From positions 5,941-69,940 of the forward strand of contig JBPOJQ010000010.1 in assembly GCA_052033375.1 (NCBI GenBank): a stretch of 64,000 nucleotides of DNA. Direction: 5' to 3'. The notes under the pieces were generated by a model, which ran no database searches, was not told where the DNA came from, and saw only the letters and a list, made by a program, of their open reading frames with translations. The DNA is from Candidatus Magasanikiibacteriota bacterium (GTDB lineage: Bacteria > Patescibacteriota > Patescibacteriia > Magasanikbacterales > UBA922). The position numbers were made by a program, and so were the translations under genes. Positions 1 through 64,000 of the stretch are shown one piece after another. The stretch's first letter is position 1. Each line of letters begins with the position of its first letter.

Positions 1-2
1 AT

Positions 3-626
3 GTACCAGCTACTGTTCGGGCAATCGAATATGATCCAAATCGTGGTCCACGTATTGCTTTGGTTGAGTATGCTGATGGAAAAAAGTCGTATATTCTCGG
101 ATACGAGGGAATAAAAGTGGGTGATGTTGTTGTCTCTTCAAAAAATAAACTTGAGCCAAAAAATGGAAATCGAATGCCACTAGAATATATTCCAGCTGGA
201 ATGTTTGTCTACAATGTGGAATTGGAACCAGGAAAAGGTGGTCAACTCGGACGAGGTGCTGGAGTCGGAGTACAGTTGATGGTTATTGAAGGAAAATATG
301 CGCAATTGAAAATGCCATCTTCTGAAGTTCGATTAGTGAAAAAAGAATGTATTGCAAGTGTAGGCCAACTGGGAAATCCAGATTATAAATTGATCCGATG
401 GGGGAAAGCAGGTCGTGTACGTTATCGCGGAATCAGACCGACAGTTATTGGTAAAAACATGAACCCAGTCGATCATCCACACGGTGGAGGAGAAGGACAT
501 TCTCCGATTGGTCAGAGACGAGGACCTCGCACTCCATGGGGAAAACCAGCACGTGGTGTGAAGACCAGACTCAAGAAAGCGAGCGACAAGTTCATTGTTT
601 CACGACGAATCGTTAAAAAGAAATAA
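3..626 (+). CDS. rplB: 50S ribosomal protein L2, 5'-truncated by window edge
   Basis: Frame 3 from nt 3 reads [28 protein letters not shown], continuous with ORF 60..626; C-terminal [25 protein letters not shown] is the L2 signature. Confidence 0.95.
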
Positions 627-638
627 CACATTGTTATT

Positions 639-962
639 ATGTCACGAAGTTTAAAAAAAGGACCATACACTGACACTAAGCTCATGCAAAAAGTAGAGAA
701 GGCTCTTAAGAATGGAGACAAAAAGCCAATTAAAACATGGGCGCGTGCTTCGACGATTACTCCTGCAATGGTAGGTCTGAAGTTTCAGGTACATAATGGT
801 AAAGATTTTCCTGAAATATTGATTGATGAAAACATGGTTGGTCACAAACTTGGAGAATTTTCTTTGACTCGCAAATTCGTTAGTCATGGTGGAAAGATGG
901 CCAAAGAAGAGAATAAGGCGGCGGCAGCTCCTGCGAAACCAGCAGCAGCTCCTGCGAAATAA
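639..962 (+). CDS. rpsS: 30S ribosomal protein S19 with Ala/Pro/Lys-rich C-terminal tail
   Basis: [12 protein letters not shown]...HNGKDF...GHKLGEF matches S19; position after L2. Confidence 0.95.
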
Positions 963-974
963 TTTAGCGTATAT

Positions 975-1463
975 ATGAAGCTTGAATCAAAAGCACAATT
1001 GAATAGTTTACGCATGAGTCCTCAGAAAGTACGACTTCTTGCAGATTTGATCAGGGGAATGCATGTGCAGGATGCGTCAGCTCAGCTTCAGTTTTCTAGA
1101 AAAGCTGCGGCAAAACCACTATACACGCTTGTGCAGTCAGCAATTGCCAATGCAGTACATAATCATCAGATGGATCCAAAGACATTGGTAATTTCAACTA
1201 TTTTTGTGAATGAAGGTGCTGTATTGAAACGATGGATGCCTCGAGCGCAAGGACGTGCGACACCTCTCCGAAAGAGAAGTTCACATATCACTCTTGTACT
1301 CACCGGCGAAGGGGCACAGAAAAAAGAAGTACCTGAAGTTCCTGCTGCATCTGAAGTAGTTGCATCTGAGGCTGATACAAAAAAAACGAGCGTAAAATCA
1401 AAAAAAGCAACAACAAAGCCACGCGCTTCTAAGGCTCGAGCAAAGAAAGCACAAGCTTCATAA
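975..1463 (+). CDS. rplV: 50S ribosomal protein L22 with Lys-rich C-terminal extension
   Basis: Conserved L22 core (SPQKVRLLADLIRG...), operon position between S19 and S3. Confidence 0.93.
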   Translation: MKLESKAQLNSLRMSPQKVRLLADLIRGMHVQDASAQLQFSRKAAAKPLYTLVQSAIANAVHNHQMDPKTLVISTIFVNEGAVLKRWMPRAQGRATPLRKRSSHITLVLTGEGAQKKEVPEVPAASEVVASEADTKKTSVKSKKATTKPRASKARAKKAQAS

Positions 1464-1494
1464 TAATATCTAGATAACGATTTATTTCATTCGT

Positions 1495-2190
1495 ATGGGT
1501 CACAAAGTCCACCCCAAAATCTACCGAACAGGAATTCTCTTCCCTTGGGTCTCTCGCTGGGTTTCTATTTCGAAGTATCCTCAATATTTGGAACAAGATG
1601 TGAGAATACGTGAGTTTTTGTCAGCGAAATTCAAAGATGCTCAAATTGATTCTATCTTTATTGAACGAGGTCCAAAAAATATCACCATTACTATTTTTGC
1701 AGGTAAACCTGGTGTCGTAATTGGACGTGGTGGACAAGGATTAGAAGTTTTGAAGAAAGATATTGAGCGAAAGTTTTTGAAAATGGCGATTGCAGTCAAA
1801 TTGAATGTGCAGGAAGTTCGAAGTCCTTCACTTTCAGCACCAATTGTAGCTGAAATGATTGCTAAAGATATTGAAAATCGTATTCCATTCCGCAGAATCA
1901 TGAAGCAGACTATTGAACGTGTCATGAAAGCTGGTGCGCAAGGTGTAAAAATTTCAGTCTCAGGACGTTTGAATGGTGCTGAAATTGCACGTCGAGAAAC
2001 ATTGTCTTCTGGAAAAATTCCATTGACTACACTCCGCAGTAATGTAGATTATATCCACCACACCGCACAGACTATTTATGGCGCGATTGGGGTCAAAGTA
2101 TGGATTTATTTGGGTGAATCATTTGAACAGATTGATAAATTGGCTGAAAAAACTGAATCAATCAAACGTAACAAAAAGAAACACGAATAA
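1495..2190 (+). CDS. rpsC: 30S ribosomal protein S3
   Basis: MGHKVHP... KH-domain core, GRGGQGLE, operon order. Confidence 0.95.
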   Translation: MGHKVHPKIYRTGILFPWVSRWVSISKYPQYLEQDVRIREFLSAKFKDAQIDSIFIERGPKNITITIFAGKPGVVIGRGGQGLEVLKKDIERKFLKMAIAVKLNVQEVRSPSLSAPIVAEMIAKDIENRIPFRRIMKQTIERVMKAGAQGVKISVSGRLNGAEIARRETLSSGKIPLTTLRSNVDYIHHTAQTIYGAIGVKVWIYLGESFEQIDKLAEKTESIKRNKKKHE

Positions 2191-2238
2191 GATACGTTTT
2201 AACACAGATGTGATAATTACATATACGAAGTACATAAT

Positions 2239-2649
2239 ATGTTAATCCCTAAAAAAGTAAAACATAGAAAGTGGCATCGACCACGACGCATGAACAAGGG
2301 CGTCGCGACACGAACCACGACCATCGCTTTTGGAAGTTTTGGTCTCAAGTCTACCTCACATGCGTGGGTATCAAGTCGACAGATTGAAGCTGCTCGACGT
2401 GTGCTCACTCGATATGTGAAGCGTGGAGGAAAAATCTGGATTCGTATTTTCCCAGATCGACCAGTAACTCGAAAGGGAAGTGAAGTACCGATGGGTGGAG
2501 GAAAAGGGTCACCAGATCATTATGTATGTACAGTGAAGCCAGGTGTAGTAATGTTTGAAATGGAAGGTATCACTGAAACTGAGGCACGTGAAGCGTTGGT
2601 GCAAGCCGCATACAAGCTTCCGGTTACTGCTCTCTTTGTTAAACGCTAA
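2239..2649 (+). CDS. rplP: 50S ribosomal protein L16
   Basis: MLIPKKVKHRKWHR...GGGKGSPDHYV signature. Confidence 0.95.
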   Translation: MLIPKKVKHRKWHRPRRMNKGVATRTTTIAFGSFGLKSTSHAWVSSRQIEAARRVLTRYVKRGGKIWIRIFPDRPVTRKGSEVPMGGGKGSPDHYVCTVKPGVVMFEMEGITETEAREALVQAAYKLPVTALFVKR

Positions 2650-2675
2650 TTACTTGATTATTTATTCTCGTTAGT

Positions 2676-2882
2676 ATGGTTAATGCGAAAGATCTACAAT
2701 TACAAAGTATCCAGGAATTGCATGAAAGCCTTTCTTCAAAACGGGAAGAATTACGCGTGCTCCGTTTTTCAGCAGGAGGCAATCAATTGAAGGATGTGCG
2801 AGCTATTCGCGAAGTTCGATTGGATATTGCTCGAATTCTTAGTGCGATCAACGCAAAAAAGGCTGATAACGTGAAAAAATAA
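2676..2882 (+). CDS. rpmC: 50S ribosomal protein L29
   Basis: 68 aa helical protein; LRFSAGGNQLKDVRAIREVR typical of L29; operon position. Confidence 0.9.
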   Translation: MVNAKDLQLQSIQELHESLSSKREELRVLRFSAGGNQLKDVRAIREVRLDIARILSAINAKKADNVKK

Positions 2883-2896
2883 TATCATTTTAGATT

Positions 2897-3175
2897 ATGA
2901 CTACCGTACCAACCAAAAAAACTGTACAGCGCCGACGATTTGAGGGCGAAGTGGTTTCTACTAAAGAAAACAAGACGATCCATGTTACTGTTGAGAGTAT
3001 CAAAACTCATCCTAAGTATAACAAGCAATATAGTCGAAGTAAGAAGTTTGCTGTACATGATGAGAATAAACAAGCCCAGGTAGGCGATCGTGTATTGTTT
3101 GAAGAGTGTCGTCCATTGAGTAAGACTAAACGATGGACATTGGTTCGTGTCTTGGTACGCGCACAGAATTCATAA
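2897..3175 (+). CDS. rpsQ: 30S ribosomal protein S17
   Basis: RRRFEGEVVS...KTIHV...HDENKQAQVGDRV typical S17. Confidence 0.93.
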   Translation: MTTVPTKKTVQRRRFEGEVVSTKENKTIHVTVESIKTHPKYNKQYSRSKKFAVHDENKQAQVGDRVLFEECRPLSKTKRWTLVRVLVRAQNS

Positions 3176-3195
3176 CATCAAGGTAATTTGCTTAT

Positions 3196-3567
3196 ATGAT
3201 TCAACACAGAAGTATTCTCACCGTTGCGGATAATAGTGGAGCTAAGAGGCTCATGTGTATTCGCGTACTCGGTGGCTACAAGAAACGTTTTGCACGGATA
3301 GGTGATGTAATTACCTGTAGTGTGAAAGAAGCATTACCACGTACCCAAGTAAAAAAGGGTGAAGTGGTGCATGTGGTTATTGTACGTCAGAAAAAAGAAT
3401 TACGACGTAAAGATGGTACGTATATTCGTTTTGATGAGAATGCTGGTGTTATAATTGATAAAGCTTCTGGTGAACCAAAAGGAACACGTATCTTTGGACC
3501 AGTGGCACGTGAACTTCGCCAAAAAGGATACCAGCGTATTATTTCTCTTGCTCCGGAAGTCCTCTAA
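3196..3567 (+). CDS. rplN: 50S ribosomal protein L14
   Basis: [17 protein letters not shown] signature. Confidence 0.95.
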
Positions 3568-3582
3568 TTTTAGAAGCATTAT

Positions 3583-3903
3583 ATGAAAATAAAGACAGGA
3601 GACAACGTAATCGTATTATCAGGAAAAGACCGAGGCAAAACCGGTAAGGTTGTGCAGGTGCTTAATAATAAGACAACCATGCAATCATATGTTGTGGTTG
3701 AGGGATTGCACATGCTCAAGAAACATTTACGCTCAGGACGACAAGGTGAAAAAGGGCAAGTAATTGAATTACCTTCTCCAATACATGCAAGTTCAGTTGC
3801 GCTGGTTGATCCTAAGACGAATAAAGGTACTCGAGTAGGCTATCGAGTCGAAGGTGATACGAAGAAACGCGTTACCAAGGGAAGTAATGAAATTATTGGA
3901 TAA
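3583..3903 (+). CDS. rplX: 50S ribosomal protein L24
   Basis: MKIKTGDNVIVLSGKDRGKTGKV (KOW motif). Confidence 0.92.
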   Translation: MKIKTGDNVIVLSGKDRGKTGKVVQVLNNKTTMQSYVVVEGLHMLKKHLRSGRQGEKGQVIELPSPIHASSVALVDPKTNKGTRVGYRVEGDTKKRVTKGSNEIIG

Positions 3904-3905
3904 TT

Positions 3906-4457
3906 TTGTATATGAAATCATCACTATATCAACTCTATAAAACTCAGGTAGTCCCTACACTCAAAGAAAGAATGGGATATGCCAATGTTATGCAGATTCC
4001 TCGTATCACAAAGGTGGTACTCAATGTGGGATATGGTAAACGTGCCAAGGAAAATGCATTTATCGAACGAGTTGAAGAGACACTTCGAAGAATTGCTGGA
4101 CAGAAGCCTGTTCGAAATAAAGCGAAGAAATCAATTTCGAACTTCAAGCTTCGAGAAGGGACTGAAATCGGATCATCAGTTACTATTCGTGGTGATCAGA
4201 TGTATGATTTTCTATACAAGCTTATTCATTTGACATTGCCTCGTGTTCGAGATTTCCGAGGACTCAACCCAAAGAGTTTTGATGGGAAGGGAAATTATAC
4301 GATTGGATTTAAAGAACACCTTGCATTTCCTGAAATCGGAGGAGATGCTGCAGATCAGATTCATGGATTGGAAATGACAATTTCAACTACTGCCAATACT
4401 AATGATGAAGGACGCGCACTACTCGAAGAACTAGGATTCCCTTTCAGAAAGAAATAA
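3906..4457 (+). CDS. rplE: 50S ribosomal protein L5
   Basis: L5 core VVLNVGYG...FRG; operon position. Confidence 0.95.
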
Positions 4458-4470
4458 ATTATTTACGGTT

Positions 4471-4656
4471 ATGGCAACACAGGCACAGATTTCAAAATCA
4501 CAAAGAAAACCAAAATTCAGCACCCGCGTTGTACGCAGATGCTGGCATTGTGGACGCAAGCGTGGATATATGCGCAAATTCAAATTGTGCAGAATCTGTT
4601 TTCGAGAGCTTGCGAATAAAGCAGCGCTCCCTGGCGTCCGAAAGTCGAGCTGGTAA
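4471..4656 (+). CDS. rpsZ: 30S ribosomal protein S14, zinc-binding type Z (61 aa)
   Basis: 61 aa with [10 protein letters not shown]...CRICFRE Cys4 pattern. Confidence 0.93.
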
Positions 4657-4692
4657 AAGTCGACCTATTCCTAACCTAATTATCTATTACGT

Positions 4693-5082
4693 ATGATGAC
4701 TGACCCTATCGCAGACATGCTCACACGAATCAGAAACGCGCACCAATCGCGAAAGAAGCGTGTGCTTGTACCCTATTCTCGGGTGAAGTTTGCGATTGCT
4801 GAAATTCTTAAAAAACAAGGCTACATTGATGCTGTGGTCACCGAAGAGGGAATGCCAAAGATGATTGCCCTTGATTTGAAGTATGCCGGGAATGTTCCAG
4901 CAATCACTTCGATTACTCGAGAAAGTACCCCTGGGCATCGCATGTATCGCAAATCATCTGAATTGCCAAAAGTATTGAATGGATTTGGTGTTGCAATTGT
5001 TTCAACAAGTCATGGAATTATGACTGCGCAAGATGCACGAAAAAAAGGAATTGGTGGGGAAGTATTGTGTTCAGTTTACTAA
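4693..5082 (+). CDS. rpsH: 30S ribosomal protein S8
   Basis: MMTDPIADMLTRIRNA signature. Confidence 0.95.
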   Translation: MMTDPIADMLTRIRNAHQSRKKRVLVPYSRVKFAIAEILKKQGYIDAVVTEEGMPKMIALDLKYAGNVPAITSITRESTPGHRMYRKSSELPKVLNGFGVAIVSTSHGIMTAQDARKKGIGGEVLCSVY

Positions 5083-5106
5083 ACAGGAACTATTAGCCAG
5101 ACTTAT

Positions 5107-5655
5107 ATGTCACGTATCGGAAAACAACAACTCAGTATTCCTCAGGGAGTAGAAGTAAAGATTCATGAGCAGCTCATTTCGGTCAAAGGACCAAAAGGTT
5201 CGCTCGAACGATCAATCCACCCAGTGGTAACTGTTTCTATTGAAAATGGAATTATTACTGTATCTGTACAGAATCCTGAAGAGAAATCTGAGCGAGCTTT
5301 GTGGGGAACATTTGCTGCACATATCAAAAATATGATTGAAGGTGTGACTAAAGGTTTTGAAAAAAAACTTGAAGTCAATGGAGTTGGTTTTCGTGTGGCT
5401 ATGCAAGGAAAAGATCTCAAACTTGAAATTGGTTTTTCACATCCAGTCGTGTACGCTATGCCTCCTCAAGTTGTTGCTACAGTTGAAAAAAATATCATCA
5501 CATTGACTAGTGCTGATGTGGAAATACTTGGAAAGACCGCTGCTGAAATTCGTGCGTTGAAAAAACCTGAACCATATAAGGGTAAAGGAATCAAATATGT
5601 TGATGAAGTTCTCCGACGTAAAGCAGGTAAAACCGCATCTGCAGGTAAAGAATAA
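5107..5655 (+). CDS. rplF: 50S ribosomal protein L6
   Basis: MSRIGKQQLSIPQGVEVKI... two-domain L6. Confidence 0.95.
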   Translation: MSRIGKQQLSIPQGVEVKIHEQLISVKGPKGSLERSIHPVVTVSIENGIITVSVQNPEEKSERALWGTFAAHIKNMIEGVTKGFEKKLEVNGVGFRVAMQGKDLKLEIGFSHPVVYAMPPQVVATVEKNIITLTSADVEILGKTAAEIRALKKPEPYKGKGIKYVDEVLRRKAGKTASAGKE

Positions 5656-5667
5656 TATTGATATTAT

Positions 5668-6042
5668 ATGAAACAAGCTAATACACGTAGCGCATATCGC
5701 GTACGACGTCACAAAAGAATTCGTAAACAAGTAATTGGTACTGCTGAGAGACCACGACTTTCGATATATCGAAGTCTGCTCAGTATGTATGCTCAACTTA
5801 TTGATGATGCTCGTGGTGTCACCTTGGTGGGAATTTCAGGAACAGGGACATTGACTACGACTGCTGACGCTGGTGAGAGAAAGGGAAAAGTAAAACTCGC
5901 ATATCTTCTCGGACACGAAATTGCTCTCAAAGCAAAAGAAAAGAATATTACTCATGTAGTATTTGACCGTGGAGGATTCACCTATCATGGACGCATCGCT
6001 GCATTTGCCGATGGAGCGCGAGATGGTGGACTCAAATTCTAA
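5668..6042 (+). CDS. rplR: 50S ribosomal protein L18
   Basis: RVRRHKRIRKQVIGTAERPRLSIYRS signature. Confidence 0.93.
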   Translation: MKQANTRSAYRVRRHKRIRKQVIGTAERPRLSIYRSLLSMYAQLIDDARGVTLVGISGTGTLTTTADAGERKGKVKLAYLLGHEIALKAKEKNITHVVFDRGGFTYHGRIAAFADGARDGGLKF

Positions 6043-6059
6043 CCATTTATACTAGCTAT

Positions 6060-6689
6060 ATGTCTAATCAAAAACGTAACGAACGCGGTCCCCGAACACC
6101 CAAAGAAAAACCTGAATTCGATCAGACTATTGTTGATCTTGCGCGTGTAACGCGTGTGACCAAAGGTGGAAAACACATGAGTTTCCGAGCATGTGTCCTT
6201 ATTGGAGATCGAAAAGGGCGCGTGGCATATGGAATTGAAAAAGGAAAAGATGTGCAAATCGCAGTAGATAAAGCAGTTAATCAAGCAAAGAAAAATATTT
6301 TGACTGTGCCTATTTTTAATGGCACGATCCCTCATCGAGTCGAAGCAAAATTTAAAGCTGGAAAAATCATGATTAAACCTGCACCAAAGGGTTCTGGAAT
6401 TATCGCGGGTAGCGCGGTGCGTATGGTACTTGATCTTGCTGGTGTGGGAAATGCATCTGGGAAAATTTTGGGAAAGACTAATAATAAAGTAGTCAACGTA
6501 AAAGCAACTTTTGAAGCGTTGAAAAAATTCAAATCACAGGCAGTTCGTACACTGTCAAAACAACGTCCGGTGGCTCCAGTCGTGGCTTCTGCTGAAGTAG
6601 CGCAGCCTGTTCTTGAGACTGAAACCGTAAAACGAAAACCAGCACGAAAAAAAGCTGCACCAAAGAAGACTGCTGAATCAGCAGCCTAG
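6060..6689 (+). CDS. rpsE: 30S ribosomal protein S5 with ~50-aa C-terminal extension
   Basis: VTRVTKGGKHMSFRACVLIGDRKGRVAYG... S5 core; followed directly by L15 with no L30 gene. Confidence 0.95.
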   Translation: MSNQKRNERGPRTPKEKPEFDQTIVDLARVTRVTKGGKHMSFRACVLIGDRKGRVAYGIEKGKDVQIAVDKAVNQAKKNILTVPIFNGTIPHRVEAKFKAGKIMIKPAPKGSGIIAGSAVRMVLDLAGVGNASGKILGKTNNKVVNVKATFEALKKFKSQAVRTLSKQRPVAPVVASAEVAQPVLETETVKRKPARKKAAPKKTAESAA

Positions 6690-6716
6690 TATAAGGAATT
6701 TCTATAATTTTTTTGT

Positions 6717-7151
6717 ATGTTAACCCCTTCAACAATCACTTCACGAGGCCGTAAACGAAACACCAAACGTGTGGGTCGTGGTAATTCGAGCGGAAAGGGA
6801 AGTTATTCTACACGTGGTATTAAAGGACAGCGAGCACGAACAGGTTCGAGTGGTATTATGCGTCGTGCGTTCAAAGCACAACTTCAGAAAGTTCCTAAAT
6901 CTCGTGGTTTTTCTTCAAGTGCGCTCAGACCTGAGACTGTATCTCTCGCCCAATTGAATACTCTCGCTCAATCAGTTTCTGAAATTACTCCATATGTGCT
7001 TAAAGCGCATGGTTTGATACAGAATGTACGAGCTGGTGTAAAAATCGTCGGCAACGGAGAATTGACTAAAAAAGTAGTATTGCATGACTGTCTTGCTACG
7101 AAAACTGCATTACAGGCTATTGAAAAAGCAGGTGGTAGTCTCGTGATGTAA
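6717..7151 (+). CDS. rplO: 50S ribosomal protein L15
   Basis: RKRNTKRVGRGNSSGKGSYSTRGIKGQ Gly-rich N-terminus typical of L15. Confidence 0.93.
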   Translation: MLTPSTITSRGRKRNTKRVGRGNSSGKGSYSTRGIKGQRARTGSSGIMRRAFKAQLQKVPKSRGFSSSALRPETVSLAQLNTLAQSVSEITPYVLKAHGLIQNVRAGVKIVGNGELTKKVVLHDCLATKTALQAIEKAGGSLVM

Positions 7152-7320
7152 TTTTTCTGTTACGCGCTGACTATTTCTTGATCCAGGTGTACTCTCGTTT
7201 GGTACTGGCTTATAGAAACGAAATTAAAAAAGTATTCGTTAATTCGCACCTTACCTATCAGTAGACAGGCGTAATTTGCCTGGGACTCCTTCATCTACTC
7301 AACCTAATACACGAACCTCT

Positions 7321-8592
7321 ATGTGGAATAAAATACGTCGAATTTGGACTATTCCTGATATTCGCAATCGAGTACTTTTTGTATTAGGAATGCTCGTAGT
7401 ATTTCGTTTGGCTGCACACATTCCTGTTCCTGGAGTGAATACCGAAGGATTGCGTCAATTTCTCGCGGGAAATCAGATTTTAGGTTTACTCAATATTTTT
7501 TCTGGTGGCACCATCGCTAATTTTTCTATTGTGATGCTCGGTGTGGCCCCTTATATCACTGCCTCGATTATTTTCCAATTGTTGACACTTGTAGTGCCTT
7601 ATTTTGAAGAGCTTTCAAAAGAGGGGGAGAGCGGACAGCAAAAAATTAATATGTATACGAGAATTGCTGCGGTACCTCTCGCATTACTTCAGGCATACGG
7701 TACAATAAAATTGTTGCATCAGTCACAGTTTAGTATTATCGGCGATCTCACTACTTTCAAATATATTTCAATCATGATTACCATTACTGCAGGAAGTATT
7801 TTCCTTATGTGGATTGGTGAACTTATTACTGAAAAAAGTATTGGAAATGGAATTTCTTTGCTTATTTTTTCAGGTATCGTTGCTTCTCTTCCTACGTCCA
7901 TTCAGACCGCTATTATCAATTACGATTCCTCACAGCTCTACATTTATTTGTTGTTTGCTGCGCTTGCAATCGTGACTATTTTGGGTGTGGTATTTGTGAA
8001 TGAAGGGCAACGAAATATTCCCGTCAGTTATGCCAGACAAAATCAGGGAACACGTTCGTTTGGTGGTATGACGAATTATCTTCCGCTTCGAATCAATATG
8101 GCGGGGGTTGTGCCGATTATTTTTGCCATTTCAATGGTGTTGTTTCCTCCAATGGTCGCGCAGTTTTTTGTACAGCGTGGCGGGTTTATTGGAAACGCAG
8201 CAACAGCGATTGTTACCATCTTCAATAATCAATTATTTTACGGAATTATATATTTTGTTTTAGTATTTGGTTTTACTTATTTCTATACATCAATTGTATT
8301 CAATCCTCATAAAATGGCTGAAAATTTGCAGCGTCAGGGTGCTTTTATTCTTGGAATCAGACCAGGAAAACAGACAGAAGAATATTTACAGAAGACGATG
8401 ACCAAATTATTATTTTCAGGTGCATTGTTCCTTGGTATTATTGCGATTTTACCTCTGGTTGCACGGGGTTTTACCGGTTCACAGGGATTAGTTATCGGTG
8501 GTACTAGTCTATTGATCGTAGTTTCTGTTGCTGTTGAGACTACCAAACAGCTTGAATCACAATTAAAGATGCATGAATACGATCATGTATAA
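7321..8592 (+). CDS. secY: preprotein translocase subunit SecY
   Basis: 10-TM protein, IRNRVLFVLGMLVVFRLAAHIPVPGVN signature; start at first in-frame ATG (MWNKIRRIW). Confidence 0.93.
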   Translation: MWNKIRRIWTIPDIRNRVLFVLGMLVVFRLAAHIPVPGVNTEGLRQFLAGNQILGLLNIFSGGTIANFSIVMLGVAPYITASIIFQLLTLVVPYFEELSKEGESGQQKINMYTRIAAVPLALLQAYGTIKLLHQSQFSIIGDLTTFKYISIMITITAGSIFLMWIGELITEKSIGNGISLLIFSGIVASLPTSIQTAIINYDSSQLYIYLLFAALAIVTILGVVFVNEGQRNIPVSYARQNQGTRSFGGMTNYLPLRINMAGVVPIIFAISMVLFPPMVAQFFVQRGGFIGNAATAIVTIFNNQLFYGIIYFVLVFGFTYFYTSIVFNPHKMAENLQRQGAFILGIRPGKQTEEYLQKTMTKLLFSGALFLGIIAILPLVARGFTGSQGLVIGGTSLLIVVSVAVETTKQLESQLKMHEYDHV

Positions 8593-8606
8593 TATACTTA
8601 TCTTTG

Positions 8607-8642
8607 AACACGCCTTCTGCTATACTTCGGAGGCGTGTTTTT
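8607..8642 (+). terminator. hairpin (AACACGCCT...AGGCGTGTT) followed by T-run between secY and adk
   Basis: 9-bp inverted repeat plus TTTTT read directly from sequence. Confidence 0.45.
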
Positions 8643-8660
8643 AGTTGTACTTACTTTTCT

Positions 8661-9320
8661 ATGAAAAAAATTATTATACTTTTGGGGATTCCAGGTAGTG
8701 GAAAGGGTACTCAGGCAAAGCGCTTGGCTCAGCGTTTTCAGTATGGACATATTTCAACAGGGGATTTGCTTCGTACTTTTGAAAAAGATCCGAATGCATC
8801 TCCTGCAGATACCGCACTGCTTGCAGATATGAGGGAGGGTAAATTGGTTTCTGATGATTTGATTTACCGTCTCGCATTTACGACCATGGACGCTTATTTT
8901 TCCCGTGGACAGGGTGTTGTACTTGACGGTGCGATTAGGACACAAAAACAGGCATCTGCATATGACGAATATTTTGTTTCAAAGCATGTACACGATGATG
9001 TTATTGTGGTTGAAATTGCGCTAACTGACGAAGATGGTGCATTGAGAATTCTTAAACGTAAATTATGTGAATCATGCGGATTCATTATTCCCTATACGCC
9101 TCACAATGATACACTCACGTCGTGTGAAAAATGTGGCGGTAGGTTGGTCCGTCGGAGTGATGATACCGCTGAAACTGTCGCAAAGCGTATGAGAGAGCAG
9201 GGGAATGACGCAGTTGCACCTGTACGTCAGTATTATCAAGAAAAAGGATTGCTTCGTGTAGTTGATGGTACTCAAGGTATTGATGAGATCGAATCCGAAA
9301 TAGCCTCAATAGTTGCATAA
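8661..9320 (+). CDS. adk: adenylate kinase with Zn-binding LID
   Basis: MKKIIILLGIPGSGKGTQA P-loop; CESCG...CEKCGGRL Cys4 lid; start placed after upstream terminator hairpin. Confidence 0.93.
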   Translation: MKKIIILLGIPGSGKGTQAKRLAQRFQYGHISTGDLLRTFEKDPNASPADTALLADMREGKLVSDDLIYRLAFTTMDAYFSRGQGVVLDGAIRTQKQASAYDEYFVSKHVHDDVIVVEIALTDEDGALRILKRKLCESCGFIIPYTPHNDTLTSCEKCGGRLVRRSDDTAETVAKRMREQGNDAVAPVRQYYQEKGLLRVVDGTQGIDEIESEIASIVA

Positions 9321-9325
9321 TTTTT

Positions 9326-10552
9326 TTGGTATATTTTTGTACAGAAAATTATTTTTTTCTGGTCATACTTTGTGCTATACTATTAGCACATTTTATGTCT
9401 ACACGTTTGAAACATTTTTTTATTCCTCACGAAGAGAATAATTATCATCCACATTCATTACATCATGGACGTGTATTTTTTTATGGTTTTTTAGGGATTG
9501 TTATCAAATCAATTGCAGTTATTACTGCTCTTTTGTTACCTGCACAGGCGTTTGTGGTGCCCGAGGTCTTAGTTGCCCAACAGGAGAGGGTTATTGAGTT
9601 GACTAATCAGATTCGTACGAGAGAGCATGTCCCACTTCTCCAGTATCATGAAGCGCTTGGACAATCATCAGTACACAAAGCTATTGATATGACTCAGCAA
9701 GGATATTTTGAGCATATCAATCCACAGGGCAAGCGTTTGCGTGATTTTTTGAAGGAAGTGGGATATTCATATTCGGTTGCAGGAGAGAATTTGGCTGTGG
9801 GATTTTCTTCTCCTGAAGCTATGGTTGAAGCGTGGGTCGAGAGTCCTACTCATTTTGCTAATTTGATTGACCCTGATTTTACTGATATCGGTATTGGTTC
9901 TTCTGTTGGTATGTATGGGGATAATCTTGCTGTGTATGTAGCACAGCATTTTGGTCACCCATCGGCTGATATGACACACGTGTATGATTCACGTGAGCGG
10001 GTGAGGGGTGTGTCTGAAGATGCATCTGATACTACCGAGGTGTATTATGATTTTGGTTCATCTTCTTTATCATGGGCCACAGAAGGGGAGCAGATGATTG
10101 TGCGCGCACACGCTCGGATTGTTGGATTGGCTCATCGGGTGGTAGTGTTTGCACAGGGGTATGAATTTGAATTATATGATAGTCGTGAGGATGGGGTGTG
10201 GACTGGGATGATTACACTCCCTGAATCACTTTCAGATTTTTTTGCGTCAGTCATTCCTGCTGAAATTTCAATTACCTGGGCTGATGGTACTGTTACCCAT
10301 TCTTCGATTGAGTGGCAATCGATTCCAGTCATACCGATGGGTTCTCTTGAAAAGTATGAGATTTCAAAACGTGCACCGGCAGTGCTTGGTGCGCTTTCAC
10401 CAATATCACGAGGTATATTGTGGGGGATGATTGCATTCTTTTCGATTGCGTTGATGCTTAAAATTTTTATACAGATACGCCATCAGCGGTATCATGTTAT
10501 TGCGTCTGCTCTTACTCTTATTGGTTTTCTTAGTTTACTTCTAATTGTATAG
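9326..10552 (+). CDS. membrane-anchored CAP/SCP (PR-1-like, YkwD-type) domain protein
   Basis: N-terminal TM (GFLGIVIKSIAVITALLLPAQA); HEALGQSS...GYFEHINPQG...GENLAVGF...AWVESPTHFANLIDPDFTDIGIG matches CAP domain motifs; C-terminal TM. Confidence 0.7.
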   Translation: MVYFCTENYFFLVILCAILLAHFMSTRLKHFFIPHEENNYHPHSLHHGRVFFYGFLGIVIKSIAVITALLLPAQAFVVPEVLVAQQERVIELTNQIRTREHVPLLQYHEALGQSSVHKAIDMTQQGYFEHINPQGKRLRDFLKEVGYSYSVAGENLAVGFSSPEAMVEAWVESPTHFANLIDPDFTDIGIGSSVGMYGDNLAVYVAQHFGHPSADMTHVYDSRERVRGVSEDASDTTEVYYDFGSSSLSWATEGEQMIVRAHARIVGLAHRVVVFAQGYEFELYDSREDGVWTGMITLPESLSDFFASVIPAEISITWADGTVTHSSIEWQSIPVIPMGSLEKYEISKRAPAVLGALSPISRGILWGMIAFFSIALMLKIFIQIRHQRYHVIASALTLIGFLSLLLIV

Positions 10553-10593
10553 CTGCTTCACAAATTTCCTCAATCTTGCTAGGATACTAGTCT

Positions 10594-11409
10594 ATGTCAT
10601 ATATTAAAACTAGAGAGGAACAATTGTGGATCACAGAGGGGGGTCATATTTTGGGAGAAATTCTTGAATATTTGGGTACCCTAGCAGTTTCTGGTGCGAC
10701 TGCATATGATATTGATTGTGAAGCTGAGGCACTCATTAAGAAGGCTGGTGGCAGACCTTCTTTTAAAGGTTATCGATCGAGAAGAAGTGATCCGCCATTT
10801 CCAACGACTATTTGTGCCTCATTGAATGAGGAGGTCGTTCACGGTATTGCAACAAACACCAAAGTACTCTCCACTGGGGATATTTTTACTATTGATATTG
10901 GAATGGAATACCCAATGAAGAGTGGTCTTGGGCGATTTGGAAATGGATTTTTTACTGATACCGCACTTACTGTCCTTATAGGACACACAACACCTGATGT
11001 CTCGTTACTTTTTGAACGCACCTATGAATCATTGAAGAAGGGGATTGCTGCAGCAGTGGTCGGAAATACAATTGCATCTATTGGAAAAGCGGTTGAAGAA
11101 TATATTACACCTTTTAAATATGGTATCGTGAGAGATTTGGTGGGGCATGGCGTAGGGTACCAGGTTCATGAGGAACCGCGCATTCCTAATTATTATGATG
11201 CGAGTTTGGAGAAGATTAAGCTCGAACCAGGGATGGTTTTGGCAATTGAACCTATGATCACATTGGGGAGTTATAAGGTGGAAACGGCTCCTGATGGGTG
11301 GGGTATTAGTACGGTCGATAAGTCTATGAGCGCTCATTTTGAGCACACGATAATTGTGACCGAAGGGAAGCCGATTATAGCTACTGCGCGGCCTAGTGAA
11401 AAATTTTAA
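10594..11409 (+). CDS. map: methionine aminopeptidase type I
   Basis: VVHGIA...GDIFTIDIG...VGHGVG...HEEP...LAIEPM...HFEHT metal-ligand pattern. Confidence 0.93.
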   Translation: MSYIKTREEQLWITEGGHILGEILEYLGTLAVSGATAYDIDCEAEALIKKAGGRPSFKGYRSRRSDPPFPTTICASLNEEVVHGIATNTKVLSTGDIFTIDIGMEYPMKSGLGRFGNGFFTDTALTVLIGHTTPDVSLLFERTYESLKKGIAAAVVGNTIASIGKAVEEYITPFKYGIVRDLVGHGVGYQVHEEPRIPNYYDASLEKIKLEPGMVLAIEPMITLGSYKVETAPDGWGISTVDKSMSAHFEHTIIVTEGKPIIATARPSEKF

Positions 11410-11467
11410 CGTGTATCGTTATCTAACTGTGTATTTTTCATGATACCTGGTTTATGATATGTACTGT

Positions 11468-11845
11468 ATGAATATTCTAGCAATCGATTTTGGTACAAAA
11501 AATCTTGGTCTTGCCTGGCTTGCGACTGGAGTGGATGTTGTATTGCCATATGGATGTGTGGATGCGACACAATGGAAAACTGAATTACCGAAATTAATTT
11601 CAGATGAAAAAATTGACATGGTACTCGTGGGAATTCCGTATGGTTCTGATGGTGAAGAAACCAAGAATTCGCAACGTGTCCGTTCGTTTATCGCAGAACT
11701 TGCACGCCGTATTTCAGTTCCTATTGAAACGATTGATGAGAGCTTTACCACTCGTGAAGCTCAGTCGATGGAGGGTGACGCGAGTCTTGATGAAAAAGCA
11801 GCGATGCTTATTTTGTCTGAATATATACAGTTGAAACAGAAATAA
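11468..11845 (+). CDS. ruvX: Holliday junction resolvase-like RuvX/YqgF
   Basis: MNILAIDFGTKNLGLA...VLVGIPYGSDGEE; ~125 aa. Confidence 0.85.
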   Translation: MNILAIDFGTKNLGLAWLATGVDVVLPYGCVDATQWKTELPKLISDEKIDMVLVGIPYGSDGEETKNSQRVRSFIAELARRISVPIETIDESFTTREAQSMEGDASLDEKAAMLILSEYIQLKQK

Positions 11846-11862
11846 ATATTTGATTTGTTAGT

Positions 11863-12594
11863 ATGCCTCAGGGTATCGTGCTTACTCGCATTCCCTTTCG
11901 TGAGTATGATGAAGTGATATCTCTGATTACGAGAGAGTACGGACGGGTTGATGTTATTGCAAAGGGTATCAAAAAAATTACCAGCAAACTGTCAGCACAT
12001 CTTGAGCCTTTTTCACTTGTATCATTTGATCTTGTCCAGGGAAAAGAACTTGTTATTTTAACGACGGCAAGCACCGTACATGTCTTTTCGGGTATACGTT
12101 CTGATTTTATCAAACGTCTGGAGGCAGAGTATGCTGCGCATGCGTTGTATACACTTACTCGACCAGGAAATTTGGAACACGGAATTTTTGATCTATTTTT
12201 TTCATGGCTTGTTGCATATGATGAGGCTCATGTAGTCTCAGATGGGCGTTTTTTGGATTGGTTTATGTTGCATCTTATGGGGGTAATCGGATTTGCACCT
12301 GCATATATCGCCTGTATTGGATGTGGTTCATCGCACCTATTGAGTTTTTGGTCTTTTTCGGGCGGGGGAGTGGTGTGTGGTGCTTGCACAACGAGGTATC
12401 CTGATGCCGGCTCATTGATTAGAATTTCTCCCGAGACTATACACGATTTGTCCCGTTTATCGGCAATTGACATTCAGTCCCTCTCTCAGAGCAGTGCATG
12501 TGTACCTGCGGTCCACCATCTGTTGGTTGGGCATATTCAGTATCAGGCTGATACAAAGATAGGTGATTGGGCATACACTTGCGTTGAAGTGTGA
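11863..12594 (+). CDS. recO: DNA repair protein RecO
   Basis: N-terminal OB-fold-like region; C-terminal CIGCGSS...CGAC zinc motif; 243 aa; ends with TGA. Confidence 0.8.
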   Translation: MPQGIVLTRIPFREYDEVISLITREYGRVDVIAKGIKKITSKLSAHLEPFSLVSFDLVQGKELVILTTASTVHVFSGIRSDFIKRLEAEYAAHALYTLTRPGNLEHGIFDLFFSWLVAYDEAHVVSDGRFLDWFMLHLMGVIGFAPAYIACIGCGSSHLLSFWSFSGGGVVCGACTTRYPDAGSLIRISPETIHDLSRLSAIDIQSLSQSSACVPAVHHLLVGHIQYQADTKIGDWAYTCVEV

Positions 12595-12692
12595 AATGCA
12601 GTAGGATAGCTTTAAACTCAAAATAATAACTTACATCTAAAAAATTAAGTATTAGATAGGGTTTTAAATTTTGAACTGTAATTTTTTTATAT

Positions 12693-14009
12693 TTGAGTTT
12701 TAAGTTTATAACTATGAGAATATTTATTTCTGATATTAAAACACACGTAGGGGAGACTGTGGAGATACGAGGGTGGGTGTATAATAGCCGATCTTCTGGC
12801 GCTATTTCATTTATTGAAGTACGCGATGGTACGGGATTTCTACAGTGTGTGGCAAGTGAAAAAGATGTCGATACGTTATCGTGGAAATCAATTTCTGGAG
12901 CTACCCAAGAATCTTCTCTTTCGTTGACTGGAGTGGTAAAAGAGCACCCCAAAAAACCAGGTGTATATGAGCTTGCGATTGAGAAAGCTGTACTTATTCA
13001 TACTGCAGTGGAATATCCTATCGCGCACAAGGAGCATGGTCCTGATTTTTTGCTTGAAAATAGACATTTGTGGATTAGGAGTAAAAGACAGTGGGCTATA
13101 CTCCGTATTAGAGATGTGGTCGAGACTGCTATTAATGAATATCTACATCAAGAAAAATTTATACGTACTGATTCTCCGATATTTACCCCCAATGCGTGCG
13201 AAGGAACGACCACGCTTTTTCCGGTCCCTTATTTTGATTTGGGAGAAGCGTATTTGTCGCAGTCCGGGCAGCTCTATATTGAGGCTGCAATTGCGAGTGT
13301 GGGACGCTGTTATGATTTTGGCCCCGTGTTTCGAGCAGAAAAGTCTGTTACGAAGCGACATCTCACCGAATTCTGGATGATGGATGCTGAAGCGGCTTTT
13401 GTGGAACATGATGAGAATATGCAGATCCAGGAAGGGTTGGTGAAATTTATTGCTCGCGCGTGTTTGGAAAAATGCAGTGAGGAGTTCGCTATTCTTGAGA
13501 GAGATCCAGAACCAATCCGAAAAATGATAGAACTTCCATTTGTAAAATTGACATATGAGGAATCTATCCCTTGGCTACAAGAACGAGGGAGTGATATCAA
13601 ACATGGTGAAGATTTGGGTAATGATGATGAGGCGCTTCTTACGAAAGATAGTCCCGTGCCTGTATTTATTCACAAATGGCCAAAGAGTATTAAACCGTTT
13701 TACATGAAGCTTGACCCGACTGATCCTACTCGTGTATTGAATAATGATTTGATTGGAATTGAAGGGTCTGGTGAAATAATTGGAGGTTCACAGCGTGAAG
13801 ACAATTTTGATTTACTGCTTGAACGAATTCGCGAAGAAAAATTACCGGAGAGTGAATATAGCTGGTACACTGATCTTCGAAAATACGGTAGCGTTCCTCA
13901 TGCTGGATTTGGAATTGGAGTTGAGCGTATGGTTCGCTGGATGAGTGGGGTTGAGCATATACGTGAATGTATTCCATTTCCTCGATTGGTAAATCGAGTT
14001 CGTCCGTAG
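12693..14009 (+). CDS. asnS: asparaginyl-tRNA synthetase (class IIb); alternative start 12714
   Basis: OB anticodon-binding fold; FRAEKSVTKRHLTEFWMMDAE (motif 2); GGSQRE; GFGIGVERMV (motif 3); ~435 aa fits AsnRS. Confidence 0.85.
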   Translation: MSFKFITMRIFISDIKTHVGETVEIRGWVYNSRSSGAISFIEVRDGTGFLQCVASEKDVDTLSWKSISGATQESSLSLTGVVKEHPKKPGVYELAIEKAVLIHTAVEYPIAHKEHGPDFLLENRHLWIRSKRQWAILRIRDVVETAINEYLHQEKFIRTDSPIFTPNACEGTTTLFPVPYFDLGEAYLSQSGQLYIEAAIASVGRCYDFGPVFRAEKSVTKRHLTEFWMMDAEAAFVEHDENMQIQEGLVKFIARACLEKCSEEFAILERDPEPIRKMIELPFVKLTYEESIPWLQERGSDIKHGEDLGNDDEALLTKDSPVPVFIHKWPKSIKPFYMKLDPTDPTRVLNNDLIGIEGSGEIIGGSQREDNFDLLLERIREEKLPESEYSWYTDLRKYGSVPHAGFGIGVERMVRWMSGVEHIRECIPFPRLVNRVRP

Positions 14010-14014
14010 TATAT

Positions 14015-15259
14015 ATGAAAAAGCTTATTTTCTTACTTTTTCTAATGGTCGCAGGTATTGTTGTTGTAGGGTGGAAAGTGTGGGAAAAATATGATACGAG
14101 CGTGCAACGAATAGAGAGTAAAGATATTCAAGAAAGACGTGTTTCCGCTGAGACACTACTTATCGAAGAAAAGGGTGGAGTGTTCTATTATTATTTATAC
14201 TCTCCAAGTATATCGAGCGAAAAAAAATTGCTTTTTGATCCTCTGAAAGATGGACTCTACAGAGTCGTATATATTACTCCTGAAAAAGATATTATTGCCC
14301 AGACGTACACGAGTGAATTTAGACAAACTATCAATAATGTAGAGTACTATTCCTACACGTATGGCGACTACGTGCGTATTGTTCCGACAGAAGATGGTGC
14401 ACGTGTAGAGCCATATGTTAAAGCCATTGCAACACATAGTGATTCATTTGGATTGTATGGGAGCATACTTCAATCAGAAAATGGAGATATTTTTGTTAAG
14501 TATAATCATCTTGCGCTTTTACCAGGGCAATTACTTAGTGTATTTAGAATAAAAGATGATGGTTCACATGAGCAGATCGCCTCTCAAAAAGCACCTGATT
14601 TCAATAGATTTTTTTATTTGTCTGATGTGGTGGATAATCATTTATATCTGTATCAAACAGGTGGAGATGAATTTTGTACCTACACTGCATTGTTTCAAGT
14701 AGCTGATATCACGAAGCAAAATCAGGATATTACAGAAATTACTTCACATAAATTATGTCGCGATACACTTCCTCAGGAAATGGTGTCCAGCATACTTGTG
14801 GTTGATCCTTATCGACATGGTTATTATGAAATCCGACATACTCCATTAACTAATGGTTCATTTGAAGAAACGCTCATGTTTAGTTCATACGATGGAGCGC
14901 AAAAGAAAGATATATTATCTGTACGTGGACAGTATGGTATACACACGACCAACACCCCGTATACATTGTTCGAAGATGTTAAGATCCATAAGGATCATGT
15001 TGTTTTTAGAAAAAAGAGAGATGCACATGCGACTACATTTTATGTGTACTATCCTGAAACAGGAGTAGTTTCTCCTATTAGGGATAAAACATTTGACTCG
15101 TGGTTACGAATCAGTGCTGTTTTGGCTCATGGAATTGTATATACTGCATATAATACGGAAACTAAGTTAGTCGAAGATTTTTTTCTTTCTCTTGACGGAG
15201 TTCGTCATGTGTTACTCAGTGCAGATGCACGTCCTCGCGATTTGTGGGATGTACAGTAA
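14015..15259 (+). CDS. hypothetical membrane-anchored protein (N-terminal TM, large extracytoplasmic domain)
   Basis: MKKLIFLLFLMVAGIVVVGW TM then 400 aa without recognisable motifs. Confidence 0.5.
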   Translation: MKKLIFLLFLMVAGIVVVGWKVWEKYDTSVQRIESKDIQERRVSAETLLIEEKGGVFYYYLYSPSISSEKKLLFDPLKDGLYRVVYITPEKDIIAQTYTSEFRQTINNVEYYSYTYGDYVRIVPTEDGARVEPYVKAIATHSDSFGLYGSILQSENGDIFVKYNHLALLPGQLLSVFRIKDDGSHEQIASQKAPDFNRFFYLSDVVDNHLYLYQTGGDEFCTYTALFQVADITKQNQDITEITSHKLCRDTLPQEMVSSILVVDPYRHGYYEIRHTPLTNGSFEETLMFSSYDGAQKKDILSVRGQYGIHTTNTPYTLFEDVKIHKDHVVFRKKRDAHATTFYVYYPETGVVSPIRDKTFDSWLRISAVLAHGIVYTAYNTETKLVEDFFLSLDGVRHVLLSADARPRDLWDVQ

Positions 15260-15295
15260 TATCTATATCTAGATTTGGAGGTAATTTTTGGTTGT

Positions 15296-16342
15296 ATGGC
15301 AAAGAAAAAAAAGAAGGGCGGAAAAAATGTATTTAGGAAAGAACTGCCTGAAAAATTTATTGAGCGAGCTTCGCTTATTTTTGGTGCTTCACGTTTTCGT
15401 GAAATAGAGAAAACATTTGTGGGTAGGCCTACGACATTTCGAATTAATACGCTTAAGTCGACGTCGGAAGAAGTATTACCGATTTTATCTCAACATGGTT
15501 TTAAAGTGCAAAAAATAGGATGGTATCCTGGTGCTTTTGTGTTATTGAACAAGTCAAAACGAGAACTCACTGATTTACCATTGTATTCTGACGGAAAATT
15601 ATATATCCAGAGCCTTGCCAGCATGGTTCCGCCGGTAGTGCTTGATCCAAAGCCAGGGGAGAGGGTCCTCGATCTTACTGCGGCTCCTGGGAGCAAAACA
15701 AGCCAGATTACAGCCATGATGGGTAAAAAAGGTGAATTAGTGGCTAATGACAAGAATACCGTGCGTTTTTTCAAGCTGAAGCACAATATGGAGCTTTTAG
15801 GGGTCGCTGACGACCCCTCCCCGACACCTCCCCTTACAGGGGAGGGAAATGCGATTGGCTCTAAGGAAGGGTGGAGATTTGTGTTGCGGATGGAGCATGG
15901 AGCACAGCTTTCGAGAGAGTATGAGAATTATTTTGATAAAATTTTGTTGGATGCACCGTGCAGTGCTGAAGCCCGGTTCGATACGACTGATCCCAAGAGT
16001 TTTGGGTATTGGAGTGAGCGGAAAATCAAAGAAATGGCGTATACGCAGCGAATTTTGCTTCGAGCTGCGTGGCATATGCTGAAACCTGGCGGTGTATTGG
16101 TGTACTCCACCTGCACATTTGCTCCTGAAGAAAATGAGGTTCAATTGCAAAAATTTATTGAGCGTAGTCCTGATGCAGAGCTTATGCCTATTGTATTATC
16201 TGAGCTCCAGGCAGCACCGATTGCGAATTCTTTCAAGAACATATCTATTAGTGAATCAATCAGAAAAAATGCATTTAGAATTTTACCAAACAGTCATATT
16301 GAAGGATTTTTTGTTGCTAAGATGAGGAAAAGAATTATATAA
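15296..16342 (+). CDS. RsmB/RsmF-family rRNA (cytosine-C5) methyltransferase
   Basis: SAM-binding VLDLTAAPGSKT; catalytic DAPCS and YSTCTF (PC and TC cysteines of NOL1/NOP2/Sun family). Confidence 0.8.
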   Translation: MAKKKKKGGKNVFRKELPEKFIERASLIFGASRFREIEKTFVGRPTTFRINTLKSTSEEVLPILSQHGFKVQKIGWYPGAFVLLNKSKRELTDLPLYSDGKLYIQSLASMVPPVVLDPKPGERVLDLTAAPGSKTSQITAMMGKKGELVANDKNTVRFFKLKHNMELLGVADDPSPTPPLTGEGNAIGSKEGWRFVLRMEHGAQLSREYENYFDKILLDAPCSAEARFDTTDPKSFGYWSERKIKEMAYTQRILLRAAWHMLKPGGVLVYSTCTFAPEENEVQLQKFIERSPDAELMPIVLSELQAAPIANSFKNISISESIRKNAFRILPNSHIEGFFVAKMRKRII

Positions 16343-16348
16343 AATGTC

Positions 16349-16368
16349 ATCCCCGCGAAAGCGGGGAT
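16349..16368. repeat. 20-bp GC hairpin ATCCCCGCGAAAGCGGGGAT, left copy flanking GIY-YIG gene
   Basis: Perfect palindromic stem CCCCGC/GCGGGG with GAAA loop. Confidence 0.7.
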
Positions 16369-16387
16369 CTTGTGTAATAGGAGGGTT

Positions 16388-16618
16388 ATGGAATATTTTT
16401 ATGTTTATATCTTAGCAAGTTCTAAAAATGGTGTTTTGTATATTGGAGTTACGAACAATCTAACATGTAGGGTCCAGAAACATAAAGCAGGAATTATTGA
16501 GGGGTTTACGAAAAAGTATTTTGTACATAAATTAGTATATTTTGAGACTTTTACTTCTATTAAAGAGGCTATTACGAGAGAGAAACAAAATCCTGAATGG
16601 AAGGATTTGTGTGACTAG
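16388..16618 (+). CDS. small GIY-YIG nuclease-family protein (YhbQ/COG2827-like)
   Basis: MEYFYVYILASSKNGVLYIGVTNNLTCRVQKHK = GIY...YIG motif; ~77 aa. Confidence 0.8.
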   Translation: MEYFYVYILASSKNGVLYIGVTNNLTCRVQKHKAGIIEGFTKKYFVHKLVYFETFTSIKEAITREKQNPEWKDLCD

Positions 16619-16627
16619 ATTCTAAAG

Positions 16628-16647
16628 ATTCCCGCTTTCGCGGGAAT
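16628..16647. repeat. 20-bp GC hairpin ATTCCCGCTTTCGCGGGAAT, right copy (inverted) flanking GIY-YIG gene
   Basis: Reverse complement ATTCCCGCGAAAGCGGGAAT differs from left copy only by a compensatory C>T / G>A pair. Confidence 0.7.
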
Positions 16648-19600
16648 GACGTATGACTTTTTTAGTCAGGTTTTTGTCTACAAGATAAGAGGGAAGAAGG
16701 TACACACACGTTTTTGTAGCGTGTTATTTTATTTTATGGTATACTTGGTCATGTGTATTTCTAATATTTACTACATGAGGCGCTTTTTTGCACTGGTACA
16801 TACTGGTGTCTCCCAAGCGTACATAAAATTGTTTCCGAACACACTCAAAAAACGGACATGGTGGCCGATTTTTGTCGTTGGTGTGATATTGATTTCAGCC
16901 ATGGCGGTTGGAATTACTCATGCACAATTTGGTCTTGAGAGTTTGTTGAATGGTTTGGTCGAGCTGATTGCGACTATTCTGATTGAATTAGCAAAATTGT
17001 GCATATTTTTGACTATTTTTTTCTTACGTGCCTTCATTACTCTTGCCAGCTACAATAATTTTATTGATGTGAGTGTAGTGAAGCTCGGGTGGGTCATGGT
17101 TCGTGATGTTGCAAATCTATTCTTTATTGTCGGTCTTCTTGTTATTGCATTTGCCACCATTCTTGGTTTTGAGAGCTACGAATGGAAACACGGGTTGGTA
17201 AAAATTGTTCTCATGGCAATTCTTATTAATTTTAGTAATTTGATTGCGCAGCTGGTAATTGATGTTGCGCATATTTTTACGATTACTTTTTTGAATGCAG
17301 TGTCTGCGACTGCTGGTGGAAATTTGATTACGTTGTTTCAGATGGATAAGATACTCGCACTAGCCGCTGGAGCGCCTAATACGCTAGGAGAAACACGAGA
17401 AGTTGCCAGCCTCACTCTATTTGCTGGAGGCGCGCTTGCGTTTATTTTTGCGCTTCTTGCCGCACTCACGGTTGGTGCGTATTTGGTGGTCATGATTTTC
17501 CGTATTGTTATGCTCTGGGCATTGATTGTTCTCTCACCATTTGCATTCATGCTATATGCAGTTCCTAAGGGTGAAGATTATGCGCATGAATGGTGGAGCG
17601 AGTTTAGTAAGCATGTGATAGTGGCTCCCATTATGGTGTTTTTCCTATGGCTGGCGTTTGCGACACTGGGTACTGGTCAGATTATTACTGAAATTCAAGA
17701 TGATCCGAATGTTATTCAGCTTGATTCAACAGGGGAGGAAAAACAGAGCGTCACAGTGCTCGAAATTTCTACGTGGGAGAATTTTGCCAGTTTCCTTCTG
17801 GGAATTGGATTTTTGTGGGTGGGTATCAAAAAGACCGAAGAGACAGGTGCGACTGGGGCTGGGCTTGTGGGAGGTGCGATTGATTTTACCAAGAATGTGG
17901 CAACGATTGCGACTGGATATGCTGCAGGTAGGTGGTTGGTAGGGGCTGCAGGAGAAAAAATCAAATCTGACTTTCCTATTATTGGTGCCAAGTCAATTGA
18001 ACGCAAAGCTGCAGTTGTTAAAGGCGCAATTGGTAAGTACAAATCGAAAGTCGATATGGCAAGAGATGCCAAAGTTCAAGACTGGGAAAAAGGTCTCAAA
18101 GGTGCGTGGGATAAGAGAGATTTAGCGGGTATTTTCAAATTTGGAGCGAAACGTTTCCTTTTGGGGAGTGTTATAGCGTCTAGTAAGAAGAAAGATGCTG
18201 TTGCTGAGACGTGGGAAGAAATGGCTCATCTGGCGGATGAAGAGCACGAAGCACGTATATCGAATAGCGGTACATTTGGTGGTGCGGGTAAGGATGAACA
18301 ACGTATACGGACTGAGCTTGCTGTAGAACTCAAAGAGGCGAAGGGAAAACAGAAAGGTGCCGAAGGTTTGTTGAAGTTGAAGGAAAGTGATGAGCAGGTT
18401 AACAAAGATTTGGATATGATAGCTGAGACAGAAATTTTGGGTCATAAAGCAGAAGAGAGGTTACATACCGAAGAGGAGGAGCATCATTTGCATACAGAAG
18501 ACGAATTGCGTACGAAAGGGGAGTCTGCGTTGGTGAAAGACACAAAAAAATACTTTGACTCAGAAGATGCTAAAAGAAAGAAGGGTGGAAAGCCACCTTT
18601 GACCGAAGAGGAACGGGATGCATATATTCGAGAGAAGTTTAAGGATCTCAAAGGCCCTGCAAAATATGCTGCTCTTTCTAGGGGGTTAAAAGAAATGCAA
18701 GCTCGAAATGAGAAGTATAAGGACGCACTTGAGGATGAAGAGAAAATGAAGAAAGAACAGGCGCGATTAAAGCAGAGTAAGATAAACCCAGACTATAAAG
18801 CATATGATGAACGAGCTACAAAAGCTACGCTTCAGTATGAAAGCGCAAAAGGGGTATATGAAGCTCAGGCAAAAAAAGGTAGTGTTGAGATGTTTCAATC
18901 GTTGATTAAGGATCGTGAATTTCAGGCTGAACAACAGGAACAGGCACGTTTGAGTGGTGAGGTTAAGGCGCTTGAGGATAAAAAAGCTGCCGAAAAAGAA
19001 CTCTTAGCCTTAGAAGAAATAAGAAAAATATTAGCAGCAGGAGGTTTTGCTGAATCTATTGCAGCTCAAGTAGCTCTTGAAGCCAGTAAGGGACTTACTG
19101 ATGCACGAAAAGAATTTGTAACAGGTGAAGAAAGGAAACAATTCGGTGGTCCTGCTGTTAGAGGATTTGATCAGATGTTAGCAGCACAGGCTGTTCTTGA
19201 AAATCAAAAAGAAGAAGCTGAACGTAGTAAAATACATAAACTTGCAGAAGAACGTGCGGTGTTTTATGCAGGACAAGGAGATAATGCTCGTGCTGATGCA
19301 ATTCGACAACAAGCGGCTGCTCAGATTTTAAAGAAAGATAGTGAATTGTTTGCAAATTTATCATATAATCAGCGACGTGGAAGGATGGAAGTAGATGTTG
19401 CTAAACTTGATCAATTACGAGATGTTGTAAGTGCTGCGGCACCAGGTTCTCAGGCACAACAAGTTGCTGCAGAAAGATTAGCTCGAGCTGAAGAACGTCA
19501 GCGTGCCCTTGTCTTAAGTAATATTGCTGATGGATCTCAGACTGCTGAAGCAACTCGTGCACAGGCTGCTCGAGCTCTTGGTTTTGACAAAATAGATAGT

Positions 19601-20458
19601 TCTAATTCTAAAGAATTGGAACTCAGAATGTTGCTTGGTATCGCAAGAAATAAAATTAATCAAGCTACCGGACAAGTATATACAGAACGCGAACTTGAAG
19701 ATATCTTCAATAGTTCTCTTGGAGGTTTAAATGATCCGAGACGAGAAAATTATACTAGACAATATATTGCGGCAAATAAGGTGGCTGCTGGAAAAGGCGA
19801 GTTAGGTGGTGTACGGTTGATGTATGATTTTGTTGGTCCTAACGGTAGAATTGATAATCGTTGGCTAGATCAAACTCAGCGCGGCGATGATTCGTTAGGT
19901 CTTGTAGATTATTTTGCTGCGGATATGTCCCCAGAAGCTGGAGTAAAAGGGCTTGCTGAAGTTAAAAAAATTAATCCTAATACGGGCTCTTCGTCAGTTG
20001 CTAAATTTGGTCAAATAGGACGAAAAGCAATGAGAAAAATAACCAAAGGTCAAACCGGGAGATTTTTTGAAAACAAAAGATCGTTTAGAATTTCTCAAGA
20101 AATGAATGAAATAGAGGTCGATAATAATGAAAGTTTTGATGATTTTTTACAAGTCATCGAAAATTTGAAAGAAGATATGAAAGAACAGGGATTTGAGACA
20201 AGTAAGAGTGCGTGGTCAGAATTTTATAAAAAAATGAGAGAGTACGCAGTTGCTGAAGATGCTGCTGCCATGGCTGATCCAAATTTTGTTGGTCCACCTA
20301 GTGCTGTCTCACGATATGAGAGAGCTATAACACCTCCACCGCGACGACCTCAAGGAGTCGTGGGTGGTAATAATCAACCTCCGGGGGGAGGTGGTAGACG
20401 ACCAGGATTCCGGAGACCAGGGGGAGGTGGTAATAATCCACCACCTCAACAGCCGTAG
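16646..20458 (+). CDS. VirB6/TrbL/ConG-like polytopic membrane protein with ~850-aa charged coiled-coil and Gly/Pro-rich tail (true start likely ~16775)
   Basis: ~8-10 TM helices in first 400 aa; Lys/Glu/Ala-rich predicted coiled-coil; C-terminus PPPRRPQGVVGGNNQPPGGGGRRPGFRRPGGGGNNPPPQQP; annotated 5' end overlaps right hairpin repeat. Confidence 0.55.
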   Translation: MTYDFFSQVFVYKIRGKKVHTRFCSVLFYFMVYLVMCISNIYYMRRFFALVHTGVSQAYIKLFPNTLKKRTWWPIFVVGVILISAMAVGITHAQFGLESLLNGLVELIATILIELAKLCIFLTIFFLRAFITLASYNNFIDVSVVKLGWVMVRDVANLFFIVGLLVIAFATILGFESYEWKHGLVKIVLMAILINFSNLIAQLVIDVAHIFTITFLNAVSATAGGNLITLFQMDKILALAAGAPNTLGETREVASLTLFAGGALAFIFALLAALTVGAYLVVMIFRIVMLWALIVLSPFAFMLYAVPKGEDYAHEWWSEFSKHVIVAPIMVFFLWLAFATLGTGQIITEIQDDPNVIQLDSTGEEKQSVTVLEISTWENFASFLLGIGFLWVGIKKTEETGATGAGLVGGAIDFTKNVATIATGYAAGRWLVGAAGEKIKSDFPIIGAKSIERKAAVVKGAIGKYKSKVDMARDAKVQDWEKGLKGAWDKRDLAGIFKFGAKRFLLGSVIASSKKKDAVAETWEEMAHLADEEHEARISNSGTFGGAGKDEQRIRTELAVELKEAKGKQKGAEGLLKLKESDEQVNKDLDMIAETEILGHKAEERLHTEEEEHHLHTEDELRTKGESALVKDTKKYFDSEDAKRKKGGKPPLTEEERDAYIREKFKDLKGPAKYAALSRGLKEMQARNEKYKDALEDEEKMKKEQARLKQSKINPDYKAYDERATKATLQYESAKGVYEAQAKKGSVEMFQSLIKDREFQAEQQEQARLSGEVKALEDKKAAEKELLALEEIRKILAAGGFAESIAAQVALEASKGLTDARKEFVTGEERKQFGGPAVRGFDQMLAAQAVLENQKEEAERSKIHKLAEERAVFYAGQGDNARADAIRQQAAAQILKKDSELFANLSYNQRRGRMEVDVAKLDQLRDVVSAAAPGSQAQQVAAERLARAEERQRALVLSNIADGSQTAEATRAQAARALGFDKIDSSNSKELELRMLLGIARNKINQATGQVYTERELEDIFNSSLGGLNDPRRENYTRQYIAANKVAAGKGELGGVRLMYDFVGPNGRIDNRWLDQTQRGDDSLGLVDYFAADMSPEAGVKGLAEVKKINPNTGSSSVAKFGQIGRKAMRKITKGQTGRFFENKRSFRISQEMNEIEVDNNESFDDFLQVIENLKEDMKEQGFETSKSAWSEFYKKMREYAVAEDAAAMADPNFVGPPSAVSRYERAITPPPRRPQGVVGGNNQPPGGGGRRPGFRRPGGGGNNPPPQQP

Positions 20459-20485
20459 TTCTTCTTTCAATGTTGAATATATTAT

Positions 20486-21445
20486 ATGCAATCTGAGGAT
20501 ATACAAAATTTAGTTCAAGGTGATTTTTTGAAAGTCGAAGATCAACTTCGTCAACTTATGATTGATCCTGTTGGAGAAGATGTACTACGGAGAGTATTTG
20601 TACAAGTATTTTCAACCTCCTCGTCTGAGGAGGTTAGAAAAAAATGGTGGACTACATATCGACTTTACACTGAACTCAATTGGATGAAATTGAAAGGCTT
20701 ACCTTCTGATTTTGTTGTTGAAACATGTTTTGGAAAACAGTTGATCATGGCTTGTATTCTCAAATTTGAACCAATAGACGAGGTGCTTTGGTTTCTAGCA
20801 GTTCGTTCTCCTGATAAAACTGATGCAATTACCGAATATTCGCGCATACGAGAAGCAGTATTTGAATCAGAGATGGTTGTGGGGATATATAAAAATCAAC
20901 CTCAGAAAGTGAAGGATATTGTACAAGAGATTGTACGTCTTAATCAAATGGATAATCCCTCGCTTGAAGTTGCAGAGTTTAAGGCAAAAGTAGAAACTAT
21001 ATTCTTTTCAGAAATGCCTGATCCTACGTATATTGAACGCTTGGATATTGATAAACGAGAATCGGTTGCTATATTTTTTTCGTTTATTCACTTTCTTATC
21101 GGCGTAAAACCAGAATATATCTATGGACTTGTTGAAGAGGCGTTGCATGCTGATGTGCTAGCAAGGGAAGAGTTACAAAATGAATCTGTTGACACTATTC
21201 AAAATTCAGAGACGGATACAGTTTTAGAACCAGAACAAGAAACTAACACAAATTATTTTGTAGAGATTAAAAATAACATTCAAGCTGATCTCGCAAGTGG
21301 AAAAATAGCGGATGAGGTGGAAGTTTTCGATATCTTGCACGCTTATTCAGAACAGTACAACGATCCTCGTATTCTCGACCTGTATTACTACGATGAACAA
21401 CAAGAAAAATTTGTCTGGAATGAGGAATTATTAAACGAGAATTAA
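20486..21445 (+). CDS. hypothetical acidic protein
   Basis: ORF, no recognisable motifs; within T4SS-like cluster. Confidence 0.45.
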   Translation: MQSEDIQNLVQGDFLKVEDQLRQLMIDPVGEDVLRRVFVQVFSTSSSEEVRKKWWTTYRLYTELNWMKLKGLPSDFVVETCFGKQLIMACILKFEPIDEVLWFLAVRSPDKTDAITEYSRIREAVFESEMVVGIYKNQPQKVKDIVQEIVRLNQMDNPSLEVAEFKAKVETIFFSEMPDPTYIERLDIDKRESVAIFFSFIHFLIGVKPEYIYGLVEEALHADVLAREELQNESVDTIQNSETDTVLEPEQETNTNYFVEIKNNIQADLASGKIADEVEVFDILHAYSEQYNDPRILDLYYYDEQQEKFVWNEELLNEN

Positions 21446-21446
21446 T

Positions 21447-22709
21447 ATGGAAAATAGTTCTAAACTACAACCTACGATTCTTGTGAAAAAAGCGGATGGT
21501 ACGACTGAACGTATTACTCTTCAGGAATTTCGGAAAAGAAAGCAGTCGAGTATCGTACAGTCGCCTGTACCAGAGCCGAAAGTTCTTGAGAAAAAAGTTA
21601 CAGTTATTCCTCCAGCTCCACCAAGACGAGTAATTCCTCTGGTTGAAGAAGTCGAGGAACGGGAAGTTGTTCGTCCTACCATGCCTGCACCTCAACCTCC
21701 GGTACCACAGCCTCCTCGTCGTGTAATACCATTGGTAGAAGATGAAGAGCTTATTGTTAACAACAGACATAGAGAAGAGAAAGAACAGGCGCAGGTGTCC
21801 CCAGTCACTCCTGTGGTTCAAGCTGAGACGCATATAGCAAATACCACACCGGTGACGAAAGTGTTTGAGTCCCCCTATACACATCAGGCTTTGGTGGACA
21901 AACAAAAGTCGAATGGTCATTCCGTCCAAGGCGGATCTGCATTGGGCGAACGGTCACTTCTCGACGAAGATGATTCTGAGATTCGGGTTATAGGCGAAAA
22001 GAAAGGGCAGTTAGTCAGTCACACACCAGCAGTGCCAGTATCATTTTCGAGTTCAGTATCGATCCCAAAAGACTTAGAAGCACGAACATCTTCCCTGATT
22101 TTATCATGGAAAAAAGGAATTCGAGATCAGTATCAATTTATTGAGTATGCCATGAAGTCTCCTTCTGATGGTGGGCTTGGGCTTTCGAAGGTTGATGCAA
22201 CCAAGTTATTTGCTGAAATATCTCAGACCGCAACATTGGGTGCTCCACGTCCTCATACTGGGTCGATTCCCGTGGCTTCTATGACACCTCCTGCACCACT
22301 ACCCACCTCTTCGCAGAAAAAAACAACCGTGCATCAGATTCCATCATCAGCACCATCTGTGATGCAGGAGATTTCTCCTGCACGGGAACGTACTGCTGTT
22401 ATGGGTCCCATTGAAGAAGTAGAATCATTTAGTATTGAAGATTTTCGTAGACTGTCGCGGGTTCCAAAAACTGCAGGTGAAATGCTTCTTGCGAAATTTA
22501 GTGGTTGGAAAGATGAGTCATACTTGCTATACTTACAGGTATGCGAGAGTTGGAAAAAAAGTCTATTGTTTCGATTATATATTGAAAAGACAATTGAGGC
22601 AGTAGAAAAAAATCTTATCATTACTGCGGTATTACAGAATGGTGAATTGACGTATGAAGAATATCTAGCGATTGCAGAAGTGAATAAGAAGTTGGGGCAG
22701 ATGGATTGA
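21447..22709 (+). CDS. hypothetical Pro-rich protein with tandem PPxPPRRVIPLVE(E/D) repeat
   Basis: Duplicated motif PPAPPRRVIPLVEE / PQPPRRVIPLVEDEE. Confidence 0.45.
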   Translation: MENSSKLQPTILVKKADGTTERITLQEFRKRKQSSIVQSPVPEPKVLEKKVTVIPPAPPRRVIPLVEEVEEREVVRPTMPAPQPPVPQPPRRVIPLVEDEELIVNNRHREEKEQAQVSPVTPVVQAETHIANTTPVTKVFESPYTHQALVDKQKSNGHSVQGGSALGERSLLDEDDSEIRVIGEKKGQLVSHTPAVPVSFSSSVSIPKDLEARTSSLILSWKKGIRDQYQFIEYAMKSPSDGGLGLSKVDATKLFAEISQTATLGAPRPHTGSIPVASMTPPAPLPTSSQKKTTVHQIPSSAPSVMQEISPARERTAVMGPIEEVESFSIEDFRRLSRVPKTAGEMLLAKFSGWKDESYLLYLQVCESWKKSLLFRLYIEKTIEAVEKNLIITAVLQNGELTYEEYLAIAEVNKKLGQMD

Positions 22710-22712
22710 TTA

Positions 22713-22819
22713 CAGTCGAAAGTCGTAAAGTCTGTAAAGTTATAAAGTAAAATACAAATAACTTTAGGATTTTATAGATGAATAACTTTCGACTTTATGG
22801 ACTTTTTGACTTTCTGACT
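22713..22819. repeat. imperfect long inverted repeat: AAAGTC/TAAAGT array upstream vs GACTTT array in first 13 codons of next gene
   Basis: cagtcgaaagtcgtaaagtctgtaaagttataaagt ... aactttcgactttatggactttttgactttctgacta. Confidence 0.4.
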
Positions 22820-23257
22820 AAGATTATGCAGCAGTTTATAGTCCCACAATTTATTGAAGTCGAAGATAAAATTTTGGGTCCGATCACGAGTCGGCAGTTT
22901 ATTATTTTATTGATTACCGGCCTGATTGTATTTGGTGCATATCGCTTTGGTGATTTTGCATTATTTATTTTTTGTCTCATATTTTTTGGTATTGGTGGAC
23001 TCGTAATTGCGTTTGTAAAAGTAAATGGACAAGCATTTCATTATTTTTTTCTGAATATTGTACAGACGCTCCGCCGACCGTCACGAAGGGTGTGGCATAA
23101 GACATTATCCAGAAAAGAACTTGAGATGCTCAGAAAGTATGTACCAGAGGCAGTTGAGGTAAAGGAACAAGCAAAACCAGTGAAACGTGAGCGAATTCAG
23201 GATTTGTCATTGTTGGTAAATACTGGTGGGTTTTATAGACCTGAGGATGATCGGTAG
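22778..23257 (+). CDS. PrgI/VirB3-like small two-TM membrane protein
   Basis: KILGPITSRQFIILLITGLIVFGAY resembles GP(L/I)T.RQ motif region of Gram-positive PrgI-family proteins; lies just upstream of VirB4. Confidence 0.45.
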   Translation: MNNFRLYGLFDFLTKIMQQFIVPQFIEVEDKILGPITSRQFIILLITGLIVFGAYRFGDFALFIFCLIFFGIGGLVIAFVKVNGQAFHYFFLNIVQTLRRPSRRVWHKTLSRKELEMLRKYVPEAVEVKEQAKPVKRERIQDLSLLVNTGGFYRPEDDR

Positions 23258-23298
23258 TAATTGTAGCGTTATCGTGCTTAGGTTCAACCCCACCCCAA

Positions 23299-23319
23299 CC
23301 CTCCCCTAAGAGGGGAGGG
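23299..23319 (+). promoter_or_regulatory. GC hairpin CCCTCCCC-TAAGA-GGGGAGGG sequestering the Shine-Dalgarno of the downstream ORF
   Basis: 8-bp G/C stem; 3' arm GGGGAGGG is the only SD-like sequence, 13 nt before ATG 23333; near-copy of element at 15814-15850. Confidence 0.45.
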
Positions 23320-23332
23320 AGAATACTAAAAT

Positions 23333-24028
23333 ATGAAAGATAAAAAAGCAGTACAAAAACGAGCAAAACAATCCAATACCCAGGCGCATCTTCCGATTGC
23401 TGAGATTAAAGATGGAGTCGTAGTTTTAAAGGATGGTACGATGCGAAAGGTGCTTTTGACTTCGAGTATTAATTTTGCGCTTAAGTCAGAGGATGAACAG
23501 AACGCTATTATTTCTGCGTATGTTGGTTTTTTGAATTCACTTGATTTTCCAATTCAGATTGTAGTCCAGTCACGTAGACTACAGATTAAACCTTATTTGG
23601 ATACACTCAGTAAGCTTGAGCGTGATCAGGCGAATGAATTGTTGCGTGTCCAAATCGCTGATTACCGATTGTTTATTGAGGAGTTGGTAGATATGGGCAA
23701 AATCATGACTAAACGTTATTTTGTAATAGTGCCGTATTCGCCGTTGGATAATCAGAAAAAAAGTTTTTGGTCTCGTGCAAAGGAAGTGATTGTACCAGTG
23801 ATTACTTTGAAACTCAAAGAAGAACAATTCCAACGTCGAAAACAAGATTTGGAATTGCGTGTTCGTCAGATTAGTGCTGGTCTGGCTAATATGGGACTTG
23901 AAATAGCTGAGCTTGATACACAAGCGTTGATTGAATTGTACTACAGTACCTATAATCCAGATATATCTTTTGCTGAACAGATGGGCGATGTGGGGGCACA
24001 GCAAGTAGAAGAAAATTTACCTATGTAA
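23333..24028 (+). CDS. VirB4/ConE (TraE) ATPase N-terminal segment
   Basis: IAEIKDGVVVLKDGTMRKVLLTSSINFALKSEDEQNAIISAYVGFLNSLDFPIQIVVQS matches N-terminus of Gram-positive VirB4-type ATPases; same frame as next ORF, separated by one TAA. Confidence 0.7.
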   Translation: MKDKKAVQKRAKQSNTQAHLPIAEIKDGVVVLKDGTMRKVLLTSSINFALKSEDEQNAIISAYVGFLNSLDFPIQIVVQSRRLQIKPYLDTLSKLERDQANELLRVQIADYRLFIEELVDMGKIMTKRYFVIVPYSPLDNQKKSFWSRAKEVIVPVITLKLKEEQFQRRKQDLELRVRQISAGLANMGLEIAELDTQALIELYYSTYNPDISFAEQMGDVGAQQVEENLPM

Positions 24029-24031
24029 TGT

Positions 24032-25894
24032 ATGCCTTTTCAACCTGTCTCATTTGAATCACAAAATAAACGACTGAGTTCGTCCGCAGACAAAAAGAAA
24101 ACGGATGAAACATTGGTCACGCTTGAGGAAGAGCGTGTCTATCGTGAGGGGACTGTATCCCTTCGCGACTTGATTGCGCCTTCAGCTTTTAATGTTGAGT
24201 CAAATTTTTTGCAATTGGGCTCTATATTTTTGCGTACCATTTTTGTGGTGAGTTATCCACGCTATATTTCAATTGGCTGGTCTAGTCCTATTCTCAATCT
24301 CAATTTGACCATGGATGTGGGCATGTTTTTCTATCCAGTCGAAGCTCCTATTATTCTCAAACAATTGAAGAAAAAAGTGGGAGCACTCCAGGCACAGATT
24401 AGTCAGGATACTGAAAAAGGTGCGCCACGTGATCCTATTCGTGAAACTGCGCTTCGGGATGTCGAACAATTGAGAGATGACTTGACTCAAGGAATTGAAC
24501 ATTTTTTCCAATTTGCATTTTATGTAACTTTGTACGCGTCTACCAAAGAAGAATTGGACCGTGTAACTGAGGATATACACAATATTTTTGGATCCAAATT
24601 GATTCACAGTAAACATGTGTTATACCAGTCAGAACAAGGGTTTAATTCTACCGCGCCACTTGGGATTGATGAATTGGTGATTTCATTTAATATGAATTCA
24701 AGTCCCATTGCTGCGTCTTTTCCATTTATTTCGACTGAACTCACTAGTGATAATGGAATTCTATACGGTATCAATAAACACAATAATAGTTTGATTTTGT
24801 TCGATCGTTTTTCTTTGCAGAATGCTAACATGGTGGTATTTGCGACGTCTGGAGCCGGCAAGTCTTATGCTGTCAAACTTGAAATTCTTCGAAGTCTCAT
24901 GATGGGGATTGATGTCATTGTGATTGACCCTGAAATGGAATATGTACACCTTTCAGAGGCGGTTGGTGGAACCTATATCAATATTTCACTTGCGTCTGAG
25001 AGTAAAGTAAATCCATTCGATCTTCCACGTCCTGTGGGGCAACAAATTTCGACTGAAGATGTGATACGAAGCGCAGTTATCACTATGAAAGGACTTCTTC
25101 GTATTATGTTTGGTACACTTACTGCTTCTGAAGATTCGATTCTTGATCGCGCAGTGCTCGAAGCGTATGCAAAAAAAGATATTACCACTTCTTCTGATCT
25201 CGCTACTATTGAAGCCCCGATTATGCAGGATTTGCTTGACGTTCTCGAGGGAATGGAGGGCGCCGATACGCTTGCACTTAAACTTCGAAAATATACTGAT
25301 GGAACGTTTGCTGGACTTTTCAATGCTCCGACCAATGTAAATATGAACAATCAATTGGTGGTCTTTAGTGTGCGTGATTTGGAAGATGAACTACGTCCGA
25401 TGGCTATTTATACGCTTATTAATTATATATGGAATATTGTTCGATCAGAGCGGAAGAAACGCTTGTTGGTCATTGATGAAGCATGGTGGCTCATGCTTCA
25501 TGAAGATAGTGCAAAATTCATGTATGCGTTGGTAAAAAGATGCCGCAAATATTATTTAGGAGTCACGACAATCACACAGGATGTGAATGATTTCTTGCGC
25601 TCTCCATACGGACAGGCAATTGTAAATAATTCAGCATTACAATTATTGCTGAGACAAGCTCCTTCTGCTGTGGATATGATTCAAAAAACTTTCATGTTGA
25701 CCGAGGGTGAAAAATATTTATTGCTCGATAGTGGTGTTGGGCAGGGAATATTTTTTGCCGGAAATCGTCATGCTGCAATTCAGATTGTTGCTTCGTATAC
25801 CGAAGATCAGTTGGTGACTTCGAATCCACAGCAATTATTGGAAATAGAACGCGCAAAGAAAGAATTTCAGAATGAATTTAAGAAAGAATCTTAG
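24032..25894 (+). CDS. VirB4/ConE (TraE) conjugative-transfer ATPase, C-terminal segment
   Basis: LRDLIAPSAFNVESNFLQLG...; Walker A VVFATSGAGKSYAV; Walker B LLVIDEAWWL (DEAW typical of VirB4/TraC family). Confidence 0.85.
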   Translation: MPFQPVSFESQNKRLSSSADKKKTDETLVTLEEERVYREGTVSLRDLIAPSAFNVESNFLQLGSIFLRTIFVVSYPRYISIGWSSPILNLNLTMDVGMFFYPVEAPIILKQLKKKVGALQAQISQDTEKGAPRDPIRETALRDVEQLRDDLTQGIEHFFQFAFYVTLYASTKEELDRVTEDIHNIFGSKLIHSKHVLYQSEQGFNSTAPLGIDELVISFNMNSSPIAASFPFISTELTSDNGILYGINKHNNSLILFDRFSLQNANMVVFATSGAGKSYAVKLEILRSLMMGIDVIVIDPEMEYVHLSEAVGGTYINISLASESKVNPFDLPRPVGQQISTEDVIRSAVITMKGLLRIMFGTLTASEDSILDRAVLEAYAKKDITTSSDLATIEAPIMQDLLDVLEGMEGADTLALKLRKYTDGTFAGLFNAPTNVNMNNQLVVFSVRDLEDELRPMAIYTLINYIWNIVRSERKKRLLVIDEAWWLMLHEDSAKFMYALVKRCRKYYLGVTTITQDVNDFLRSPYGQAIVNNSALQLLLRQAPSAVDMIQKTFMLTEGEKYLLLDSGVGQGIFFAGNRHAAIQIVASYTEDQLVTSNPQQLLEIERAKKEFQNEFKKES

Positions 25895-25934
25895 CCCATA
25901 TACTACGTAATACGCATACCATATATCACAAGTA

Positions 25935-26558
25935 GTGCGGGGTATGTGTCATAACAATTATACATATATGCTTTCTCTTCGAAAACGAATTTTGTTACTC
26001 ATAGGGAGTGTACTTTTTATTATATTATTAATTTTATTGTGGGTTTTCTTCAGAAAGAAGGCCCCGACGGTTGCCCCTGTGGAAACAATTCCAGAGACTG
26101 CTGAAGTCGAGATTGATCCGATTACGACTGTTGAGTATAAGAGACCAGATACCATTCCTACACAGCCCACAGCAGTGTCTGTCCATCCTGATGAGACGTA
26201 TGCAAAACAAACTGCGCGTATTTTTGTTGAACGTTTTTGGAGTTATTCAAATCAGAATAGCAATCAGCACATCGATGATGCGCTGGAGCTTTCTGTTGAT
26301 TCCATGCATACATGGATTATATCTCAGGCGCAAGAGCAAGGTATGCAGTATGCGGGTGCAACTACAGAGGTTTTGAGTTCGAGAATTTTGTCTCTTGATG
26401 CTCTGAATGCTTCAGTTGAGGTGGGCGCACGACAGGTAGTACAGAGTCTTGATCGTGAAGGTGCTATTGTCGAAGAAATAAAAAATATTACAGCCAAAGT
26501 TGATTTGGTAAAAACGGGGGATACTTGGTTGGTATCCGGATTGTGGCTGACTCCATAA
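25935..26558 (+). CDS. hypothetical bitopic membrane protein, possible VirB8-like
   Basis: Single N-terminal TM plus ~170-aa extracytoplasmic domain; position after VirB4. Confidence 0.35.
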   Translation: MRGMCHNNYTYMLSLRKRILLLIGSVLFIILLILLWVFFRKKAPTVAPVETIPETAEVEIDPITTVEYKRPDTIPTQPTAVSVHPDETYAKQTARIFVERFWSYSNQNSNQHIDDALELSVDSMHTWIISQAQEQGMQYAGATTEVLSSRILSLDALNASVEVGARQVVQSLDREGAIVEEIKNITAKVDLVKTGDTWLVSGLWLTP

Positions 26559-26564
26559 TACGTA

Positions 26565-27296
26565 TTGTATTTATTTTTTTGTGGTATGCAAGGGGGGATT
26601 TTTTATTTTGTTGTACACAATATCTTTGAGTATATTTTTCCTGTTTTTTGTATTATCTGTGGACGTGAAGGTTGGTTGATGTGTGAACAATGTGTTCAGA
26701 GTATAGATACACCGGGTGTTTTTTGTTGCCCAGTATGCCATCGTGAACAGCCTGGAGGAGTGTGTTGTATAGAATGTCGGGGCAGTACTCCGCTGGTTCG
26801 TCATGTTGCGATGATGCCTCTCTCTGAGATTTCTCCTATACACAAACTTATTCATGTGTATAAATATGATTATTGTGAAGAAGCTGAATCAGTATTTGAA
26901 AATTTGGTCACTACTTTTTTTGAGACATATATTTTTCCTCAGGTAGATTTTATTGTTCCCGTACCGTTGCATAGAAAAAGATATGTTGAGCGTGGGTTCA
27001 ATCAGAGTGCACGCATTGGGCGCATGATTAGCGCGGCCACTGGTATTCCGTATATTGACGCATTGTCTAGAGTAAAAAATACTGTAAAACAAGCAACACT
27101 TGACCGCGTAGGTAGGGAAGAGAATGTACGCGATGCTTTTATAGTAACAAAAGAATTACATGAAATTCTATCATGTAAACATATTGTTTTGATTGATGAT
27201 GTATATACTACAGGCAGCACACTGAGAGCATGCGCTGCAGCACTTCACCATGCTGGTGTACGTGAGATTTCTGGGTGGAGTGTTGCGAGAGGATGA
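26565..27296 (+). CDS. comF: ComF-family protein (ComFC-type phosphoribosyltransferase domain)
   Basis: N-terminal Cys pairs CIICG..CEQC, CPVCH..CIEC; C-terminal PRTase motif IVLIDDVYTTGSTL. Confidence 0.85.
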   Translation: MYLFFCGMQGGIFYFVVHNIFEYIFPVFCIICGREGWLMCEQCVQSIDTPGVFCCPVCHREQPGGVCCIECRGSTPLVRHVAMMPLSEISPIHKLIHVYKYDYCEEAESVFENLVTTFFETYIFPQVDFIVPVPLHRKRYVERGFNQSARIGRMISAATGIPYIDALSRVKNTVKQATLDRVGREENVRDAFIVTKELHEILSCKHIVLIDDVYTTGSTLRACAAALHHAGVREISGWSVARG

Positions 27297-27299
27297 TTT

Positions 27300-27743
27300 T
27301 TATAGTAGCGCAAGTTCAATTGCTGCGATTGTTGCGTCACTCCCCAGGTTTTTTCGTGCTACTGCCTGACTATGGTTATTGGCAGTGATGATTCCAAATC
27401 CAATAGGGATTTGTTGGTCAAGTGAGACGCGTAATACACCCTCTTGCGCCATTTTGCAGACGTATTCGAAATGTGGAGTTTCTCCTTTGATGACACAGCC
27501 AAGTGCGATAAGACAGTCGTATCGTTTGCTGAGTGCAAGTGATTGCAGTGCAAAGGGTATTTCCACACATCCCGCTACGTGCACTGTTGTGATGTGTGTT
27601 TCTTCTACTTTGCATCCATAGAGCGTGCTCATTGCAGATTCGAGGAGACCTTCGGTGATTTCTGTGTTAAATCGTGCAACCACGATTCCTACTTTTATAC
27701 CATGTGCGTCGATACGTGGTGAGAATTTATGGGGTATTTGCAT
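27300..27743 (-). CDS. ribH: 6,7-dimethyl-8-ribityllumazine synthase
   Basis: GIKVGIVVARFN...VHVAGCVEIP...GCVIKGETPHFEYV signature. Confidence 0.9.
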   Translation of the reverse strand: MQIPHKFSPRIDAHGIKVGIVVARFNTEITEGLLESAMSTLYGCKVEETHITTVHVAGCVEIPFALQSLALSKRYDCLIALGCVIKGETPHFEYVCKMAQEGVLRVSLDQQIPIGFGIITANNHSQAVARKNLGSDATIAAIELALL

Positions 27744-28344
27744 AGGTGAGGAATTGGTTAAGGTATTTTGCTAGTACATCAATTTCGATATTTACCATAT
27801 CACTGGTACGCTTTTCTGACAAGTTGGTATGGTCCCATGTGTATGGAATAATTTTAAACTTAAAATTATTTTTTCCTGTTCCAGTTACTGTCAGGCTGAT
27901 TCCATCAATTGCGATCGATCCTTTTTCGGCAATCATTTTGAGATATTTTTTTTCACGAGGTTCGATGGTAAATATGTATGAGTTTCCTTCTGGAATAATC
28001 GAAACAATTTTGCCGATGGTATCAATATGTCCTTGGACAATATGCCCATCAAGTCGATCGTGTGCTTTCATTGATTGCTCCATGTTTACCACTGATCCTT
28101 TTTTCAGACTAGAAAGATTAGTACGTTCGAGGCTTTCAGGCATATACTCAAATGTCAAACCACCTTTGTTTTTTTTCAGCGTTGAGCATACACCATTTAT
28201 GGTAATACTTGCACCAATTTTTAGTTTCCATTTTTTAGGTTGTGTGACGACGAGGATCATTCCATCTTTGTGTAGTTTTGTACTAACGACTGTTGCTGTT
28301 GCGGTTATTATTCCTGTAAACATATGATACTGATTTTTTACCAC
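27727..28344 (-). CDS. ribE: riboflavin synthase alpha subunit
   Basis: MFTGII...SITINGVCST (lumazine-binding repeat 1) ... SIAIDGISLTV (repeat 2). Confidence 0.88.
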   Translation of the reverse strand: MVKNQYHMFTGIITATATVVSTKLHKDGMILVVTQPKKWKLKIGASITINGVCSTLKKNKGGLTFEYMPESLERTNLSSLKKGSVVNMEQSMKAHDRLDGHIVQGHIDTIGKIVSIIPEGNSYIFTIEPREKKYLKMIAEKGSIAIDGISLTVTGTGKNNFKFKIIPYTWDHTNLSEKRTSDMVNIEIDVLAKYLNQFLTYANTP

Positions 28345-28385
28345 TTAATAGTGTTTTGATACCACTGCCTGATGCATTCAATATG

Positions 28386-29618
28386 TTAGAATTGGTTTAT
28401 ATTTTTTTCCACGTACTCCCACACATATTTTGCAACAGGATTCGGTTTTCCTTCAACAGGGTAGTGGTGGAGGTTGATAAAAGGCACACCATTACATTCT
28501 ATAATACCCCAGATTTGATCGTGTGGTGAGCGTGAAATATTTTCAATAATAAAATCAAACCCTATTATTGGATCTTTTACCGTGGCAGCAGCCCGCTCTA
28601 AGATTGGTGGTATGTCTCGGTGCGTGATATCAGTTACTTCGGCACTATATCCGCCATATGATATTCCAATTTTTTCCAGCAGATCAATCGTCTCTCCTGG
28701 TTTGAGTACATCTTGTATTTTTTTCCCCGTACGTGCCAAAAATTCATAGTGACCTTCGTGTAGGTGTATGTCACTGACCTGTGGATTGCGATTGTTGTTT
28801 TTTATTTCAACTAGCTCTGCAATTGTGTATATACCGTCTCCAGTGATTCGTGGTGGGTCTCCACGCAAATTTCCTGTAAATTTTCCGTCAATCAATGTGC
28901 CGCGGTATACACTTCCTGTGAGATGCTCCTCCATGACTACCCAATAGCATAGTTGTTTCGCGCGCGTGAATGCTTTTTTTAATTCTTCTGTGGTCGAGAT
29001 GTGTGTGGTCGTGTGTCTTCCGCGAGATCCTATGCGTGGCTTGATAATCACTGGCTTTCGTAGTTTTCCAAACATCTCTTTGAGTGGCTTATATCGTGTA
29101 AATGATCCGCCTTGAGCTACGGGAATATGTGCTTTTTGCAATTTTTTTTTCAATACTGCCTTGTCATCGAGCCACCAATCAGCACCATTTTCATTGTGAG
29201 GTGGTCTGGGTAGGCCATTAAATCTTATTTTTTTTCCTTTAATTTCCACTTCATAGATATCAACTGGTTTTTTCCAGACAATAAAACTTTTTATTGGGAT
29301 TCCACGTTGTTCTGCTCCATCCCATAATGCTTTTCCTCGCCAGCTTACTACTTTTTCTTTATCAGTGTTCTCTTCAATTGCTCCAAAAAAATCTAGTATT
29401 TTGAATGTTGCTTGAAAGAACCAGTTTGAAAAAAGTGACACTGCACGTGACACAAAACTTCGTGAGATGAGTCTACCGATTGGGTTCATGATAATCACAA
29501 ATGATTGTGAGAGCCAGGTGAGTCTGTGTGGTACTGGATTATTACCACAGTAAATGCATTTTTTAGACATAGAGTGAGGGTGGTGTATAGAAGTCTGGCA
29601 GCCGTACCTTGGGGTCAA
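28386..29618 (-). CDS. ATP-grasp family protein (RimK/cyanophycin-synthetase-like)
   Basis: KPRIGSRGRHT...VVMEEHLTGSVYR...GIIECNGVPFI pattern consistent with ATP-grasp fold; N-terminal Cys pair. Confidence 0.55.
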   Translation of the reverse strand: MTPRYGCQTSIHHPHSMSKKCIYCGNNPVPHRLTWLSQSFVIIMNPIGRLISRSFVSRAVSLFSNWFFQATFKILDFFGAIEENTDKEKVVSWRGKALWDGAEQRGIPIKSFIVWKKPVDIYEVEIKGKKIRFNGLPRPPHNENGADWWLDDKAVLKKKLQKAHIPVAQGGSFTRYKPLKEMFGKLRKPVIIKPRIGSRGRHTTTHISTTEELKKAFTRAKQLCYWVVMEEHLTGSVYRGTLIDGKFTGNLRGDPPRITGDGIYTIAELVEIKNNNRNPQVSDIHLHEGHYEFLARTGKKIQDVLKPGETIDLLEKIGISYGGYSAEVTDITHRDIPPILERAAATVKDPIIGFDFIIENISRSPHDQIWGIIECNGVPFINLHHYPVEGKPNPVAKYVWEYVEKNINQF

Positions 29619-30999
29619 GACCGTAGAGAATTTTATAGAAATTAGGCATCATCTGGTCGACTGCTTCACCCAGTGTACATACTCCACTGAATTCTTGCAA
29701 TTCATTGTCAGTATTCTCATTTCCATAGAGTATGAGGTCAATACTTGACGCGTGTGCTGTGTGCTCAGAATTTTTGAGTGTCCCGAATACGAATTCTCCA
29801 CAAAAATAATCTGTTTGTGTGTGTTCAATATTTTGCATTTCATCATTTTTTTGGACTCGGTTCAGTAGTTTTAGGTACGCGTTTTTAAGATAGGTAAGAT
29901 ACTGTATTTGCAAAAAGCCTCCACCGCAGGTGAGTCCATAATAAAAACTGAGTATGATGTATGAGAGTGCCATACTTGGCATGAGTTCTTTTTTTTCAAT
30001 TGCTACTTTGATTTCATGGGGGTTCAGAATAAGTTGGTATGTCCCATCATCTGACTCGAGTTTCCCTTTTGTATATTTGAGTCTTTTTCGTACACCGTTG
30101 TGGATTGCCCAAAATAATATAGTTCCTGCTTGTGTGTGTGAAGAAAACGCCCCTTGAATTCCATCAAAACACTCTTTGAAAATTTGTATTGTTGTATGAT
30201 CAGTCAGTAGGTTGGTGATGGGGGTGTATGTGTCAAGATGATGCATAATGAGGAGTCTATTCACTATGTCTTCTTGCTCTAAGTAGATAAGATTTGTTTT
30301 TTCTTGTCCTGGAATTTTTTTCCACAATAGATAATTTGAGTGTGTGATTTGGTCTGCATAGGACGTAGCATTGAGCATTGCGTCAGATGTGTATATGTCG
30401 GTTATTAGGCGCTTCAATTGTATGGGCAGTTGTTGTTTTTCCAGTCTTGATGTTATCTCATGTATAGTATATGCCGGGAAAGAAAATACAGGATGTGTTC
30501 GATATTTTAGACTTACAAAATTATATCTATTCTTAGTGAGATCTCTGTCGTGGAATAGAATACTCCGCGGTAAGGATGAGTTGTTTAGGGAGACACCGCC
30601 ACATGAAAATACAAAAATATTAGCGAGTTGTTTTTTTTGATTCGCAAAAGATTGAATCAGGTGACTATTTACAAAAAAAGGATGTGTGATTGGACCATGG
30701 TGGTCGGCTGTCGACACATAGTAATGATTTCGTAGTTGTTCAATTGCTGTTTCTGCAATTGTCGCGTCAATATGCTCAATAATCATCCGTTTTACGATTG
30801 AGAGCAATTCTTCTTTTCTGTATGCAGTTGTATCATGTGAAAATGCGAGGTTATTTTCAAAATGTTGTCTAAGTGTGTGTGTCCCTTCGTTTTCAAGAGT
30901 TTTTTTCAAGAGTGGTGTTTTTTCGAGTACTTTTTTTTTGATTTCAGCAAAGTTCATAGTAGTTGTGCAGCTTCCCATATTATGGGTGTGTTTATTCAT
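29563..30999 (-). CDS. hypothetical protein (478 aa), overlaps start of ATP-grasp gene
   Basis: Long ORF, no recognised motifs. Confidence 0.45.
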   Translation of the reverse strand: MNKHTHNMGSCTTTMNFAEIKKKVLEKTPLLKKTLENEGTHTLRQHFENNLAFSHDTTAYRKEELLSIVKRMIIEHIDATIAETAIEQLRNHYYVSTADHHGPITHPFFVNSHLIQSFANQKKQLANIFVFSCGGVSLNNSSLPRSILFHDRDLTKNRYNFVSLKYRTHPVFSFPAYTIHEITSRLEKQQLPIQLKRLITDIYTSDAMLNATSYADQITHSNYLLWKKIPGQEKTNLIYLEQEDIVNRLLIMHHLDTYTPITNLLTDHTTIQIFKECFDGIQGAFSSHTQAGTILFWAIHNGVRKRLKYTKGKLESDDGTYQLILNPHEIKVAIEKKELMPSMALSYIILSFYYGLTCGGGFLQIQYLTYLKNAYLKLLNRVQKNDEMQNIEHTQTDYFCGEFVFGTLKNSEHTAHASSIDLILYGNENTDNELQEFSGVCTLGEAVDQMMPNFYKILYGLDPKVRLPDFYTPPSLYV

Positions 31000-32049
31000 C
31001 GTCTGCTAGATTTATCTTTCCGTTATCATATACGTTTGGGATGATTGAACCGCTTACAATTTTTGTGATATCTTGGATTGTCTCAATCATTTTTTCAATA
31101 TTATTGCCACTTGTCATGATGCAGATAATGTATGGACTTTCTGGATCGTACACAATTCCACAATCATGTAGTACGCGTGTTTCTATTGATCCATCAGGAT
31201 TTAGTAATGCTGCCTCTCCAAATTTGTGCGCGATTGTTATTTCTGCGGGTATTACCGCGCGTATACCATATGCAAATGTAGATTCACTCAAATAGCGTAA
31301 TAATTCTTCTGAATACGGTGGCGTGAGGTATGATGCTATGTAGAGACTTCGCAGAATTCCCGCATATAGGCGTACGGTGATATCCCAGTTACTTTTTCCA
31401 TTGTATATGTGTGGTTCAGGTAGTCCAAGGTCACGGAGTACATTGTAGCTATATTCTGCTGGTAGATTTTGGTTTAATGCGTATATCGGATTATTGTCAG
31501 AATTTTTTAATAAATTTTTTATCATTTCTTCGATGGTGTAGCTTTTACCGGGCTGTATGTTACTTTTTACAGCAAAGTATTGTTTTGCATTTTGATCAGG
31601 CTGTTCAGGTGGAATTGCAATTTCTTTTTTTAGTATGTCGGGGTTTGTTTCTGCAAGTTTGTAGTATGCAATTGCAATAGGAAGTTTGAGTAGACTCGCA
31701 GGGTAAAAATTTTTATCAGCATTGATTCCAAACCAACGTCGAGTTTTGAGATCTCGATAGAATACAGATCCCTCTTCGATATCACCTTTTTGTTTTTTTT
31801 GTTCGATGAGCCTGCTTACGTCTATCTCCAGAGCTTTGACTCGTATTATTTTTTCGTTGATTGTTTTACAGTCAATGTGTTGATCAAGTAGTGCATAATC
31901 CTGTCCACAGTTTTCTTCAGTCGTATCTTTTTTGTGGATTATGAAAAAAATACTTACGAGTATGATCGTAGTAGTAAGTATTGCAATAAATATGGGTTTG
32001 TGTCGGTATTTTGGTATGTGACAGCAGGCATGCTCGTGTGTATGTGCCA
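30992..32049 (-). CDS. class-A beta-lactamase/D,D-carboxypeptidase-like serine hydrolase, membrane-anchored (start trimmed to MAHTHE...)
   Basis: SxxK (ASLLK), SDN (SDNN), KxG (KFG) triad; six-frame ORF extends to 32221 but would overlap tRNA at 32149-32235. Confidence 0.6.
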
Positions 32050-32148
32050 TAGTAATGAGCGTAGATTTTCCTCGATTATGCATTGAAGCATATAACAAAA
32101 TATACTTCTTGAAAAGAGTTTTTTTATTTTTAATGTATATTTTTAGTG

Positions 32149-32235
32149 CGGAGAGGGCGAGATTCGAACTCGCGAGACCCTTTCGGATCCGGCAGTTTAG
32201 TAAACTGCTGTTTTCAACCACTCAACCACCTCTCC
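32149..32235 (-). tRNA. type-II (long variable arm) Ser-like tRNA with anomalous anticodon loop UUACUAA (anticodon ACU by canonical placement)
   Basis: GGAGAGG acceptor, GTT/AAC D-stem, GCAGT/ACTGC anticodon stem, 18-nt variable arm, GCGAG-TTCGAAT-CTCGC T-arm; aligns base-for-base with tRNA-Ser(UGA) at 32516-32603. Confidence 0.6.
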
Positions 32236-32321
32236 ATTACTTAGTAGACACACGTCACGTCGTCTTTTCGTTCCTCTGATATGAATTTGTCTCCGTCGAA
32301 CGTCGTTTTGGTGACCATGAA

Positions 32322-32410
<89 letters not shown>

Positions 32411-32515
32411 ATCTGGCCTTGCTTCGCTATGCCAGACAAGGTTTAGAGAAGTAAGAGCCAATAAATTGTAACACAATTGCTTAGCTTACTGGGCAATAGC
32501 ACAGCAAAGCCACAG

Positions 32516-32603
32516 CGGAGAGGGTGGGATTCGAACCCACGGTAGACTAAAAGCCTACAACAGTTTTCAAGACTGCCGCCTTCAACCACTCAGCCACCTC
32601 TCC
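32516..32603 (-). tRNA. tRNA-Ser (anticodon UGA), type II
   Basis: Anticodon loop CTTGAAA; T-arm GTGGG-TTCGAAT-CCCAC; long variable arm. Confidence 0.8.
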
Positions 32604-32740
32604 ATTGTTTTTTATTATGCGTGTATTCTAGAAATTACATCTTTTTGAACAGGATATAGTATAGCGTAATATTCTGTCTGCGTCAACCTCTGTTACCCCT
32701 CTTGTTTAATCCCCGTATACTTTGTATACTTCCTTTTAGT

Positions 32741-33202
32741 ATGAAGCGAAACCAACCATCGCCATCATTTGCTATGATTCTCGAACATGTGTCGAATAGT
32801 GAAGTCGAGGCTACTGCTGTTCCGGCTGTTTTTGGTAATGAATCAAAAGAATGGCATGAGGATTTAGAAGATGGAAAATTATCGGTCGATGTGTCGCATG
32901 ATGATACCTATGTATACATTGTCTCGACAGTGGCGGGCGCTTCACCTGATCGGCTTGAGGTGTATATTCATAATGATTTGCTTACTTTGCGAGGGGAGCG
33001 TGTGAATCCTGTTACACAAAAAAAATCAGTAGAATTTTATCATACAGAATGTTTTTGGGGGCATTTTTCTCGAACGATTGTGCTGCCAGTCGAGGTGAAT
33101 GGTGATCTTGCGCGTGCACAGTATAAAAATGGTGTATTAGAGATTACAGTGCCCAAACGAACTAAGGATAGAAAAATTTCGATTGAAATTGTTGAGGAAT
33201 AA
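32741..33202 (+). CDS. Hsp20/alpha-crystallin family small heat-shock protein
   Basis: Alpha-crystallin domain: DVSHDDTYVYIVSTVAG...LEVYIHNDLLTLRGER...YKNGVLEITVPK. Confidence 0.85.
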   Translation: MKRNQPSPSFAMILEHVSNSEVEATAVPAVFGNESKEWHEDLEDGKLSVDVSHDDTYVYIVSTVAGASPDRLEVYIHNDLLTLRGERVNPVTQKKSVEFYHTECFWGHFSRTIVLPVEVNGDLARAQYKNGVLEITVPKRTKDRKISIEIVEE

Positions 33203-33205
33203 TAT

Positions 33206-35219
33206 GGCTGATATTTCGGTGCCAGGACAACATATGGTTACGCCGCATACGCATTCTCCAAAGAGAAAGATAATCTTTTTTTCGATTCTTATCGCCTTGG
33301 TATGCGGTATCATTGGAATTGGAGTTGCATATGGACAGTCATTTGCTGATCGGGTGTTACCGGGTGTGCGGATCGGTTCGTTCGCTGTTGGTGGAATGAC
33401 TGAGAATGAATTGAGTACCTTTGTTAGTGATATGCATGATAAGCTTCTTGCCAAGGGGATCCAGGTGACTGTTGCCACAGCCACTAGTACACAAAATTTT
33501 GTAATATATCCACAATCAATTGGTGCGGAGTCTGTGGTCGAGTTTATTGAAATTGATTCTCATTCTGTTGCGAAAAAACTAGTTACCCAAGGGAAGACAG
33601 GGAACATGCTTATTGATTCTTTTCGAGCCTTGCATTCGTTGCTTACTACACCATCGGTTCGCATAGATATTAGTGCTTTGTATGAAGATAGATTATTTGC
33701 TGAGATTGATAAAAATATTGCCCCCTTCGTGCGACCTGTGGTGAATGCGGGAGTTATCGTGAGTGACTTATCGCCGCTGAAATATGATATCACTTCATCT
33801 TCACGCGGGACTGCCCTTAATTATACGTATATTGAGGGGGTGGTCAGGGATAGCTGGTCACAATTGGCACAGCCACAGATACAGCTTGAGACTACTGAGA
33901 TTGATCCTCAGATTACTGAGAGTGACGTAGAGCGTGTTATTTCAAATTTATCGGATGCCTTTGATGAAGGCTCTATTGCTATTGAATATTTTAATTCTTC
34001 AACTAAGCGACAGTATGCATGGAAATTGACGCCAGCGATGCTTTCCCGAATGATTGAGGTGGAAAAAAGTTCTGATGCCCGTATTGCTTTTAGACTTTCT
34101 TCGTCATCAACATATGCCTACCTTCGGAATGTAGTAGCGCCGACAGTAGATGTGTTGCCACAGAACGCTAAATTTACCATCAATGATGATAAAAAAGTGA
34201 CTGAATTTAAAGGTTCACATCCTGGAGTAACAGTAGACATTGAACGTACTGATCAACTCATCCAGGAGGTGTTTCGCGGTAGATTTGACACAGTAACTTC
34301 GACACAAAATGTGTCATTGGTTACGAAAGAAGTACAACCTGATATTAAGACAGGTGAAGTAAATGATTTGGGTATTACGGAGGTTCTTGGTGTTGGTAGA
34401 TCAGTGTTTAAGGGAAGTCCGGGAAATCGATACAAAAATATCCGTCATGCCGCTTTTGATAAATTGGATGGACTCATTATCAAACCGGGAGAAGAATTTT
34501 CTTTGCTTGACGCGTTGAAGCCATTTACCTTGGAGGGGGGATATTTACCCGAGCTTGCAATTAAGGGTGACCGATTAGTCCCCGAGATTGGTGGGGGGTT
34601 GTGTCAGATCGGTACAACAATGTTTCGAGCTGCAATGAATGCAGGACTTCAGATTACTGAGAGAAGAAATCATTCATTGATGATTTCATATTACAATGAT
34701 TTGACTAATGGAAATCCGGGAACTGATGCGACTATCTATGACCCAGGGACTGATTTTAAATTCGTTAATGATACTGGACATCACATCCTTATTACCTCTG
34801 AGATGAATAATACTACTGGTGATCTTTATTTTACGTTCTGGGGAACGAGTGATGGGCGCAAGGGATATTTCATACCCCCTACATTGGTACGTAGAATTCC
34901 TGTCGGACCTACTAAAATAATCGAGACGACTGAATTACCTCCTGGAAAAAAAGAATGTCAGCATGCGTATCCTGGTGCGGAAGCATATTTCACGTATGTG
35001 CGTGAAATGCCTAATGGTGAGAAGAAAGAGGTGGTGTATTCCAGTTATTATCGACCATTACCTGAAACCTGTTTAGTGGGCATTAACCCTGAGACTGAAT
35101 CAACAGAGGAAGTGGCACCTCCTTCTACGGTCGAGGGGGATGGGGCGGCACCGAGCGGTGAGCCTGTGTCCTCAGGTCAGGTGGAACTGAATGACCCTAT
35201 CGTGTCTATTGAATCATAG
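33206..35219 (+). CDS. VanW-family protein with N-terminal TM and large extracytoplasmic region
   Basis: GGGLCQIGTTMFRAAMNAGLQITERRNHS matches VanW core motif. Confidence 0.75.
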
Positions 35220-35232
35220 AGTGTGGGGATAT

Positions 35233-35261
35233 AAAAATTGGCTTAAATAAGCCAATTTTTT
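35233..35261 (+). terminator. rho-independent terminator after VanW-like gene
   Basis: AAAAATTGGCTTA-AAT-AAGCCAATTTTTT perfect hairpin plus T-run. Confidence 0.6.
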
Positions 35262-35281
35262 GTATTTATACCCACAACCTC

Positions 35282-35310
35282 TTGACAAAAAAACCAATAT
35301 ATGGTATTAT
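35282..35310 (+). promoter_or_regulatory. sigma70-type promoter TTGACA-N17-TATTAT
   Basis: Consensus -35 at 35282-35287, 17-nt spacer, -10 TATTAT at 35305-35310. Confidence 0.5.
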
Positions 35311-35316
35311 ATGACG

Positions 35317-35535
35317 TCACGTAAATGTATGACAGTGTCCCCACTAGATTGTCTACAGGTAGTAGCAGTTGGCCTAGGGCCAAATATTACTACCTGTACC
35401 ACGACAAGCATGGGGATGTGTCGAAGGAAAGTTCAGGCTTCGGCTCGTCTTCTCCTTTAACACATCTTCTTGGTACGGGTAAGGTTTCAACCCTTAACTT
35501 TAAAAAATCCCCCTTCGGGGGGATTTTTATTTTTC
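35317..35535 (+). ncRNA. candidate ~215-nt structured small RNA bounded by promoter and intrinsic terminator; identity unknown
   Basis: Nested hairpins ACAGGTAGTA..TTGGCC-TAG-GGCCAA..TACTACCTGT; CCCCA/TGGGG; 3' hairpin CCCCC-TTCG-GGGGG plus T-run; no convincing ORF. Confidence 0.4.
35507..35535. terminator. bidirectional intrinsic terminator (A-tract, CCCCC-TTCG-GGGGG hairpin, T-tract)
   Basis: Serves + strand candidate sRNA and minus-strand gene 35527-35982. Confidence 0.6.
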
Positions 35536-35982
35536 TATTGTTTCTGTTTCATCGTTTGGAATTGAGTATAATGCTTTTTTAAGCACCATATACCGTGCTT
35601 CAGGAGCCGTGATATTGCATCCTCGTTTGTGCGCTTCGTTTATTAATTCTTGCGCGGTTTCTAGCCAGTCATCGGGTGTATACCCATTTGATTGTGTTAC
35701 CAACTTGTTTGTCTTACCTCCATCAAGATACTTTGATAGCTCGGTTACTATGTGCATGATTGTGTGAGGAAGTAACTCGTGCAGTGTTTGCTCAAATTTT
35801 GTTTTTTCGTTTACTGTATTTATTCCATTTTTTTCTCCATATTTTATCGCCTGTTCAATTCGTTGTAATGTATTTTTGAATAACGGTACATTGAGCACTA
35901 TCGCTGACATGAATTTAATATTTTCTGTAATGTCATTTTGGAGTTCTTCTGTTAAAAATTCATTATTTCTATACTCACTCAT
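35527..35982 (-). CDS. hypothetical protein (151 aa)
   Basis: ORF followed by strong terminator hairpin; no motifs recognised. Confidence 0.45.
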   Translation of the reverse strand: MSEYRNNEFLTEELQNDITENIKFMSAIVLNVPLFKNTLQRIEQAIKYGEKNGINTVNEKTKFEQTLHELLPHTIMHIVTELSKYLDGGKTNKLVTQSNGYTPDDWLETAQELINEAHKRGCNITAPEARYMVLKKALYSIPNDETETIEK

Positions 35983-36006
35983 AACGTTTTAAGTATTTTT
36001 GTTTTT

Positions 36007-36621
36007 TTATTCTATCACTTTATCAACTAATCCATATGTCACTGCCTCTGCGGCACTCATGAAGTAATCTCGATCAGCATCCTTTTCTACTTTTTCAAGT
36101 GATTGGCCTGAATGCTTTGCAAGAATTTCATTCAGGTGTTTTTTCATTTTTACAATGCGTTCCGCATGAATCTGGATGTCACTTGCTTGCCCCTGTGTTC
36201 CACCCATTACCTGATGAATCATGACTTCGCTATTTGGAAGGCAGAATCGTTTGCCTGCTGCTCCTGCGGCAAGAAGTACTGATCCCATCGATGCCGCCAT
36301 TCCAATACAGATAGTAGAGACATCTGGGGTAATAAATTGCATAGTGTCGTAGATTGCAAGTCCGGCTGTCACTGATCCTCCTGGCGAATTGATATATAGT
36401 TTGATATCTCGTTCTGGATCTTGATTCGCAAGGAAGAGAAGCTGAGCGACTACAATGTTTGCAACATGGTCATCGATTGCAGTACCTAGAAAAATAATCC
36501 GATCTTTGAGTAAGCGTGAGTAGATGTCGTAGGCACGTTCGCCATAGGTAGTTTTTTCAATAACGGTTGGAATGAGGATTTGAGAAGTGACTGGATCAAA
36601 TTCGGAATGTATGTTTTTCAT
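36007..36621 (-). CDS. clpP: ATP-dependent Clp protease proteolytic subunit
   Basis: [11 protein letters not shown]...[18 protein letters not shown]...GMAASMGS (catalytic Ser)...IHQVMGG (His). Confidence 0.93.
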
Positions 36622-36740
36622 ACTAATAATTAGGTATAGTCGTGGATTATATACTCATGTACGAATTGTAAAACCAAGAATTGGAATTCATGTATTATAT
36701 ATCCTCGAGGTTTATTCGTACTGTGCGTATACTTTTTACA

Positions 36741-37811
36741 TTATACGCTTTTTAGGCATTTATTCAAGGTAGGGAGAATTTTTTCGTATACAGAGTTGAT
36801 GGGTGATTCAATCGTAAATCCAGCAGCTTTTTTGTGCCCGCCTCCTCCAAATGATTTTGCAATTTGTGATACGTCTACATCGTCCCTAGTAGTGCGCATA
36901 CTTACTTTTACTACATTGTCAGGTTTTTCACGGAATACTATATGAATTTTACCATCCTTGAGTGTATTCATGAAATTTGCGATTCCATCAGCGCTCTCTT
37001 CATCGACACCACACGATAACATGTCTTCTATTGAAACAGATAAAGAAACAATATCCAATTCATGATCATAGTGTAGGTTACTTAGGGCCTTACCCCAGAG
37101 CCGTAATGTGTGCACGTGTTTATTGTTATACAGACACTCGATTACTTCTTTCATGGACCCCCCTTGTTTTACAAGTGAACCTGCAATACCCAGGCTTCTT
37201 TTTGATGTTGCTGAATTGGTGAACGAACCGGTGTCATATATAATTCCGCAGAGCAGTGCTGTCGCCATGTCTGGAGTTATATCTATGCGGTTGTGGGTAA
37301 AATAGTCGTAGAGAAGTTCGCAGGTAGACGAGTGTGTGAGAGATACTAGATTTATGTCACCAAAATGTGTATTGGTAGCATGGTGATCAATTACAACGAT
37401 TGTTGCTGTATTGTTTTTTTTGAGATATTGACTTACTCCTGCATATTCTGGATCTCCAGAATCGCATACGATGATTGTATCATATTGAGTATCCCATATA
37501 CGCGGATCAGTTGTTACCTCGTCCATTAATGCAAGACCGCGTAGTTGTTCTGGTACTGGAGTAACGCAAAAGATGTCTACTTTTTTTTGGTAGTTTTTTA
37601 TGTACGTACCTAGAGCTGATACTGCGCCGCATGCGTCCCCGTCTGGGTTTTTATGTGGAATAAGTAGTATCTGATTACTCTGCATTATCTGGTCATGTAT
37701 TTGTTTTGCTTTTCGGTGTGGCATATCGTTATACGAACATGGGAGTATAGATGGATTGTAGAGTATTGTCAAGGGGGGTAGAGGAGTGTCAACACTCATG
37801 TAAAAAGCCAC
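36741..37811 (-). CDS. DHH/DHHA1-family phosphoesterase (NrnA-like nanoRNase/pAp phosphatase)
   Basis: HKNPDGDACGA (motif I-II), VIDHHATN (DHH), DHHA1 GGGHKKAAG. Confidence 0.8.
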   Translation of the reverse strand: MAFYMSVDTPLPPLTILYNPSILPCSYNDMPHRKAKQIHDQIMQSNQILLIPHKNPDGDACGAVSALGTYIKNYQKKVDIFCVTPVPEQLRGLALMDEVTTDPRIWDTQYDTIIVCDSGDPEYAGVSQYLKKNNTATIVVIDHHATNTHFGDINLVSLTHSSTCELLYDYFTHNRIDITPDMATALLCGIIYDTGSFTNSATSKRSLGIAGSLVKQGGSMKEVIECLYNNKHVHTLRLWGKALSNLHYDHELDIVSLSVSIEDMLSCGVDEESADGIANFMNTLKDGKIHIVFREKPDNVVKVSMRTTRDDVDVSQIAKSFGGGGHKKAAGFTIESPINSVYEKILPTLNKCLKSV

Positions 37812-37935
37812 AATAGGGTAGAGCTTTTCTTTATTTTTGGAATATGAGAAAATATATGTCGGCTGTTCAGTCAGTAGTCGAAAATGGTTTTCCTTACTTT
37901 CGATTTTATTGACTGTACGACTTTTGATAGTTTAT

Positions 37936-40900
37936 ATGTTTGTGACACGTATTGAAATTAATGGGTTTAAATCGTTTGCTGAACACACGATTATTGAGTT
38001 TCCTAAACCTCAGTCTGACGGGCGACAGGGGATTACGGGAATTGTAGGTCCGAATGGAAGTGGAAAGAGTAATGTGGCTGATGCGATTAGATGGGTTTTG
38101 GGTGAACAAAGTATGAAAAATCTTCGCGGGAAGAAAAGCGAAGATATTATTTTTGCTGGAGGAGACGGAAAGGGTAAAATGAGTCTCGCTTCAGTCACCA
38201 TGGTGTTGGATAATTCGGACAAACGTGCAGATGTGCCCTATGATGAACTCGCGATCTCTCGTCGACTCTATCGCTCAGGAGAGAGTGAATATATGCTCAA
38301 TGGGAGTAAGGTACGGTTGATTGATTTGCAATTACTATTGGCTCGAGCACAATTTGGACAAGGCTCATATTCAGTCATTGGTCAGGGTACTATTGATCGA
38401 TTATTACTCCAGTCACCTGCTGAACGTAAAGAATTTTTTGATGAAGCAGTGGGTATTAAAGAATTTCAGATTAAACGTCATCATGCATCATTGAAACTCG
38501 CACGCACTGAAGAGAACATCGCTCAGGCTGATGCAATTATGGTCGAGATAGAACCTCGATTGAAGTCACTCAAGCGACAGGTCAATAAATTGGAACAACG
38601 TCATGAGGTGGAACAAACACTTCATGAATTACAGGAAGCCTATTATGGTTTTCAGTATCATGCATTACAGCAACAGATTGCACATGTAGAAGAAGAGTTG
38701 AAGCGTGTCGATATCTCGTATGCTGAGGAGCTTCATACACTACAGAATATTCAGACTGAGCTTGCACAATTTGCGCAGGAAAAATCTCGCAGTGATGTAT
38801 TCGAATCTTTGCAGAAAGAATTGTATGAGGTACAGCAGAAAAAAAATAGACATGAAAAAGATCGTGCGGTGTTACAAGCAAAACTTGAGGGTGAATATGG
38901 TAAAGCGGGAAAACAAAATATCGCATGGATTGAAAGCAAGCTTGGTGAGTATCGACAGGTAGAGGGTGAGCTTGCGTTGACTAAGGCTGAATATGAGAAG
39001 AAGTTATCCTCATTACGAAATCTTTTTCAAGAGCGTAATAGTGAAATTGAAGAAAAGCAACGCGCAAAAATTCAATTACAGCAAGAATTATCTCGACTTG
39101 AAAATTCAATGCGAGATATTGTGCGTGAACGAGATTCTTTTTCTCTAGAAGGACTCCGTTCGGTCAATGCTATACTTAATGAGCCACAACGAACTTTTGG
39201 TGGTAAGGTGTACGGTATTTTAGCAGAACTTGCACAGGTGGATGATCGCTATCGCAGTGCGCTTGAGGTCGCAGCAAGCACACATTTAGCATCATTGGTT
39301 GTTGAGAATGATCGTGTGGCTGAATCGTGTATTGATTTTTTGAAACGAAATCATTTGGGTTTTGCGACATTTTTACCTCTCAATACTATCAAACCCAGGT
39401 TTCTCCCGCATGATATTGAATCATTACGTGTGCGAGCGGGAGTGTGTGGGCTCGCTGCTGATTTAGTGAATCATGATTCATTATTTGATCATATTTTTTC
39501 GTATGTATTTGGTTCCACATTGATTGTAGAAACGATTGATGTTGCGCGGCAGATCGGTATTGGAAAGGTCCGTATGGTGACACGAGACGGAGATGTGATG
39601 GAGACCAGTGGTTCGATGAAAGGTGGTTTTCGACATAAACGTACGCATGGTCTTACGTTTGCAGCAAAAGCAGATCAGCTTCCGATTGTTTCTCTCGATG
39701 ATGTGACTGAGGCAACCACCACTATTCGATCACAATTGTCACAGATTGAAGGAGAGATTGAGCAGTTGCGTATTGCTGCTACAGCTCTGCATACTGAATC
39801 AGAAATTGTATCTCATTCGCTTACCGCCCTTGATGAACGTATTGTTAGTAATGCTACAGAAATTTCTCGGCTATCTAGTGAACAGAAAATTCATACCATG
39901 AGTAAGGAGGAATATAGTGATATGATGAAGAATTTTCTTGTTGATCGAGAGCAATTGGAGATTGATATACGGAATATTGATGATAAGATTGCTGCAATCC
40001 AAGAAAAAATACAGGCGTTCAATCGTGAAGAAGAAGAAAAACGGAAACGAGTATTTGCACTTCAGGATGCCATGCAAAATGCACAACAGTCCCTGAATCA
40101 GGTTGCTGATCGCAAACACGCGCTTGAAATGGAGCGTACAAAGCATACGACACATCGTGATGGATTAGATGAAGAAATATACTCTGAACTCAAACAATCA
40201 TTTTTGGCAATTGAAGAAAAAGGGATCCCTCCTCTGACGCATACTCTTGATAATGCAAAGATTGAAATTGAGAAACTCAAATATACATTGAGTCTTATTG
40301 GTGGCATTGATGAAGAAGTTTTGAAAGAGTACGAGGAGACGAATGCCCGGTATGAACAATTGAAAACACAATTGTGTGATTTGAAACAAGCATCTGAGGA
40401 TCTATATCATATGATTGATGAACTTGATACCCTCATGAAAAAGAAACATTCATCAGCGTTTAAAAAGATTAAAAAGGAATTTTCGAGATATTTTTCAATT
40501 TTGTTTGAGGGTGGTAAGGCAGAGTTGGTTGAAGTATACGGGTCTGTTGATGATGAAGAAAAAGAAGAGTCCATCCTTTCCTCAGGGGCTGCGCTCGAAG
40601 GTGTTGCGGATGATAGTGAATCGCCTGCATCAGTAGATAAGAAACGGAATGCGCTCGCAGGTATTGAAGTGTCTGCGTGTCCTCCAGGTAAAAAAATTAA
40701 AAATCTTGCCGCTTTATCTGGTGGTGAACGTACACTTACTTCGATTGCTTTGTTGTGTGCGATATTACATACGAATCCGTCTCCTTTTGTGTTACTCGAC
40801 GAGGTTGAGGCGGCGTTGGATGAGGCAAATACACTTCGATTTACCAAAATTTTACTTGAACTCGCACACCAATCACAATTTATCATTATTACCCATAATC

Positions 40901-40986
40901 GAGTGACTATGCATGCGTCAGACGTATTGTATGGGGTCACTATGGGTGCCGGGGGAGTGAGTAAATTGGTGAGTGTAAAGGTGTGA
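37936..40986 (+). CDS. smc: chromosome segregation protein SMC
   Basis: N-terminal Walker A GPNGSGKSN; long coiled-coil; hinge; C-terminal LSGGERTLTSIALL...LLDEVEAALD. Confidence 0.9.
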   Translation: MFVTRIEINGFKSFAEHTIIEFPKPQSDGRQGITGIVGPNGSGKSNVADAIRWVLGEQSMKNLRGKKSEDIIFAGGDGKGKMSLASVTMVLDNSDKRADVPYDELAISRRLYRSGESEYMLNGSKVRLIDLQLLLARAQFGQGSYSVIGQGTIDRLLLQSPAERKEFFDEAVGIKEFQIKRHHASLKLARTEENIAQADAIMVEIEPRLKSLKRQVNKLEQRHEVEQTLHELQEAYYGFQYHALQQQIAHVEEELKRVDISYAEELHTLQNIQTELAQFAQEKSRSDVFESLQKELYEVQQKKNRHEKDRAVLQAKLEGEYGKAGKQNIAWIESKLGEYRQVEGELALTKAEYEKKLSSLRNLFQERNSEIEEKQRAKIQLQQELSRLENSMRDIVRERDSFSLEGLRSVNAILNEPQRTFGGKVYGILAELAQVDDRYRSALEVAASTHLASLVVENDRVAESCIDFLKRNHLGFATFLPLNTIKPRFLPHDIESLRVRAGVCGLAADLVNHDSLFDHIFSYVFGSTLIVETIDVARQIGIGKVRMVTRDGDVMETSGSMKGGFRHKRTHGLTFAAKADQLPIVSLDDVTEATTTIRSQLSQIEGEIEQLRIAATALHTESEIVSHSLTALDERIVSNATEISRLSSEQKIHTMSKEEYSDMMKNFLVDREQLEIDIRNIDDKIAAIQEKIQAFNREEEEKRKRVFALQDAMQNAQQSLNQVADRKHALEMERTKHTTHRDGLDEEIYSELKQSFLAIEEKGIPPLTHTLDNAKIEIEKLKYTLSLIGGIDEEVLKEYEETNARYEQLKTQLCDLKQASEDLYHMIDELDTLMKKKHSSAFKKIKKEFSRYFSILFEGGKAELVEVYGSVDDEEKEESILSSGAALEGVADDSESPASVDKKRNALAGIEVSACPPGKKIKNLAALSGGERTLTSIALLCAILHTNPSPFVLLDEVEAALDEANTLRFTKILLELAHQSQFIIITHNRVTMHASDVLYGVTMGAGGVSKLVSVKV

Positions 40987-41123
40987 CCGGTGTCCCAGGT
41001 GTATCATTTGTCTGCATGTTTTTTATACTATTGACATCAGGGGTGGGTTGTGATACACTCGGTTTTGAATTAAAACCGTCCTAAACGCTCTAACTTAAGA
41101 CAGTTTTTTATCTGATTATATTT

Positions 41124-41459
41124 ATGTTGACTATTCGACTACAGAGAATTGGAAAAAATAAGCGCCCAACCTATCGGGTGATTGTTTCTGAAAAGGGGAG
41201 AGATCCTCATGCACGAAGTTTAGAAATTCTGGGTTCGTACAATCCACTTGATCCAACAAAAAAGCTCAATGTAGACACTGCTCGTATCACTCACTGGCTT
41301 TCACTTGGAGCGCAGACTTCTGACACTGTATTTAATCTTTTTTTGAAGAATGGCATTGTGACTGGAAAGAAAAAAATGTCAGTCAGTCTCACTAAAAAAA
41401 GACGTGAGAAAATTGCTGCAAAAAAAGCTGATGAGACCAAAGCTGCTCCTGCTGCTTAG
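41124..41459 (+). CDS. rpsP: 30S ribosomal protein S16
   Basis: MLTIRLQRIGKNKRPTYRVIV...SYNPL signature. Confidence 0.93.
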   Translation: MLTIRLQRIGKNKRPTYRVIVSEKGRDPHARSLEILGSYNPLDPTKKLNVDTARITHWLSLGAQTSDTVFNLFLKNGIVTGKKKMSVSLTKKRREKIAAKKADETKAAPAA

Positions 41460-41642
41460 GAGTACATTGTTTGATGGTAACACAACAAAACCGATCGCAT
41501 GATCGGTTTTGTTGTGGATAGGATTCCTATTTGCATTGACGATTTTTTTTGTTTTTGATAGAGTATTTCAGAGAACTGCCCTTCTGAATTTGAGGGGAGT
41601 CGACAGTTTTTCGATTTATTTATTTGTAATTTTATTCATGAT

Positions 41643-41993
41643 ATGGCAGAACACCAGGATCAAATATTTATTGAGTTCGTTATTAAAGCGATCGTCAATC
41701 ATCCAGATAAAGTAAAAGTAACTCGTACTGTAGATGAACGAGGAGTATTGATTACTCTTGATGTAGAACCAACAGACATTGGGTATGTTATCGGTCGACG
41801 CGGTAACACTGTTCGTGCAATTCGAACGTTATTGAAAGTTGTTGGCGCAAAGAATAATGCATTAGTAAACCTTAAAATCAACGAACCAGAAGGTGGACGA
41901 AGAAGTCCTATGCGAGATGATGCACCTCACGCGCCACACACCAGTTCATTGGGTGATGTGGATACAAGTGCAATTGATGATCTCGGTATCTAG
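41643..41993 (+). CDS. KH-domain RNA-binding protein (YlqC/UPF0109-like)
   Basis: VIGRRGNTVRAIRTLL (GxxG KH loop); conserved position downstream of rpsP. Confidence 0.8.
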   Translation: MAEHQDQIFIEFVIKAIVNHPDKVKVTRTVDERGVLITLDVEPTDIGYVIGRRGNTVRAIRTLLKVVGAKNNALVNLKINEPEGGRRSPMRDDAPHAPHTSSLGDVDTSAIDDLGI

Positions 41994-42010
41994 TTTCAAT
42001 ATATTGTATA

Positions 42011-42038
42011 TAAAACTCCTCTAAATGAGGAGTTTTAT
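42011..42038 (+). terminator. rho-independent terminator after KH-protein gene
   Basis: AAAACTCCTC-TAAAT-GAGGAGTTTT hairpin plus T-rich tail. Confidence 0.6.
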
Positions 42039-42167
42039 TATTGACTTTCTGTCTCTTTACGGGTAGTATGTAGTGTGAACAAAGCGTCTGTAGTCGATGT
42101 TTGATTACCTGCCTATTAGTAGGTAGGTGCGTCATAGTGGTTTTCATGACACTTAGTCTAGTTTTTT

Positions 42168-42241
42168 GATCGTTTAGCTCAGTTGGTTAGAGCGTCACAT
42201 TGACATTGTGAAGGTCGGTGGTTCGAATCCACTAACGATCA
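42168..42241 (+). tRNA. tRNA-Val (anticodon GAC)
   Basis: Cloverleaf: GATCGTT acceptor, GCTC D-stem, anticodon loop TTGACAT, T-arm GGTGG-TTCGAAT-CCACT; no encoded CCA. Confidence 0.85.
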
Positions 42242-42382
42242 CAAGGGTTTTTAAGAGCGTACTCCCTTATATTAATTGGGGTACTGGTCAGGGTTTTGGC
42301 TCCTCTGTAACCCTATGGGTATAGAGAATCTTGCAAAAAATCAATTTTCTGTTATACTCTTCTCACACATTTTGTGTTTCAT

Positions 42383-42459
42383 GGGCATGTAGCTCAGTTG
42401 GCTAGAGCGCGTCACTGATAATGACGAGGTCCCCGGTTCGATTCCAGGCATGCCCACCA
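42383..42459 (+). tRNA. tRNA-Ile (anticodon GAU), CCA encoded
   Basis: GGGCATG acceptor, anticodon loop CTGATAA, T-arm CCCGG-TTCGATT-CCAGG, 3' ACCA. Confidence 0.9.
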
Positions 42460-42464
42460 AAATA

Positions 42465-42491
42465 AAGATCGTTCAATTGAGCGATCTTTTT
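42465..42491 (+). terminator. hairpin terminator after tRNA-Ile
   Basis: AAAGATCG-TTCAATTGAG-CGATCTTTTT. Confidence 0.55.
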
Positions 42492-42928
42492 ATATTGAAT
42501 ATCGATTGAAATTCTCGGATTTTGTAGAACTGGGCATGTTTTTGTGTTTGAATCTTAGTGGGTCTGATTGATGTCTGTGCCAGATTGTGATTGTCGTAAG
42601 AATAATAAACGTACTGTGTAGAAATAGAGTATAGGGGCCGAATATATAAGCTGTAGCTGAATCTGCCATTCAATTGACTTCCTTGGGTTTCTTTTCTTAG
42701 CCCGAGACATGTTTGTGCGTACATCCTACTCAGTTAAGCGGGGAGGCTGTGCAATCGATGATTGAGAGCTTGTATGGGTGGGCACATTATACTAAATCTC
42801 TAGTCGCGTTAATCTAAAGGTTTTATTATATCAGCGTTTTACTCTCAGAAACACTTAACGTTTTATATTTGCAATTTTCCTTAAAAAACGCTATAGTACC
42901 CTCTACTTTAAGCATTAGCTATTCGCGT

Positions 42929-43570
42929 ATGTCTGATTTGAATAAAGATCCTCAAAATACAGATAACTTAAACGATGAGGTGTATGAGCGAGGTCTATTG
43001 AGTAAGGTCGCTTTATTTTTTCTAGAAATTATTAAAATTTCTATTCTTGCTGCTGTAACTATTATTTCAGTTCGGTATTTTTTGTTTAAGCCTTTCTATG
43101 TAAAAGGTCAATCCATGGAACCCACATTTCACGAACGTGATTATTTGATCATTGATGAGATTTCATATCGTTTCCGAGTTCCGGAACGAGGGGAGATTGT
43201 AGTTTTCAAGTCCCCAATTAATACTGATTATTATTTGAAACGTATTATCGCACTTCCTGGTGAGCGTGTTAAAGTCGAGAATAATACGGTGATTATTTAT
43301 AATGAAGAAAATCCTCGAGGATGGGTCTTGTCAGAAGTATACCTCGAAGAAGAAACTCCTGGGTCTATATCGCTTACTTTGGCTGAAGACGAATATTTTG
43401 TATTGGGGGATAATCGAGACCAGAGTTTTGATTCGCGTCGGTTTGGGGCTATTAAAAAAGATGTTATTGTGGGTCGAGTATGGTTTCGTGGGTGGCCGTT
43501 TAGTCGGTTGTCGACGTTTTCTCTTCCCGAGTATATCCCTGATTCACGAATCCCAGCGCAAAATTCGTAA
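42929..43570 (+). CDS. lepB: signal peptidase I
   Basis: N-terminal TM; catalytic Ser box GQSMEPT; VVFKSP; YLKRIIALPGE (Lys box); GDNRDQSFDSR. Confidence 0.88.
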   Translation: MSDLNKDPQNTDNLNDEVYERGLLSKVALFFLEIIKISILAAVTIISVRYFLFKPFYVKGQSMEPTFHERDYLIIDEISYRFRVPERGEIVVFKSPINTDYYLKRIIALPGERVKVENNTVIIYNEENPRGWVLSEVYLEEETPGSISLTLAEDEYFVLGDNRDQSFDSRRFGAIKKDVIVGRVWFRGWPFSRLSTFSLPEYIPDSRIPAQNS

Positions 43571-43602
43571 TGCACATTTTTGATTTTCAATGCGTAATTT
43601 AA

Positions 43603-45042
43603 TTGTATATCTCTTCCAAAAATATGAAGAAAAAAACTACCACAGTTCGTTCCAAACAAAAAACTGTTTCAAAATCACCTCGAACCGCTTCTGTAAAAAA
43701 AGTCGTTACACCTGCAAAACCAAAAACTGAAGAGAAAGAAGTCCAAAAGAACATGCCGTATGCCACACTCCGTGGTATGAAAGATGTTTTTGCTCGCGAA
43801 GGATTGGCTTTTCAGCGCGCGTATCATGCTGCCGAGGATATTGCACTTTCATACGGATTTTCATATATCGAGACACCAATTGTCGAACAAGCAAGTCTAT
43901 TTATTCGCTCAATTGGAAAAGGTACTGATGTGGTCGATAAGGAAATGTATACATTTGATGACAAAGATGGCAGTAAAGTCTGTCTTCGACCTGAAGGAAC
44001 TGCTTCGGTCGCTCGGGCATACGTGAATCATGGTATGCATACGCTCCCTCAGCCTGTAAAATCTTGGTATTGGGGACCTATGTTTCGTCATGATCGTCCA
44101 CAGGCAGGTCGATTCCGCATGTTCCATCAGTTTGGTTGCGAGACTATGGGTGAGCACTCGCCAGTTATTGATGCTGAATTAATCTCTGTTTCGTATAATT
44201 TTTTGAAAGATTTAGGGATTGATGCACAAGTGCGCGTGAACAGTATTGGTACGAAAGAAGATCGTGATAATTATTTAGTAGAACTTGTTGGGTATTTGCG
44301 TAGTAAACGAAGTTATTTGAGTGAAGAGTCAAAGAAGAGGTTACTTAAAAATCCTCTTAGAATTCTTGATTCAAAAGATGAGAGTGATCGCTCAGTAATT
44401 GAAGAGGCTCCACAGATTGTTGACTGGCTTGGCGAATCATCAAAAAAGTTTTTTATGTCAGTGCTTGAATATTTGGATGAAGCCGAAATACCATATGTAT
44501 TGACACCTACACTTGTTCGAGGATTGGACTATTACACAGATACTGTATTTGAGTTTGTTGAAGAGGGAGTTGAGGAGTCACAACAAGGGTCTCTTGGAGG
44601 TGGGGGACGTTTTAATGGACTTATCGAGTATCTCGGAGGGCCTGCTACTCCTGCAGCCGGGTTTTCTATTGGGGTGGAGCGTGTACTCGCCTCTCTTAAA
44701 CGTAAGGAAGATGAAGCACGTAAAGAAGGTGCACATGTCGAAGAGGCAAAACAGCCAACCGTATTTTTTGCCCAGCTCGGTGAACAGGCACGTAAGCGAT
44801 CGTTGTTTTTGATTGAACAGTTACGGAGATCTGGGGTTCGTGTAGTGCATAATTTGGCAAAATCATCAATTAAGGCTCAGTTGGAAATCGCCAATAAAAT
44901 CGGTGCCTCACATACCCTTATTTTGGGACAAAAAGAAGTCCAGGACGGTACCATTATTACCCGTAATATGGAGTCTGGAATTCAGGAAATTGTAGATCAG
45001 AAGAAGATCGAGGCGGTGGTCCGGAAGTTGTTATCCACTTAA
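43603..45042 (+). CDS. hisS: histidyl-tRNA synthetase with Lys-rich N-terminal extension (alternative start 43752)
   Basis: Class II motifs; HisRS-specific RPEGTASVARAY and WYWGPMFRHDRPQAGRFRMFHQFGCE; C-terminal anticodon-binding domain. Confidence 0.9.
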   Translation: MYISSKNMKKKTTTVRSKQKTVSKSPRTASVKKVVTPAKPKTEEKEVQKNMPYATLRGMKDVFAREGLAFQRAYHAAEDIALSYGFSYIETPIVEQASLFIRSIGKGTDVVDKEMYTFDDKDGSKVCLRPEGTASVARAYVNHGMHTLPQPVKSWYWGPMFRHDRPQAGRFRMFHQFGCETMGEHSPVIDAELISVSYNFLKDLGIDAQVRVNSIGTKEDRDNYLVELVGYLRSKRSYLSEESKKRLLKNPLRILDSKDESDRSVIEEAPQIVDWLGESSKKFFMSVLEYLDEAEIPYVLTPTLVRGLDYYTDTVFEFVEEGVEESQQGSLGGGGRFNGLIEYLGGPATPAAGFSIGVERVLASLKRKEDEARKEGAHVEEAKQPTVFFAQLGEQARKRSLFLIEQLRRSGVRVVHNLAKSSIKAQLEIANKIGASHTLILGQKEVQDGTIITRNMESGIQEIVDQKKIEAVVRKLLST

Positions 45043-45114
45043 TTTGACTTTTCTTTGTTTTTTGTGTATATTTAGCATATTAATTATTAATCCACCTTGA
45101 GGAGGTGAATTACT

Positions 45115-45363
45115 GTGTCAGAATTGAAACGTAAAAAAAATGAATCTTTTGAAGGATTCATGCGTCGCGTCAAACAACAGTGGCAGCGATCAGGTACTAT
45201 TCTCCAAGCTCGAAAAACTCAATATTTTGAGCCAAAGAAAAGTAAAAATGTTCAAAGAAAGGCTGCAATCAAATATGCAAAGAAACAGGCAAAAACTGAA
45301 TTTTTGCGAAAGATTGGCAAATTGCCTCAGGAAGAAATGAAAAAACGTACTCCAAAGCGTTAA
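45115..45363 (+). CDS. rpsU: 30S ribosomal protein S21 (GTG start)
   Basis: FEGFMRRVKQQWQRSG...KYAKKQAK; SD GGAGGTGA 8 nt upstream of GTG. Confidence 0.88.
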   Translation: MSELKRKKNESFEGFMRRVKQQWQRSGTILQARKTQYFEPKKSKNVQRKAAIKYAKKQAKTEFLRKIGKLPQEEMKKRTPKR

Positions 45364-45371
45364 TTTTTCTT

Positions 45372-45827
45372 ATGTCACTTATCGAACAATTGCAAAAAGC
45401 ACAATTGGTTGCACGGAAAGATCGTGATCAGAAAACACTCGACACCATTCAGATGATCCTCTCACAGATTAAAAATGAAAAAATTAATCTCATGAAGAAA
45501 GAAGATCTGACTGATGTAGAAGTGGTCCAGGTTTTGCGAAAATTTATCAAACAACTCAAAGATGCTTTGACTGATTTTGAGAAAGCCGGTAGGCAGGAAT
45601 TAGTAGAAAATGCACAACGTGAGATTGAATTGGTAAGTCACTATCTGCCACAACAATTGAATGAGTCTGAAGTTCAGTATATTGTAGATGAAGCAGTTCG
45701 TGAGATAGGTGCATTAAGTCAAAAAGATTTTGGACGTGTGATGGCTCTGGTAGTCAAAAAAATTGCAGGGCGTGCTGATGGATCGCTCGTGCAGTCACTA
45801 GTGAAGAAAAAATTACCATCAAATTAA
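45372..45827 (+). CDS. GatB/YqeY domain protein
   Basis: MSLIEQLQKAQLVARKDRD...YLPQQLNESEV...QKDFGRVMALVVKKIAG typical YqeY; conserved rpsU neighbour. Confidence 0.85.
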   Translation: MSLIEQLQKAQLVARKDRDQKTLDTIQMILSQIKNEKINLMKKEDLTDVEVVQVLRKFIKQLKDALTDFEKAGRQELVENAQREIELVSHYLPQQLNESEVQYIVDEAVREIGALSQKDFGRVMALVVKKIAGRADGSLVQSLVKKKLPSN

Positions 45828-45851
45828 TTTATTTGAGTATTCGGTTTTCCC

Positions 45852-48146
45852 ATGCTCCCGAAGACTCGACGAACAATTAATACAAAGTTAAAAGTTACCG
45901 TATGGACCTTTCGTGCGGTTGCTTTTGTTTTTTTATTTATTTTTTCTTTCCACCTGTTCGGCGATGTTTTGTACGCAGCACCTTCGAGTGTGGCAGAAGA
46001 CCAATTTGGTATTGAGGGTGTTGGTGAAAATATTAGCATTCCGTCAGATCCGAATTCTGATATTAGAGTAATTATTGTTCGGATTATCAATGTTGTGTTG
46101 ACTTTTCTTGGTATCGTGGCGGTGGGTTTTGTACTCTATGCTGGTTATCTCTGGATGACCTCTTCTGGGAACGAGGAACAAGTCGCTCAGGCTAAAAAAA
46201 TGCTTGTTAATGGAGTTATTGGTCTTACGATTATACTTTCAGCTTTTGGGGTGACGAGTTATATCCTACGGTCTCTTATTAATTCGATTAATGGTTCAAG
46301 TGGTGGTGTGACGACTGGTACGCGTCCTGCGGTCGCTACGTATACATTTTCTGGTTCTCTTGGAAGCGTGATTAAGGATCATTATCCTCGTCGTGATCAG
46401 CGTGAGGTTCCGAGAAATACTAGTATTGTGGTCACTTTTGGAGTTCCTGTTGCTCCGTCGTCACTGATTGAAAATATTAATCGAACCTGCTGGAGTGATG
46501 ATTGGTCTCAACCAACTACCATATGTAAAACTCCTTCAGGAGGAGTTGTCGATACCAATACTCCGCTTGATCAAATTGTTAATCCGTATTATGGGGACTG
46601 TGTTGATACCAATAATGATGGAACTGTTTCAGTACAATCTGAATGTGATCGACTTATTACTGATCGAGTAGTCTTTGATGAACGTTCATTATTTACTTCC
46701 GCTGTCTCTGAGGGGGGCTCTATAGGAAAATCAGCGGCTGCGCTTACTACGTATGACTTACAGAGAAATGCTTTCACTTTTGTAATTAAGCCATATGAAT
46801 ACTTGGGTTCTTCAAGCGAAGATATTGAGTACCGTGTTCGATTGACCCCAGAAATTATGCGAGCTGATAATGGACAGAGTGTGTTTGAAAATCAATTTTC
46901 AGATGGGTATGTGTGGGATTTTACTACAGGTAATACGCTCGATTTGGCGCCCCCACATGTGTTGAATGTCTATCCTGAGACCGGTTCGATTATTCCAAAA
47001 AATTCAATTATTCAGATTACATTTGACGAGCCGATTGACCCTACTACTGTTGAGAGCATAGTAAATGAGGGTTCGAATAATACATTTGTTTCGACTTTGC
47101 TTAATCAGAAAATAGGCGAGACTCTATATGCTGTGTCTGGATCATGGAGACTGACGAATGGGTATACCACGCTTGAATTTACACCAAGCGCTGATTGTGG
47201 AGTCAATAGTTGTGGGGAGAAAATGTTTTGTCTCGAAGTGGATTGTTCGGGTGCCACCTGTACTAATTCATATGAGGCTCTCCTTCGGACCGCAGAATGG
47301 ACGAGAAATAGTCAATCACCTTTTGAATCCGTACCTTTCTCTGGTATTTATGATTTAGCGTTTAATGGACTCGATAATACAGCAGATAATGAGACGAGTA
47401 ATCATCTTACTAAGCCTGATCTCAATACTGCAATTTTGATTCAACCTGCTGAAAAAAAACCTGATAATTATTGGTGGTCTTTTCAGGTTTCGAATACTAT
47501 CGATCGTTCGGCACCGTATATCGAAGAGATTATTCCAGGTGTTGATGCAGAAGATATTTCTGGTAGCATTCCTGTTTCAATACGTTTTAGCAAACGTATG
47601 ATGTCTGCGACGTTGCAGGGTGTGGATATACGCAGTGGAATTTCTCTGTTGGAGCATCCCACGAATATTTGTTCTGACGCTGCTATTGATACTGAATCTC
47701 CAAATGAATGTTCCGATGACGCACGGTTGGATAATTTATGGTTCAGAGTGGGTAGTGTAATAGTTGGTGATAAGACTCGAGCTATTTTGGACCATCGTGA
47801 ATTTGGACCCAATGGTCTGGATTTGTATTACATTCCAAGTGTTCCTAGCACCGTCAAAAGTGTGACGCAGAATTGTGTATATCCAGGAATTGGCCCATGG
47901 ACAGAGACACCAGCTCCCTCAGGAGAGGCATCTGTATGTGAAGTGACATACGATAAAAATGGATACGTGCAATCGAGTGTGGGCTGTGTCGGGGTTACTC
48001 ATAATGACGCTCTCGAAGATACTGGGTGTGTGTATACACTTGGTTCGGGGTATACTGCTGGAAGTCCAAGCGATCCTATTTTTCGAGCGAGTGACATAGA
48101 GTCTTGTGTGAATCGTCTCTATACTGAGTCTCAGAATTCATATTAA
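45852..48146 (+). CDS. secreted/membrane-anchored protein with N-terminal signal peptide + two-helix pilin-like module and Cys-containing ectodomain
   Basis: N-terminal ~140 aa ~60% identical to N-terminus of the 3433-aa protein (IRVIIVRIINVVLTFLGIVAVGFVLYAGYLWMTS..AKKMLVNGVIGLTIILSAFG). Confidence 0.55.
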   Translation: MLPKTRRTINTKLKVTVWTFRAVAFVFLFIFSFHLFGDVLYAAPSSVAEDQFGIEGVGENISIPSDPNSDIRVIIVRIINVVLTFLGIVAVGFVLYAGYLWMTSSGNEEQVAQAKKMLVNGVIGLTIILSAFGVTSYILRSLINSINGSSGGVTTGTRPAVATYTFSGSLGSVIKDHYPRRDQREVPRNTSIVVTFGVPVAPSSLIENINRTCWSDDWSQPTTICKTPSGGVVDTNTPLDQIVNPYYGDCVDTNNDGTVSVQSECDRLITDRVVFDERSLFTSAVSEGGSIGKSAAALTTYDLQRNAFTFVIKPYEYLGSSSEDIEYRVRLTPEIMRADNGQSVFENQFSDGYVWDFTTGNTLDLAPPHVLNVYPETGSIIPKNSIIQITFDEPIDPTTVESIVNEGSNNTFVSTLLNQKIGETLYAVSGSWRLTNGYTTLEFTPSADCGVNSCGEKMFCLEVDCSGATCTNSYEALLRTAEWTRNSQSPFESVPFSGIYDLAFNGLDNTADNETSNHLTKPDLNTAILIQPAEKKPDNYWWSFQVSNTIDRSAPYIEEIIPGVDAEDISGSIPVSIRFSKRMMSATLQGVDIRSGISLLEHPTNICSDAAIDTESPNECSDDARLDNLWFRVGSVIVGDKTRAILDHREFGPNGLDLYYIPSVPSTVKSVTQNCVYPGIGPWTETPAPSGEASVCEVTYDKNGYVQSSVGCVGVTHNDALEDTGCVYTLGSGYTAGSPSDPIFRASDIESCVNRLYTESQNSY

Positions 48147-48151
48147 TCCTT

Positions 48152-51100
48152 ATGAAACGCCTGTTTTCTTTTGTAAATATAGTATCAATTGGGGTCGTCC
48201 TTTTTGCAGTGTATTTTGGCTTTGCGGGAACTTTTTTCGCGCAAGAAGCAGTAGCTGATACTTTTGGACTCACTAGCGTGGGAGAACAAATTTCTGTGTC
48301 GAGTCAAACTCCTGATTTGAGGGTTACTGTGGTGCGTATTATTAATATTTTTTTGGGTTTTTTGGGAATTGTAGCAGTTTGTATCGTGTTGTATGGCGGA
48401 TATTTGTACATGACGTCGAGAGGGGATGATGAAAAAATCGGTACAGCAAAAAAAATCTTGGTCAATGGCTCAATTGGGCTTTTGATTGTACTTTCTGCAT
48501 TTGGAATAACTTCATTTGTATTATCTCGGTTACAAGATTCAATTTCTGGTACCTCTGGGCCGGGTGGTGGGGGCGGGGGTGGAGGTGAATTACTAGGATC
48601 GTGTGACGATGTTAATTCTCCGTATTATGCGGCCTACGCGACGACTCGTTGTGCACAATTTTGTGATAATCATCCGGTGCAGTGTGCATCCTCTCAGTAT
48701 TTTATTGTAAAAAGTATTACTCCTCACACACCTGATGCTGCTGACTCAACTGGTATGAATAATTCTGTGATTCGCGTGTTATTTAGTAAACAGCCAGCAG
48801 GTGCAGTGAGCGATATCTTTAAAATATTTAAAAAAGAAAGCGAACAAGAAGTTGATATTACGAGTCAATTTAATTTTTCATTTGAGGAGGGTGGTCTTCT
48901 CGTTGCTGCGACGTATACACAAGGACCTGCCTGTGCGTCGGTAAATGGTGTTTCAGTGTATTGTCTTTCGAACGGTGAATATCGGATTGAAGTGAATCAA
49001 AATTTGCGTGACATTGAGGATCGAGCATTGACCCTTGAGGTTGCAAATCAGTCATTTCCTCGAATTGCGACATTTCGTACTGGTTTATCGGGCGACACAC
49101 CTATTATTGATAGTGAATTTTCTGCTCTTGCACCAATTTCTATTGGAGGTTACCACGGTGATGATACTTTTCGAGCAGTCCGCGGAGAGACATATACGAT
49201 TGAAGGCACTCTCGGAGATACTCATGGAAACGCGTACGTGGATATGAAAGTTTATCGTGAAGGTTCATCTGGTCCGAGCGTTGTAAGATATGTTGATGGT
49301 CCACGTGTTCGTGCTACGGGTGGCTCTAGTCAGTCATTTGATTTTGAATACACACTTCGAATTGATTCGAATAAATTTGCCCCTGCAGTGGTGTATGTTG
49401 TGGAAATTATTGCGCATGATATTGATGGAAATACTGCCACCGATATAGTCAAATTTATAGTGGTACCTGCAAGTTGTACGAATGGTCTTCTTGATGCGGG
49501 CGAAACTGACGTCGATCAAGGAGCTGTGTGTGGTGGCGCACAGGGTAATAGTTGTCAATCTCAGAGTGATTGCGCTTATTGGCTCCAATGTCTTGATAAT
49601 GCTAATGCTGCATGTACTGGCTCAAATTGTTCATGTAAAGAAGTTCCTTATATTTCGAGTGTTGAATATATGAATGGTGCGCCAGGTAACTGGATTACTA
49701 TATTAGGTAAAAATTTTGGATCATCTGTTGGGGAAGTTACATTTAATTATGATTTTGATAGCAATGGTACTATAGATTCTCGTGTGCCTGTAGTGCTTGC
49801 TCAATGCCAGGAAGGGACTGTGTGGAATGATTCGTGGATCATTGTTGAAGTTCCTCAGCAGGCGCAATTTGCTTCTGAAGATGAGATCGTCAATCCTTCT
49901 ATTTCAGTTGTTTTACCCTCAGGACTTTCAGATTCTACGGATAATGATTTTGGTCCTCAACTTGGTACCTTTGTATATAATACAGTACAGCGTCCAAATC
50001 TATGTTCGGTTACTGTTGATGGTGATCATTCTGTACCTCTTGAGGATGGTACGAGTGTCACATTACATGCAGGTGATACCGCTGCACCACAGGGAACACC
50101 TGTGATTCTCGAAGGTAAGGGCTTCGGTATGTCTGAAGGTGAAGTTATTTTTCATACTGCTGCCGCAAATGTTGAGTCATGGTCAGGCGATGTTATTAAT
50201 TCTGCTGTACCATTTTTGGGTGAAGGACAGACTTCGGTGTATATTACATCTGATCTTGGTGAAAGAAGTAATCCTGTTTCTTTTATTGTTTCATCACCTG
50301 CTAATCTACGCCCACCAACTATTACCTCGATTGATCCAACGTCTGTGACCAAAGGGAGTTACATCACAATTACGGGTAATCGTTTTGGAGTGAGTGGTAA
50401 TGTGTACTTCACGCAGATTGAGGGTGGAAATTGTCCTGGGGCTGGGTGTATCCTCGGAGGGACACTTCCTCAGTCGTGTGGGAACACATGGAGCGTTAAT
50501 CAATTGATTACCAAGATCCCTGATGATCTTGAGTTTGCACTCGGTACATATTTTGTTGTTGTTGTTCGAGAAGATGGTGTAAAAACTGCAGGGTCAGAAA
50601 GTATCACTGTTGTCGCAGGTCCACCTTCGCCCAGTATTTGTCGTATTGATCCGCATCGTGGGTTTGCACCTATTTTTGATGAATCTGATGCAATCACTAT
50701 ATATGGAGAGAATTTTATCACTGACTCAGCAGTGAAGTTTTGGTACCCTCTCGGACAGTCGCAAGATCCGGATAGCTGGCTTTCAACTCAGTTGGGGGCA
50801 GGTATTGATGGTGGATCAATTTTAGATCTGACTACTCAGGAAATTAAGACGACTATTCCATATGATCCTGATTCTGGGCTTTCTATGTCGAGCGGACCTG
50901 TCAAAATTAAAAATGCCGCTGGATTATTCAGTAATGCAGTGAACTATACGGTATTGGATTGTCGTGATCCTGGTAGTCCACAAATTTCTGGATTCCAGTG
51001 TTGTAGTGAGGGTCCTGAGGCGGGTAGATGGAAACATGGAAATTATGCGTGTGAAAATTCGAGTCGTGAAGCCGGGTATGTGTGGAGATTTTCAAGTGGT

Positions 51101-54100
51101 AAAATGCCACAAAAGTTTTTTGTAAATGAACTTTGTTCGGACAGTGGATCACCCTCACCTAGTCCTTCAACACTCTGGAGCGATGGGTATAACGTATGTG
51201 TGAATGCTCAGTTGACTATTAATTTTAATTTACCAGTGAATCGGGCGACTGTTTTGGATCAATCAGGTAATATCACAAACATTACGATTTCTCAATGTGG
51301 AGGTACTGACACTGCAATTGATTGCTCAAACGATGAGCAGGTTGTTACTTCTGAATTTTCGGGTGAAGAGATGGGGGAGAATGCATTAGTTTTCAGAAAA
51401 AAGGATGGACCAATACTTTCCCCGCAGACGTGGTATCGCGTGGGTCTTTCGTCTGCTGTTTCTTCCCTTAGATTTGAAAATGAACTTGGAGATTTGGTTG
51501 AAAAAACAGAAAATTTGGAGCCGACACGTGAATGTCAAATCAATGGGGCAACCTATGCATATTGTTTTGATTTTAGAACTGGCCCTGCTAATTTTCAATG
51601 TTCACTTGTAGGCGCTGGAATTCATCCTTCAGATTACACCACAACACTTCTTGGAGTGGTACAGGATTCGCGAGGCAATAAAATTTATGATATTAATCGA
51701 GTATTTAATATATCTGCTGTACGTCCGCTAACATATCGTGTGTATGGTAAAAGCAATTTAGCATGTACGACGATTAATGTGGATGATAAGCCATGGGCAT
51801 GGGGTCCAATTGATGATGCGCCTGCGACTGGAAAACAAATGGTTGGACAGGTGCAGTCAAAAGGATATGCGGTAGCCTGGGAGCATTTTCCCGCAGGCTC
51901 TCCTATCAGTGCGACCATTATTGAAAATAGTGAAGAAATTAAGGCAGTGAGCATGCTTAGGATTACTCTTGGAGATCCGTACGCGAAGAATGTCTGGCCA
52001 TCGTGTAATGAGGCGTGTGTAAATGCTGAGATTGGTATTGAGTTCAATCAGATTATGGATGTTCGCACTTTTGATGCTTCGAAGTTGGCATTACATGAAT
52101 GTAGTACCGAAATGTGCGACTCATTAATCGAACCTTCTGTTCCATTGGTAATCACATCTGATTTGCAAAGTGAAACCATTCTTCGTGCATATCCAGCTAC
52201 GCTTTTGAAGAAAAATACATGGTATATTGTTGACTTGGAGGAGGGGGTGCGTGCTATAGGAGGTGTGGCCGAGGGCGAAGGTACTAAACTGGGCAGTAGT
52301 GTGCAGCCAAAACAGTGGAAATTCAGAACCAAAGATTCAGCACAATCATGTCTTGCTGATGCTGTTAAAATTTCGCCTGATCCTTTTTATTCAACTTATA
52401 TCGGAGAAGCGCAGTTATATCGAGCACTTCCTGTCGGTTCCCCAGATTCTTGTAGCGCGTCTGGCCAGCAGCTTAATCCGTGGAGTTATGGTTGGAATTG
52501 GAGCGTCGAAGATTCTGGAGTTGCGAAAGTAACTAACTTTAGTTTCAAAGGTTCTACTAAATCAGCGTGTACTATTGGCTGTACTCCTGTTGGTAGTGAT
52601 ATTTCCCGTCAACTGACGAGTTATCCTGTGTGTGGTAATGGTACTAAAGAGTCGGGCGAAGATTGTGATATTGCTCGTCCGGGTGAAATTCCTGGGACAA
52701 GTTGTTCATTTTCTTGTCTTCGTCCAGGTAGTAGCGCAACGTGTGGTAATGGTATTGTAGAGAATTCTTCAGGCGAAGAATGTGACTATAACGCTCCGGG
52801 TGCGATTCAAGGACTCTGTACGAATACATGTACCAATGCAGGATCTGCTTCACAGCCTGATATCGCTGGGAATGTGAATGCGCCTGTGTGTGGTGGGGGC
52901 GGCATCGGCTACGGCGAGGATTGTGATATTGATGATCCAGCGACCAAACATGGGTGTTCTAATACCTGTGTGAATATTGGTACACCAATTTCTCAGGCAT
53001 GGTGTGATGGGTGGGTGAGTTATTCTCAAAATCCAGGCAGTGTTAGTGCTGTAATGCGTGTACAGTATGCAGAAGTAAGTATGTCTGAATTCACAGCGGC
53101 ATGTGGTTCTGCTACTAGTGTTTGTGGTAATGGAATTATTGAGCAAGGAGAAGAGTGTGAGAGTACGGATTCTTACTGTTCAGCTCGTTGTCTGATTCAA
53201 AATGCATGTAATACACCGTATCAACAGTGCGCGCGTGGTGAAGAAGGTTGTCTCTCGGATTGCACATTTGCAGGTTCGTCGATTATGTACTCTACTCCTT
53301 CGGTTTGTGGAGATGGTATTGTCGGGATTGGAGAATTTTCCTCAGAAGATGATGATATTCGCTCATGTGAATTACCTCTAGCGACTGTTGGTAATACTCT
53401 TGGTGGAAATCCTGTACAGGTGGTCACGGCAGTGGGTAATCCAAGTAATGTTCCAACTACAGGGGTAGTTACTGATATGGAGACTAGGGTACAGGCACAG
53501 GCAAGTGTCGGACGCGATGAAGCTACGGGGAATCAGATTTCGATTGCTTCGGTCGCTGGCGAAGGTGAATATCATCTTCAGTGCGGATACGATGAATATG
53601 CGACCAAGCAAAGCGATGGTTCGTATAATAACTGTCCGTCTAATTCTGATAATACTTTCGGCGTTGCTTCTAATTCGTGCTGTATTGAACGACCGGCAAG
53701 AGTCGAAGAATATCCCATTTCGAATGCGGGTATCGGTGCCGGGAGTACGCCGGTATGCCGTAATACATATATTAGTGTTAGTTTTGATCAGAATATTCCT
53801 GCGGAATATATTCAAAATAACATTCAATTAGTCCAAGGTTTTGCACAGGGTTATTCGTGTTCTGAGCATGGTGGAAAAGATGTGACACTTGCGTTGAGTA
53901 GCGCACTTGATACAAACAGTACACATACTCAGAATTTTTGGGTCCGTGTCTGGAATTCAATTAAAACATTCTTTGCTCAATTGATACAAATTCGTGCACT
54001 CGCAGCACCTCAACCAAACGCATCAGTTCCGGGTGATCTGGTGCTGTGTTCAGGTGTGACTCCGTTTACTGTGAGACCAAGTTATGAAACGAATGCTGAC

Positions 54101-57100
54101 GGTGTGATTACCAAGACACTTGTGTCTATTTATCCAAATCAGGCGCTAGAATCAAATCAATATGTGCTTGTCCTACTTAATGGTGGTGAGGGTGGAATCA
54201 GAAATAATGTAGGAGTAAGTATCAAGTCACCTCTTGGTTCTGAGTTATCTGATTATTGGGTATTTAAGACTGGTGCACAAATTTGTAAGATACAGGAGGT
54301 CGTTGTTGAGCCTGCTTCAGCATTGTACACGGTGCCTAATAGTTCAAAACAATTTGTTGCACAGGCTATTTCTACTGATGCAGTGCGAAATCAAAAAATT
54401 GTGCCTATTCCTTTGCAGTATGCGTGGGAGTGGAATTGGGGACCACAAGAGGATGCTATTTTTGATATTCCTGTCACTGCAAATGCTGAAAATTCAATTA
54501 CTTCAAAAGGCGTTCGTGGACATACTGATGGTATTGTGAGTGCACGTGTAACAGTCGATGCTTCTCAGACGAATAATCAATCAGGTAAAACTTTTTCAAC
54601 TATATACAGTCTTGATGCTTTATTCTGTCAGAGACCATGGCCTCTCACTGCGAATCCGGTAAATGCAGATGATGTGGGGATAGATACGCTTTTTGTTGAT
54701 TTGACTTATAACTTTTCAATGTATTATTGTGCTGACAGTGGAAGTCCGTTGTCTTCTTTTGATGATCTTCCGTACTTTAATCAGATTGAAGTTATCACTG
54801 ATCCTACACAGCTCGGAGTCATTGCTCCGGGGGATTTACCAGATGCCTTAAGGCGTTATCTTTTGTTCGCTGATAAGACCGAAGATGCGATTGGGGTGCA
54901 GATTTTTGCAAATCCAGTCAAACCTGACGGCACTAGGCAAACATTGAACGAGTGGTATATCGGTAAATTTGGTGATCTTTCTGGTGTAAAGCAGGCAAGT
55001 ATCGCGGGGTATGACGCACTTTTGAATGATTTTAATCTGTATGTGAATGCGTATAATTTGTACGATCAATCAGTATATAACAACGTATATTTGTTTAGTA
55101 TTGATACTAATGCGAGCCCTGAAACGAGACAGGTATTTGATCAGTTGATCGCATCTCTACGCTTTAATATCAATCTCACTAATCACAATCGGTGTCTGCG
55201 TGCTGGAGCTTCTGGGGTGAGAGAAAGTCCGAATGAACTGGCTATTCCTTTGATTTCTTGTACCACTGATTTTGATTGCCGAGATAGTGCTGGCGCACCA
55301 AAGACTGGAACGAATGGTACCTGTTCGAATGCACTCACTAAGTTTGGACGTGATGTGAATCGTTTACAGCAGATGTCTCTAATTCAGAAAAAAACAGAAG
55401 CACAATTATCAAATACTGAATTGAATCTGTCGAGTGGCACGTATATCCCAGGATACACAAATTCAAAGTGGTCCTCATGGGGTAAATTAGGAGGAATTAT
55501 TGGCGGTGCTGCAACCGATCCGGTGAATCAATGGGTAGGGTGTAGCCCTCATGATCCTTCGACATGTTGGAGTGCCGACCTCACCACGTTTAGATGTCCT
55601 ACATTTTCTCAAGTGTATGAGTATGAGTATGATTCAGTGACTAAGAATTATGAGTACTATGTTCCATTTGAGTTTATCAATTCCTCTGATGATGATTTTG
55701 CGTCTCAATATGTTGATCTCCGGCATGTCAATTTTGATCGATGGGCACAGTGTAGGGCACCCGGCTCTATTGTGAGTCCATTTGGTGGGCAATGTGGGGA
55801 TGGGAACGTAAATATTGGGGAAGCGTGCGATCCACCAGGGAGAACTACCCTGTATGATAATGCATGTCCGGTCGGGTCATATGCAACAGCTACTTGCAAT
55901 TCTTCTTGTCAGTATACATACGGCGCGTGTAGCGCGAGTGCTGCGGTGTGCGGGAATGGACGAATAGATGCTGCAGAAGCATGCGACGCAGGATCAGAGA
56001 ACGGTACGTATGGAAGTCGATGTACTACACAGTGCCAAGTTGCGACTCAAAGTAACGGCGGACAGTTTTGTGGAAATGGTATTTTGGATACCAATGCTCA
56101 GGGAAATTATCTAGAATTTTGTGAAGAAGTAAATGGTGCTTGTATGCACATTAGTGAGAGCGGACAGATATTGAAGCCTGAAGTACATATTTTGCTTGAT
56201 AATTCTAGTTCTATGTCAGGCACGAAATGGGCAAGTGCTGTAGCAGGTATTCAGAATATTTATGCTGAATTATCTGATAGTATCAATTTCAGTCTGAGCA
56301 TATTTTCTCCGGTTGATAAACTTAATTCTCCTACCACCTGTTCACAGGTGATACCGCTTTCTTCGCTGCCTGCTACACCCAATGCAAACACGCCGACCAA
56401 AAGTGCACTTGCAGAGATATATGCACTGAGAACATCATTGTTTGGTTCTAATGATAGTGTTGCAAAAAAACTCGTAATTATTACTGATGGAGATCCAACC
56501 AATTTTGATTATCGAAATCAATTTGGACAAATAACAGCAAGTTGTCAGGGAAATACTCCTTCAAATGTGGTTAGTGAGATTCAGAAATTTAATCAAGCAA
56601 ATATTCAGACATTTGTCGTTGGGTTTGGTAATCTGAGTCAGAGTCTTAAAAATAATCTCAATTTATTTGCTCAAGCTGGTGGAACTAGTAACCCTGACTC
56701 ACCATCGAGTGATCTGTTTTTCACCGCTGAAAATTCATCCCAGCTGGTGAGCGCTTTTTCTGGTATTTTGGGTTGTTTTGAATACAGTCAATATAAACAA
56801 AACTCATGTTCCTGGAATTGTCAGGAATATGGAGATTATTGTGGTGATGGAATTGTGCAACAGGGGAGCGGTGAAGAGTGTGAGCCCTCTATCAGTGGAG
56901 TGAATACCTGTAGTCCGTATTGTAAATTTGTCGTTACACCAGCTGCAGTGTGTGGAAATTCTCAAGTGGAATCAGGTGAACAGTGTGATGATGGTAATAT
57001 ATCTGATCAGGATGGATGTTCGTCATTATGTTCGTTTGAATCAGTGTCGGCTGCGTGCGGGAACGGCATTGTCGAGACGGTGAACGGCATACAAGAGCAA

Positions 57101-58453
57101 TGTGATTTGGGTTCTCAAAATGGATTATCATGCAATCCGGCATATAATACCCCGTGTACATACTGCAGTAATACATGCACCAATATTACGGTAGATGCTG
57201 TTGCGTATTGTGGTAATGGGAGTATTGATCAGATTAACCCAACTACTCGTGAAGCATGTGATTATGCAGATTCGACCATTGTTGGTGGAACGGGCGCATT
57301 AATTTGTTCTGATAAAGGCACGTATTCGTGTACTAATAATTGTCTGCAGTTGGTGAATAATTGTGTGACGTGTGGAATAAGTACTACGACATTGACTACG
57401 CCTAAAATTTCTATTTTGAATCCGTTGACGCAAGCTGGTAATTCGCCGTACACTCCGACGATTGGGTATGTCGACATATTGCGAGGGAGCACTTCCACTA
57501 ATTTGCAGTGGCTTGGGTATCGGAAAATAAATTATCGGTCAGAAGATCCAAATTCATACATCGATCCATTTGATCCATACACATTACTCATTGATGCAGC
57601 TTATCAGCCGGTGACTAATCAGGGTCTCCAAACTAATGGTTCGTGTAATGGTGAATATGTGCTACTCTTCAATAAGAGACATATTAGTGAAGAAAAAACA
57701 GGCAATACAAATGGACTTACCCATGCACAGATTGTGAATCAGGGTTTTGGTGATTTGTTTGCATATCCAGTCAGTGGTGAGGGTGGTCAAGTAGTGAATG
57801 AAGTTATCCTATCTCCTGCTGTGCCACAGGATCAGGTACGTATTGTGGTGAGATGGAAAAAGAAATCATCAGGCGCGTTATTCACAGGTAATCTGTACCA
57901 GGACAATGCTACGCCAAGTGTGATTAGTTATGTGACGAATGATCGGACGAAGTTGTGTGGAGATATGGATATCACTCCACAGAGTTCGAATTATTATCTT
58001 CCTGTCGGATGCCTTCCTGTAACTCCATCCACGTGGATTCATCAGATTTTGAATCCGAGTGTTACTACCCAGGCAACTCAGGCATTTACTCTATCTGCTC
58101 TTAATCGACAGTCAGATAGGACCATCGGGTTCTATGTTTCTTCGTTATCTGGTCCGATTAATCAGTTTAAAGATTATGAACTATGGGTCGATGTATACGA
58201 GTATCATGCAGGCCAGGTCCCACTCTATTCGGTGTACAAACCAACACATACTTTTTCTTTTGGTGATGCTATCCAGAGTACTAATCCACTCGCACGATAT
58301 TGGCATGTGTTCAATCTTACCATCAGTGGCTCAAATGCGTTGAAAAAGTTTACTGTGCAAACCGTGGCTGGTGCAAATTCTGGAGCTATTGTTACGAGTG
58401 AGTGTGAAGTTCGAAAGAATATGCCAAACACTACACAATGTCCGACTCAATAG
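48152..58453 (+). CDS. giant (3433 aa) surface protein: N-terminal pilin-like membrane module, poly-Gly linker, IPT/TIG-like repeats, three clusters of Myxococcus-type Cys-rich repeats, vWA domain
   Basis: Uninterrupted ORF. IPT-like ILGKNFG/ITGNRFG/IYGENF (49.6-50.9 kb). CGNG/CGDG...GE(E)CD(DGN) repeats at 52631-53350, 55790-56110, 56820-57380. vWA MIDAS LLDNSSSMSG and ITDGDPT at 56170-56780. Confidence 0.7.
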   Translation: MKRLFSFVNIVSIGVVLFAVYFGFAGTFFAQEAVADTFGLTSVGEQISVSSQTPDLRVTVVRIINIFLGFLGIVAVCIVLYGGYLYMTSRGDDEKIGTAKKILVNGSIGLLIVLSAFGITSFVLSRLQDSISGTSGPGGGGGGGGELLGSCDDVNSPYYAAYATTRCAQFCDNHPVQCASSQYFIVKSITPHTPDAADSTGMNNSVIRVLFSKQPAGAVSDIFKIFKKESEQEVDITSQFNFSFEEGGLLVAATYTQGPACASVNGVSVYCLSNGEYRIEVNQNLRDIEDRALTLEVANQSFPRIATFRTGLSGDTPIIDSEFSALAPISIGGYHGDDTFRAVRGETYTIEGTLGDTHGNAYVDMKVYREGSSGPSVVRYVDGPRVRATGGSSQSFDFEYTLRIDSNKFAPAVVYVVEIIAHDIDGNTATDIVKFIVVPASCTNGLLDAGETDVDQGAVCGGAQGNSCQSQSDCAYWLQCLDNANAACTGSNCSCKEVPYISSVEYMNGAPGNWITILGKNFGSSVGEVTFNYDFDSNGTIDSRVPVVLAQCQEGTVWNDSWIIVEVPQQAQFASEDEIVNPSISVVLPSGLSDSTDNDFGPQLGTFVYNTVQRPNLCSVTVDGDHSVPLEDGTSVTLHAGDTAAPQGTPVILEGKGFGMSEGEVIFHTAAANVESWSGDVINSAVPFLGEGQTSVYITSDLGERSNPVSFIVSSPANLRPPTITSIDPTSVTKGSYITITGNRFGVSGNVYFTQIEGGNCPGAGCILGGTLPQSCGNTWSVNQLITKIPDDLEFALGTYFVVVVREDGVKTAGSESITVVAGPPSPSICRIDPHRGFAPIFDESDAITIYGENFITDSAVKFWYPLGQSQDPDSWLSTQLGAGIDGGSILDLTTQEIKTTIPYDPDSGLSMSSGPVKIKNAAGLFSNAVNYTVLDCRDPGSPQISGFQCCSEGPEAGRWKHGNYACENSSREAGYVWRFSSGKMPQKFFVNELCSDSGSPSPSPSTLWSDGYNVCVNAQLTINFNLPVNRATVLDQSGNITNITISQCGGTDTAIDCSNDEQVVTSEFSGEEMGENALVFRKKDGPILSPQTWYRVGLSSAVSSLRFENELGDLVEKTENLEPTRECQINGATYAYCFDFRTGPANFQCSLVGAGIHPSDYTTTLLGVVQDSRGNKIYDINRVFNISAVRPLTYRVYGKSNLACTTINVDDKPWAWGPIDDAPATGKQMVGQVQSKGYAVAWEHFPAGSPISATIIENSEEIKAVSMLRITLGDPYAKNVWPSCNEACVNAEIGIEFNQIMDVRTFDASKLALHECSTEMCDSLIEPSVPLVITSDLQSETILRAYPATLLKKNTWYIVDLEEGVRAIGGVAEGEGTKLGSSVQPKQWKFRTKDSAQSCLADAVKISPDPFYSTYIGEAQLYRALPVGSPDSCSASGQQLNPWSYGWNWSVEDSGVAKVTNFSFKGSTKSACTIGCTPVGSDISRQLTSYPVCGNGTKESGEDCDIARPGEIPGTSCSFSCLRPGSSATCGNGIVENSSGEECDYNAPGAIQGLCTNTCTNAGSASQPDIAGNVNAPVCGGGGIGYGEDCDIDDPATKHGCSNTCVNIGTPISQAWCDGWVSYSQNPGSVSAVMRVQYAEVSMSEFTAACGSATSVCGNGIIEQGEECESTDSYCSARCLIQNACNTPYQQCARGEEGCLSDCTFAGSSIMYSTPSVCGDGIVGIGEFSSEDDDIRSCELPLATVGNTLGGNPVQVVTAVGNPSNVPTTGVVTDMETRVQAQASVGRDEATGNQISIASVAGEGEYHLQCGYDEYATKQSDGSYNNCPSNSDNTFGVASNSCCIERPARVEEYPISNAGIGAGSTPVCRNTYISVSFDQNIPAEYIQNNIQLVQGFAQGYSCSEHGGKDVTLALSSALDTNSTHTQNFWVRVWNSIKTFFAQLIQIRALAAPQPNASVPGDLVLCSGVTPFTVRPSYETNADGVITKTLVSIYPNQALESNQYVLVLLNGGEGGIRNNVGVSIKSPLGSELSDYWVFKTGAQICKIQEVVVEPASALYTVPNSSKQFVAQAISTDAVRNQKIVPIPLQYAWEWNWGPQEDAIFDIPVTANAENSITSKGVRGHTDGIVSARVTVDASQTNNQSGKTFSTIYSLDALFCQRPWPLTANPVNADDVGIDTLFVDLTYNFSMYYCADSGSPLSSFDDLPYFNQIEVITDPTQLGVIAPGDLPDALRRYLLFADKTEDAIGVQIFANPVKPDGTRQTLNEWYIGKFGDLSGVKQASIAGYDALLNDFNLYVNAYNLYDQSVYNNVYLFSIDTNASPETRQVFDQLIASLRFNINLTNHNRCLRAGASGVRESPNELAIPLISCTTDFDCRDSAGAPKTGTNGTCSNALTKFGRDVNRLQQMSLIQKKTEAQLSNTELNLSSGTYIPGYTNSKWSSWGKLGGIIGGAATDPVNQWVGCSPHDPSTCWSADLTTFRCPTFSQVYEYEYDSVTKNYEYYVPFEFINSSDDDFASQYVDLRHVNFDRWAQCRAPGSIVSPFGGQCGDGNVNIGEACDPPGRTTLYDNACPVGSYATATCNSSCQYTYGACSASAAVCGNGRIDAAEACDAGSENGTYGSRCTTQCQVATQSNGGQFCGNGILDTNAQGNYLEFCEEVNGACMHISESGQILKPEVHILLDNSSSMSGTKWASAVAGIQNIYAELSDSINFSLSIFSPVDKLNSPTTCSQVIPLSSLPATPNANTPTKSALAEIYALRTSLFGSNDSVAKKLVIITDGDPTNFDYRNQFGQITASCQGNTPSNVVSEIQKFNQANIQTFVVGFGNLSQSLKNNLNLFAQAGGTSNPDSPSSDLFFTAENSSQLVSAFSGILGCFEYSQYKQNSCSWNCQEYGDYCGDGIVQQGSGEECEPSISGVNTCSPYCKFVVTPAAVCGNSQVESGEQCDDGNISDQDGCSSLCSFESVSAACGNGIVETVNGIQEQCDLGSQNGLSCNPAYNTPCTYCSNTCTNITVDAVAYCGNGSIDQINPTTREACDYADSTIVGGTGALICSDKGTYSCTNNCLQLVNNCVTCGISTTTLTTPKISILNPLTQAGNSPYTPTIGYVDILRGSTSTNLQWLGYRKINYRSEDPNSYIDPFDPYTLLIDAAYQPVTNQGLQTNGSCNGEYVLLFNKRHISEEKTGNTNGLTHAQIVNQGFGDLFAYPVSGEGGQVVNEVILSPAVPQDQVRIVVRWKKKSSGALFTGNLYQDNATPSVISYVTNDRTKLCGDMDITPQSSNYYLPVGCLPVTPSTWIHQILNPSVTTQATQAFTLSALNRQSDRTIGFYVSSLSGPINQFKDYELWVDVYEYHAGQVPLYSVYKPTHTFSFGDAIQSTNPLARYWHVFNLTISGSNALKKFTVQTVAGANSGAIVTSECEVRKNMPNTTQCPTQ

Positions 58454-58496
58454 GTAATGGTTTTGGGATATGATATACTTTATACAGATTTAATTT

Positions 58497-58850
58497 ATGA
58501 AACAGAAGTTTTTTGTGATCGTTGGTGTCTGTGTTCTTTTGGGAATTCTTGGGTTTGGCGTGTGGTGGTTTATCTCCCATCGACAGAATCCGATTGTGCC
58601 AGAGGTGTTTGAGATTCCTGAATGGTATTATGTTGATAAAGACGGTGATGGAATTACTGATACACAAGAGACCGAACTGGGTACCAGTGTAATTGAATCA
58701 GATACTGACGGGGATACTATTTCTGATAAGCTTGAAATAGAAGTATATAAAACTGACCCCCAAAATCCTGATACCGATCAGGATGGTTATTGGGATGGAC
58801 TTGAGTTAATTCAAGGACATGACCCACTTGAAAAAGCATCTATTAATTAA
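58497..58850 (+). CDS. membrane-anchored protein with bacterial thrombospondin-type-3 Ca-binding repeats (paralog 1)
   Basis: N-terminal TM; DKDGDGITDTQE, DTDGDTISDKLE, DTDQDGYWDGLE. Confidence 0.55.
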   Translation: MKQKFFVIVGVCVLLGILGFGVWWFISHRQNPIVPEVFEIPEWYYVDKDGDGITDTQETELGTSVIESDTDGDTISDKLEIEVYKTDPQNPDTDQDGYWDGLELIQGHDPLEKASIN

Positions 58851-58859
58851 TTTTATTGT

Positions 58860-59741
58860 ATGTTTGACGATGTGCAACCTCCAAAACCAGGCGCTACGCC
58901 ACCGAATCTTCCTCTTGGCGAGCCCGAAGATATTTTTGAGCGTAATGATGTCGTTGAATCCAATGACAGTGCGCCTATATCAGAGCCGTCTCCCGATTCT
59001 ACTTCCCCCGTCCTCACAAACACCGCTCTTGATATGGGTGTTTTGAAGCCAAAAAACTCTCTACAAACTACCAGTACTCCTGTCCAATCACCAGTTTTTT
59101 CTTCAGAGTCGAGTCAATTGAATCCTCCAGCACCTCTTCAGAATTACACAATTCAGGCTCCACCAGCTCCTTTTTTAGCCGAAGAACGAGGAATGGCGCC
59201 TACTCCAGCTGGTGTTCCTCAGGAAGCGCCGTTTAGTGGAAGAAAAATATTAATGATTATTGCTGTGTTAGTAATAGTGGTTTTGATTGGTTTTGGAAGT
59301 TTGTGGATTTATACTTCATTTATCAAAAAAAATATTGATCAAAATAATTTTATTTCTCCTGTAATCACTCCTACATCCTCATCATCTGATTTTTCCGATA
59401 CACCAGTGGAGGAATCTTTACCCGTGAATTCCACCTCTACTAATATTGAGGATAGCATTCTTTTTGGTGAGCCAGTAGATACTGATAATGATGGAATTTT
59501 AGATATACATGAAGTAGAGTACGGCACGGATACACTTAATTGGGATACTGATCAAGACGCACTTTCTGATGGTGATGAGGTGTCAGTGTGGAATACAGAT
59601 CCTTTGACTTTTGATACTGATGGCGATGGGTATTCAGATGGAGTTGAAGTGAAAAATGGATACAAACCTACTGGACCAGGTAAATTATTTGATCCACCGA
59701 CCCAGACAAGTACTCCTAAAGCGACGACCACTTCAATGTAA
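58860..59741 (+). CDS. TSP3-repeat membrane protein (paralog 2), Pro/Ser-rich N-terminus, central TM
   Basis: TM ILMIIAVLVIVVLIGFGSLWIY; DTDNDGILDIHE, DTDQDALSDGDE, DTDGDGYSDGVE. Confidence 0.55.
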   Translation: MFDDVQPPKPGATPPNLPLGEPEDIFERNDVVESNDSAPISEPSPDSTSPVLTNTALDMGVLKPKNSLQTTSTPVQSPVFSSESSQLNPPAPLQNYTIQAPPAPFLAEERGMAPTPAGVPQEAPFSGRKILMIIAVLVIVVLIGFGSLWIYTSFIKKNIDQNNFISPVITPTSSSSDFSDTPVEESLPVNSTSTNIEDSILFGEPVDTDNDGILDIHEVEYGTDTLNWDTDQDALSDGDEVSVWNTDPLTFDTDGDGYSDGVEVKNGYKPTGPGKLFDPPTQTSTPKATTTSM

Positions 59742-59751
59742 ACCTTTTGAT

Positions 59752-60876
59752 ATGAGCTTATTTAGCTCGAAGAAAAATTCATCACAGCCGATCCCGAGTA
59801 CTGCTGAATTGTCTATACAAAAAATACCAGATATTTTTTATGGTGGGAATAATCCTGTTATTTATGAACCCACGCAAGAAAAAAGTCGGGTGGTTTCAAT
59901 TTCAAAGCCATCTTCTCCAAAACCGAACAATCCTGTATCATCATCTGAATCTGCGACACAGAAATCTCGTGTAGTTTTATTAATTATAGTCCTTGGCTTG
60001 TTGGTAATTGGAGGGGCGTCTGCCTATTACGTGTATCAATATCGTGCAACTCAAAATGCACGAGTAGTCACGCCATCATCTGTTCAAACACAAACGACAA
60101 CTGAAGATACAGCTCCCACATCAATCACTCCCTCGATTACTACATCAACGTCGATTGGTGATCGTGCTCCAAGTACCACACCTTCTCTTACTTCTAGCTT
60201 CCTTGAATTTCCTTCGGTGAATTTGGGTACTAGTGCTGATACGGATTTGGATCAGCTGACTGATGTCGAGGAGGTTCTGTACGGTATTGATAGTGGAACA
60301 TGGGATACTGATCAGGATGGGTATTATGATGGGCAGGAGGTCATCAATTTGTATAGTCCTCGTGGAGGTTCGCCTATGAAATTAATTGATTCTGGATTGG
60401 TTCGAGAATATATTAATCAGTTTTCTGGATATCGAGTATATTATCCACTGCAATGGAATCAGGGAGGAGTTGATGCCCAGGAGAAGCATATGTTGTTTAG
60501 TGCTATTTCTGGCGAATATGTTGAAATTCGTGTGTTTGAAAAGAGTCCAGGTTCTACATTTTCTCAATGGTTTCAGATACATGCCCCTGGAGAGCAGTTT
60601 AGTTTACTTTCTCCGTTTACAAACCGTTTTGGGTTTGATGGGTGGAAACGGACAGATGGGCTTGTAGTGTATTTTGATACCCCCTCTTTTGTATTTACAA
60701 TAATTTATCAGCAGGTGGATACTGTCACACCTGTACCATACCGGACCACAATGGAGATGATGTATCAGAGCTTTAGACCAACTGCCACTTCGCGAACACT
60801 GCCTGAACAGATACCATTGGTGTTACCTTCGAATACAGTTTCTTCTAGCGCTACGAGTTCGACGACTGCACCTTAA
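59752..60876 (+). CDS. TSP3-repeat membrane protein (paralog 3) with C-terminal globular domain
   Basis: TM VVLLIIVLGLLVIGGASAYYVY; DTDLDQLTDVEE, DTDQDGYYDGQE; start set at ATG 59752 to avoid overlap with paralog 2. Confidence 0.55.
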   Translation: MSLFSSKKNSSQPIPSTAELSIQKIPDIFYGGNNPVIYEPTQEKSRVVSISKPSSPKPNNPVSSSESATQKSRVVLLIIVLGLLVIGGASAYYVYQYRATQNARVVTPSSVQTQTTTEDTAPTSITPSITTSTSIGDRAPSTTPSLTSSFLEFPSVNLGTSADTDLDQLTDVEEVLYGIDSGTWDTDQDGYYDGQEVINLYSPRGGSPMKLIDSGLVREYINQFSGYRVYYPLQWNQGGVDAQEKHMLFSAISGEYVEIRVFEKSPGSTFSQWFQIHAPGEQFSLLSPFTNRFGFDGWKRTDGLVVYFDTPSFVFTIIYQQVDTVTPVPYRTTMEMMYQSFRPTATSRTLPEQIPLVLPSNTVSSSATSSTTAP

Positions 60877-61338
60877 TTGTTGTATTATATGACTTCACGA
60901 GGTTCAGCATCAGAATGTTTAATTTTTTCGACAGTCAAATCATCAGTTCTTACGTCTGCTCAAATTACGCGTTCGGTTGAATTTATTTTGAAGAAATTAC
61001 GTGTGATTGGTTCACTTAGTATACATTGTATCGGTGATACACGGATGCGTACATTGAATTTTCGGTATCGAGGTAAGAATTCTACGACTGATGTCCTTAC
61101 TTTTCGTCTTCCTGAAGGAGAAGCATTGTTTGGTAATACGCGTGAGCTTGGTGATATTTTTATTTCAGTACCACAGATTATACGACAAGCCCGCGGTCTT
61201 CGTATTTCTCCACGTGAAGAATTTATACGTATGCTAATTCATGGTATTTTGCACATTATAGGATATGATCATGTGACAAAACGTGATGCTCAGGACATGT
61301 TTCGTATTCAGGAACAATTACTCAAACAGTTAGTATAA
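60877..61338 (+). CDS. ybeY: rRNA maturation endoribonuclease YbeY
   Basis: HGILHIIGYDH metal-binding motif. Confidence 0.85.
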   Translation: MLYYMTSRGSASECLIFSTVKSSVLTSAQITRSVEFILKKLRVIGSLSIHCIGDTRMRTLNFRYRGKNSTTDVLTFRLPEGEALFGNTRELGDIFISVPQIIRQARGLRISPREEFIRMLIHGILHIIGYDHVTKRDAQDMFRIQEQLLKQLV

Positions 61339-61342
61339 TCAT

Positions 61343-61699
61343 ATGTTTATCGGAAAAAGTATCCAGTATGCATTGCGAGGGATTTTGTATACGTACCGCC
61401 ATGAACGTAACTTTCGTATTCAATTTTTTGTAGGCGTTGTAGTCTTGATTGCTGCTTTTGTATTGCACATGCGTTCATATGAAAAGATTATTTTAGCCAT
61501 GATGATTGCATTTGTTTTAGTACTTGAGCTTCTGAATACTACTATTGAAATGTTTCTTGATCTCTTGAAACCACGACTTTCTCCACAGGTGGAGCTTGTC
61601 AAAGATATTATGGCTGGAGCAGTACTACTTGCATCAATTGGGTCTATTATTGTGGGTAGTATCATTTTTATCCCATATATCATTGAGTTCATACCATAA
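61343..61699 (+). CDS. dgkA: diacylglycerol kinase (prokaryotic DgkA family)
   Basis: 118 aa, three TM, NFRIQF...ELLNTTIE...KDIMAGAVLL pattern. Confidence 0.85.
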   Translation: MFIGKSIQYALRGILYTYRHERNFRIQFFVGVVVLIAAFVLHMRSYEKIILAMMIAFVLVLELLNTTIEMFLDLLKPRLSPQVELVKDIMAGAVLLASIGSIIVGSIIFIPYIIEFIP

Positions 61700-61730
61700 A
61701 AATGGTATACTATCCTGGCTTAATAAAATT

Positions 61731-62990
61731 ATGGCACGACGCAAAATACATACAGAAATAATTGTGGGTCTTGATGTTGGATCTACTGCGGTTCGCGTAG
61801 CAGTGGGGCAGTTGACTACCACTCGAGAATCAGCGCCAGAGCTCCAGCTTATTGGTGCAGCAGAAGTTCCTTCTGAGGGGATACAGAAAGGGCAGATTGG
61901 AAGTATCGAGGATGCTGTCTCTTCTGTTTCGAGTGCATTGGAGCATGCTGAAAAAATTGTCGGACTTCCAATTGAACATGTGTGGGTGGGGGTGTCGGGA
62001 ACTCAAATTATTGCACAAGAGAGTAAGGGTATTATTGCAGTTTCTCGTGCAAATAGTGAGATTACTGAGGAGGATATCGAACGCGCTGTTGAGGCAGCAA
62101 AAAATATTGCCACTCCGCTCAATTATGAGATTTTGCACGTATTGCCTCGAAGTTACTCAGTTGACACCCAATCAGGTATCAAAGATCCTGTTGGAATGAC
62201 CGGTATGCGTCTCGAAGTGGATACAAAAATTATTCATAGCGTTTCTTCTCATATTAAGAATTTGAGTAAAGTGGTGTATCGAGCAGGGGTCGATATTGAT
62301 GATTTTGTGCTTTCAATTTTTGCTGCGGGTGAGGTGGTCGCCACACCTCGACAGAAGGAATTGGGCTGTGTCGTGATCAATATTGGAGGTCCTACCACTA
62401 GTATGGTGGTATACGAGGATGGAGATGTAATACATAGTTCAGTTATCCCGATTGGGTCGTCTCATATCACCAATGATTTGGCTCTTGGTCTTCGAACCTC
62501 AATTGACATTGCTGAGAAGGTGAAATGTGACTATGGTGAGTGCGTGAGTAAGAAGCTTAATAAAAAAGATACCATTGATTTGTTTGATTCAGGTTCTGCA
62601 ACTTCTGAAATTGTTTCTCGTTACTATATTGCTCAGATTATTGAAGCTCGGGTGACTGAAATTTTGGAGAAAGTCGATGATGAATTATCGACCATCGGAC
62701 GAAGCCGTATGCTTCCTGCAGGGGCGTTATTTGTGGGTGGTGGCTCAAAAATTCAGGGCTTGATTGATTGTGCAAAGGAAGTACTCGCATTACCTAGTCA
62801 GATTGGATATCCACTCTCAGTCGAGAGTATTACTGACAAGGTGAATGATATTGCTTTTGTTCCAGCGGTCGGTCTGGTAAAGTGGGGGAGTGCCTTTACC
62901 CAGTCTCCGGGTAAGCGCGTCTCATCGTCTGATATTGCTGGAAAAGCGGTGGAAAAATTAAAATCGATTTTTAAAAATTTTGTACCCTAG
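61731..62990 (+). CDS. ftsA: cell division protein FtsA
   Basis: IVGLDVGSTAVRVAVGQ (actin-fold phosphate 1)...FVGGGSKIQGL; followed by ftsZ. Confidence 0.9.
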   Translation: MARRKIHTEIIVGLDVGSTAVRVAVGQLTTTRESAPELQLIGAAEVPSEGIQKGQIGSIEDAVSSVSSALEHAEKIVGLPIEHVWVGVSGTQIIAQESKGIIAVSRANSEITEEDIERAVEAAKNIATPLNYEILHVLPRSYSVDTQSGIKDPVGMTGMRLEVDTKIIHSVSSHIKNLSKVVYRAGVDIDDFVLSIFAAGEVVATPRQKELGCVVINIGGPTTSMVVYEDGDVIHSSVIPIGSSHITNDLALGLRTSIDIAEKVKCDYGECVSKKLNKKDTIDLFDSGSATSEIVSRYYIAQIIEARVTEILEKVDDELSTIGRSRMLPAGALFVGGGSKIQGLIDCAKEVLALPSQIGYPLSVESITDKVNDIAFVPAVGLVKWGSAFTQSPGKRVSSSDIAGKAVEKLKSIFKNFVP

Positions 62991-63186
62991 TGTGTGCACA
63001 CATGTTGGGATTTTCTATATTCTTCTGTCATACGGAGAGTTTTTTCTTTTTTTAGAGTGGTTATTGCAAGATTCATGCTTTCTTGACACTGGTATGTAAA
63101 ACCTTTACACTGATATTGCGTGCATAGTATACTTGTTCAAATATTATAAAGTTGAATACAAATTGTACTCATTAAGTTACAACGGT

Positions 63187-64000
63187 ATGCCACAGGTAAA
63201 ACCAGATATTGAAACATTTGCAAAAATTAAAGTGGTCGGCGTGGGCGGATCCGGCGGTTCAGCTGTTGCTCGAATGGTAGAGAGTAATATTCGTGGTGTA
63301 GAATTTCTTGCATTAAATACTGATGTACAAGCACTCCACCATAATCCTGCAGCAAAAAAAATTCATATTGGTAGGACAGTTACTCGTGGTCTTGGTGCTG
63401 GAATGAACCCTGAATTAGGTAAGCGTAGCGCTGAAGAATCTCAAAATGAAATTCGTGAAGCATTGAAAGATACTGACATGATTTTTATTACCTGCGGATT
63501 GGGCGGCGGCACTGGTTCTGGTGCTGCACCTGTCGTAGCTTCGATTGCCCAGGATATGGGTATTTTGACTGTTGCAGTGGTTACCAAGCCTTTTTCTTTT
63601 GAAGGTCCTCAGCGCAAAGCAATTGCTGAAGAAGCCTATGCTCAATTGGTGGGACACGTGGATACGATTATTACTATTCCAAATGATCGAATTTTACAAA
63701 TCATTGATAAAAAAACTTCGCTTCTTGATGCGTTTAAAATCGTTGATGATGTCTTGCGCCAGGGTGTGCAGGGTATTTCCGAATTGGTCACTATTCCAGG
63801 GTTGATTAATGTTGACTTTGCTGATGTGAAGACCATTATGAGTAATACCGGGTCTGCCCTTATGGGTATCGGTATTGGAAGTGGTGAAAATCGTGCGATT
63901 GAGGCTGCTAAGGCTGCGATTTCTAGTCCACTGCTTGAAATTTCGATTGATGGCGCACGTGGTATCCTCTTTACTATTACTGGTGGCACTGGGCTTGGTA
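63187..64000 (+). CDS. ftsZ: cell division GTPase FtsZ, 3'-truncated by window edge
   Basis: ATG 63187; [15 protein letters not shown]...[13 protein letters not shown] (tubulin signature) ...[11 protein letters not shown]; open to window end. Confidence 0.92.

Follow-up and report, generated by a model that had tools for sequence, protein, structure and literature searches.

The operon described here is encoded chromosomally in an ultrasmall bacterium of Candidatus Magasanikbacteria and lies within the 64-kb stretch of DNA that was analysed (the window). It comprises eight open reading frames (ORFs), in the order VirB6-like, 319-aa, 420-aa, PrgI, TrsD-like, VirB4, VirB8-like, and ComF (Table 1). 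The initial annotation had described a seven-ORF module; it overlooked the separate TrsD-like gene and with it the conserved split of VirB4. HMM scans of each ORF against Pfam and NCBIfam matched VirB4, PrgI, ComF, and the TrsD-like protein, whereas the 1270-aa, 319-aa, 420-aa, and 207-aa proteins had no direct match. An alternative genetic code was rejected because ORFs of up to 3433 aa are open under table 11. Scanning for promoters and terminators yielded no useful signal, with 31 promoter-like sites where 32.6 were expected.

Table 1. [quoted passage not shown]
Feature	Coordinates	Strand	Basis
Eight-gene T4SS operon	16646-27296	+	all ORFs present and intact
Extended VirB6-like polytopic membrane protein, 1270 aa	16646..20458	+	structure prediction; TrbL in orthologues
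Fast-evolving soluble protein, 319 aa	20486..21445	+	positional operon member; no Pfam/NCBIfam match
Lineage-specific soluble protein, 420 aa	21447..22709	+	orthologues in 68 loci
PrgI/VirB3-like two-TM protein, 159 aa	22778..23257	+	Pfam
TrsD/TraD-like protein, 231 aa (VirB4 N-terminal domain as own gene)	23333..24028	+	NCBIfam
VirB4 ATPase core, 620 aa, Gram-positive CD1110/MPF-FATA type	24032..25894	+	NCBIfam, Pfam, PDB, motifs
VirB8-like bitopic protein, 207 aa as called	25935..26558	+	predicted structure
ComF (ComFC-type), last operon gene	26565..27296	+	TIGR00201, motifs
Candidate accessory, 764-aa secreted protein	45852..48146	+	N-terminal VirB2-like T4SS_pilin fused to Ig-like (Big_5) region
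Candidate accessory, 3433-aa giant surface protein	48152..58453	+	N-terminal VirB2-like T4SS_pilin, then TIG, Big_5, VWA

Annotation of the operon proteins

The VirB4 protein matched NCBIfam conju_CD1110 above its cutoff (E = 4.4e-105, 352.6 bits, cutoff 325, model positions 158-730). It also matched the Pfam families P-loop_TraG (4.9e-29), AAA_10, and DUF87, and the VirB4 structure 4ag5 in PDB (7.7e-46). The Walker A motif SGAGKS at aa 273 and the Walker B motif DEAW at aa 482 are both intact, as expected from the initial annotation. The core was 71-98% identical in 80 species-level Patescibacteria loci (MAGs, the best 80 of 584 confirmed relatives), mostly labelled Magasanikbacteria, with a dN/dS of 0.02. 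This level of identity and constraint indicates long vertical inheritance. Plasmid VirB4 proteins showed 27-36% identity, with a maximum of 35.5% (best 15 of at least 5000), and all 5000 matches listed were below 60%. These identities would fit, as indirect evidence, a place for the protein in the Patescibacteria clade.

The gene before VirB4 encodes the VirB4 N-terminal domain as a separate protein. Its NCBIfam matches were under the curated cutoffs but consistent: VirB4_plasma at model positions 90-233 (3.2e-10), CD1110 at positions 11-91 (1.6e-8), and TrsD (4.3e-6). TrsD and the N-terminal part of VirB4_plasma were both matched by all 72 orthologues. The gene was distinct from the ATPase gene in 78/78 loci; the reading frames differed in 55 of them, and the gap between the two genes reached 272 nt. 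In the window, the two parts share a frame and are separated only by a TAA and one codon. This in-frame TAA (24028/24032) was considered as a pseudogene, a sequencing error, or a recoded read-through, and these readings were rejected because the split is kept in every locus, mostly in different frames. The division of VirB4 into two genes is universal in the lineage, and the dN/dS of the TrsD-like gene was 0.03-0.05.

Immediately upstream, PrgI matched Pfam PF12666 above the cutoff (E = 4.2e-10, 40.5 bits, cutoff 27) and has two TM segments at 36-54 and 62-80, which bears out the earlier description of a small two-TM PrgI-like protein. The gene was found in 75 loci, was conserved 5' of the TrsD-like gene, and had a dN/dS of 0.08-0.10.

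The other two membrane proteins were assigned from predicted structures. The VirB6-like protein has a conserved N-terminal domain of ~7 TM helices (aa ~70-450), followed by an Ala/Glu/Lys-rich hydrophilic region of variable length and a Pro/Gly/Arg tail that is hypervariable among relatives. Its true start may be M44, at about nt 16775. Pfam TrbL was matched by 16 of the 53 orthologues, and the predicted structure and its comparison support the initial assignment as a polytopic VirB6/TrbL/ConG-like protein. The VirB8-like protein, which likely starts at ATG 25968 (196 aa), was not recognisable by sequence. In the predicted structure, a single TM helix at the N-terminus is joined by a disordered linker to an NTF2-like domain at the C-terminus, and this fold supports the tentative VirB8-like reading of the initial annotation. 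Profiles from the orthologue alignments of the VirB6-like, VirB8-like, and TrsD-like proteins retrieved nothing useful from PDB sequences.

The 319-aa and 420-aa proteins had been described as non-conserved. They indeed belong to no database family, but both are positionally conserved in the lineage. The 319-aa protein has no TM segment. In 48/52 loci, the VirB6-like gene was separated from the next gene by at least 900 nt. Every such interval contained an ORF of at least 223 aa, and an iterated HMM recognised the 319-aa family in 36 of these 48 loci. Compared with the close relative L002, the protein was only 29% identical, whereas the neighbouring genes were 70-98% identical. The 420-aa protein has a Pro-rich centre and two conserved ends, ILVKKxDGT at the N-terminus and DFRRLS...ESYxLY...AW..SPLY at the C-terminus. 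The gene was found in 68 loci, immediately 5' of PrgI (median gap 5.5 nt), and its dN/dS was 0.18-0.19. Its 58 database homologues were all hypothetical proteins without a Pfam domain, and the family profile had no match among PDB sequences.

The last gene encodes ComF, with a double zinc ribbon and a phosphoribosyltransferase (PRT)-like domain. The protein covered the full TIGR00201 model (positions 1-190 of 190, E = 1.2e-28), with 100 bits against a cutoff of 233, and also matched GntX (1.3e-26). Four CxxC motifs are located at positions 29, 40, 55, and 68, and the PRPP-binding loop IDDVYTTGST is located at 210. Cys29/32/40/43 and DD..TTG.T were invariant across 46 orthologues, and the original ComF annotation stands; the alignment profile recovered only the generic PRT motif from PDB sequences. 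Of the 64 loci whose sequence extends far enough downstream, 60 contained comF. In 59/59 loci, the gene lay directly 3' of the VirB8-like gene, a median of 3 nt away. ABY1 T4SS loci are reported to commonly include comF, recG, and radA (PMC12102498). The comF gene is tied into the operon more tightly than "commonly include" conveys.

Genomic setting and relation to known systems

The operon is flanked by housekeeping genes: a ribosomal protein operon, secY, adk, map, recO, asnS, and rsmB upstream, and ribH/ribE downstream. The closest relatives (L002 and L003) keep rsmB upstream and ribH/ribE downstream, and the flanking genes differ in more distant relatives. Synteny of all eight genes was retained although the flanks change, and the dN/dS was 0.02-0.3 for nearly all operon genes. 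The GC content was even at ~0.40 (0.39-0.42 in the block and 0.37-0.44 in the window). Pfam and NCBIfam scans of the 64-kb window (ORFs of at least 150 aa, with a few overlapping or antisense ones excepted) detected no relaxase, T4CP (VirD4/TcpA), integrase, or replication function. Direct att-like repeats of at least 14 nt bracketing the block were absent, and the nearest tRNAs are 5 kb off, beyond unrelated genes. Within the window, the block therefore shows neither the mobility genes of a conjugative element among the scanned ORFs nor its boundaries, tRNA insertion, or deviant composition. The earlier proposal of a chromosomal, non-mobilising T4SS-like apparatus, made because those mobility genes were not seen, agrees with these results.

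The operon could instead be the mating-pair-formation part of a conventional ICE or integrated plasmid, with the relaxase, coupling protein, and integrase lying outside the window. In favour of this, conjugative elements of Gram-positive bacteria use the same VirB4, PrgI, TrsD, and VirB8 families, the flanks vary at greater distance, and a few Patescibacteria do have relaxases. We consider this origin very improbable given the shared housekeeping flanks of L002 and L003, the matching composition, the lack of att-like repeats and mobility genes in the scanned ORFs, and the strong conservation of VirB4. In a phylum-wide survey that detected 2,474 virB4 genes, moreover, only 15 cases of a relaxase close to virB4 were recorded (PMC12102498). 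Less credible still is the reading that an ancient conjugative system is decaying here and that the VirB4 split is a nonsense mutation: the shared frame in the window would fit it, but the split occurs in every locus with mostly different frames and variable gaps, both VirB4 halves have a dN/dS of 0.02-0.05, each of the 72 N-domain orthologues matches TrsD/TraD, a stand-alone family known from pGO1-type plasmids, and the eight ORFs are all intact.

Publications from 2023-2025 had described non-conjugative T4SSs of this kind, including the comF link, in this bacterial group; the initial annotation missed this literature. The T4SS of Southlakia epibionticum (SEML1_0006-0019) is essential for epibiotic growth and has no coupling protein or relaxase (Wang et al. 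2023, PMC10633639). The survey found a monophyletic Patescibacteria VirB4 clade near MPF-FATA, with TrsD as the most abundant T4SS component and VirB8 homologues nearly confined to ABY1 (Quinonero-Coronel et al. 2025, PMC12102498). The locus shares with these systems (PMC10633639, PMC12102498) its chromosomal location, a VirB4 that probably belongs to the CPR-specific clade related to MPF-FATA, TrsD-like and PrgI/VirB3 genes adjoining virB4, VirB6-like and (in ABY1) VirB8-like proteins, VirB2-like (PF18895) pilin-domain proteins in the genome, the comF association reported for ABY1, and the absence of a relaxase and coupling protein nearby. The Saccharimonadia locus differs in having an in-cluster array of short VirB2-like pilins, and peptidase and lysozyme genes 3' of virB4. 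Here, the operon has no short pilin or hydrolase, comF is terminal, and the pilin domains of the window occur only in the two surface proteins described below. Essentiality was shown for Southlakia only.

The operon also resembles the conjugation systems of Gram-positive plasmids and ICEs. The order VirB3-like, TrsD-like, VirB4 is the same, the VirB4 exceeds the NCBIfam CD1110 cutoff, an NTF2 bitopic VirB8-like protein and a polytopic VirB6-like protein are present, and an outer-membrane core complex is absent. Those systems export DNA and carry a relaxase, T4CP, oriT, and VirB1-type hydrolase, unlike the present locus. To our knowledge, their operons contain no comF.

The ComB system of H. 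pylori is likewise a non-conjugative T4SS without a relaxase, and it is functionally coupled to ComFC, which has a zinc finger and a PRT domain and, at the membrane, binds ssDNA (Damke et al. 2022, PMC9005727). It differs in being a diderm VirB2-4/6-10 system of MPF-T type with comFC outside the comB operon, and DNA import is shown there but hypothesised here. The archaeal Ced system (CedA/CedA1/CedA2/CedB), which imports DNA, is also built from a minimal VirB4-like ATPase and polytopic membrane proteins without a relaxase. The VirB4 reached only 42 bits with the CedB model (cutoff 700), so it is not a member of that family and the likeness is a functional analogy only.

The identity of the locus as a Patescibacteria-clade T4SS is highly probable. 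It is very probably a chromosomal, vertically inherited system with the arrangement typical of the class ABY1/Candidatus Magasanikbacteria, a pared-down monoderm T4SS derived from Gram-positive (MPF-FATA) conjugation machinery and no longer conjugative. It is not a new type of system; it offers a thoroughly checked instance of the ABY1 arrangement.

Pilin-domain surface proteins

The initial annotation suggested that surface proteins at 45852-60876 may belong to the apparatus. In support of this suggestion, the two large proteins of that region both begin with the Pfam T4SS_pilin domain (PF18895). The domain is located at aa 74-138 of the 764-aa protein (1.3e-7), which has a signal peptide followed by a two-TM pilin layout and a Big_5 region. 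It is located at aa 63-123 of the 3433-aa protein (1.7e-5), followed by TIG, Big_5, and VWA domains. The two pilin domains aligned well with each other. This giant architecture recurs often: among the best 150 representatives, about 35 have a length of 1100-5289 aa and a single N-terminal pilin domain. These two domains, ~18 kb from the operon, were the only PF18895 domains in the window, and an HMM of both detected no short VirB2 pilin ORF there. The proteins may belong with the T4SS operon; the link between them is family membership only.

Proposed assembly and function

The likely arrangement can be drawn by analogy with solved T4SSs. The VirB4 ATPase would act as the cytoplasmic motor, held at the membrane by PrgI/VirB3 and the separate VirB4 N-domain. 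The extended VirB6-like protein would form the membrane channel, and the VirB8-like protein would serve as the scaffold across the wall. Two further proteins, of 319 and 420 aa, would work in the cytoplasm, where they may be adaptors. VirB2-like pilin-domain proteins encoded elsewhere, such as the giant adhesin fusions, may supply an outer filament or the structure that makes contact. By analogy with Southlakia epibionticum, the role is most likely contact-dependent macromolecule exchange with a host cell. Before that of Patescibacteria, no T4SS had been shown to be needed for the growth of its owner.

The same T4SS may export effector or toxin proteins to the host, either into the cell or onto its surface, or it may only build a VirB2-type attachment pilus, with comF a passenger that has no mechanistic link. 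This is a substantial possibility, somewhat short of an even chance. Wang et al. took the missing relaxase and coupling protein as a reason to suggest protein export or some other capacity, and they found the com genes dispensable and the T4SS essential (PMC10633639). The pilin arrays are also essential in Southlakia, and the hypervariable 319-aa protein and variable VirB6 tail would fit host-facing or effector-like evolution. Against this, no operon protein showed, in the Pfam and NCBIfam scans, a toxin or enzyme domain that would mark it as a candidate effector. The adjacency of comF to the VirB8-like gene persists without exception across deep divergence despite reshuffled flanks, and chance hitch-hiking is therefore hard to accept.

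In H. pylori, whose DNA uptake uses the ComB T4SS, ComFC takes part in DNA transport and binds ssDNA (PMC9005727). As comF translationally abuts the operon and ComF binds ssDNA, linking DNA import to recombination, we tentatively prefer a role in handling nucleic acids, probably their import, to one in protein export alone, with well under even confidence. In its most specific form, the proposal is that the T4SS of Magasanikbacteria/ABY1 is an importer and not an exporter, taking ssDNA (possibly RNA) from an attached host through the VirB6/VirB8 channel and passing it directly to ComF, with the giant VirB2-pilin-anchored adhesins (764 and 3433 aa) making host contact. Taken as a whole, this model is unlikely. 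If true, it would describe a "reverse conjugation" device for feeding or gene acquisition in bacteria unable to make nucleotides. The tight comF linkage and the giant pilin-domain adhesins are handles for testing host nucleic-acid acquisition by ultrasmall epibionts.

No hydrolase domain was detected in the eight operon proteins with Pfam and NCBIfam, and no VirB1-like protein was found among them. The survey reported that VirB1 is rarely linked to virB4 outside Paceibacteria (PMC12102498). A VanW/PG-binding protein is encoded at 33183-35219 in the window, and it often neighbours the operon in relatives.

Organization of the operon and its divided VirB4

The block at 16646-27296 consists of eight ORFs, all on the + strand, with short or absent spacers. 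It encodes a T4SS of an already published kind. The initial annotation, made from sequence without tools, had rediscovered this system correctly; its observation was confirmed and its interpretation supported, and no new kind of system is described. It had named seven genes, all of which are present, and overlooked the 231-aa ORF.

Features of the operon and its surroundings in the window
Feature	Position	Strand	Size or remark
Ribosomal proteins L2, L22, S3, L5, L6, S5	60-6689		Upstream of block
secY, adk, map, recO, asnS/aspS-type synthetase, rsmB			After ribosomal genes, upstream of block
Left inverted repeat	16346-16371		26 nt
GIY-YIG ORF	16370-16618		82 aa
Right inverted repeat	16625-16650		26 nt
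VirB6-like	16646-20458	+	1270 aa
g2	20486-21445	+	319 aa
g3	21447-22709	+	420 aa
PrgI/VirB3	22778-23257	+	159 aa
TrsD-like VirB4 N-terminus	23333-24028	+	231 aa
VirB4	24032-25894	+	620 aa
VirB8-like	25935-26558	+	207 aa; probably 196 aa from ATG 25968, start as in homologues
ComF	26565-27296	+	243 aa
Hsp20 and VanW/PG_binding_4 pair	32702-35219		Relatives e.g. L016:15930-17936, L023:13765-14238
ribH/ribE, cyanophycin-synthetase-like ligase, tRNAs, hsp20, clpP, smc, rpsP, lepB, hisS, ybeY, ftsA			Downstream of block
Surface protein	45852-48146	+	764 aa
Surface protein	48152-58453	+	3433 aa

Relatives of the VirB4 occur in hundreds of public genomes, and the best 80 loci were 71–98% identical. 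The gene order VirB6-like, g2, g3, PrgI, TrsD-like, VirB4, VirB8-like, ComF was kept across these 80 loci; none but the closest relatives, L002 and L003, retained the genes flanking the block. The meaningfully labelled loci were mostly Candidatus Magasanikbacteria or Patescibacteria group MAGs. Many operon-bearing records with 72–98% identity (L002-L004, L007, L011 and others) carry the title "uncultured Gammaproteobacteria bacterium", and one is deposited as "Candidatus Methylomirabilis sp."; these names are evidently taxonomic mislabels of deposited bins.

The 620-aa protein matched the NCBIfam model "VirB4-like conjugal transfer ATPase, CD1110 family" (E 4.4e-105; 352.6 bits, cutoff 325) over positions 158-730 only, and also Pfam P-loop_TraG, AAA_10 and DUF87. 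Its Walker A motif SGAGKS and its DEAW motif lie at aa 273 and 482, and among solved structures the C-terminal domain of Thermoanaerobacter VirB4 (4ag5, 7.7e-46) is the nearest. PrgI/VirB3 has two TM helices and matched Pfam PrgI above the gathering score (E 4.2e-10). The HMM searches thus bore out both the VirB4 ATPase and the small two-TM PrgI-like protein of the initial annotation.

The 231-aa ORF matched positions 11-91 of the CD1110 model, positions 90-233 of a mycoplasma VirB4 model and the stand-alone TrsD/TraD family. It is the N-terminus missing from the 620-aa VirB4. The 72 orthologues tested all matched TrsD as well as the N-terminal region of VirB4_plasma. In the window the ORFs of the two parts lie in one reading frame, with TAA and one codon between them. 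A nonsense mutation was ruled out as the origin of the split, because the parts are separate genes in 78/78 related loci and lie in different frames in 55 of them, with spacers of up to 272 nt. The dN/dS of both parts was very low (0.02–0.05; approximate, as dS is near saturation).

A similar layout was found on a non-mobilisable Firmicute replicon, the Pontibacillus sp. megaplasmid NZ_CP062975.1 (347328-367103). There, a pilin-like protein of the Mbov_0395 family and one of 780 aa come first, followed by small proteins, one of 275 aa, a 621-aa CD1110-family VirB4 and a peptidoglycan endopeptidase. This VirB4 is likewise N-terminally truncated or split, and no relaxase is annotated near it.

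VirB8-like, VirB6-like, g2, g3 and ComF proteins

In the structure comparison of the VirB8-like protein, TraE, TraH, PrgL and pIP501 TraM appeared lower in the match list, followed by generic NTF2 enzymes with lower scores. These matches, the bitopic topology and the position directly after virB4 support a VirB8-like role, in line with the earlier suggestion. The VirB6-like protein is conserved only at residues ~100-450, and its Ala/Glu/Lys-rich remainder and Pro/Gly/Arg tail are variable. Orthologue length varies from 487 to 1873 aa, and such a variable-tailed protein fits the "extended VirB6" type of a recent review (PMC12857230).

A GIY-YIG ORF upstream is flanked by inverted repeats, each a GC-rich hairpin; the repeat occurs nowhere else in the window, and no copy was expected by chance. 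No homologue was detected in L002 and L003. The ORF and its repeats look like a small inserted cassette. Since the right arm extends over the VirB6-like ORF's first ATG, the true start of this gene may be M44 (nt 16775).

No TM segments or known domains were found in g2 or g3. g3 lies directly upstream of PrgI in 68 loci, with conserved N- and C-terminal motifs and a dN/dS of about 0.18. The g2 slot is occupied by a gene in 48/52 loci, and an iterated HMM recognised the g2 family in 36 of these 48. g2 is only 29% identical to L002:6284-7249, whereas the neighbouring operon genes reach 70–98%. g2 evolves fast, and its site stands out in an otherwise conserved operon as a local hotspot where sequence diverges or the gene is replaced. 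The two proteins had been called non-conserved, which was not upheld; they are lineage-specific operon members, not fillers.

ComF, also named correctly before, matched TIGR00201 over the entire model (1.2e-28). It has four CxxC motifs and the PRPP loop IDDVYTTGST, with these residues invariant in 46 orthologues. comF was found in 60/64 loci extending far enough downstream, and directly followed the VirB8-like gene in 59/59 loci (median gap 3 nt).

Published systems, function and chromosomal setting

The T4SS cluster of Southlakia epibionticum resembles Gram-positive conjugative systems, has neither relaxase nor coupling protein, and is essential for epibiotic growth, as are its pilins (Wang et al. 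2023, PMC10633639). A phylum survey (Quinonero-Coronel et al. 2025, PMC12102498) found a monophyletic Patescibacteria VirB4 clade near MPF-FATA, TrsD as the most abundant accessory component, common PrgI, patchy VirB6 detection, VirB8 homologues almost solely in class ABY1, and almost no relaxases. A 2025 review lists these systems among T4SS superfamily newcomers (PMC12857230). What the present analysis adds is detail: in this lineage the VirB4 split is universal, the slots of g2 and g3 are conserved and comF is tightly coupled, and VirB8 and VirB6 are supported at the level of predicted fold.

Gene content, folds, conservation and purifying selection were established computationally, and the mechanism was modelled on solved T4SSs (the R388 structures matched in the structure comparison) and general knowledge of Gram-positive systems. 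The motor would be a VirB4 hexamer, which PrgI/VirB3 and the N-domain, made as a separate protein, would attach to the membrane. VirB6 would form the membrane conduit, VirB8 multimers would span the wall zone, and the soluble g2 and g3 proteins would work at the cytoplasmic face.

As its function we tentatively favor nucleic-acid handling, probably import, because comF is fused into the operon and because ComFC, which binds ssDNA at the membrane, connects DNA transport with recombination in an organism that itself takes up DNA through a T4SS (PMC9005727). Our preference is weak, since comEC, comF and dprA are dispensable in Southlakia epibionticum whereas the T4SS is essential (PMC10633639). 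The same result favors protein export or a pilus-only function, which is about equally likely. Conjugation as the function, or decay of the system, is very unlikely. The window is core chromosome with even GC (about 0.40), no direct repeats bracketing the block were found, and the scanned ORFs of at least 150 aa within 64 kb include no mobility genes. The proposal of a chromosomal, non-mobilising apparatus agrees with these housekeeping surroundings.

Surface proteins and neighboring genes

The two surface proteins carry a signal peptide, a two-helix Pfam T4SS_pilin domain (PF18895, VirB2-like), and then Big_5/Ig-like, TIG and VWA adhesin-type domains. An HMM built from both pilin domains found no further pilin-domain ORF in the window. 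The genes lie about 18 kb from the operon, and pilin-domain ORFs occur at most 10 kb from virB4 in only 2/80 relatives; the proteins are linked to the operon by family only. Their architecture is widespread: an exhaustive search with the pilin domain yielded 25,528 representative proteins, and about 35 of the best 150 are 1100–5289 aa long with one pilin domain, at the N-terminus. The survey detected no adhesins such as PrgB (PMC12102498), and a term search of its text found no mention of pilin-adhesin fusions. A literature search returned no report of this combination within searchable papers.

The remainder of the best 150 include short pilins and tandem multi-pilin polypeptides. Representatives P0044-P0048, P0072, P0086 and P0116 have 4–17 tandem VirB2-like pilin domains each (P0047, 1775 aa, has 17 matched stretches). 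These could be poly-pilin proteins, or gene calling may have merged pilin arrays.

Of 21 relatives whose loci include 3 kb or more of upstream DNA, 11 (L042:2-2482 and 10 other loci) have, directly before the operon, the 3' end of a gene for a very large secreted protein rich in Cys. The locus edge cuts this gene off; its product lacks Pfam domains, and the window contains no homologue. The commonest neighbors downstream of comF in relatives are genes for Hsp20 and a 670-aa VanW/PG_binding_4 protein (12 and 15 of 40 loci). In the window this pair lies 5.4 kb downstream of comF, beyond inserted rib and ligase genes, and could be a candidate wall-remodelling partner in place of the missing VirB1.

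Follow-up and report, generated by a model that had tools for sequence, protein, structure and literature searches.

A TrsD/TraD-like gene beside a virB4 ATPase gene: very probably two separate genes at a type IV secretion locus of a Candidatus Magasanikiibacteriota bacterium

The locus and its genes

The window analysed here is a stretch of 64,000 nucleotides from contig JBPOJQ010000010.1 (assembly GCA_052033375.1) of a Candidatus Magasanikiibacteriota bacterium. Within it two open reading frames, ORF1 and ORF2, follow one another on the forward strand in the company of genes that belong, or may belong, to a type IV secretion system (T4SS). The features referred to below are as follows.

16646..20458, + strand: candidate VirB6-like channel subunit, 1270 aa, assigned from topology and position only
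22778..23257, + strand: PrgI-family (VirB3-like) membrane protein, 159 aa, Pfam PF12666 PrgI
23333..24028, + strand: TrsD/TraD-like gene (ORF1), 231 aa, detached VirB4 N-terminal module, Pfam PF26593 'TraC-like'
24026..24028, + strand: TAA, genuine stop of the TrsD-like gene, at an equivalent end position in homologs from 80/80 species
24029..24031, + strand: intergenic spacer TGT, 3 nt
24032..25894, + strand: VirB4 ATPase gene (ORF2), 620 aa, without the ~160-240 positions that open full-length VirB4
24842..24865, + strand: Walker A motif ATSGAGKS, ORF2 residues 271-278, intact
25463..25480, + strand: Walker B motif LLVIDE, ORF2 residues 478-483, intact
25935..26558, + strand: candidate VirB8-like subunit, a 207-aa bitopic membrane protein, assigned from topology only
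26565..27296, + strand: ComF-family protein (TIGR00201 comF, E 1.2e-28), of a kind typically found at T4SS loci of class ABY1

ORF1 opens with an ATG at 23333, and ORF2 extends from an ATG at 24032 to a TAG at 25892-25894. The two starts are 699 nt (233 codons) apart and the genes therefore share a frame; these coordinates agree with the original prediction, in which a TAA and one codon were all that lay between them. Both motifs quoted in that prediction can be recognized in ORF1, SINFALKSEDEQ at residue 45 and LPIAEIKDGVV, although the first residue of the latter, an L, had been misread to give IPIAEIKDGVV.

The PrgI-family assignment comes from a match to PF12666 (E 4.2e-10; 40.5 bits, cutoff 27), and the protein has two TM-like segments (residues 32-54 and 56-85). 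Its gene occupies the position held by trsC in plasmid pSK41 and by PrgI in pBD-II and in locus L082. Seven TM-like segments lie in the first 350 residues of the 1270-aa protein, which has no Pfam or NCBIfam match. As a separate observation, L082 has a 1241-aa gene two genes upstream of PrgI. The 207-aa protein encoded directly after virB4 has a single N-terminal TM-like segment (residues 12-47) and no significant family match. The comF gene is commonly part of ABY1 T4SS loci, according to Quinonero-Coronel et al. 2025 (PMC12102498), and the flanking housekeeping genes comprise a class II tRNA synthetase, RsmB, comF and a lumazine-binding (riboflavin synthase-type) gene. No relaxase was found among the ORFs scanned at about 12.7-35.2 kb, several of which match no family. 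A promoter-like site (10/12 matches) is located within ORF1 near its 3′ end, at 23927-23956; scanning for promoters and terminators gave no information, as it returned 27 promoter-like sites where 27.5 were expected from shuffled sequence.

Identity of the two proteins

ORF2 encodes a VirB4 ATPase. It scores 352.6 bits against the NCBIfam model conju_CD1110 (NF045971; cutoff 325) and is recognized by the Pfam families P-loop_TraG, DUF87 and AAA_10. Residues 240-596 align with the VirB4 C-terminal domain of 4AG5 (E 7.7e-46), and residues 266-565, within the ATPase domain, align with residues 446-737 of TrwK, the VirB4 of R388. About 240 residues precede the ATPase domain, yet the VirB4 N-terminal region is not complete in ORF2, as the match starts at position 158 of 752 in the conju_CD1110 model (positions 158-730) and at position 292 of 894 in the VirB4_plasma model (positions 292-889).

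The N-terminal positions are supplied by ORF1. In NCBIfam profile searches it covers positions 11-91 of the 752-position CD1110-family model (E 1.6e-8), which come from ORF1 and not from ORF2, and positions 90-233 of the 894-position VirB4_plasma model (E 3.2e-10). By tblastn, ORF1 also matches annotated VirB4 proteins of the CD1110 family at their N-terminal ends. ORF1 and ORF2 are collinear with one full-length monoderm VirB4 and complement each other along it, and the claim that the pair jointly spans such a protein was borne out on two models. The resemblance to full-length monoderm VirB4 (the CD1110 family, of PrgJ/ConE type) extends to the PrgI gene upstream; the differences are that VirB4 there is one polypeptide and here two, and that the split point is flanked by about 60 additional residues of low conservation.

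A PDB sequence search with ORF1 gave only a chance match (E 0.48), so that a fold search was needed. The AlphaFold2 (AF2) model of ORF1 has a pLDDT of 67.9, with core residues 20-205 mostly at 70-94, and the best 14 Foldseek matches of this model in the PDB are all TrwK/VirB4 chains (probability 0.99-1.00, 178-210 aligned columns). Beyond these the PDB matches have E > 0.3, which leaves TrwK/VirB4 of R388 (PDB 7O41, 8RTB) as the sole PDB match of the model. The small TrsD-like protein is accordingly modelled with the fold of part of VirB4. As the Foldseek result comes without a TrwK residue range, assignment to the N-terminal part is based on the HMM coordinates. TrwK differs in being a single 823-aa chain of a diderm MPF_T system, with 12-15% sequence identity.

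ORF1 is a stand-alone protein of the TrsD type in its layout, being in the range of ~200-230 aa with its gene placed between a VirB3-like gene and virB4, an order (VirB3-like gene, small protein, virB4) that is common to pSK41 and related loci. The NCBIfam TrsD/TraD model NF041427 matches ORF1 at 26.7 bits (E 4.3e-6; profile positions 20-152 of 201), below the curated cutoff of 200 bits, and matches 48/48 aligned ORF1 homologs (best E 3.6e-9). Alignment of the ORF1 family with pSK41 TrsD by hhalign was weak (probability 43%, E 2.5e-4). With similarity to the small protein of pSK41/pGO1 at this level, below the NCBIfam cutoff and weak in hhalign, membership in the staphylococcal TrsD subfamily was dropped, and ORF1 is filed outside it, as a remote homolog of staphylococcal TrsD. 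PF26593 (TraC-like) is precomputed on the database protein P0001, which is identical to ORF1, and on all 120 listed homologs; hmmscan against a local copy of Pfam, which may lack the PF26593 model, returned no family for ORF1.

The best 120 database homologs of ORF1 are all stand-alone proteins of 211-258 aa with 65-100% identity, and every named close homolog belongs to Magasanikbacteria, Parcubacteria or Patescibacteria. Among the best 150 cluster representatives at 50% identity, 149 are sized 132-452 aa. Long extra low-complexity tails are present on many homologs.

The junction in relatives and in known systems

The original prediction treated the pair as a VirB4 gene interrupted by the TAA and offered four explanations: a nonsense mutation that recently made it a pseudogene, an error in the assembly, read-through of the stop codon, or a genuinely split, two-polypeptide VirB4. 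These were compared across 80 species-level genomes (L001-L080) from Magasanik-, Falkow-, Uhr-, Buchanan- and Komeilibacteria and others. Where plausible, the taxon labels of these 80 loci fit Patescibacteria; about half read 'uncultured Gammaproteobacteria', and two of the labels name other phyla. In every one of the 80, down to about 51% identity, the ORF1 homolog stops and the ORF2 homolog follows, and neither these species nor the 120 closest homologs of ORF1 contain the single uninterrupted ORF that was named in advance as evidence against a split.

The stops themselves vary. A script tally of 79 loci counted 48 TAA, 20 TAG and 11 TGA, and at the locus read by eye (L028) the gene ends at a normal stop, followed by an in-frame spacer of 3 nt. 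Spacer length has a median of 13 nt, with an 11-nt overlap and 287 nt as its extremes. Many of the relatives have long spacers (70-290 nt), and many spacers hold two to nine stops in frame; the junction in L017 and L019 is TAG-t-ATG. The relative frame of the two genes is distributed 31/28/21 over the 80 species, and a uniform distribution is not rejected (chi-square p = 0.37). Since one third of adjacent pairs would lie in frame in any case, the common frame of ORF1 and ORF2 is no more than chance would give.

Pseudogenisation of a full-length virB4 by a recent nonsense mutation would account for two in-frame ORFs, a TAA and one codon apart, that jointly make a whole VirB4. Against it stand the equivalent stop in 80/80 species, written as TAA, TAG or TGA and with every frame relation, and the ATG of ORF2 itself, which is conserved together with a start peptide, M-[AP]-F-[KQE]-P, kept in most relatives. 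Both halves are also strongly conserved (71% mean column identity among ORF1 homologs, 65-98% identity for ORF2 homologs in relatives), the Walker motifs are intact, and a sense codon at the stop site is absent from the close relatives L002, L003 and L005. The probability of such a mutation is regarded as close to nil. A false stop at 24026 introduced by assembly or sequencing has the in-frame layout in its favour and nothing further. The identical 231-aa protein P0001 is in the database, and relatives at 84-95% identity, whose genomes were assembled independently, show this stop-spacer-ATG junction as well, which in L003 is the identical TAA-tgt-ATG; this explanation, too, is given almost no weight.

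Programmed read-through or recoding, yielding a fused VirB4 alone or beside the two chains, is scarcely more probable. The in-frame 3-nt spacer would permit a fusion product in this genome, the seven closest relatives are all in frame 0 with spacers that are multiples of three, and a natural fusion exists elsewhere. However, two to five in-frame stops lie in the spacers of 4/7 of these same relatives, and the frames are uniform over the 80 species. No known read-through context was seen, and there is no sign of stop reassignment, given that neighbouring genes in the window terminate with TAA, TAG and TGA alike. Taken together, the conserved stops, the variable spacers and the use of all three frames effectively rule out nonsense mutation, assembly error and read-through.

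What remains of the four is the split, which is kept in all 80 related species. The best explanation is, with high confidence, that ORF1 and ORF2 are two separate, co-transcribed genes, TrsD/TraD-like and virB4, of a chromosomal T4SS in a Magasanikbacteria (class ABY1) genome, that the TAA is an ordinary stop, and that the shared frame is a coincidence of the 3-nt spacer. That the TAA is ordinary and the gene unbroken follows both from the two-gene arrangement in the 80 species and from precedent, as the TrsD-virB4 arrangement is already known from the literature. PMC12102498 ranks TrsD first in abundance among the T4SS components of Patescibacteria, with 2,272 homologs of which 1,664 adjoin virB4, and describes it as a remote homolog of the N-terminal part of VirB4 without an assigned function; the accessible part of that paper holds no statement that the VirB4 beside TrsD is without its N-terminal portion. 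Guglielmini et al. 2014, which PMC12102498 cites for the homology, does not name TrsD in its main text, so that the TrsD-VirB4 homology rests on PMC12102498 and on the tests reported here.

The locus is one more instance of the Patescibacteria-clade T4SS, with which it has no difference of substance: PrgI/VirB3-like, TrsD-like and virB4 genes are clustered side by side on the chromosome with comF adjoining, and the named close homologs are all from Patescibacteria. The split is common to several Patescibacteria lineages and to conjugative elements of Bacillota. The staphylococcal plasmids pSK41/pGO1 (MPF_FATA, pGO1 subclass) share the gene order and the short spacer; pSK41 has trsC, trsD (227 aa), a 14-nt out-of-frame spacer and trsE (672 aa), sizes close to the 231 and 620 aa here. 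ORF2 and TrsE align with 24% identity (E 3e-44) from ORF2 residue 46 and TrsE residue 36, that is, from the same N-terminal boundary. In contrast to the chromosomal locus described here, pSK41 is a conjugative plasmid with genes for a relaxase (MobA/MobL) and a VirD4-like coupling protein. In a Pontibacillus megaplasmid a 274-aa homolog overlaps a 621-aa CD1110-family VirB4 gene, whereas in L. paracasei pBD-II PrgI is followed by a single-chain VirB4 of 818 aa, so that split and fused forms both occur in Bacillota within the CD1110-type family.

One fused form was found among the homologs, the natural 898-aa protein P0250, which is present on contigs of three independent sequencing runs and sits in the same gene context as the split pair. 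P0250 is only distantly related (about 39-41% identity over the ORF1 portion); its residues 14-222 correspond to ORF1 and residues 312-890 to ORF2, with a Pro/Ala-rich linker of about 89 residues between them. Residues 206-231 of ORF1 have pLDDT below 50, while at the other side of the junction ORF2 residues 1-21 are unaligned to P0250 and residues 1-45 unaligned to TrsE. The break point of VirB4 is a flexible linker inside the N-terminal domain.

It is improbable, though less so than the three explanations set aside above, that the TrsD-like protein acts in the T4SS as an accessory factor in its own right, of common ancestry with the VirB4 N-terminus but not the missing piece of the ATPase. 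The low-complexity tails of many homologs and the ~240 residues that ORF2 retains before its ATPase domain point in this direction, as do the Gracilibacteria, whose TrsD homologs are mostly located away from virB4 according to PMC12102498. On the other hand, the two proteins fall on strictly complementary, collinear coordinates of the models, the natural fusion lies in the same gene context, Bacillota have CD1110-type proteins of both forms, and the two genes are adjacent in 80/80 loci.

The detached module and its meaning

If ORF1 and ORF2 are the two parts of one VirB4, the TrsD-like protein would bind non-covalently to the N-terminal region of the ATPase and so make the N-terminal domain of VirB4 whole again. 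In R388, VirB3 wraps this domain (TrwK residues 15-400), and dimerisation of VirB4 is mediated by the N-terminal domains (PMC9259494), so that the TrsD-like protein would help the ATPase hexamer to dock on the PrgI/VirB3 platform. Given the 3 nt from stop to start and the lack of an obvious Shine-Dalgarno sequence before ORF2, translation of ORF2 here is probably by termination-reinitiation coupling, which would hold both chains at near equal amounts. Translational coupling cannot be general, given the spacers of 70-290 nt in many of the relatives.

A more speculative proposal, which is considered rather unlikely, is that fission of VirB4 is functional and not neutral. The TrsD-like module would then act as an adaptor that binds PrgI/VirB3 and is dosed separately, and the junction would tune its amount relative to the ATPase, by tight coupling here as against independently acquired hairpin inserts of 70-290 nt in many relatives. 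If true, this would amount to an assembly checkpoint in the essential, non-conjugative T4SS of Patescibacteria that is absent from single-chain VirB4 systems.

For annotation, the pair is to be treated as neither a pseudogene nor a frameshift, and merging it into one coding sequence would be wrong. The additions made here to what was known are small, namely the exact complementarity of TrsD and the ATPase to one VirB4, the re-fused form in one lineage, and the location of the break in a flexible linker. From these a concrete, testable role for TrsD follows: it would be the N-terminal half, now detached, of the domain around which VirB3 wraps in R388. Patescibacteria T4SS loci have the TrsD and virB4 pair as their standard arrangement. 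Such a system was described in Ca. Southlakia epibionticum by Wang et al. 2023 (PMC10633639); TrsD is essential in that organism according to PMC12102498, and the T4SS is reportedly essential for its epibiotic growth.

Two adjacent genes complementary to one VirB4

The locus was originally predicted to encode a VirB4/ConE ATPase interrupted by a single in-frame TAA. The coordinates agree with two ORFs that share one frame and are separated by TAA plus one codon, ORF1 being a TrsD/TraD-like gene and ORF2 a VirB4 ATPase gene. The N-terminal motifs quoted for the protein are found in ORF1 except for one residue, LPIAEIKDGVV instead of IPIAE.

Features of the window at and around the junction
16646-20458: upstream 1270-aa ORF, seven TM-like segments within the first 350 residues, no family match; candidate VirB6-like subunit by topology and position only
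21447-22709: 420-aa ORF upstream of the PrgI gene, no family match
Upstream of the PrgI gene: 319-aa protein, no family match
Stop at 23257: PrgI-family (VirB3-like) membrane protein, upstream of ORF1
23299-23319: hairpin
ATG 23333 to TAA 24026-24028: ORF1, 231 aa
Directly between ORF1 stop and ORF2 start: spacer codon TGT
ATG 24032 to TAG 25894: ORF2, 620 aa, same frame as ORF1
ORF2 residues 271-278: Walker A, ATSGAGKS
ORF2 residues 478-483: Walker B, LLVIDE
25935-26558: downstream 207-aa bitopic ORF, no family match; candidate VirB8-like subunit by topology and position only
Downstream of the 207-aa ORF: ComF-family gene

In alignments to NCBIfam models the two products complement each other as a single VirB4: ORF1 and ORF2 occupy positions 11-91 and 158-730 of conju_CD1110 (752 positions), and 90-233 and 292-889 of VirB4_plasma (894 positions). 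ORF2 scores 352.6 bits against conju_CD1110, exceeding the curated cutoff of 325; its residues 240-596 align with 4AG5, a solved VirB4 C-terminal domain, and residues 266-565 with residues 446-737 of TrwK, the VirB4 of R388. All 48 aligned homologs of ORF1 match the N-terminal region of VirB4 models as well as the stand-alone TrsD/TraD model NF041427, against which ORF1 itself scores 26.7 bits, far under the curated cutoff of 200. PF26593 ('TraC-like') is the precomputed Pfam family of a protein identical to ORF1. An AlphaFold2 model of ORF1, computed from the 48-sequence alignment, has a mean pLDDT of 67.9, with core residues 20-205 mostly at 70-94 and both termini disordered. The 14 top-ranking PDB matches to this model all come from the R388 T4SS and are TrwK/VirB4 chains (178-210 aligned columns, probability 0.99-1.00); unrelated proteins appear only at E > 0.3.

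The cluster is flanked by housekeeping genes (a class II tRNA synthetase, RsmB and a lumazine-binding, riboflavin synthase-type gene) and no relaxase was found among the ORFs scanned between about 12.7 and 35.2 kb; the window is therefore chromosomal and not obviously a conjugative element. The 420-aa ORF is proline-rich and carries an internal repeat, RRVIPLVE at residues 60 and 91.

The junction in related species

Querying ORF1 against a collection of 5.8 billion proteins gave 7,518 matches, the best 120 of which share 65-100% identity and are all 211-258 aa long (mostly 228-231 aa); their named sources are Candidatus Magasanikbacteria, Parcubacteria or Patescibacteria group. When 1.84 billion 50%-identity cluster representatives were searched exhaustively with HMMER, 2,425 matched; among the best 150 the length is 132-452 aa in 149 and 898 aa in one, with 53 at 271-460 aa. 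Besides a conserved domain of ~210 aa, many TrsD-like homologs have a long low-complexity stretch, rich in Pro, Gln and Ala, which is at the C-terminus in P0136 (443 aa) and at the N-terminus in P0269 (452 aa).

The junction was compared in 80 loci on contigs chosen as one genome per species (51-94% identity to ORF1; titles naming Magasanik-, Falkow-, Uhr-, Buchanan- and Komeilibacteria, among others). The split into separate genes is conserved throughout: in 80/80 loci a stop closes the ORF1 homolog, with the ORF2 homolog after it on the same strand. The stops are TAA in 48, TAG in 20 and TGA in 11 (script tally of 79 loci), and neighbouring genes in the window also use all three. The median spacer is 13 nt and the extremes are an 11-nt overlap (locus L030) and 287 nt; many of the longer spacers contain two to nine extra stops in the ORF1 frame. 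Relative to ORF1, ORF2 lies in frames 0, 1 and 2 in 31, 28 and 21 loci (chi-square p = 0.37), and its start peptide, M-[AP]-F-[KQE]-P, is kept in most relatives.

These comparative data decide among the four explanations offered for the TAA. A recent nonsense mutation is excluded by the conserved split and the mixed stops, spacers and frames, an assembly error by the same comparison, and read-through, if obligatory, by these data including the extra in-frame stops. A genuinely split VirB4 is the sole surviving alternative; the TAA and the shared frame are real, but the gene is not broken, and the shared frame is a chance outcome of the 3-nt spacer. In the seven closest relatives (L001-L007) ORF2 is in frame 0 throughout, the spacers of 120, 6, 3, 84, 3, 78 and 69 nt are all divisible by three, and they hold one to five in-frame stops; L042 (84% identity) has its ORF2 homolog in frame 1. 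For the run of seven the post-hoc probability is roughly 0.01-0.04, and the run is possibly due to chance.

The hairpin between the PrgI stop and the ORF1 start is perfect and GC-rich (CCCTCCCCT-AAG-AGGGGAGGG, 9-bp stem). It could mask the ORF1 ribosome-binding site, because GGAGG, the sole Shine-Dalgarno-like site upstream of ORF1, sits in its 3' arm. It looks like a lineage-specific insertion, since it is shared with L001 (94% identical) and missing from L002-L006, where the PrgI and ORF1 homologs are only about 10-20 nt apart. In many relatives the trsD-like/virB4 spacer is occupied by an imperfect inverted repeat, AT-rich and 70-290 nt long, and in L052 by a tandem repeat.

Spacer inserts in related loci
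L001: 4697-4816
L004: 4697-4780
L006: 2600-2677
L013: 4691-4863
L027: 2780-2891
L062: 4399-4503
L072: 3860-3960
L078: 4655-4830

Insert sequences of different lineages are unrelated to each other. They have the look of hairpin or MITE-like elements that inserted independently and repeatedly at one gene junction, where they might adjust the amount of TrsD-like product relative to VirB4.

Many public MAG records with the locus, about half of the 80 and including L001, L002 and L004-L006, bear the title 'uncultured Gammaproteobacteria bacterium'; the titles of two others name Acutalibacteraceae and Vicinamibacterales. The Gammaproteobacteria titles clash with the Magasanikbacteria/Patescibacteria naming of every named homolog, and the conflicting titles look like mislabelled or contaminated bins.

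Position of the split and a natural fusion

The N-terminal domain of TrwK comprises residues 15-400 (PMC9259494) and ORF2 retains ~240 residues N-terminal to the ATPase domain; the split therefore falls within the VirB4 N-terminal domain rather than where the N- and C-terminal domains meet. The junction is a flexible region: ORF1 residues 206-231 are modelled with low confidence, and ORF2 residues 1-21 are unaligned to the fused homolog P0250 and residues 1-45 to TrsE of pSK41.

P0250 (898 aa), the only long protein among the best 150 representatives, has its ORF1-like part at residues 14-222 and its ORF2-like part at 312-890; between them runs a linker of about 89 residues, low in complexity and rich in Pro and Ala. 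Contigs of three independent sequencing runs carry this fused VirB4 (L082, at 4001-6697, L083 and L084), preceded by genes for a 1241-aa protein, a 309-aa protein and PrgI, in that order. P0250 is therefore a real fusion, or an ancestral fusion retained, and its existence argues that the TrsD-like and ATPase parts act together.

Known systems and a proposed mode of assembly

According to a study of Patescibacteria T4SSs (PMC12102498), TrsD is the most abundant component detected (2,272 homologs, 1,664 adjoining virB4), has remote homology to the VirB4 N-terminal portion without assigned function, and is essential in Ca. Southlakia epibionticum. The same study places comF with T4SS genes in class ABY1, and a ComF-family gene lies beside the cluster in the window too. 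The staphylococcal prototype pSK41 has the same layout, trsC (VirB3-like), trsD (227 aa) and trsE (672 aa), with a trsD-trsE spacer of 14 nt that is out of frame, and the TrsE alignment with ORF2 begins at the same N-terminal boundary (E 3e-44). Bacillota plasmids show split and fused VirB4 alike: in a Pontibacillus megaplasmid an ORF1 homolog of 274 aa overlaps a CD1110-family VirB4 of 621 aa, and in L. paracasei pBD-II the gene after PrgI encodes one undivided VirB4 of 818 aa, with an N-terminus that matches ORF1. In view of these parallels, the locus is a further instance of a published, widespread arrangement, a real feature of an ordinary and known kind.

At this junction the spacing of 3 nt and the lack of an obvious Shine-Dalgarno before ORF2 suggest that ORF2 may be translated by termination-reinitiation coupling in the window genome; such coupling cannot apply to relatives whose spacers are long. 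The two genes are complementary to one VirB4, adjacent in all 80 loci and occasionally fused. In R388, VirB3 wraps the VirB4 N-terminal domain, and VirB4 dimerisation is mediated by the N-terminal domains (PMC9259494). By analogy, the TrsD-like chain would bind the ATPase chain at its N-terminal part and complete the N-terminal domain, which would aid docking of the ATPase hexamer on the membrane platform formed by PrgI.

Follow-up and report, generated by a model that had tools for sequence, protein, structure and literature searches.

The described RNAs that come closest to the element reported here are 6S RNA, SRP (4.5S) RNA and, through a few short strings, RNase P RNA. In SRP RNA, helix 8 carries a GNAR tetraloop, with symmetric and asymmetric loops (AGCA/GGA) beside the apex, and, in RNase P RNA, CR-I (GGAAAGUCC) pairs with CR-V to form P4. 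Another kind of likeness is found with the raiA motif, OLE and Ms1, which are restricted to certain lineages, present strong covariation and conserved loop nucleotides and were discovered by comparative genomics before their function, as is the case here. By contrast, the present element has no match in Rfam 15, is hosted by Patescibacteria and has a much simpler architecture. For their part, 6S RNAs measure 160-200 nt. They are rods in which closing and apical stems flank a central unstructured region, a two-sided bubble with the -10-like recognition element located in its 3′-CB (PMC8876501).

The element that we describe lies in a stretch of 64,000 nucleotides from a Candidatus Magasanikiibacteriota bacterium (the whole stretch is called the window in what follows). 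Its general design, a stable rod or hairpin with a conserved internal loop, resembles those of 6S and 4.5S RNA, and it is neither. The CPR/Patescibacteria are ultra-small bacteria that represent a large share of bacterial diversity. Their genomes measure about 1 Mb and encode very few regulators and, to our knowledge, almost nothing is known about their non-coding RNAs.

Searches against Rfam 15 at the gathering score found only five tRNAs in the 64-kb window and, when the window was taken together with 28 homologous loci (about 390 kb around the locus), only tRNAs again, with no 6S or SRP RNA. At E<=10, positions 35200-35600 gave only terminator-driven sRNA noise far below the thresholds, with no 6S, SRP, RNase P or tmRNA, and the minimal form of the element (locus L020) had no match to 6S, SRP, RNase P or riboswitch models. 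ARAGORN also detected five tRNAs and no tmRNA in the window, which, together with the absence of an RF00023 match, spoke against a tmRNA, an RNA that combines a tRNA-like domain with a tag reading frame. The element is a new RNA family, as no family in Rfam 15 matches it and no published description of such a CPR/Patescibacteria RNA was found in the literature searched. In a first-pass annotation of the window, 6S, an SRP-like RNA and a novel sRNA had been listed as options. The last one stands, and the negative Rfam results for 6S, SRP, RNase P and tmRNA are in line with it, while the first two have no Rfam match at E<=10.

A predicted RNA gene between VanW and clpP

In the window, the VanW-like ORF (33183-35219) is followed by the terminator hairpin of this VanW/YoaR-like gene (35233-35260, + strand), which is nearly invariant in relatives, stays outside the RNA and sets its upstream boundary. 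Just past this hairpin, where the first-pass annotation had placed it, comes the promoter (35282-35310). Its -35 box, TTGACA (35282-35287, + strand), was recognized in a promoter scan and is separated by a spacer of 17 nt from TATTAT (35305-35310), which forms part of an extended -10 element, TG-G-TATTAT (35302-35310, + strand, with the TG at 35302-35303). The TTGAC of the former is kept upstream in relatives and the TGnTAnnnT of the latter is conserved throughout the family. With a near-consensus score of 11/12, this was the top promoter-like site of a 2-kb scan. Since the number of promoter-like sites that such a generic scan found in the region (7) was not above the chance expectation from shuffles (5.3), the case for the promoter rests on comparative data. 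In fact, 122 of 128 loci have TTGAC-N16-19-TAnnnT ahead of the element, mostly as TTGACA-N17-TGnTAnnnT, so the textbook promoter that had been read here is both present and conserved. The predicted transcription start is a G (35316, + strand) located 6 nt past the -10 box, in a Y-G-U-Y context common to the homologs.

At the other end, there is an intrinsic terminator (35503-35535, + strand) with an 11-bp stem and a UUCG loop (AAAAAUCCCCC-UUCG-GGGGGAUUUUU, 35503-35528), followed by a T-run. It was called on both strands and is common to a convergent 151-aa ORF that ends at 35527. A terminator-like hairpin with a T-run was also observed within 200 nt downstream in 91 of 115 loci, compared with 5 of 115 in shuffled sequences, the median terminator end in homologous loci being 63 nt after P1, the basal helix of the core described below. 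The bidirectional terminator proposed earlier as the end of the gene is, consequently, well supported. About 190 nt of hairpins lie between the -10 box and the terminator, and the + strand of the region has an MFE of -81.1 kcal/mol (z = -5.7 against dinucleotide shuffles), in agreement with its earlier description as rich in hairpins. What these signals delimit is a predicted sRNA gene of about 215-220 nt, at approximately 35316-35535 of the + strand, and we infer that the locus is transcribed.

The family was gathered by sequence patterns, scanning one genome per species for CGACAAGCAUGGGG-N40-65-CUUCUUGG, and its count is, therefore, that of the pattern-matching members: 118 loci in 118 species-level genomes, with one match in each. 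According to their contig labels, they belong to Magasanik-, Uhr-, Kerfeld-, Parcu- or Paceibacteria, all of Patescibacteria type, and many TPA MAGs among them are titled ‘Gammaproteobacteria’, which is a placeholder. Magasanik-, Uhr- and Kerfeldbacteria are separate candidate phyla of the Parcubacteria group in the NCBI classification, and the flanking VanW homologs are labelled Candidatus Magasanikbacteria, Parcubacteria or Patescibacteria. A covariance model of the core, built from 111 distinct sequences and applied to 785 kb, gave a single full-length copy in each locus, with scores of 68-104 bits. Among the complete or near-complete Patescibacteria genomes, OY970181.1 is a carrier of the RNA. 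A viral origin was considered and discarded, as the three IMG/VR matches obtained were to a 17-mer inside a phage ORF and were judged to be due to chance.

The neighbourhood of the element comprises genes for Hsp20, VanW, ClpP, a DHH/DHHA1 protein and SMC. In ten syntenic relatives, whose VanW proteins are from 76% down to 43% identical, the corresponding place is occupied by an intergenic gap that measures 330-930 nt, and the element is present in the VanW/clpP gap of every syntenic relative examined. The closest seven have an identical promoter and, at approximately 35393-35500, a nearly unchanged block of about 110 nt, and the hairpin upstream of this block has been altered by compensatory substitutions, while two relatives with VanW proteins 47% and 45% identical carry the same core within longer RNAs, of about 520 and 320 nt, respectively. 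As the block of about 110 nt has remained almost unchanged while the neighbouring VanW is only 45-76% identical at the amino acid level, the RNA is more conserved than the proteins encoded beside it.

The position between the VanW-like gene and clpP is maintained in nearly all loci, with two possible orientations. The element points the same way as VanW and converges on clpP in about 55 loci, which is the arrangement of the window, and about 57 loci have the opposite arrangement, with clpP co-oriented and VanW convergent. In both classes, the RNA is directed into the convergent gene. Because both orientations occur between the same neighbours, the element is impossible to explain as a UTR or leader of VanW or clpP and must be an independent gene. 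A cis-regulatory leader or riboswitch was also rejected, as the RNA is not found upstream of, and co-oriented with, a gene that it could regulate.

The core hairpin and its invariant loop

The core (35393-35479, + strand for all its parts) is closed by P1, a helix of 9 bp between CCUGUACCA (35393-35401), whose last three bases, CCA, are invariant, and UGGUACGGG (35471-35479), where UGG is invariant. In the covariance-based fold, P1 is followed by a 10-nt bulge, CGACAAGCAU (35402-35411), which faces a single U (35470), and then by the apical arm P2-P4 (35412-35469). P2 begins with an invariant GGGG that pairs back with an equally invariant CUUC (35466-35469) through a tandem G.U, and the arm continues via P3 and P4 to a GGC-UNCG-GCU cap, which in the window is GGC-UUCG-GCU (35436-35445). 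This apex is found in most members (UCCG in 32, UUCG in 18 and UACG in 10 of 100). From GGGG to CUUC, the arm spans 49-53 nt in every member and forms one imperfect helix that mostly ends in a UNCG cap and has a conserved G.U two pairs beneath the loop. The conserved internal loop of the core is located about 25 bp from the apex. The asymmetric loop and its flanks, CCA-CGACAAGCAU-GGGG facing CUUC-U-UGG, show no variation in the 111 distinct genome sequences, and they constitute an invariant module of 25 nt that extends across three candidate phyla.

Around this module, the helices have changed in a way that preserves pairing. RNAalifold predicted 24 pairs in the core, 17 of them with compensatory changes. 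In a model-based alignment, 95.6% of the cells of P1 and P2-P4 were paired, compared with 40-51% when the partners were slid by 1-3 columns, and cells changed on both sides numbered 401, compared with 83±10 in shuffles, with none of 500 shuffles reaching the observed value. The heavy covariation with homologous intergenic regions that a structured RNA should leave, and that had been suggested as a check, was thus found. Moreover, the G.U cells, which number in the hundreds and comprise the invariant tandem G.U, are consistent with the + strand, and the covariance model scored the reverse strand at 16-17 bits, compared with about 100 bits. Judged by these comparisons of sequences, it is the + strand that encodes a structured RNA.

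As the original pattern demanded most of the invariant bases, the search was repeated in metagenomes leaving the ten bulge positions unconstrained. From the 87 matches obtained, 11 were GC-rich coding false positives and 76 were true members. The bulge was exactly CGACAAGCAU in 73 of the latter, and the other three had one position changed. A natural variant, L202, carries the bulge change C20A. The invariance of the bulge is, therefore, no search artefact.

The same data bear on the possibility that there is no RNA gene here, but a small protein or the stacked terminators and UTRs of the flanking genes. Two ORFs of 66 and 85 aa (35260-35460 and 35325-35582), already named in the first-pass annotation as an alternative, do exist, and the 3′ terminator is common to the convergent ORF. 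Against this, the amino-acid conservation test was negative: neither strand has an ORF whose frame, extent or sequence is conserved, and even close relatives do not keep the frame, length or position. Peptides starting at the invariant AUG also vary in length and sequence among relatives, which led us to discard a small protein. In addition, the substitutions in the helices are compensatory, the element has its own conserved promoter and its orientation flips between the same two neighbours, making this explanation barely credible. As expected for a generic sRNA gene, the promoter and terminator are its own and are conserved, and it is structure, not reading frame, that has been selected. The earlier proposal of an independent sRNA gene of about 215 nt without a credible ORF agrees with all these observations (conserved promoter and terminator, covariation, no conserved ORF and both orientations).

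Two architectures and a competing 5′ hairpin

In contrast to the constant apical arm, the 5′ and 3′ flanks of the core differ widely in length, between about 10 and over 400 nt, and the distance between the -10 box and the core goes from 33 to about 420 nt across loci. Two architectures can be distinguished. In the short, Uhrbacteria-like forms, the 5′ end pairs with the segment that follows P1 and produces a further closing stem of 14 bp, P0, so that the whole RNA is one rod of about 125 nt, with the bulge halfway along it. This closing stem covaries, with compensatory changes in 28 of 41 pairs, and in two cases the rod, together with a U-run, doubles as terminator. In the branched, Magasanik-type forms, to which the window belongs, one to several hairpins precede the core and a small one follows it. 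The variable 5′ accessory domain occupies 35316-35392 of the window (+ strand); it is absent from the minimal rod homologs and reaches about 420 nt elsewhere. The small 3′ hairpin, UAAGG/CCUUA (35480-35496, + strand), is replaced in relatives by hairpins of different sequence at the same place.

The last of the 5′ hairpins competes with the core. Hairpin 1 (35354-35398, + strand) is formed by the pairing of an anti-P1 segment, UACAGG (35354-35359), with CCUGUA (35393-35398). As CCUGUA is also part of the 5′ strand of P1, the hairpin 1 and P1 folds are mutually exclusive. Hairpin 1 forms in the MFE structure, so the thermodynamic minimum of the window RNA does not contain P1; the energies of the two folds are -81.1 and -76.5 kcal/mol, respectively, with a gap of 4.6 kcal/mol. 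In 8 close relatives, pairing in hairpin 1 reaches 95.8%, and 3 of its pairs have changed on both sides. In the wider family, 7-mers that are a perfect complement of the P1 5′ strand were found 35-57 nt upstream in 38 of 87 loci of this branched type, a five-fold excess over the 7.6 expected.

Other features of this region were tried and set aside. The MFE structure of the window also contains an outer helix, UUGUC/GACAA, that would bury the bulge; it is only 62.5% paired in close relatives and, thus, is not conserved. The possibility that the 5′ domain consists of degenerate copies of the core, as in a sponge-like repeat RNA, was discarded because an unfiltered covariance model search gave no significant extra copies. 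The sole exception to this result is one partial duplicate of the core, in locus L069.

Possible functions of the element

The reading that we tentatively prefer, with a confidence that falls slightly short of even, is that the RNA acts in trans and that its bulged, invariant helix serves a macromolecular partner as a site for recognition or switching. P1 and P2-P4 need only to stay paired and hold in place the invariant asymmetric loop with its tandem G.U, while the apical arm of fixed length above the loop would work as a spacer. In this view, a conserved macromolecule, most probably a protein, would recognize the module, for which the tandem G.U and the bulge would serve as identity elements. 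If the module is indeed the recognition site of such a partner, the RNA might be a scaffold, a decoy or a regulator within an RNP. The module might, additionally, switch conformation, with its invariant 3′ strand re-pairing with the CAAG or CA of the bulge, so that UGG would have CCA, CA or a place within CAAG/CUUG as alternative partners; in the window subtype and the 5′-extended forms, the anti-P1 hairpin would also compete for the 5′ strand of P1. Overlapping alternative pairings would partly explain why both strands are frozen. In fact, the invariance of both strands could be a consequence of such pairings, or of a template function, rather than of contacts with a protein.

It is likely that the RNA performs something central, because it has kept an invariant 25-nt module in three candidate phyla and its promoter is near-consensus, in genomes that shed nearly all that is dispensable. 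It may even be a functional replacement of canonical 6S, SRP or RNase P RNA. A more general proposition, which we find evenly balanced between acceptance and doubt, is that this is a new housekeeping-grade RNA of this large branch of the CPR, whose 25-nt module would have two states and work with a partner so far unknown to use RNA, either in a new RNP or in a structurally novel kind of 6S-like control of the polymerase, with a one-sided bubble, suited to minimal genomes. A defined RNA of 90-125 nt offers a testable handle on CPR biology, and its sequence is a marker for this branch of the radiation. If it were 6S-like, the minimal requirements of promoter mimicry would be redefined; if it were part of a new RNP, it would join the very few RNPs that are broadly conserved in bacteria.

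A 6S-like activity, the main rival of the preferred reading although we regard it as unlikely, would consist of the rod docking in the active-site cleft of the sigma-A holoenzyme and the bulge templating a pRNA that unzips P1. The CAAG/CUUG pairing would then be the ‘bubble collapse’ helix that releases the polymerase, and the product RNA is predicted to be 5′-GUGG... or AUGCUUGUCGUGG... Like 6S (SsrS; RF00013 clan), the element is single-copy, with predicted independent transcription, and the helix beside its central unpaired 5′-strand segment can re-pair. Its gene is also clade-wide and has a strong promoter. Possible likenesses of the element to E. coli 6S RNA and to the 16S 3′ terminus carry no weight in this comparison. 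Each minimal homolog is a single rod whose two irregular arms, of about 25-30 bp, enclose the bulge, which fits the general description of 6S, and the alternative CAAG/CUUG pairing uses the 3′ strand of the ‘downstream’ helix, like the CBCH of 6S-1 (PMC8876501). In addition, Rfam found no canonical 6S in about 390 kb around the loci. However, as the loop is one-sided (10:1), the 3′ central bubble with the -10-like element is absent: a single unpaired U stands opposite the 10-nt bulge, and the flanking pairs are invariant and paired. The rods, of about 125 nt, are below the 160-200 nt of known 6S RNAs, the Rfam 6S models gave nothing at E<=10 on either the window or the minimal form, and the window subtype is not a rod, but branched and with an MFE structure that lacks P1. 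Furthermore, an invariant sequence of 25 nt is atypical of 6S, whose identity is limited (PMC8876501), and it is found here where 6S varies.

If the element were instead a base-pairing sRNA, the exposed CGACAAGCAU would be a seed directed at mRNAs or at some stable RNA. In favour of this, the bulge does not vary and is single-stranded in the predicted fold, in the alternative fold it lies exposed as a 13-nt linker that joins two hairpins, the gene has its own promoter and terminator, and the complement of the bulge, AUGCUUGUCG, includes a start codon. Nevertheless, a seed would leave unexplained the equally invariant CUUCUUGG strand, the flanking pairs and the fixed length of the arm. In 1 Mb, bulge-complementary sites beyond the antisense of the element itself amounted to 3 extra exact 10-mers, compared with 1.9 expected, which is no excess. 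The seeds of ordinary sRNAs are rarely invariant over phylum-level distances, and we consider this explanation quite improbable. Slightly more doubtful still is a ligand-sensing RNA acting in trans, with the loop as an aptamer pocket and a switch between P1 and anti-P1. It would agree with the presence of invariant loop nucleotides between freely covarying helices, as in rod-like riboswitch aptamers, and with the enrichment of a helix that competes for the P1 strand, but there is no gene downstream in either orientation class, where the RNA meets the terminator of the convergent gene, the minimal forms lack anti-P1 and no riboswitch family of Rfam matched at E<=10.

Finally, a highly divergent form of one of the universal RNAs (SRP/4.5S, RNase P RNA or tmRNA) would account for the housekeeping-grade conservation and the strong promoter, and the existence of hairpin and 5′-extended forms is loosely reminiscent of small and large SRP RNAs, which also vary by lineage. 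We find it highly improbable, with no Rfam match at E<=10 and no tmRNA detected by ARAGORN. Like 4.5S/SRP RNA, the element includes a hairpin of about 100 nt with a conserved asymmetric loop, non-canonical flanking pairs and, presumably, the ability to bind a protein. By contrast with SRP RNA, the loop is about 25 bp away from the apex instead of adjoining it, the apex is UNCG and not GNAR, and there are no AGCA/GGA loops. SRP (4.5S) RNA was, consequently, rejected on the basis of these wrong apex and loop motifs and the absence of RF00169/RF01854 matches.

The likeness to RNase P RNA is limited to short strings, such as GAAGGAAAGUUCAGGCU, compared with CR-I. We take CCACGACAAG-CAUGG to be loosely like J2/4 and the P4 3′ strand of RNase P, and GGAAAGUUCAGGCU loosely like CR-I; ‘CCACGACA’ presumably resembles E. 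coli M1 RNA, and it fits no P4 pairing. RNase P RNA was rejected, as there is no match to RF00010, RF00011 or other models and no P4: the strings are in the wrong order, the CR-I-like one is not conserved and cannot pair with the CR-V-like one, and, with about 125 nt, the minimal forms have no room for the catalytic domain and lack its other helices. The RNase P P4-like string pointed out in the first-pass annotation is indeed present in the window, where, according to the fold, GAAGGAAAGTTCAGGCTTCGGCTCG (35423-35447, + strand) is the 5′ strand and loop of P3-P4, but it is conserved only in the closest relatives, with UAGGCUAAAACAGGCU and similar sequences elsewhere. As the GAAGGAAAGUUCAGGCU of the window changes to UAGGCUAAAACAGGCU or UAGGCUAGGGCAGGCU in the relatives whose VanW proteins are 47% and 45% identical, its RNase-P-like appearance is a local accident.

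Variant forms of the RNA in relatives

Among the relatives' loci, L069 has the hairpin twice: directly downstream of the first copy lies another that is degenerate (1995-2087, minus strand). This copy keeps the same apical GUAGGCUCACGCUUGC as its neighbour and is missing the CGACAAGCAU bulge, and it is therefore a local partial duplication. Minimal forms of the RNA are found at L213 (1667-1810, plus strand) and L073 (3274-3414, plus strand), where the closing stem of the rod, together with a run of U, is itself the intrinsic terminator, the entire RNA being a single hairpin with a U tail.

The 17-mer CCACGACAAGCAUGGGG was also found in three IMG/VR contigs (L129, at 5628-5644; L130; and L131), within an ORF of 216 aa. 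These occurrences are chance matches and do not belong to the RNA family.

Among the TPA metagenome-assembled genomes in which this locus of Patescibacteria type occurs (L010-L127), many are titled “uncultured Gammaproteobacteria bacterium”, which looks like a placeholder or a mislabel.

Sequences flanking the RNA gene

The terminator hairpin of the VanW-like gene, AAAAAUGGCUUAAAUAAGCCAUUUUU (35233-35260), lies immediately next to the -35 box of the promoter that serves the RNA and is near-invariant among relatives, while their VanW proteins are just 45-76% identical. A candidate promoter-like site on the minus strand, CTGTCA-N18-TATAAT (35306-35335; score 10/12), overlaps the start of the RNA and is directed back towards VanW.

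On the other side, between the RNA and clpP, lies an ORF of 151 aa (35527-35982, minus strand), which gave no match in a Pfam search and shares its terminator with the RNA. L001 and L007 have ORFs of comparable size (159 and 147 aa, respectively), and a counterpart is absent from L002-L006 among the relatives' loci that were compared. The 151-aa ORF is a variable insertion.

Other genes in the window

The window contains one very long ORF, 3433 aa in length, at 48152-58453 (plus strand). Upstream of it, 24032-25894 codes for a TraG/VirB4-like ATPase, and the upstream part also holds several large ORFs for which a Pfam search returned no match.

Serine tRNAs with A34 are unusual among bacteria. 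A gene for tRNA-Ser with the anticodon ACU, in the anticodon loop UUACUAA, is found at 32148-32235 (minus strand), within the cluster at 32148-32603, where it adjoins tRNA-Ser(GCU) and tRNA-Ser(UGA). The ACU tRNA-Ser gene is also present in four relatives (L001, L005, L008 and L105).

Follow-up and report, generated by a model that had tools for sequence, protein, structure and literature searches.

The adjacent open reading frames A and B may encode modular VirB2-type pilins, in which a pilin carrier bears an adhesin passenger and which would be built into the pilus of a type IV secretion system (T4SS). A probability of about 50 % is assigned to this reading, and the incorporation into the pilus is the part that we infer from sequence. 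Both frames lie in the window, i.e. the whole 64-kb stretch of DNA that was analyzed, and are separated by 5 nt. Their host is an uncultured ultra-small bacterium (Magasanikbacteria). The two frames and their N-terminal parts are as follows:

45852..48146, +, ORF A, 764 aa, putative modular VirB2-like pilin (pilin module, linker and tandem Ig-like ectodomain)
45852..45977, +, A signal peptide, aa 1-42 (hydrophobic segment 13-44)
45978..46058, +, A mature N-terminal tail, aa 43-69, predicted extracellular, disordered, with a conserved D-x-R at its end
46059..46292, +, A pilin hairpin, aa 70-147 (helix 1 and helix 2, joined by the loop SSGNEE)
46293..46343, +, A flexible Gly/Ser/Thr linker, aa 148-164, where free-standing pilins and the pilin profile stop
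48152..58453, +, ORF B, 3433 aa, putative giant modular VirB2-like pilin
48152..48241, +, B signal peptide, aa 1-30 (FFA/QEA; hydrophobic segment 1-31)
48314..48544, +, B pilin hairpin, aa 55-131 (PF18895, free-pilin HMM, hydropathy 56-89 and 101-128)
48545..48595, +, B linker, aa 132-148, containing an eight-glycine run (direct reading of the sequence)

A and B share an N-terminal module of about 115 aa (A26-142 against B15-127, 55 % identity, E 6e-30, BLASTP), with 64 % identity over the 77-position hairpin core. The sequence-only reading had given about 60 % over some 85 residues, which was accurate. Outside the module, BLASTP detected no significant similarity between the two proteins (next best match E 0.077), and neither phmmer nor a pilin HMM run against all six frames found a third copy in the 64-kb window. 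Hydropathy analysis yielded exactly three hydrophobic segments per protein, all N-terminal (13-44, 69-104 and 116-143 in A; 1-31, 56-89 and 101-128 in B), and no further hydrophobic or transmembrane segment elsewhere in A or B. The AlphaFold2 model of A (pLDDT 87.4, pTM 0.78) comprises a helix at 8-38, disorder at 39-70, a helix at 71-103, a four-residue loop and a helix at 108-148. Its hairpin is modeled at pLDDT 82-92, and residues 34-66 and the linker residues 149-156 fall below 50. Hydropathy and model together confirm the layout read earlier from the letters, namely signal peptide, helix, short polar loop and helix. Cleavage of A by signal peptidase I is predicted after Ala42. Among 117 family members, the site carries Ala at -1 in 112, Val or Ala at -3 in 101 and Gln at +1 in 102; the -3 residue of A itself is Leu, making its site less canonical than that of the family. 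The signal peptide of B aligns with the family A-x-A/Q site and would probably be cleaved there.

The assignment of the module to the VirB2/TrbC pilins, proposed beforehand, is supported by a score above the gathering threshold of PF18895 (T4SS_pilin, Patescibacteria VirB2-like pilins) and by PF04956 (TrbC/VirB2), which is reached via relatives. PF18895 matches A with 32.0 bits (cut-off 26.6) and B with 31.5 bits as an N-terminal fragment, or 25.3 bits, below the cut-off, within the whole protein. An HMM built from 79 free pilins, the free-standing pilins being 111-188 aa long, covers A 31-155 (E 1e-39) and B 19-141 (E 1e-36), which is the whole pilin length. All 81 closest relatives of the module match PF18895, and 51 of these 81 also match PF04956 at E<=0.01; one B-type relative exceeds the PF04956 cut-off of 27.9 with 39.4 bits, and the A and B modules themselves give only E 0.3. 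The hairpins also align with the 80-position model NF045849 of the Mycoplasma ICE family Mbov_0395 ('pilin-like conjugal transfer protein'), with E 1e-9 (37.6) for A and E 2e-8 (33.7) for B, not reaching its curated cut-off of 40. This family is pilin-like and linked to a monoderm T4SS but, unlike A and B, small and ICE-borne. A fold search with the hairpin returned non-specific helical hairpins only, and a PDB sequence-profile search gave no match.

Within the A family, mean pairwise identity is highest in the hairpin (58 %), followed by the ectodomain (41 %), the signal peptide (29 %) and the linker (25 %). The A and B modules of 70 genomes keep the free-pilin invariants G67, G78, M82, T83, G86, K95, G104, L105 and I107 and likewise the D-x-R of the tail. 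G, GL and DxR at HMM positions 37, 45-46 and 50-52 are conserved in free pilins and A/B modules, and the information content of the two correlates with r 0.67-0.68. Since the hairpin is best conserved and the free-pilin invariants are retained, the module is under pilin-specific rather than generic-anchor constraint.

This bears on a possible but rather unlikely alternative, in which the hairpin is only an N-terminal two-helix membrane anchor and A and B sit on the cell body, never in a pilus. They would then be ordinary surface adhesins of a wall-bearing monoderm. The hairpin would yield an N-out/C-out topology suited to display, the passengers are long enough for crossing an envelope, and the pair lies within housekeeping synteny, never adjoining T4SS genes or pilin arrays. 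No pilus of any Patescibacteria T4SS has been observed, and the literature goes no further than a 'potential to elaborate conjugative pili'. However, a generic anchor should keep hydrophobicity only, whereas here the hairpin far exceeds the signal peptide in conservation, and the module retains the loop motif, the Gly positions that never vary in free pilins and the extracellular DxR tail. The paired modules also co-vary, as A-B identity is 65.9 % within genomes versus 54.9 % between them. Out of 70 B modules, that of the same genome comes out on top for 33 A modules. The B of the same genome exceeds the B of the nearest neighbor by 4.0 points (higher in 45 cases, lower in 18, p 2e-5). This covariation could stem from old gene conversion of tandem paralogues and not from functional co-evolution; in the window, no DNA-level conversion tract was found between A and B.

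Behind the linkers, the following domains were found:

46344..48143, +, A ectodomain, aa 165-764 with 16 Cys, beta-sandwich (Ig-like) domains in a compact series, pLDDT mostly >90
49643..50530, +, B TIG/IPT Ig-like domains, aa ~498-590 and 722-793 (PF01833, segment scans)
53735..53935, +, B Big_5 Ig-like domain, aa 1862-1928 (PF13205, 42.9 bits)
56183..56749, +, B von Willebrand factor A (VWA) domain, aa 2678-2866 (PF00092, 35.1-39.2 bits)
56948..57040, +, B Cys-rich acidic repeat (DUF4215 / myxo_disulf_rpt), aa 2933-2963

A Foldseek search of the A ectodomain against the PDB returned Ig-like repeats only (LdtMt2 BIg domains at 9e-6, titin, protocadherins), and Pfam places a Big_5 domain at aa 366-414 (46.4 bits). 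In B, PF01833 scores 39.5 bits on the whole protein, the VWA domain carries MIDAS-type residues (DxSxS at 2683, TDG at 2779), and Cys residues total 127. The passengers of about 600 aa in A and 3,300 aa in B thus look like beta-rich, extracellular, adhesin-like proteins, and the suggestion that the module is fused to huge ectodomains holds for both.

Such a fusion might arise as an artefact if mis-assembly, a frameshift or gene calling had falsely joined a small pilin gene to a downstream surface-protein gene. Many multi-pilin ORFs do exist in the public protein collection, and some may be fused gene calls. Nevertheless, this explanation is extremely improbable and was rejected, as the reading frames of A and B in the window are uninterrupted and the same architecture recurs across independent assemblies. 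A is encoded in at least 576 species-level genomes and has at least 279 homologues, with 28-70 % identity; length and the position of the linker are conserved. Of the 120 matches listed, nearly all share the PF18895 and Big_5 architecture, and wherever a related locus has downstream DNA (70 of 70), the next gene after A is a giant second pilin fusion. By these comparisons, the A-B architecture is conserved and not an artefact.

The genes of the secretion system and the signal peptidase lie upstream of the pair:

16646..20458, +, VirB6/TrbL-like polytopic protein, 1270 aa, opening the T4SS cluster
22778..23257, +, PrgI (VirB3-like; PF12666, 40.5 bits)
23333..24028, +, TrsD / TraC-like small protein (VirB4 N-terminal-domain-like)
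24032..25894, +, VirB4 ATPase, monoderm CD1110 type (NF045971 352.6 bits, cut-off 325; PF19044)
42869..43570, +, signal peptidase I (S26), three genes upstream of A (PF10502, 144.5 bits)

The VirB6/TrbL-like protein has about six N-terminal transmembrane segments by hydropathy, and orthologues in the same position weakly match PF19590 (TrbL_3). The TrsD/TraC-like protein matches NF041427 (E 4e-6) and NF045975 (E 3e-10), with orthologues carrying PF26593. The VirB4/VirB6/PrgI-like module reported about 20 kb upstream is real, with VirB4 above the NF045971 cut-off and 20.0 kb from A. The association with the T4SS is only loose: in all four genomes checked, a VirB4 cluster is found on the same strand at 17-30 kb upstream, but none of 80 related loci has a VirB4, PrgI or VirB6-like gene within 10 kb on either side of A-B. 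The linkage lies within a conserved housekeeping block (SMC, S16, lepB, hisS, yqeY) and may be general synteny without functional meaning. The free-pilin HMM found no free-standing pilin in the window, for which reason co-assembly partners in the own genome are assumed from relatives. Related genomes contain arrays of 9-10 free pilins. One such pilin, P0026 (134 aa), shares 60 % identity with the A hairpin and 68 % with the B hairpin of its genome. Array members of 312-328 aa form a continuum of C-terminal extensions.

In 71 of 80 related loci, the signal peptidase I gene likewise lies upstream of A, and its product is a candidate leader peptidase for A and B. Its retention also suits another, quite improbable explanation, in which the module targets the T4SS as a pro-domain or secretion signal and the passenger is freed by VirB4 extraction or linker cleavage. 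The C-terminus of RP4 TrbC is matured by the S26-like protease TraF, and such processing of TrbC-type pilins offers a parallel. The linker of A is flexible and poorly conserved, and VirB4 is known to dislocate VirB2 out of the membrane (PMC12624023). However, the linker has no visible conserved cleavage motif; the first conserved motif past it, GSGALGxxIKDHYP, belongs to the folded ectodomain. Moreover, the S26 gene resembles housekeeping lepB and adjoins hisS.

After Sec insertion and cleavage by signal peptidase I, the hairpin would remain in the cytoplasmic membrane, with both termini outside and the SSGNEE...AKK loop inside, and the passenger would therefore be extracellular. This topology appears compatible with a subunit of the F/pED208 pilus, where the loop between the helices points into the lumen and the termini both lie outside (PMC5018250). 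If A and B are pilus subunits, the chromosomal monoderm-type T4SS (PrgI/VirB3, VirB6-like, VirB4) would treat the hairpin as an ordinary pilin, and A and B would co-assemble with free-standing pilins encoded elsewhere in the genome. Because the passengers are bulky, both would plausibly be sparse in the pilus or, more likely, at its tip as the first subunits assembled. As these systems have no known homologue of VirB5 or PrgB, A and B may supply the otherwise missing adhesin. Against the pilus reading, a 3,300-aa passenger on a VirB2-type subunit is without precedent.

The closest known relatives are the VirB2-like pilins of Patescibacteria, whose arrays were described by Quinonero-Coronel et al. 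2025 (PMC12102498) and which are essential in Southlakia epibionticum (Wang et al. 2023, PMC10633639). The A and B modules are 38-57 % identical to free pilins and share the layout of signal peptide, tail and hairpin, the invariant residues, the phylum and the monoderm-type T4SS. The described pilins have about 110-190 aa, and their genes form arrays of 2-11 that are often close to virB4, whereas A and B have extracellular passengers of 600 aa and 3,300 aa and form a fixed two-gene unit away from arrays, beside lepB-hisS-yqeY. The authors of the array dataset detected no adhesins in it (PMC12102498). With TrbC/VirB2/TraA pilins (PF04956; PMC5018250), the module shares the two-helix hydrophobic hairpin behind a long leader, the short polar, basic loop, the outside termini and a sequence bridge via relatives; the host of A and B is a monoderm, however, and canonical pilins have no large C-terminal domain. 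VirB5/TraC and PrgB-type adhesins resemble A and B in the proposed role as host- or target-contact element of a T4SS, but without relation in sequence or fold. In Gram-negative T4SS pili, VirB5 forms a small helical pentamer and is not itself a pilin; the PrgB of Gram-positive T4SSs is anchored to the wall as an LPXTG protein, while A and B have no C-terminal anchor.

In design, A and B resemble the modular type IV pilins S. sanguinis PilB (VWA module) and PilC (lectin module) and ETEC CofB (Raynaud et al. 2021, PMC8179133), as an N-terminal pilin carrier is followed by a linker, short in type IV pilins, and a grafted adhesion module, including a VWA with MIDAS. The adhesion module of these pilins is thought to sit at the pilus tip, where a VWA-bearing one has been modeled (PMC8179133). 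Fold and machinery are not homologous: type IV pilins have a class III signal peptide, a prepilin peptidase and a single long alpha-1 helix, and A and B a Sec-type leader, a VirB2 hairpin and proposed assembly by VirB4, with passengers up to ten times larger. Magasanikbacteria also encode modular type IV pilins (N_methyl and CarboxypepD_reg).

Of the sequence-only reading, pilin identity and ectodomain fusion stand, and the architecture is conserved, whereas the T4SS association is loose and the concept was overstated. No earlier description of the A-B architecture was found in the searchable literature, but an undescribed way of displaying attachment proteins is too strong a claim, since the design is established for type IV pili (PMC8179133). 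What appears to be new is this design on a VirB2-type pilin, together with the size of the passengers. The pair suggests that the cells tip or decorate a secretion pilus with giant attachment proteins.

The two reading frames lie in tandem, with the start of ORF B 5 nt past ORF A, and each opens with the same N-terminal module of signal peptide, tail and two-helix hairpin, followed by a linker and a large ectodomain, termed the passenger here:

45852-48146, + strand, ORF A, 764 aa
48152-58453, + strand, ORF B, 3433 aa

The sequence-only reading had described a paralogous signal peptide plus two-TM module in both proteins, and this description was accurate: A26-142 and B15-127 are 55 % identical (BLASTP, E 6e-30), rising to 64 % over the 77 positions of the hairpin core. 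Outside the module, BLASTP found no significant similarity between A and B, ectodomains included, and a third copy of the module is absent from the 64-kb window. By hydropathy, each protein has three hydrophobic segments, all N-terminal, namely the leader and the two helices. An AlphaFold2 model of A1-163 consists of a leader helix, a disordered stretch, a helix at 71-103, a four-residue loop and a helix at 108-148, with a pLDDT of 82-92 for the hairpin. The leader site for signal peptidase I, (V/A)-x-A↓Q, is found throughout the family, with Ala at -1 in 112 of 117 members. A promoter/terminator scan of 42-60 kb was uninformative, with promoter-like sites rarer than in shuffles.

The proposed VirB2/TrbC-like nature of the module was borne out in part. 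Against PF18895 (T4SS_pilin, gathering score 26.6 bits), A scored 32.0 bits as a whole protein and 35.5 bits as an N-terminal fragment, while B scored 31.5 bits as an N-terminal fragment and 25.3 bits, just under the cut-off, as a whole protein. Together with the signal peptide, the two hydrophobic helices and the short polar loop, these scores place the module in PF18895. An HMM built from 79 free-standing Patescibacteria pilins (111-188 aa, 38-57 % identical to the module) spans A 31-155 and B 19-141 with E-values of 1e-39 and 1e-36. Since it is covered over its full pilin length, A and B each begin with a whole pilin rather than a fragment. However, the cut-off of PF04956 (TrbC/VirB2, 27.9 bits) was not reached, as the B module scored 11.7 bits (E 0.3) and A had no match. 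The connection to this family comes from relatives: all 81 of the closest match PF18895, 51 of the 81 also match PF04956 at E<=0.01, and the B-type protein P0324 scores 39.4 bits on PF04956, which is above the cut-off. Thus, profile evidence supports a place for the module in the TrbC/VirB2 superfamily, without direct PF04956 membership. Scores for NF045849 (Mbov_0395, a Mycoplasma ICE pilin-like conjugal transfer protein) were 37.6 bits for A and 33.7 bits for B at a cut-off of 40. A fold search of the PDB with the hairpin model returned only generic helical hairpins (SK channels, CHMP4B, HR1 domains), with no E-value as low as 1e-3, as two helices in a hairpin are too simple a fold for this search to discriminate, and a pilin-alignment profile had no matches among PDB sequences. 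For this reason, the module assignment rests on sequence profiles.

Free-standing PF18895 pilins stop about 10-15 residues past helix 2, and the linkers of A and B start exactly there:

A linker, aa 148-164, Gly/Ser-rich
B linker, aa 132-148, Gly/Ser-rich with eight consecutive Gly

The 600-residue passenger of A is predicted to be a series of beta-sandwiches (whole-protein pLDDT 87.4, pTM 0.78). The structural matches of this ectodomain were Ig-like repeats alone (LdtMt2 BIg domains, titin and protocadherins), and a reading as an enzyme or toxin was rejected on this basis. B carries TIG and Big_5 Ig-like domains, Cys-rich acidic repeats, 127 cysteines in total, and a VWA domain at aa 2678-2866 with MIDAS-type DxSxS and TDG motifs. 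Hydropathy indicated no further membrane segment past residue 143 of A or residue 128 of B, and a C-terminal LPXTG with hydrophobic tail of the PrgB type is absent, the C-termini being ...TESQNSY (A) and ...TTQCPTQ (B). This composition is typical of extracellular adhesins, and both proteins are putative adhesins.

The architecture is widely conserved. At least 279 proteins were found with full-length A as the query; among the 120 listed, almost every one has a length of 640-807 aa and combines PF18895 with Big_5. These listed relatives stem mostly from Candidatus Magasanikbacteria, and one is identical to A of the window. A scan with one genome per GTDB species yielded at least 576 loci with an A relative. 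The ORF after A was a giant second ORF with the pilin module in 70 of the 70 fetched loci that include downstream DNA; complete examples have 2,256-3,441 aa, and many leave the fetched locus at more than 3,450 aa. An assembly or gene-calling artefact, which would make the fusions spurious, can practically be dismissed given this conservation across proteins, loci and pairs. Among 80 loci, the genes upstream of A include lepB in 71, hisS in 76 and yqeY in 45. Many MAG records of this clearly Patescibacteria locus (L009-L088) carry the title 'uncultured Gammaproteobacteria bacterium', while one is named 'Candidatus Udaeobacter sp.'; such titles look like placeholder or wrong taxonomic labels from bulk submissions. 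Directly after B, two thrombospondin type 3 (Ca-binding) repeat proteins with one TM segment each are encoded at 58497-58850 and 58860-59741. Since homologues were found in only 3 of the 80 related loci, these two proteins fall outside the conserved unit.

When the module alone served as query in a word-indexed search, only small pilins came back and even the identical protein was missed; the all-small length distribution of this search is an artefact and was not used. Instead, lengths were taken from an exhaustive HMMER profile search of 1.84 billion representatives, in which the family has 71,809 members at E<=1e-3. Among the best 149 new representatives, for which lengths were tallied, 68 have at most 200 aa, 58 have 201-699 aa and mostly contain several hairpins per polypeptide, and 23 reach 700 aa or more, up to 4,344 aa, and have one module each, at the N-terminus. 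Seven of these 23 were scanned with Pfam and have A-type or B-type architecture, the named ones being Patescibacteria. Many family members are thus 'poly-pilins' with 2-16 VirB2-like hairpins per frame, among them P0200 (552 aa, 6 hairpins), P0247 (1775 aa, 16 hairpins) and some 55 further representatives. In P0200, only the first hairpin has a signal peptide, and short Gly/Ser/Thr linkers lie between the hairpins. The poly-pilins could be true polyproteins, concatemeric membrane proteins or, for some, fused gene calls, and they fit an extracellular pilin C-terminus that is free for fusion.

A different explanation for the fusions is that the hairpin merely holds A and B in the membrane as a static anchor. 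The pattern of constraint argues against it. In A, mean pairwise identity is highest in the hairpin (58 %), followed by the ectodomain (41 %), the signal peptide (29 %) and the linker (25 %), where the signal peptide is the internal control, standing for a stretch that is no more than hydrophobic. In A and B modules from 70 genomes, the residues that do not vary among free pilins are also retained, namely the Gly residues, the loop M-T-x-G-G-N-E-E, the basic residues that follow this loop and the extracellular D-x-R of the tail, and the per-position information content of the A/B modules correlates with that of the free pilins (r 0.67-0.68). Y76, N100 and I114 are common to the A and B modules and mark them off as a sub-family.

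In addition, the paired modules co-vary within genomes. A and B modules are 65.9 % identical within a genome versus 54.9 % between genomes, and for 33 A modules their own B was the top match among 70 B modules. The own B exceeded the nearest neighbour's B by an advantage of 4.0 points, being higher in 45 cases and lower in 18 (Wilcoxon p 2e-5). In clustering, A modules and B modules were not separated. No DNA tract is shared between the two modules of the window, which rules out recent gene conversion in this genome and sets the covariation signal at the protein level there. Older gene conversion may be its source. Taken with the conserved hairpin and the retained pilin positions, the covariation argues against a static anchor.

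The window also contains a T4SS gene cluster:

16646-20458, VirB6/TrbL-like gene, first of the cluster
between VirB6/TrbL-like and PrgI, two genes without assigned identity
22778-23257, PrgI
23333-24028, TrsD/TraC-like
24032-25894, VirB4
between VirB4 and the ComF-like gene, small TM protein
26565-27296, ComF-like gene (double zinc ribbon and phosphoribosyltransferase), two genes past VirB4

This cluster is of the monoderm type, and its arrangement agrees with that reported for Magasanikiibacteriota. The ComF-like gene, whose position is likewise occupied in related genomes, agrees with a report that competence genes and the T4SS lie together in this group. The VirB6/TrbL-like protein (1270 aa) has about six N-terminal TM segments, a large hydrophilic remainder and no Pfam match; its orthologues of 1362-1678 aa match TrbL_3 weakly. 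It is an 'extended VirB6' with a domain of about 900 aa. Directly upstream of the cluster, positions 1-16342 hold dense short ORFs on the + strand, which look like a ribosomal-protein operon from the ORF pattern alone.

The suggested association of A and B with the T4SS holds at long range only. VirB4, PrgI and VirB6-like genes were found within +-10 kb of A-B in none of 80 loci, so that membership of A-B in a T4SS operon is ruled out. Nevertheless, VirB4 lies upstream of A on the same strand, at about 17-30 kb, in all four genomes checked:

Distance from VirB4 to A (VirB4 upstream, same strand)
Window: 20.0 kb
k141_24438: 20.9 kb
JBFOMN010000021.1: ~30 kb
CAZMHV010000002.1: 16.7 kb

A of the three other genomes is 35-46 % identical to A of the window. 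This linkage is conserved macro-synteny and constitutes weak functional evidence. VirB4 is 78-98 % identical among its 120 best homologues, whereas A from overlapping genomes is 34-70 % identical, a pattern in keeping with a conserved apparatus whose exposed components evolve fast. Related genomes further contain arrays of 9-10 free pilins away from A-B. One array pilin is 60 % and 68 % identical to the A and B hairpins of the same genome, and other array members have 312-328 aa with C-terminal extensions. Just upstream of such arrays, at a distance of a few genes, type IV-pilin-like proteins (N_methyl) are encoded in two fetched loci (L006, 2339-4748; L008, 2296-4743), and one of these proteins is about 600 aa long with CarboxypepD_reg. 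In L006, a modular type IV pilin of this kind is a neighbour of the VirB2-like array. The lineage thus employs modular pilins from two pilus systems that are unrelated, with their genes side by side.

An S26 signal peptidase I gene (42869-43570) is located three genes upstream of A and is probably the housekeeping lepB. The TrbC pilin of RP4 is matured by the S26-like protease TraF, and with this precedent a dedicated role of the gene is conceivable. Cleavage of the leader would leave the hairpin in the membrane with both ends outside and the passenger extracellular, a topology that we infer. VirB2 pilins are held in the membrane, recruited by VirB3 and VirB6, and extracted by VirB4 (PMC12624023). 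The F/pED208 pilus has the inter-helix loop at its lumen and both termini of the subunit on its outer face (PMC5018250), so that the display of a C-terminal passenger on such a filament would agree with the topology. Given their bulk, the passengers would more readily be incorporated sparsely or at the tip. We estimate a probability of about 0.5 that A and B are modular VirB2-type pilins. More tentatively, and with somewhat less than even odds, the T4SS pili of Magasanikbacteria, and perhaps of other Patescibacteria, could be heteropolymers that are nucleated or capped by co-evolving giant A and B proteins, which would replace VirB5 and PrgB for host recognition. Next to the modular pilin model, a static anchor has the second-highest, clearly lower probability, and use of the hairpin as a handle for export or release appears improbable.

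VirB2-like pilins and their arrays are known in Patescibacteria and have been treated as small proteins (PMC12102498, PMC10633639, PMC12857230). The described ones are pilin only, with about 110-190 aa, and their genes lie in arrays and/or near virB4, whereas A and B have 764 and 3433 aa and their genes do neither. A survey of 3,035 genomes detected no T4SS-associated adhesins (PMC12102498). Modular type IV pilins, in contrast, are well established, including a VWA-bearing tip pilin, and Magasanikbacteria were the source of the commonest modular type IV pilin architecture in a survey (PMC8179133). Those proteins have a class III signal peptide with N-methylation (PF07963) and a single long alpha-1 helix, while A and B, with a long Sec-type leader, an A-x-A site and a two-helix hairpin, have no PF07963 match and are thus an analogue of modular type IV pilins but no member. 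The literature searched, the coverage of which is incomplete, yielded no account of large passengers fused to VirB2-type pilins. Hence, the claim of an undescribed way of adhesin display appears to hold for VirB2-type pilins but not for the modular principle, which is established for type IV pili. Proteins of the A/B type are already public as 'Ig-like domain-containing protein', 'IPT/TIG domain-containing protein' or 'pilin'. VirB2 searches based on size or neighbourhood can miss the largest family members or leave them undescribed.

Patescibacteria account for a large share of bacterial diversity, and those in culture live on host cells to which they attach. In one tested species, the T4SS and its pilins are essential for this host-attached lifestyle (PMC10633639). 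The conserved pilin-adhesin pair is a concrete candidate for the missing contact element, and it would mean that modular pilins, known as a principle of type IV pili, also exist in a second pilus system of no relation to the first. The predictions are localisation at the filament tip, dependence on VirB4 and a host range that tracks passenger variation. If the heteropolymer reading is true, A and B would be the first T4SS pilins bearing grafted functional modules and would give direct molecular access to host choice and host attachment in these episymbionts.
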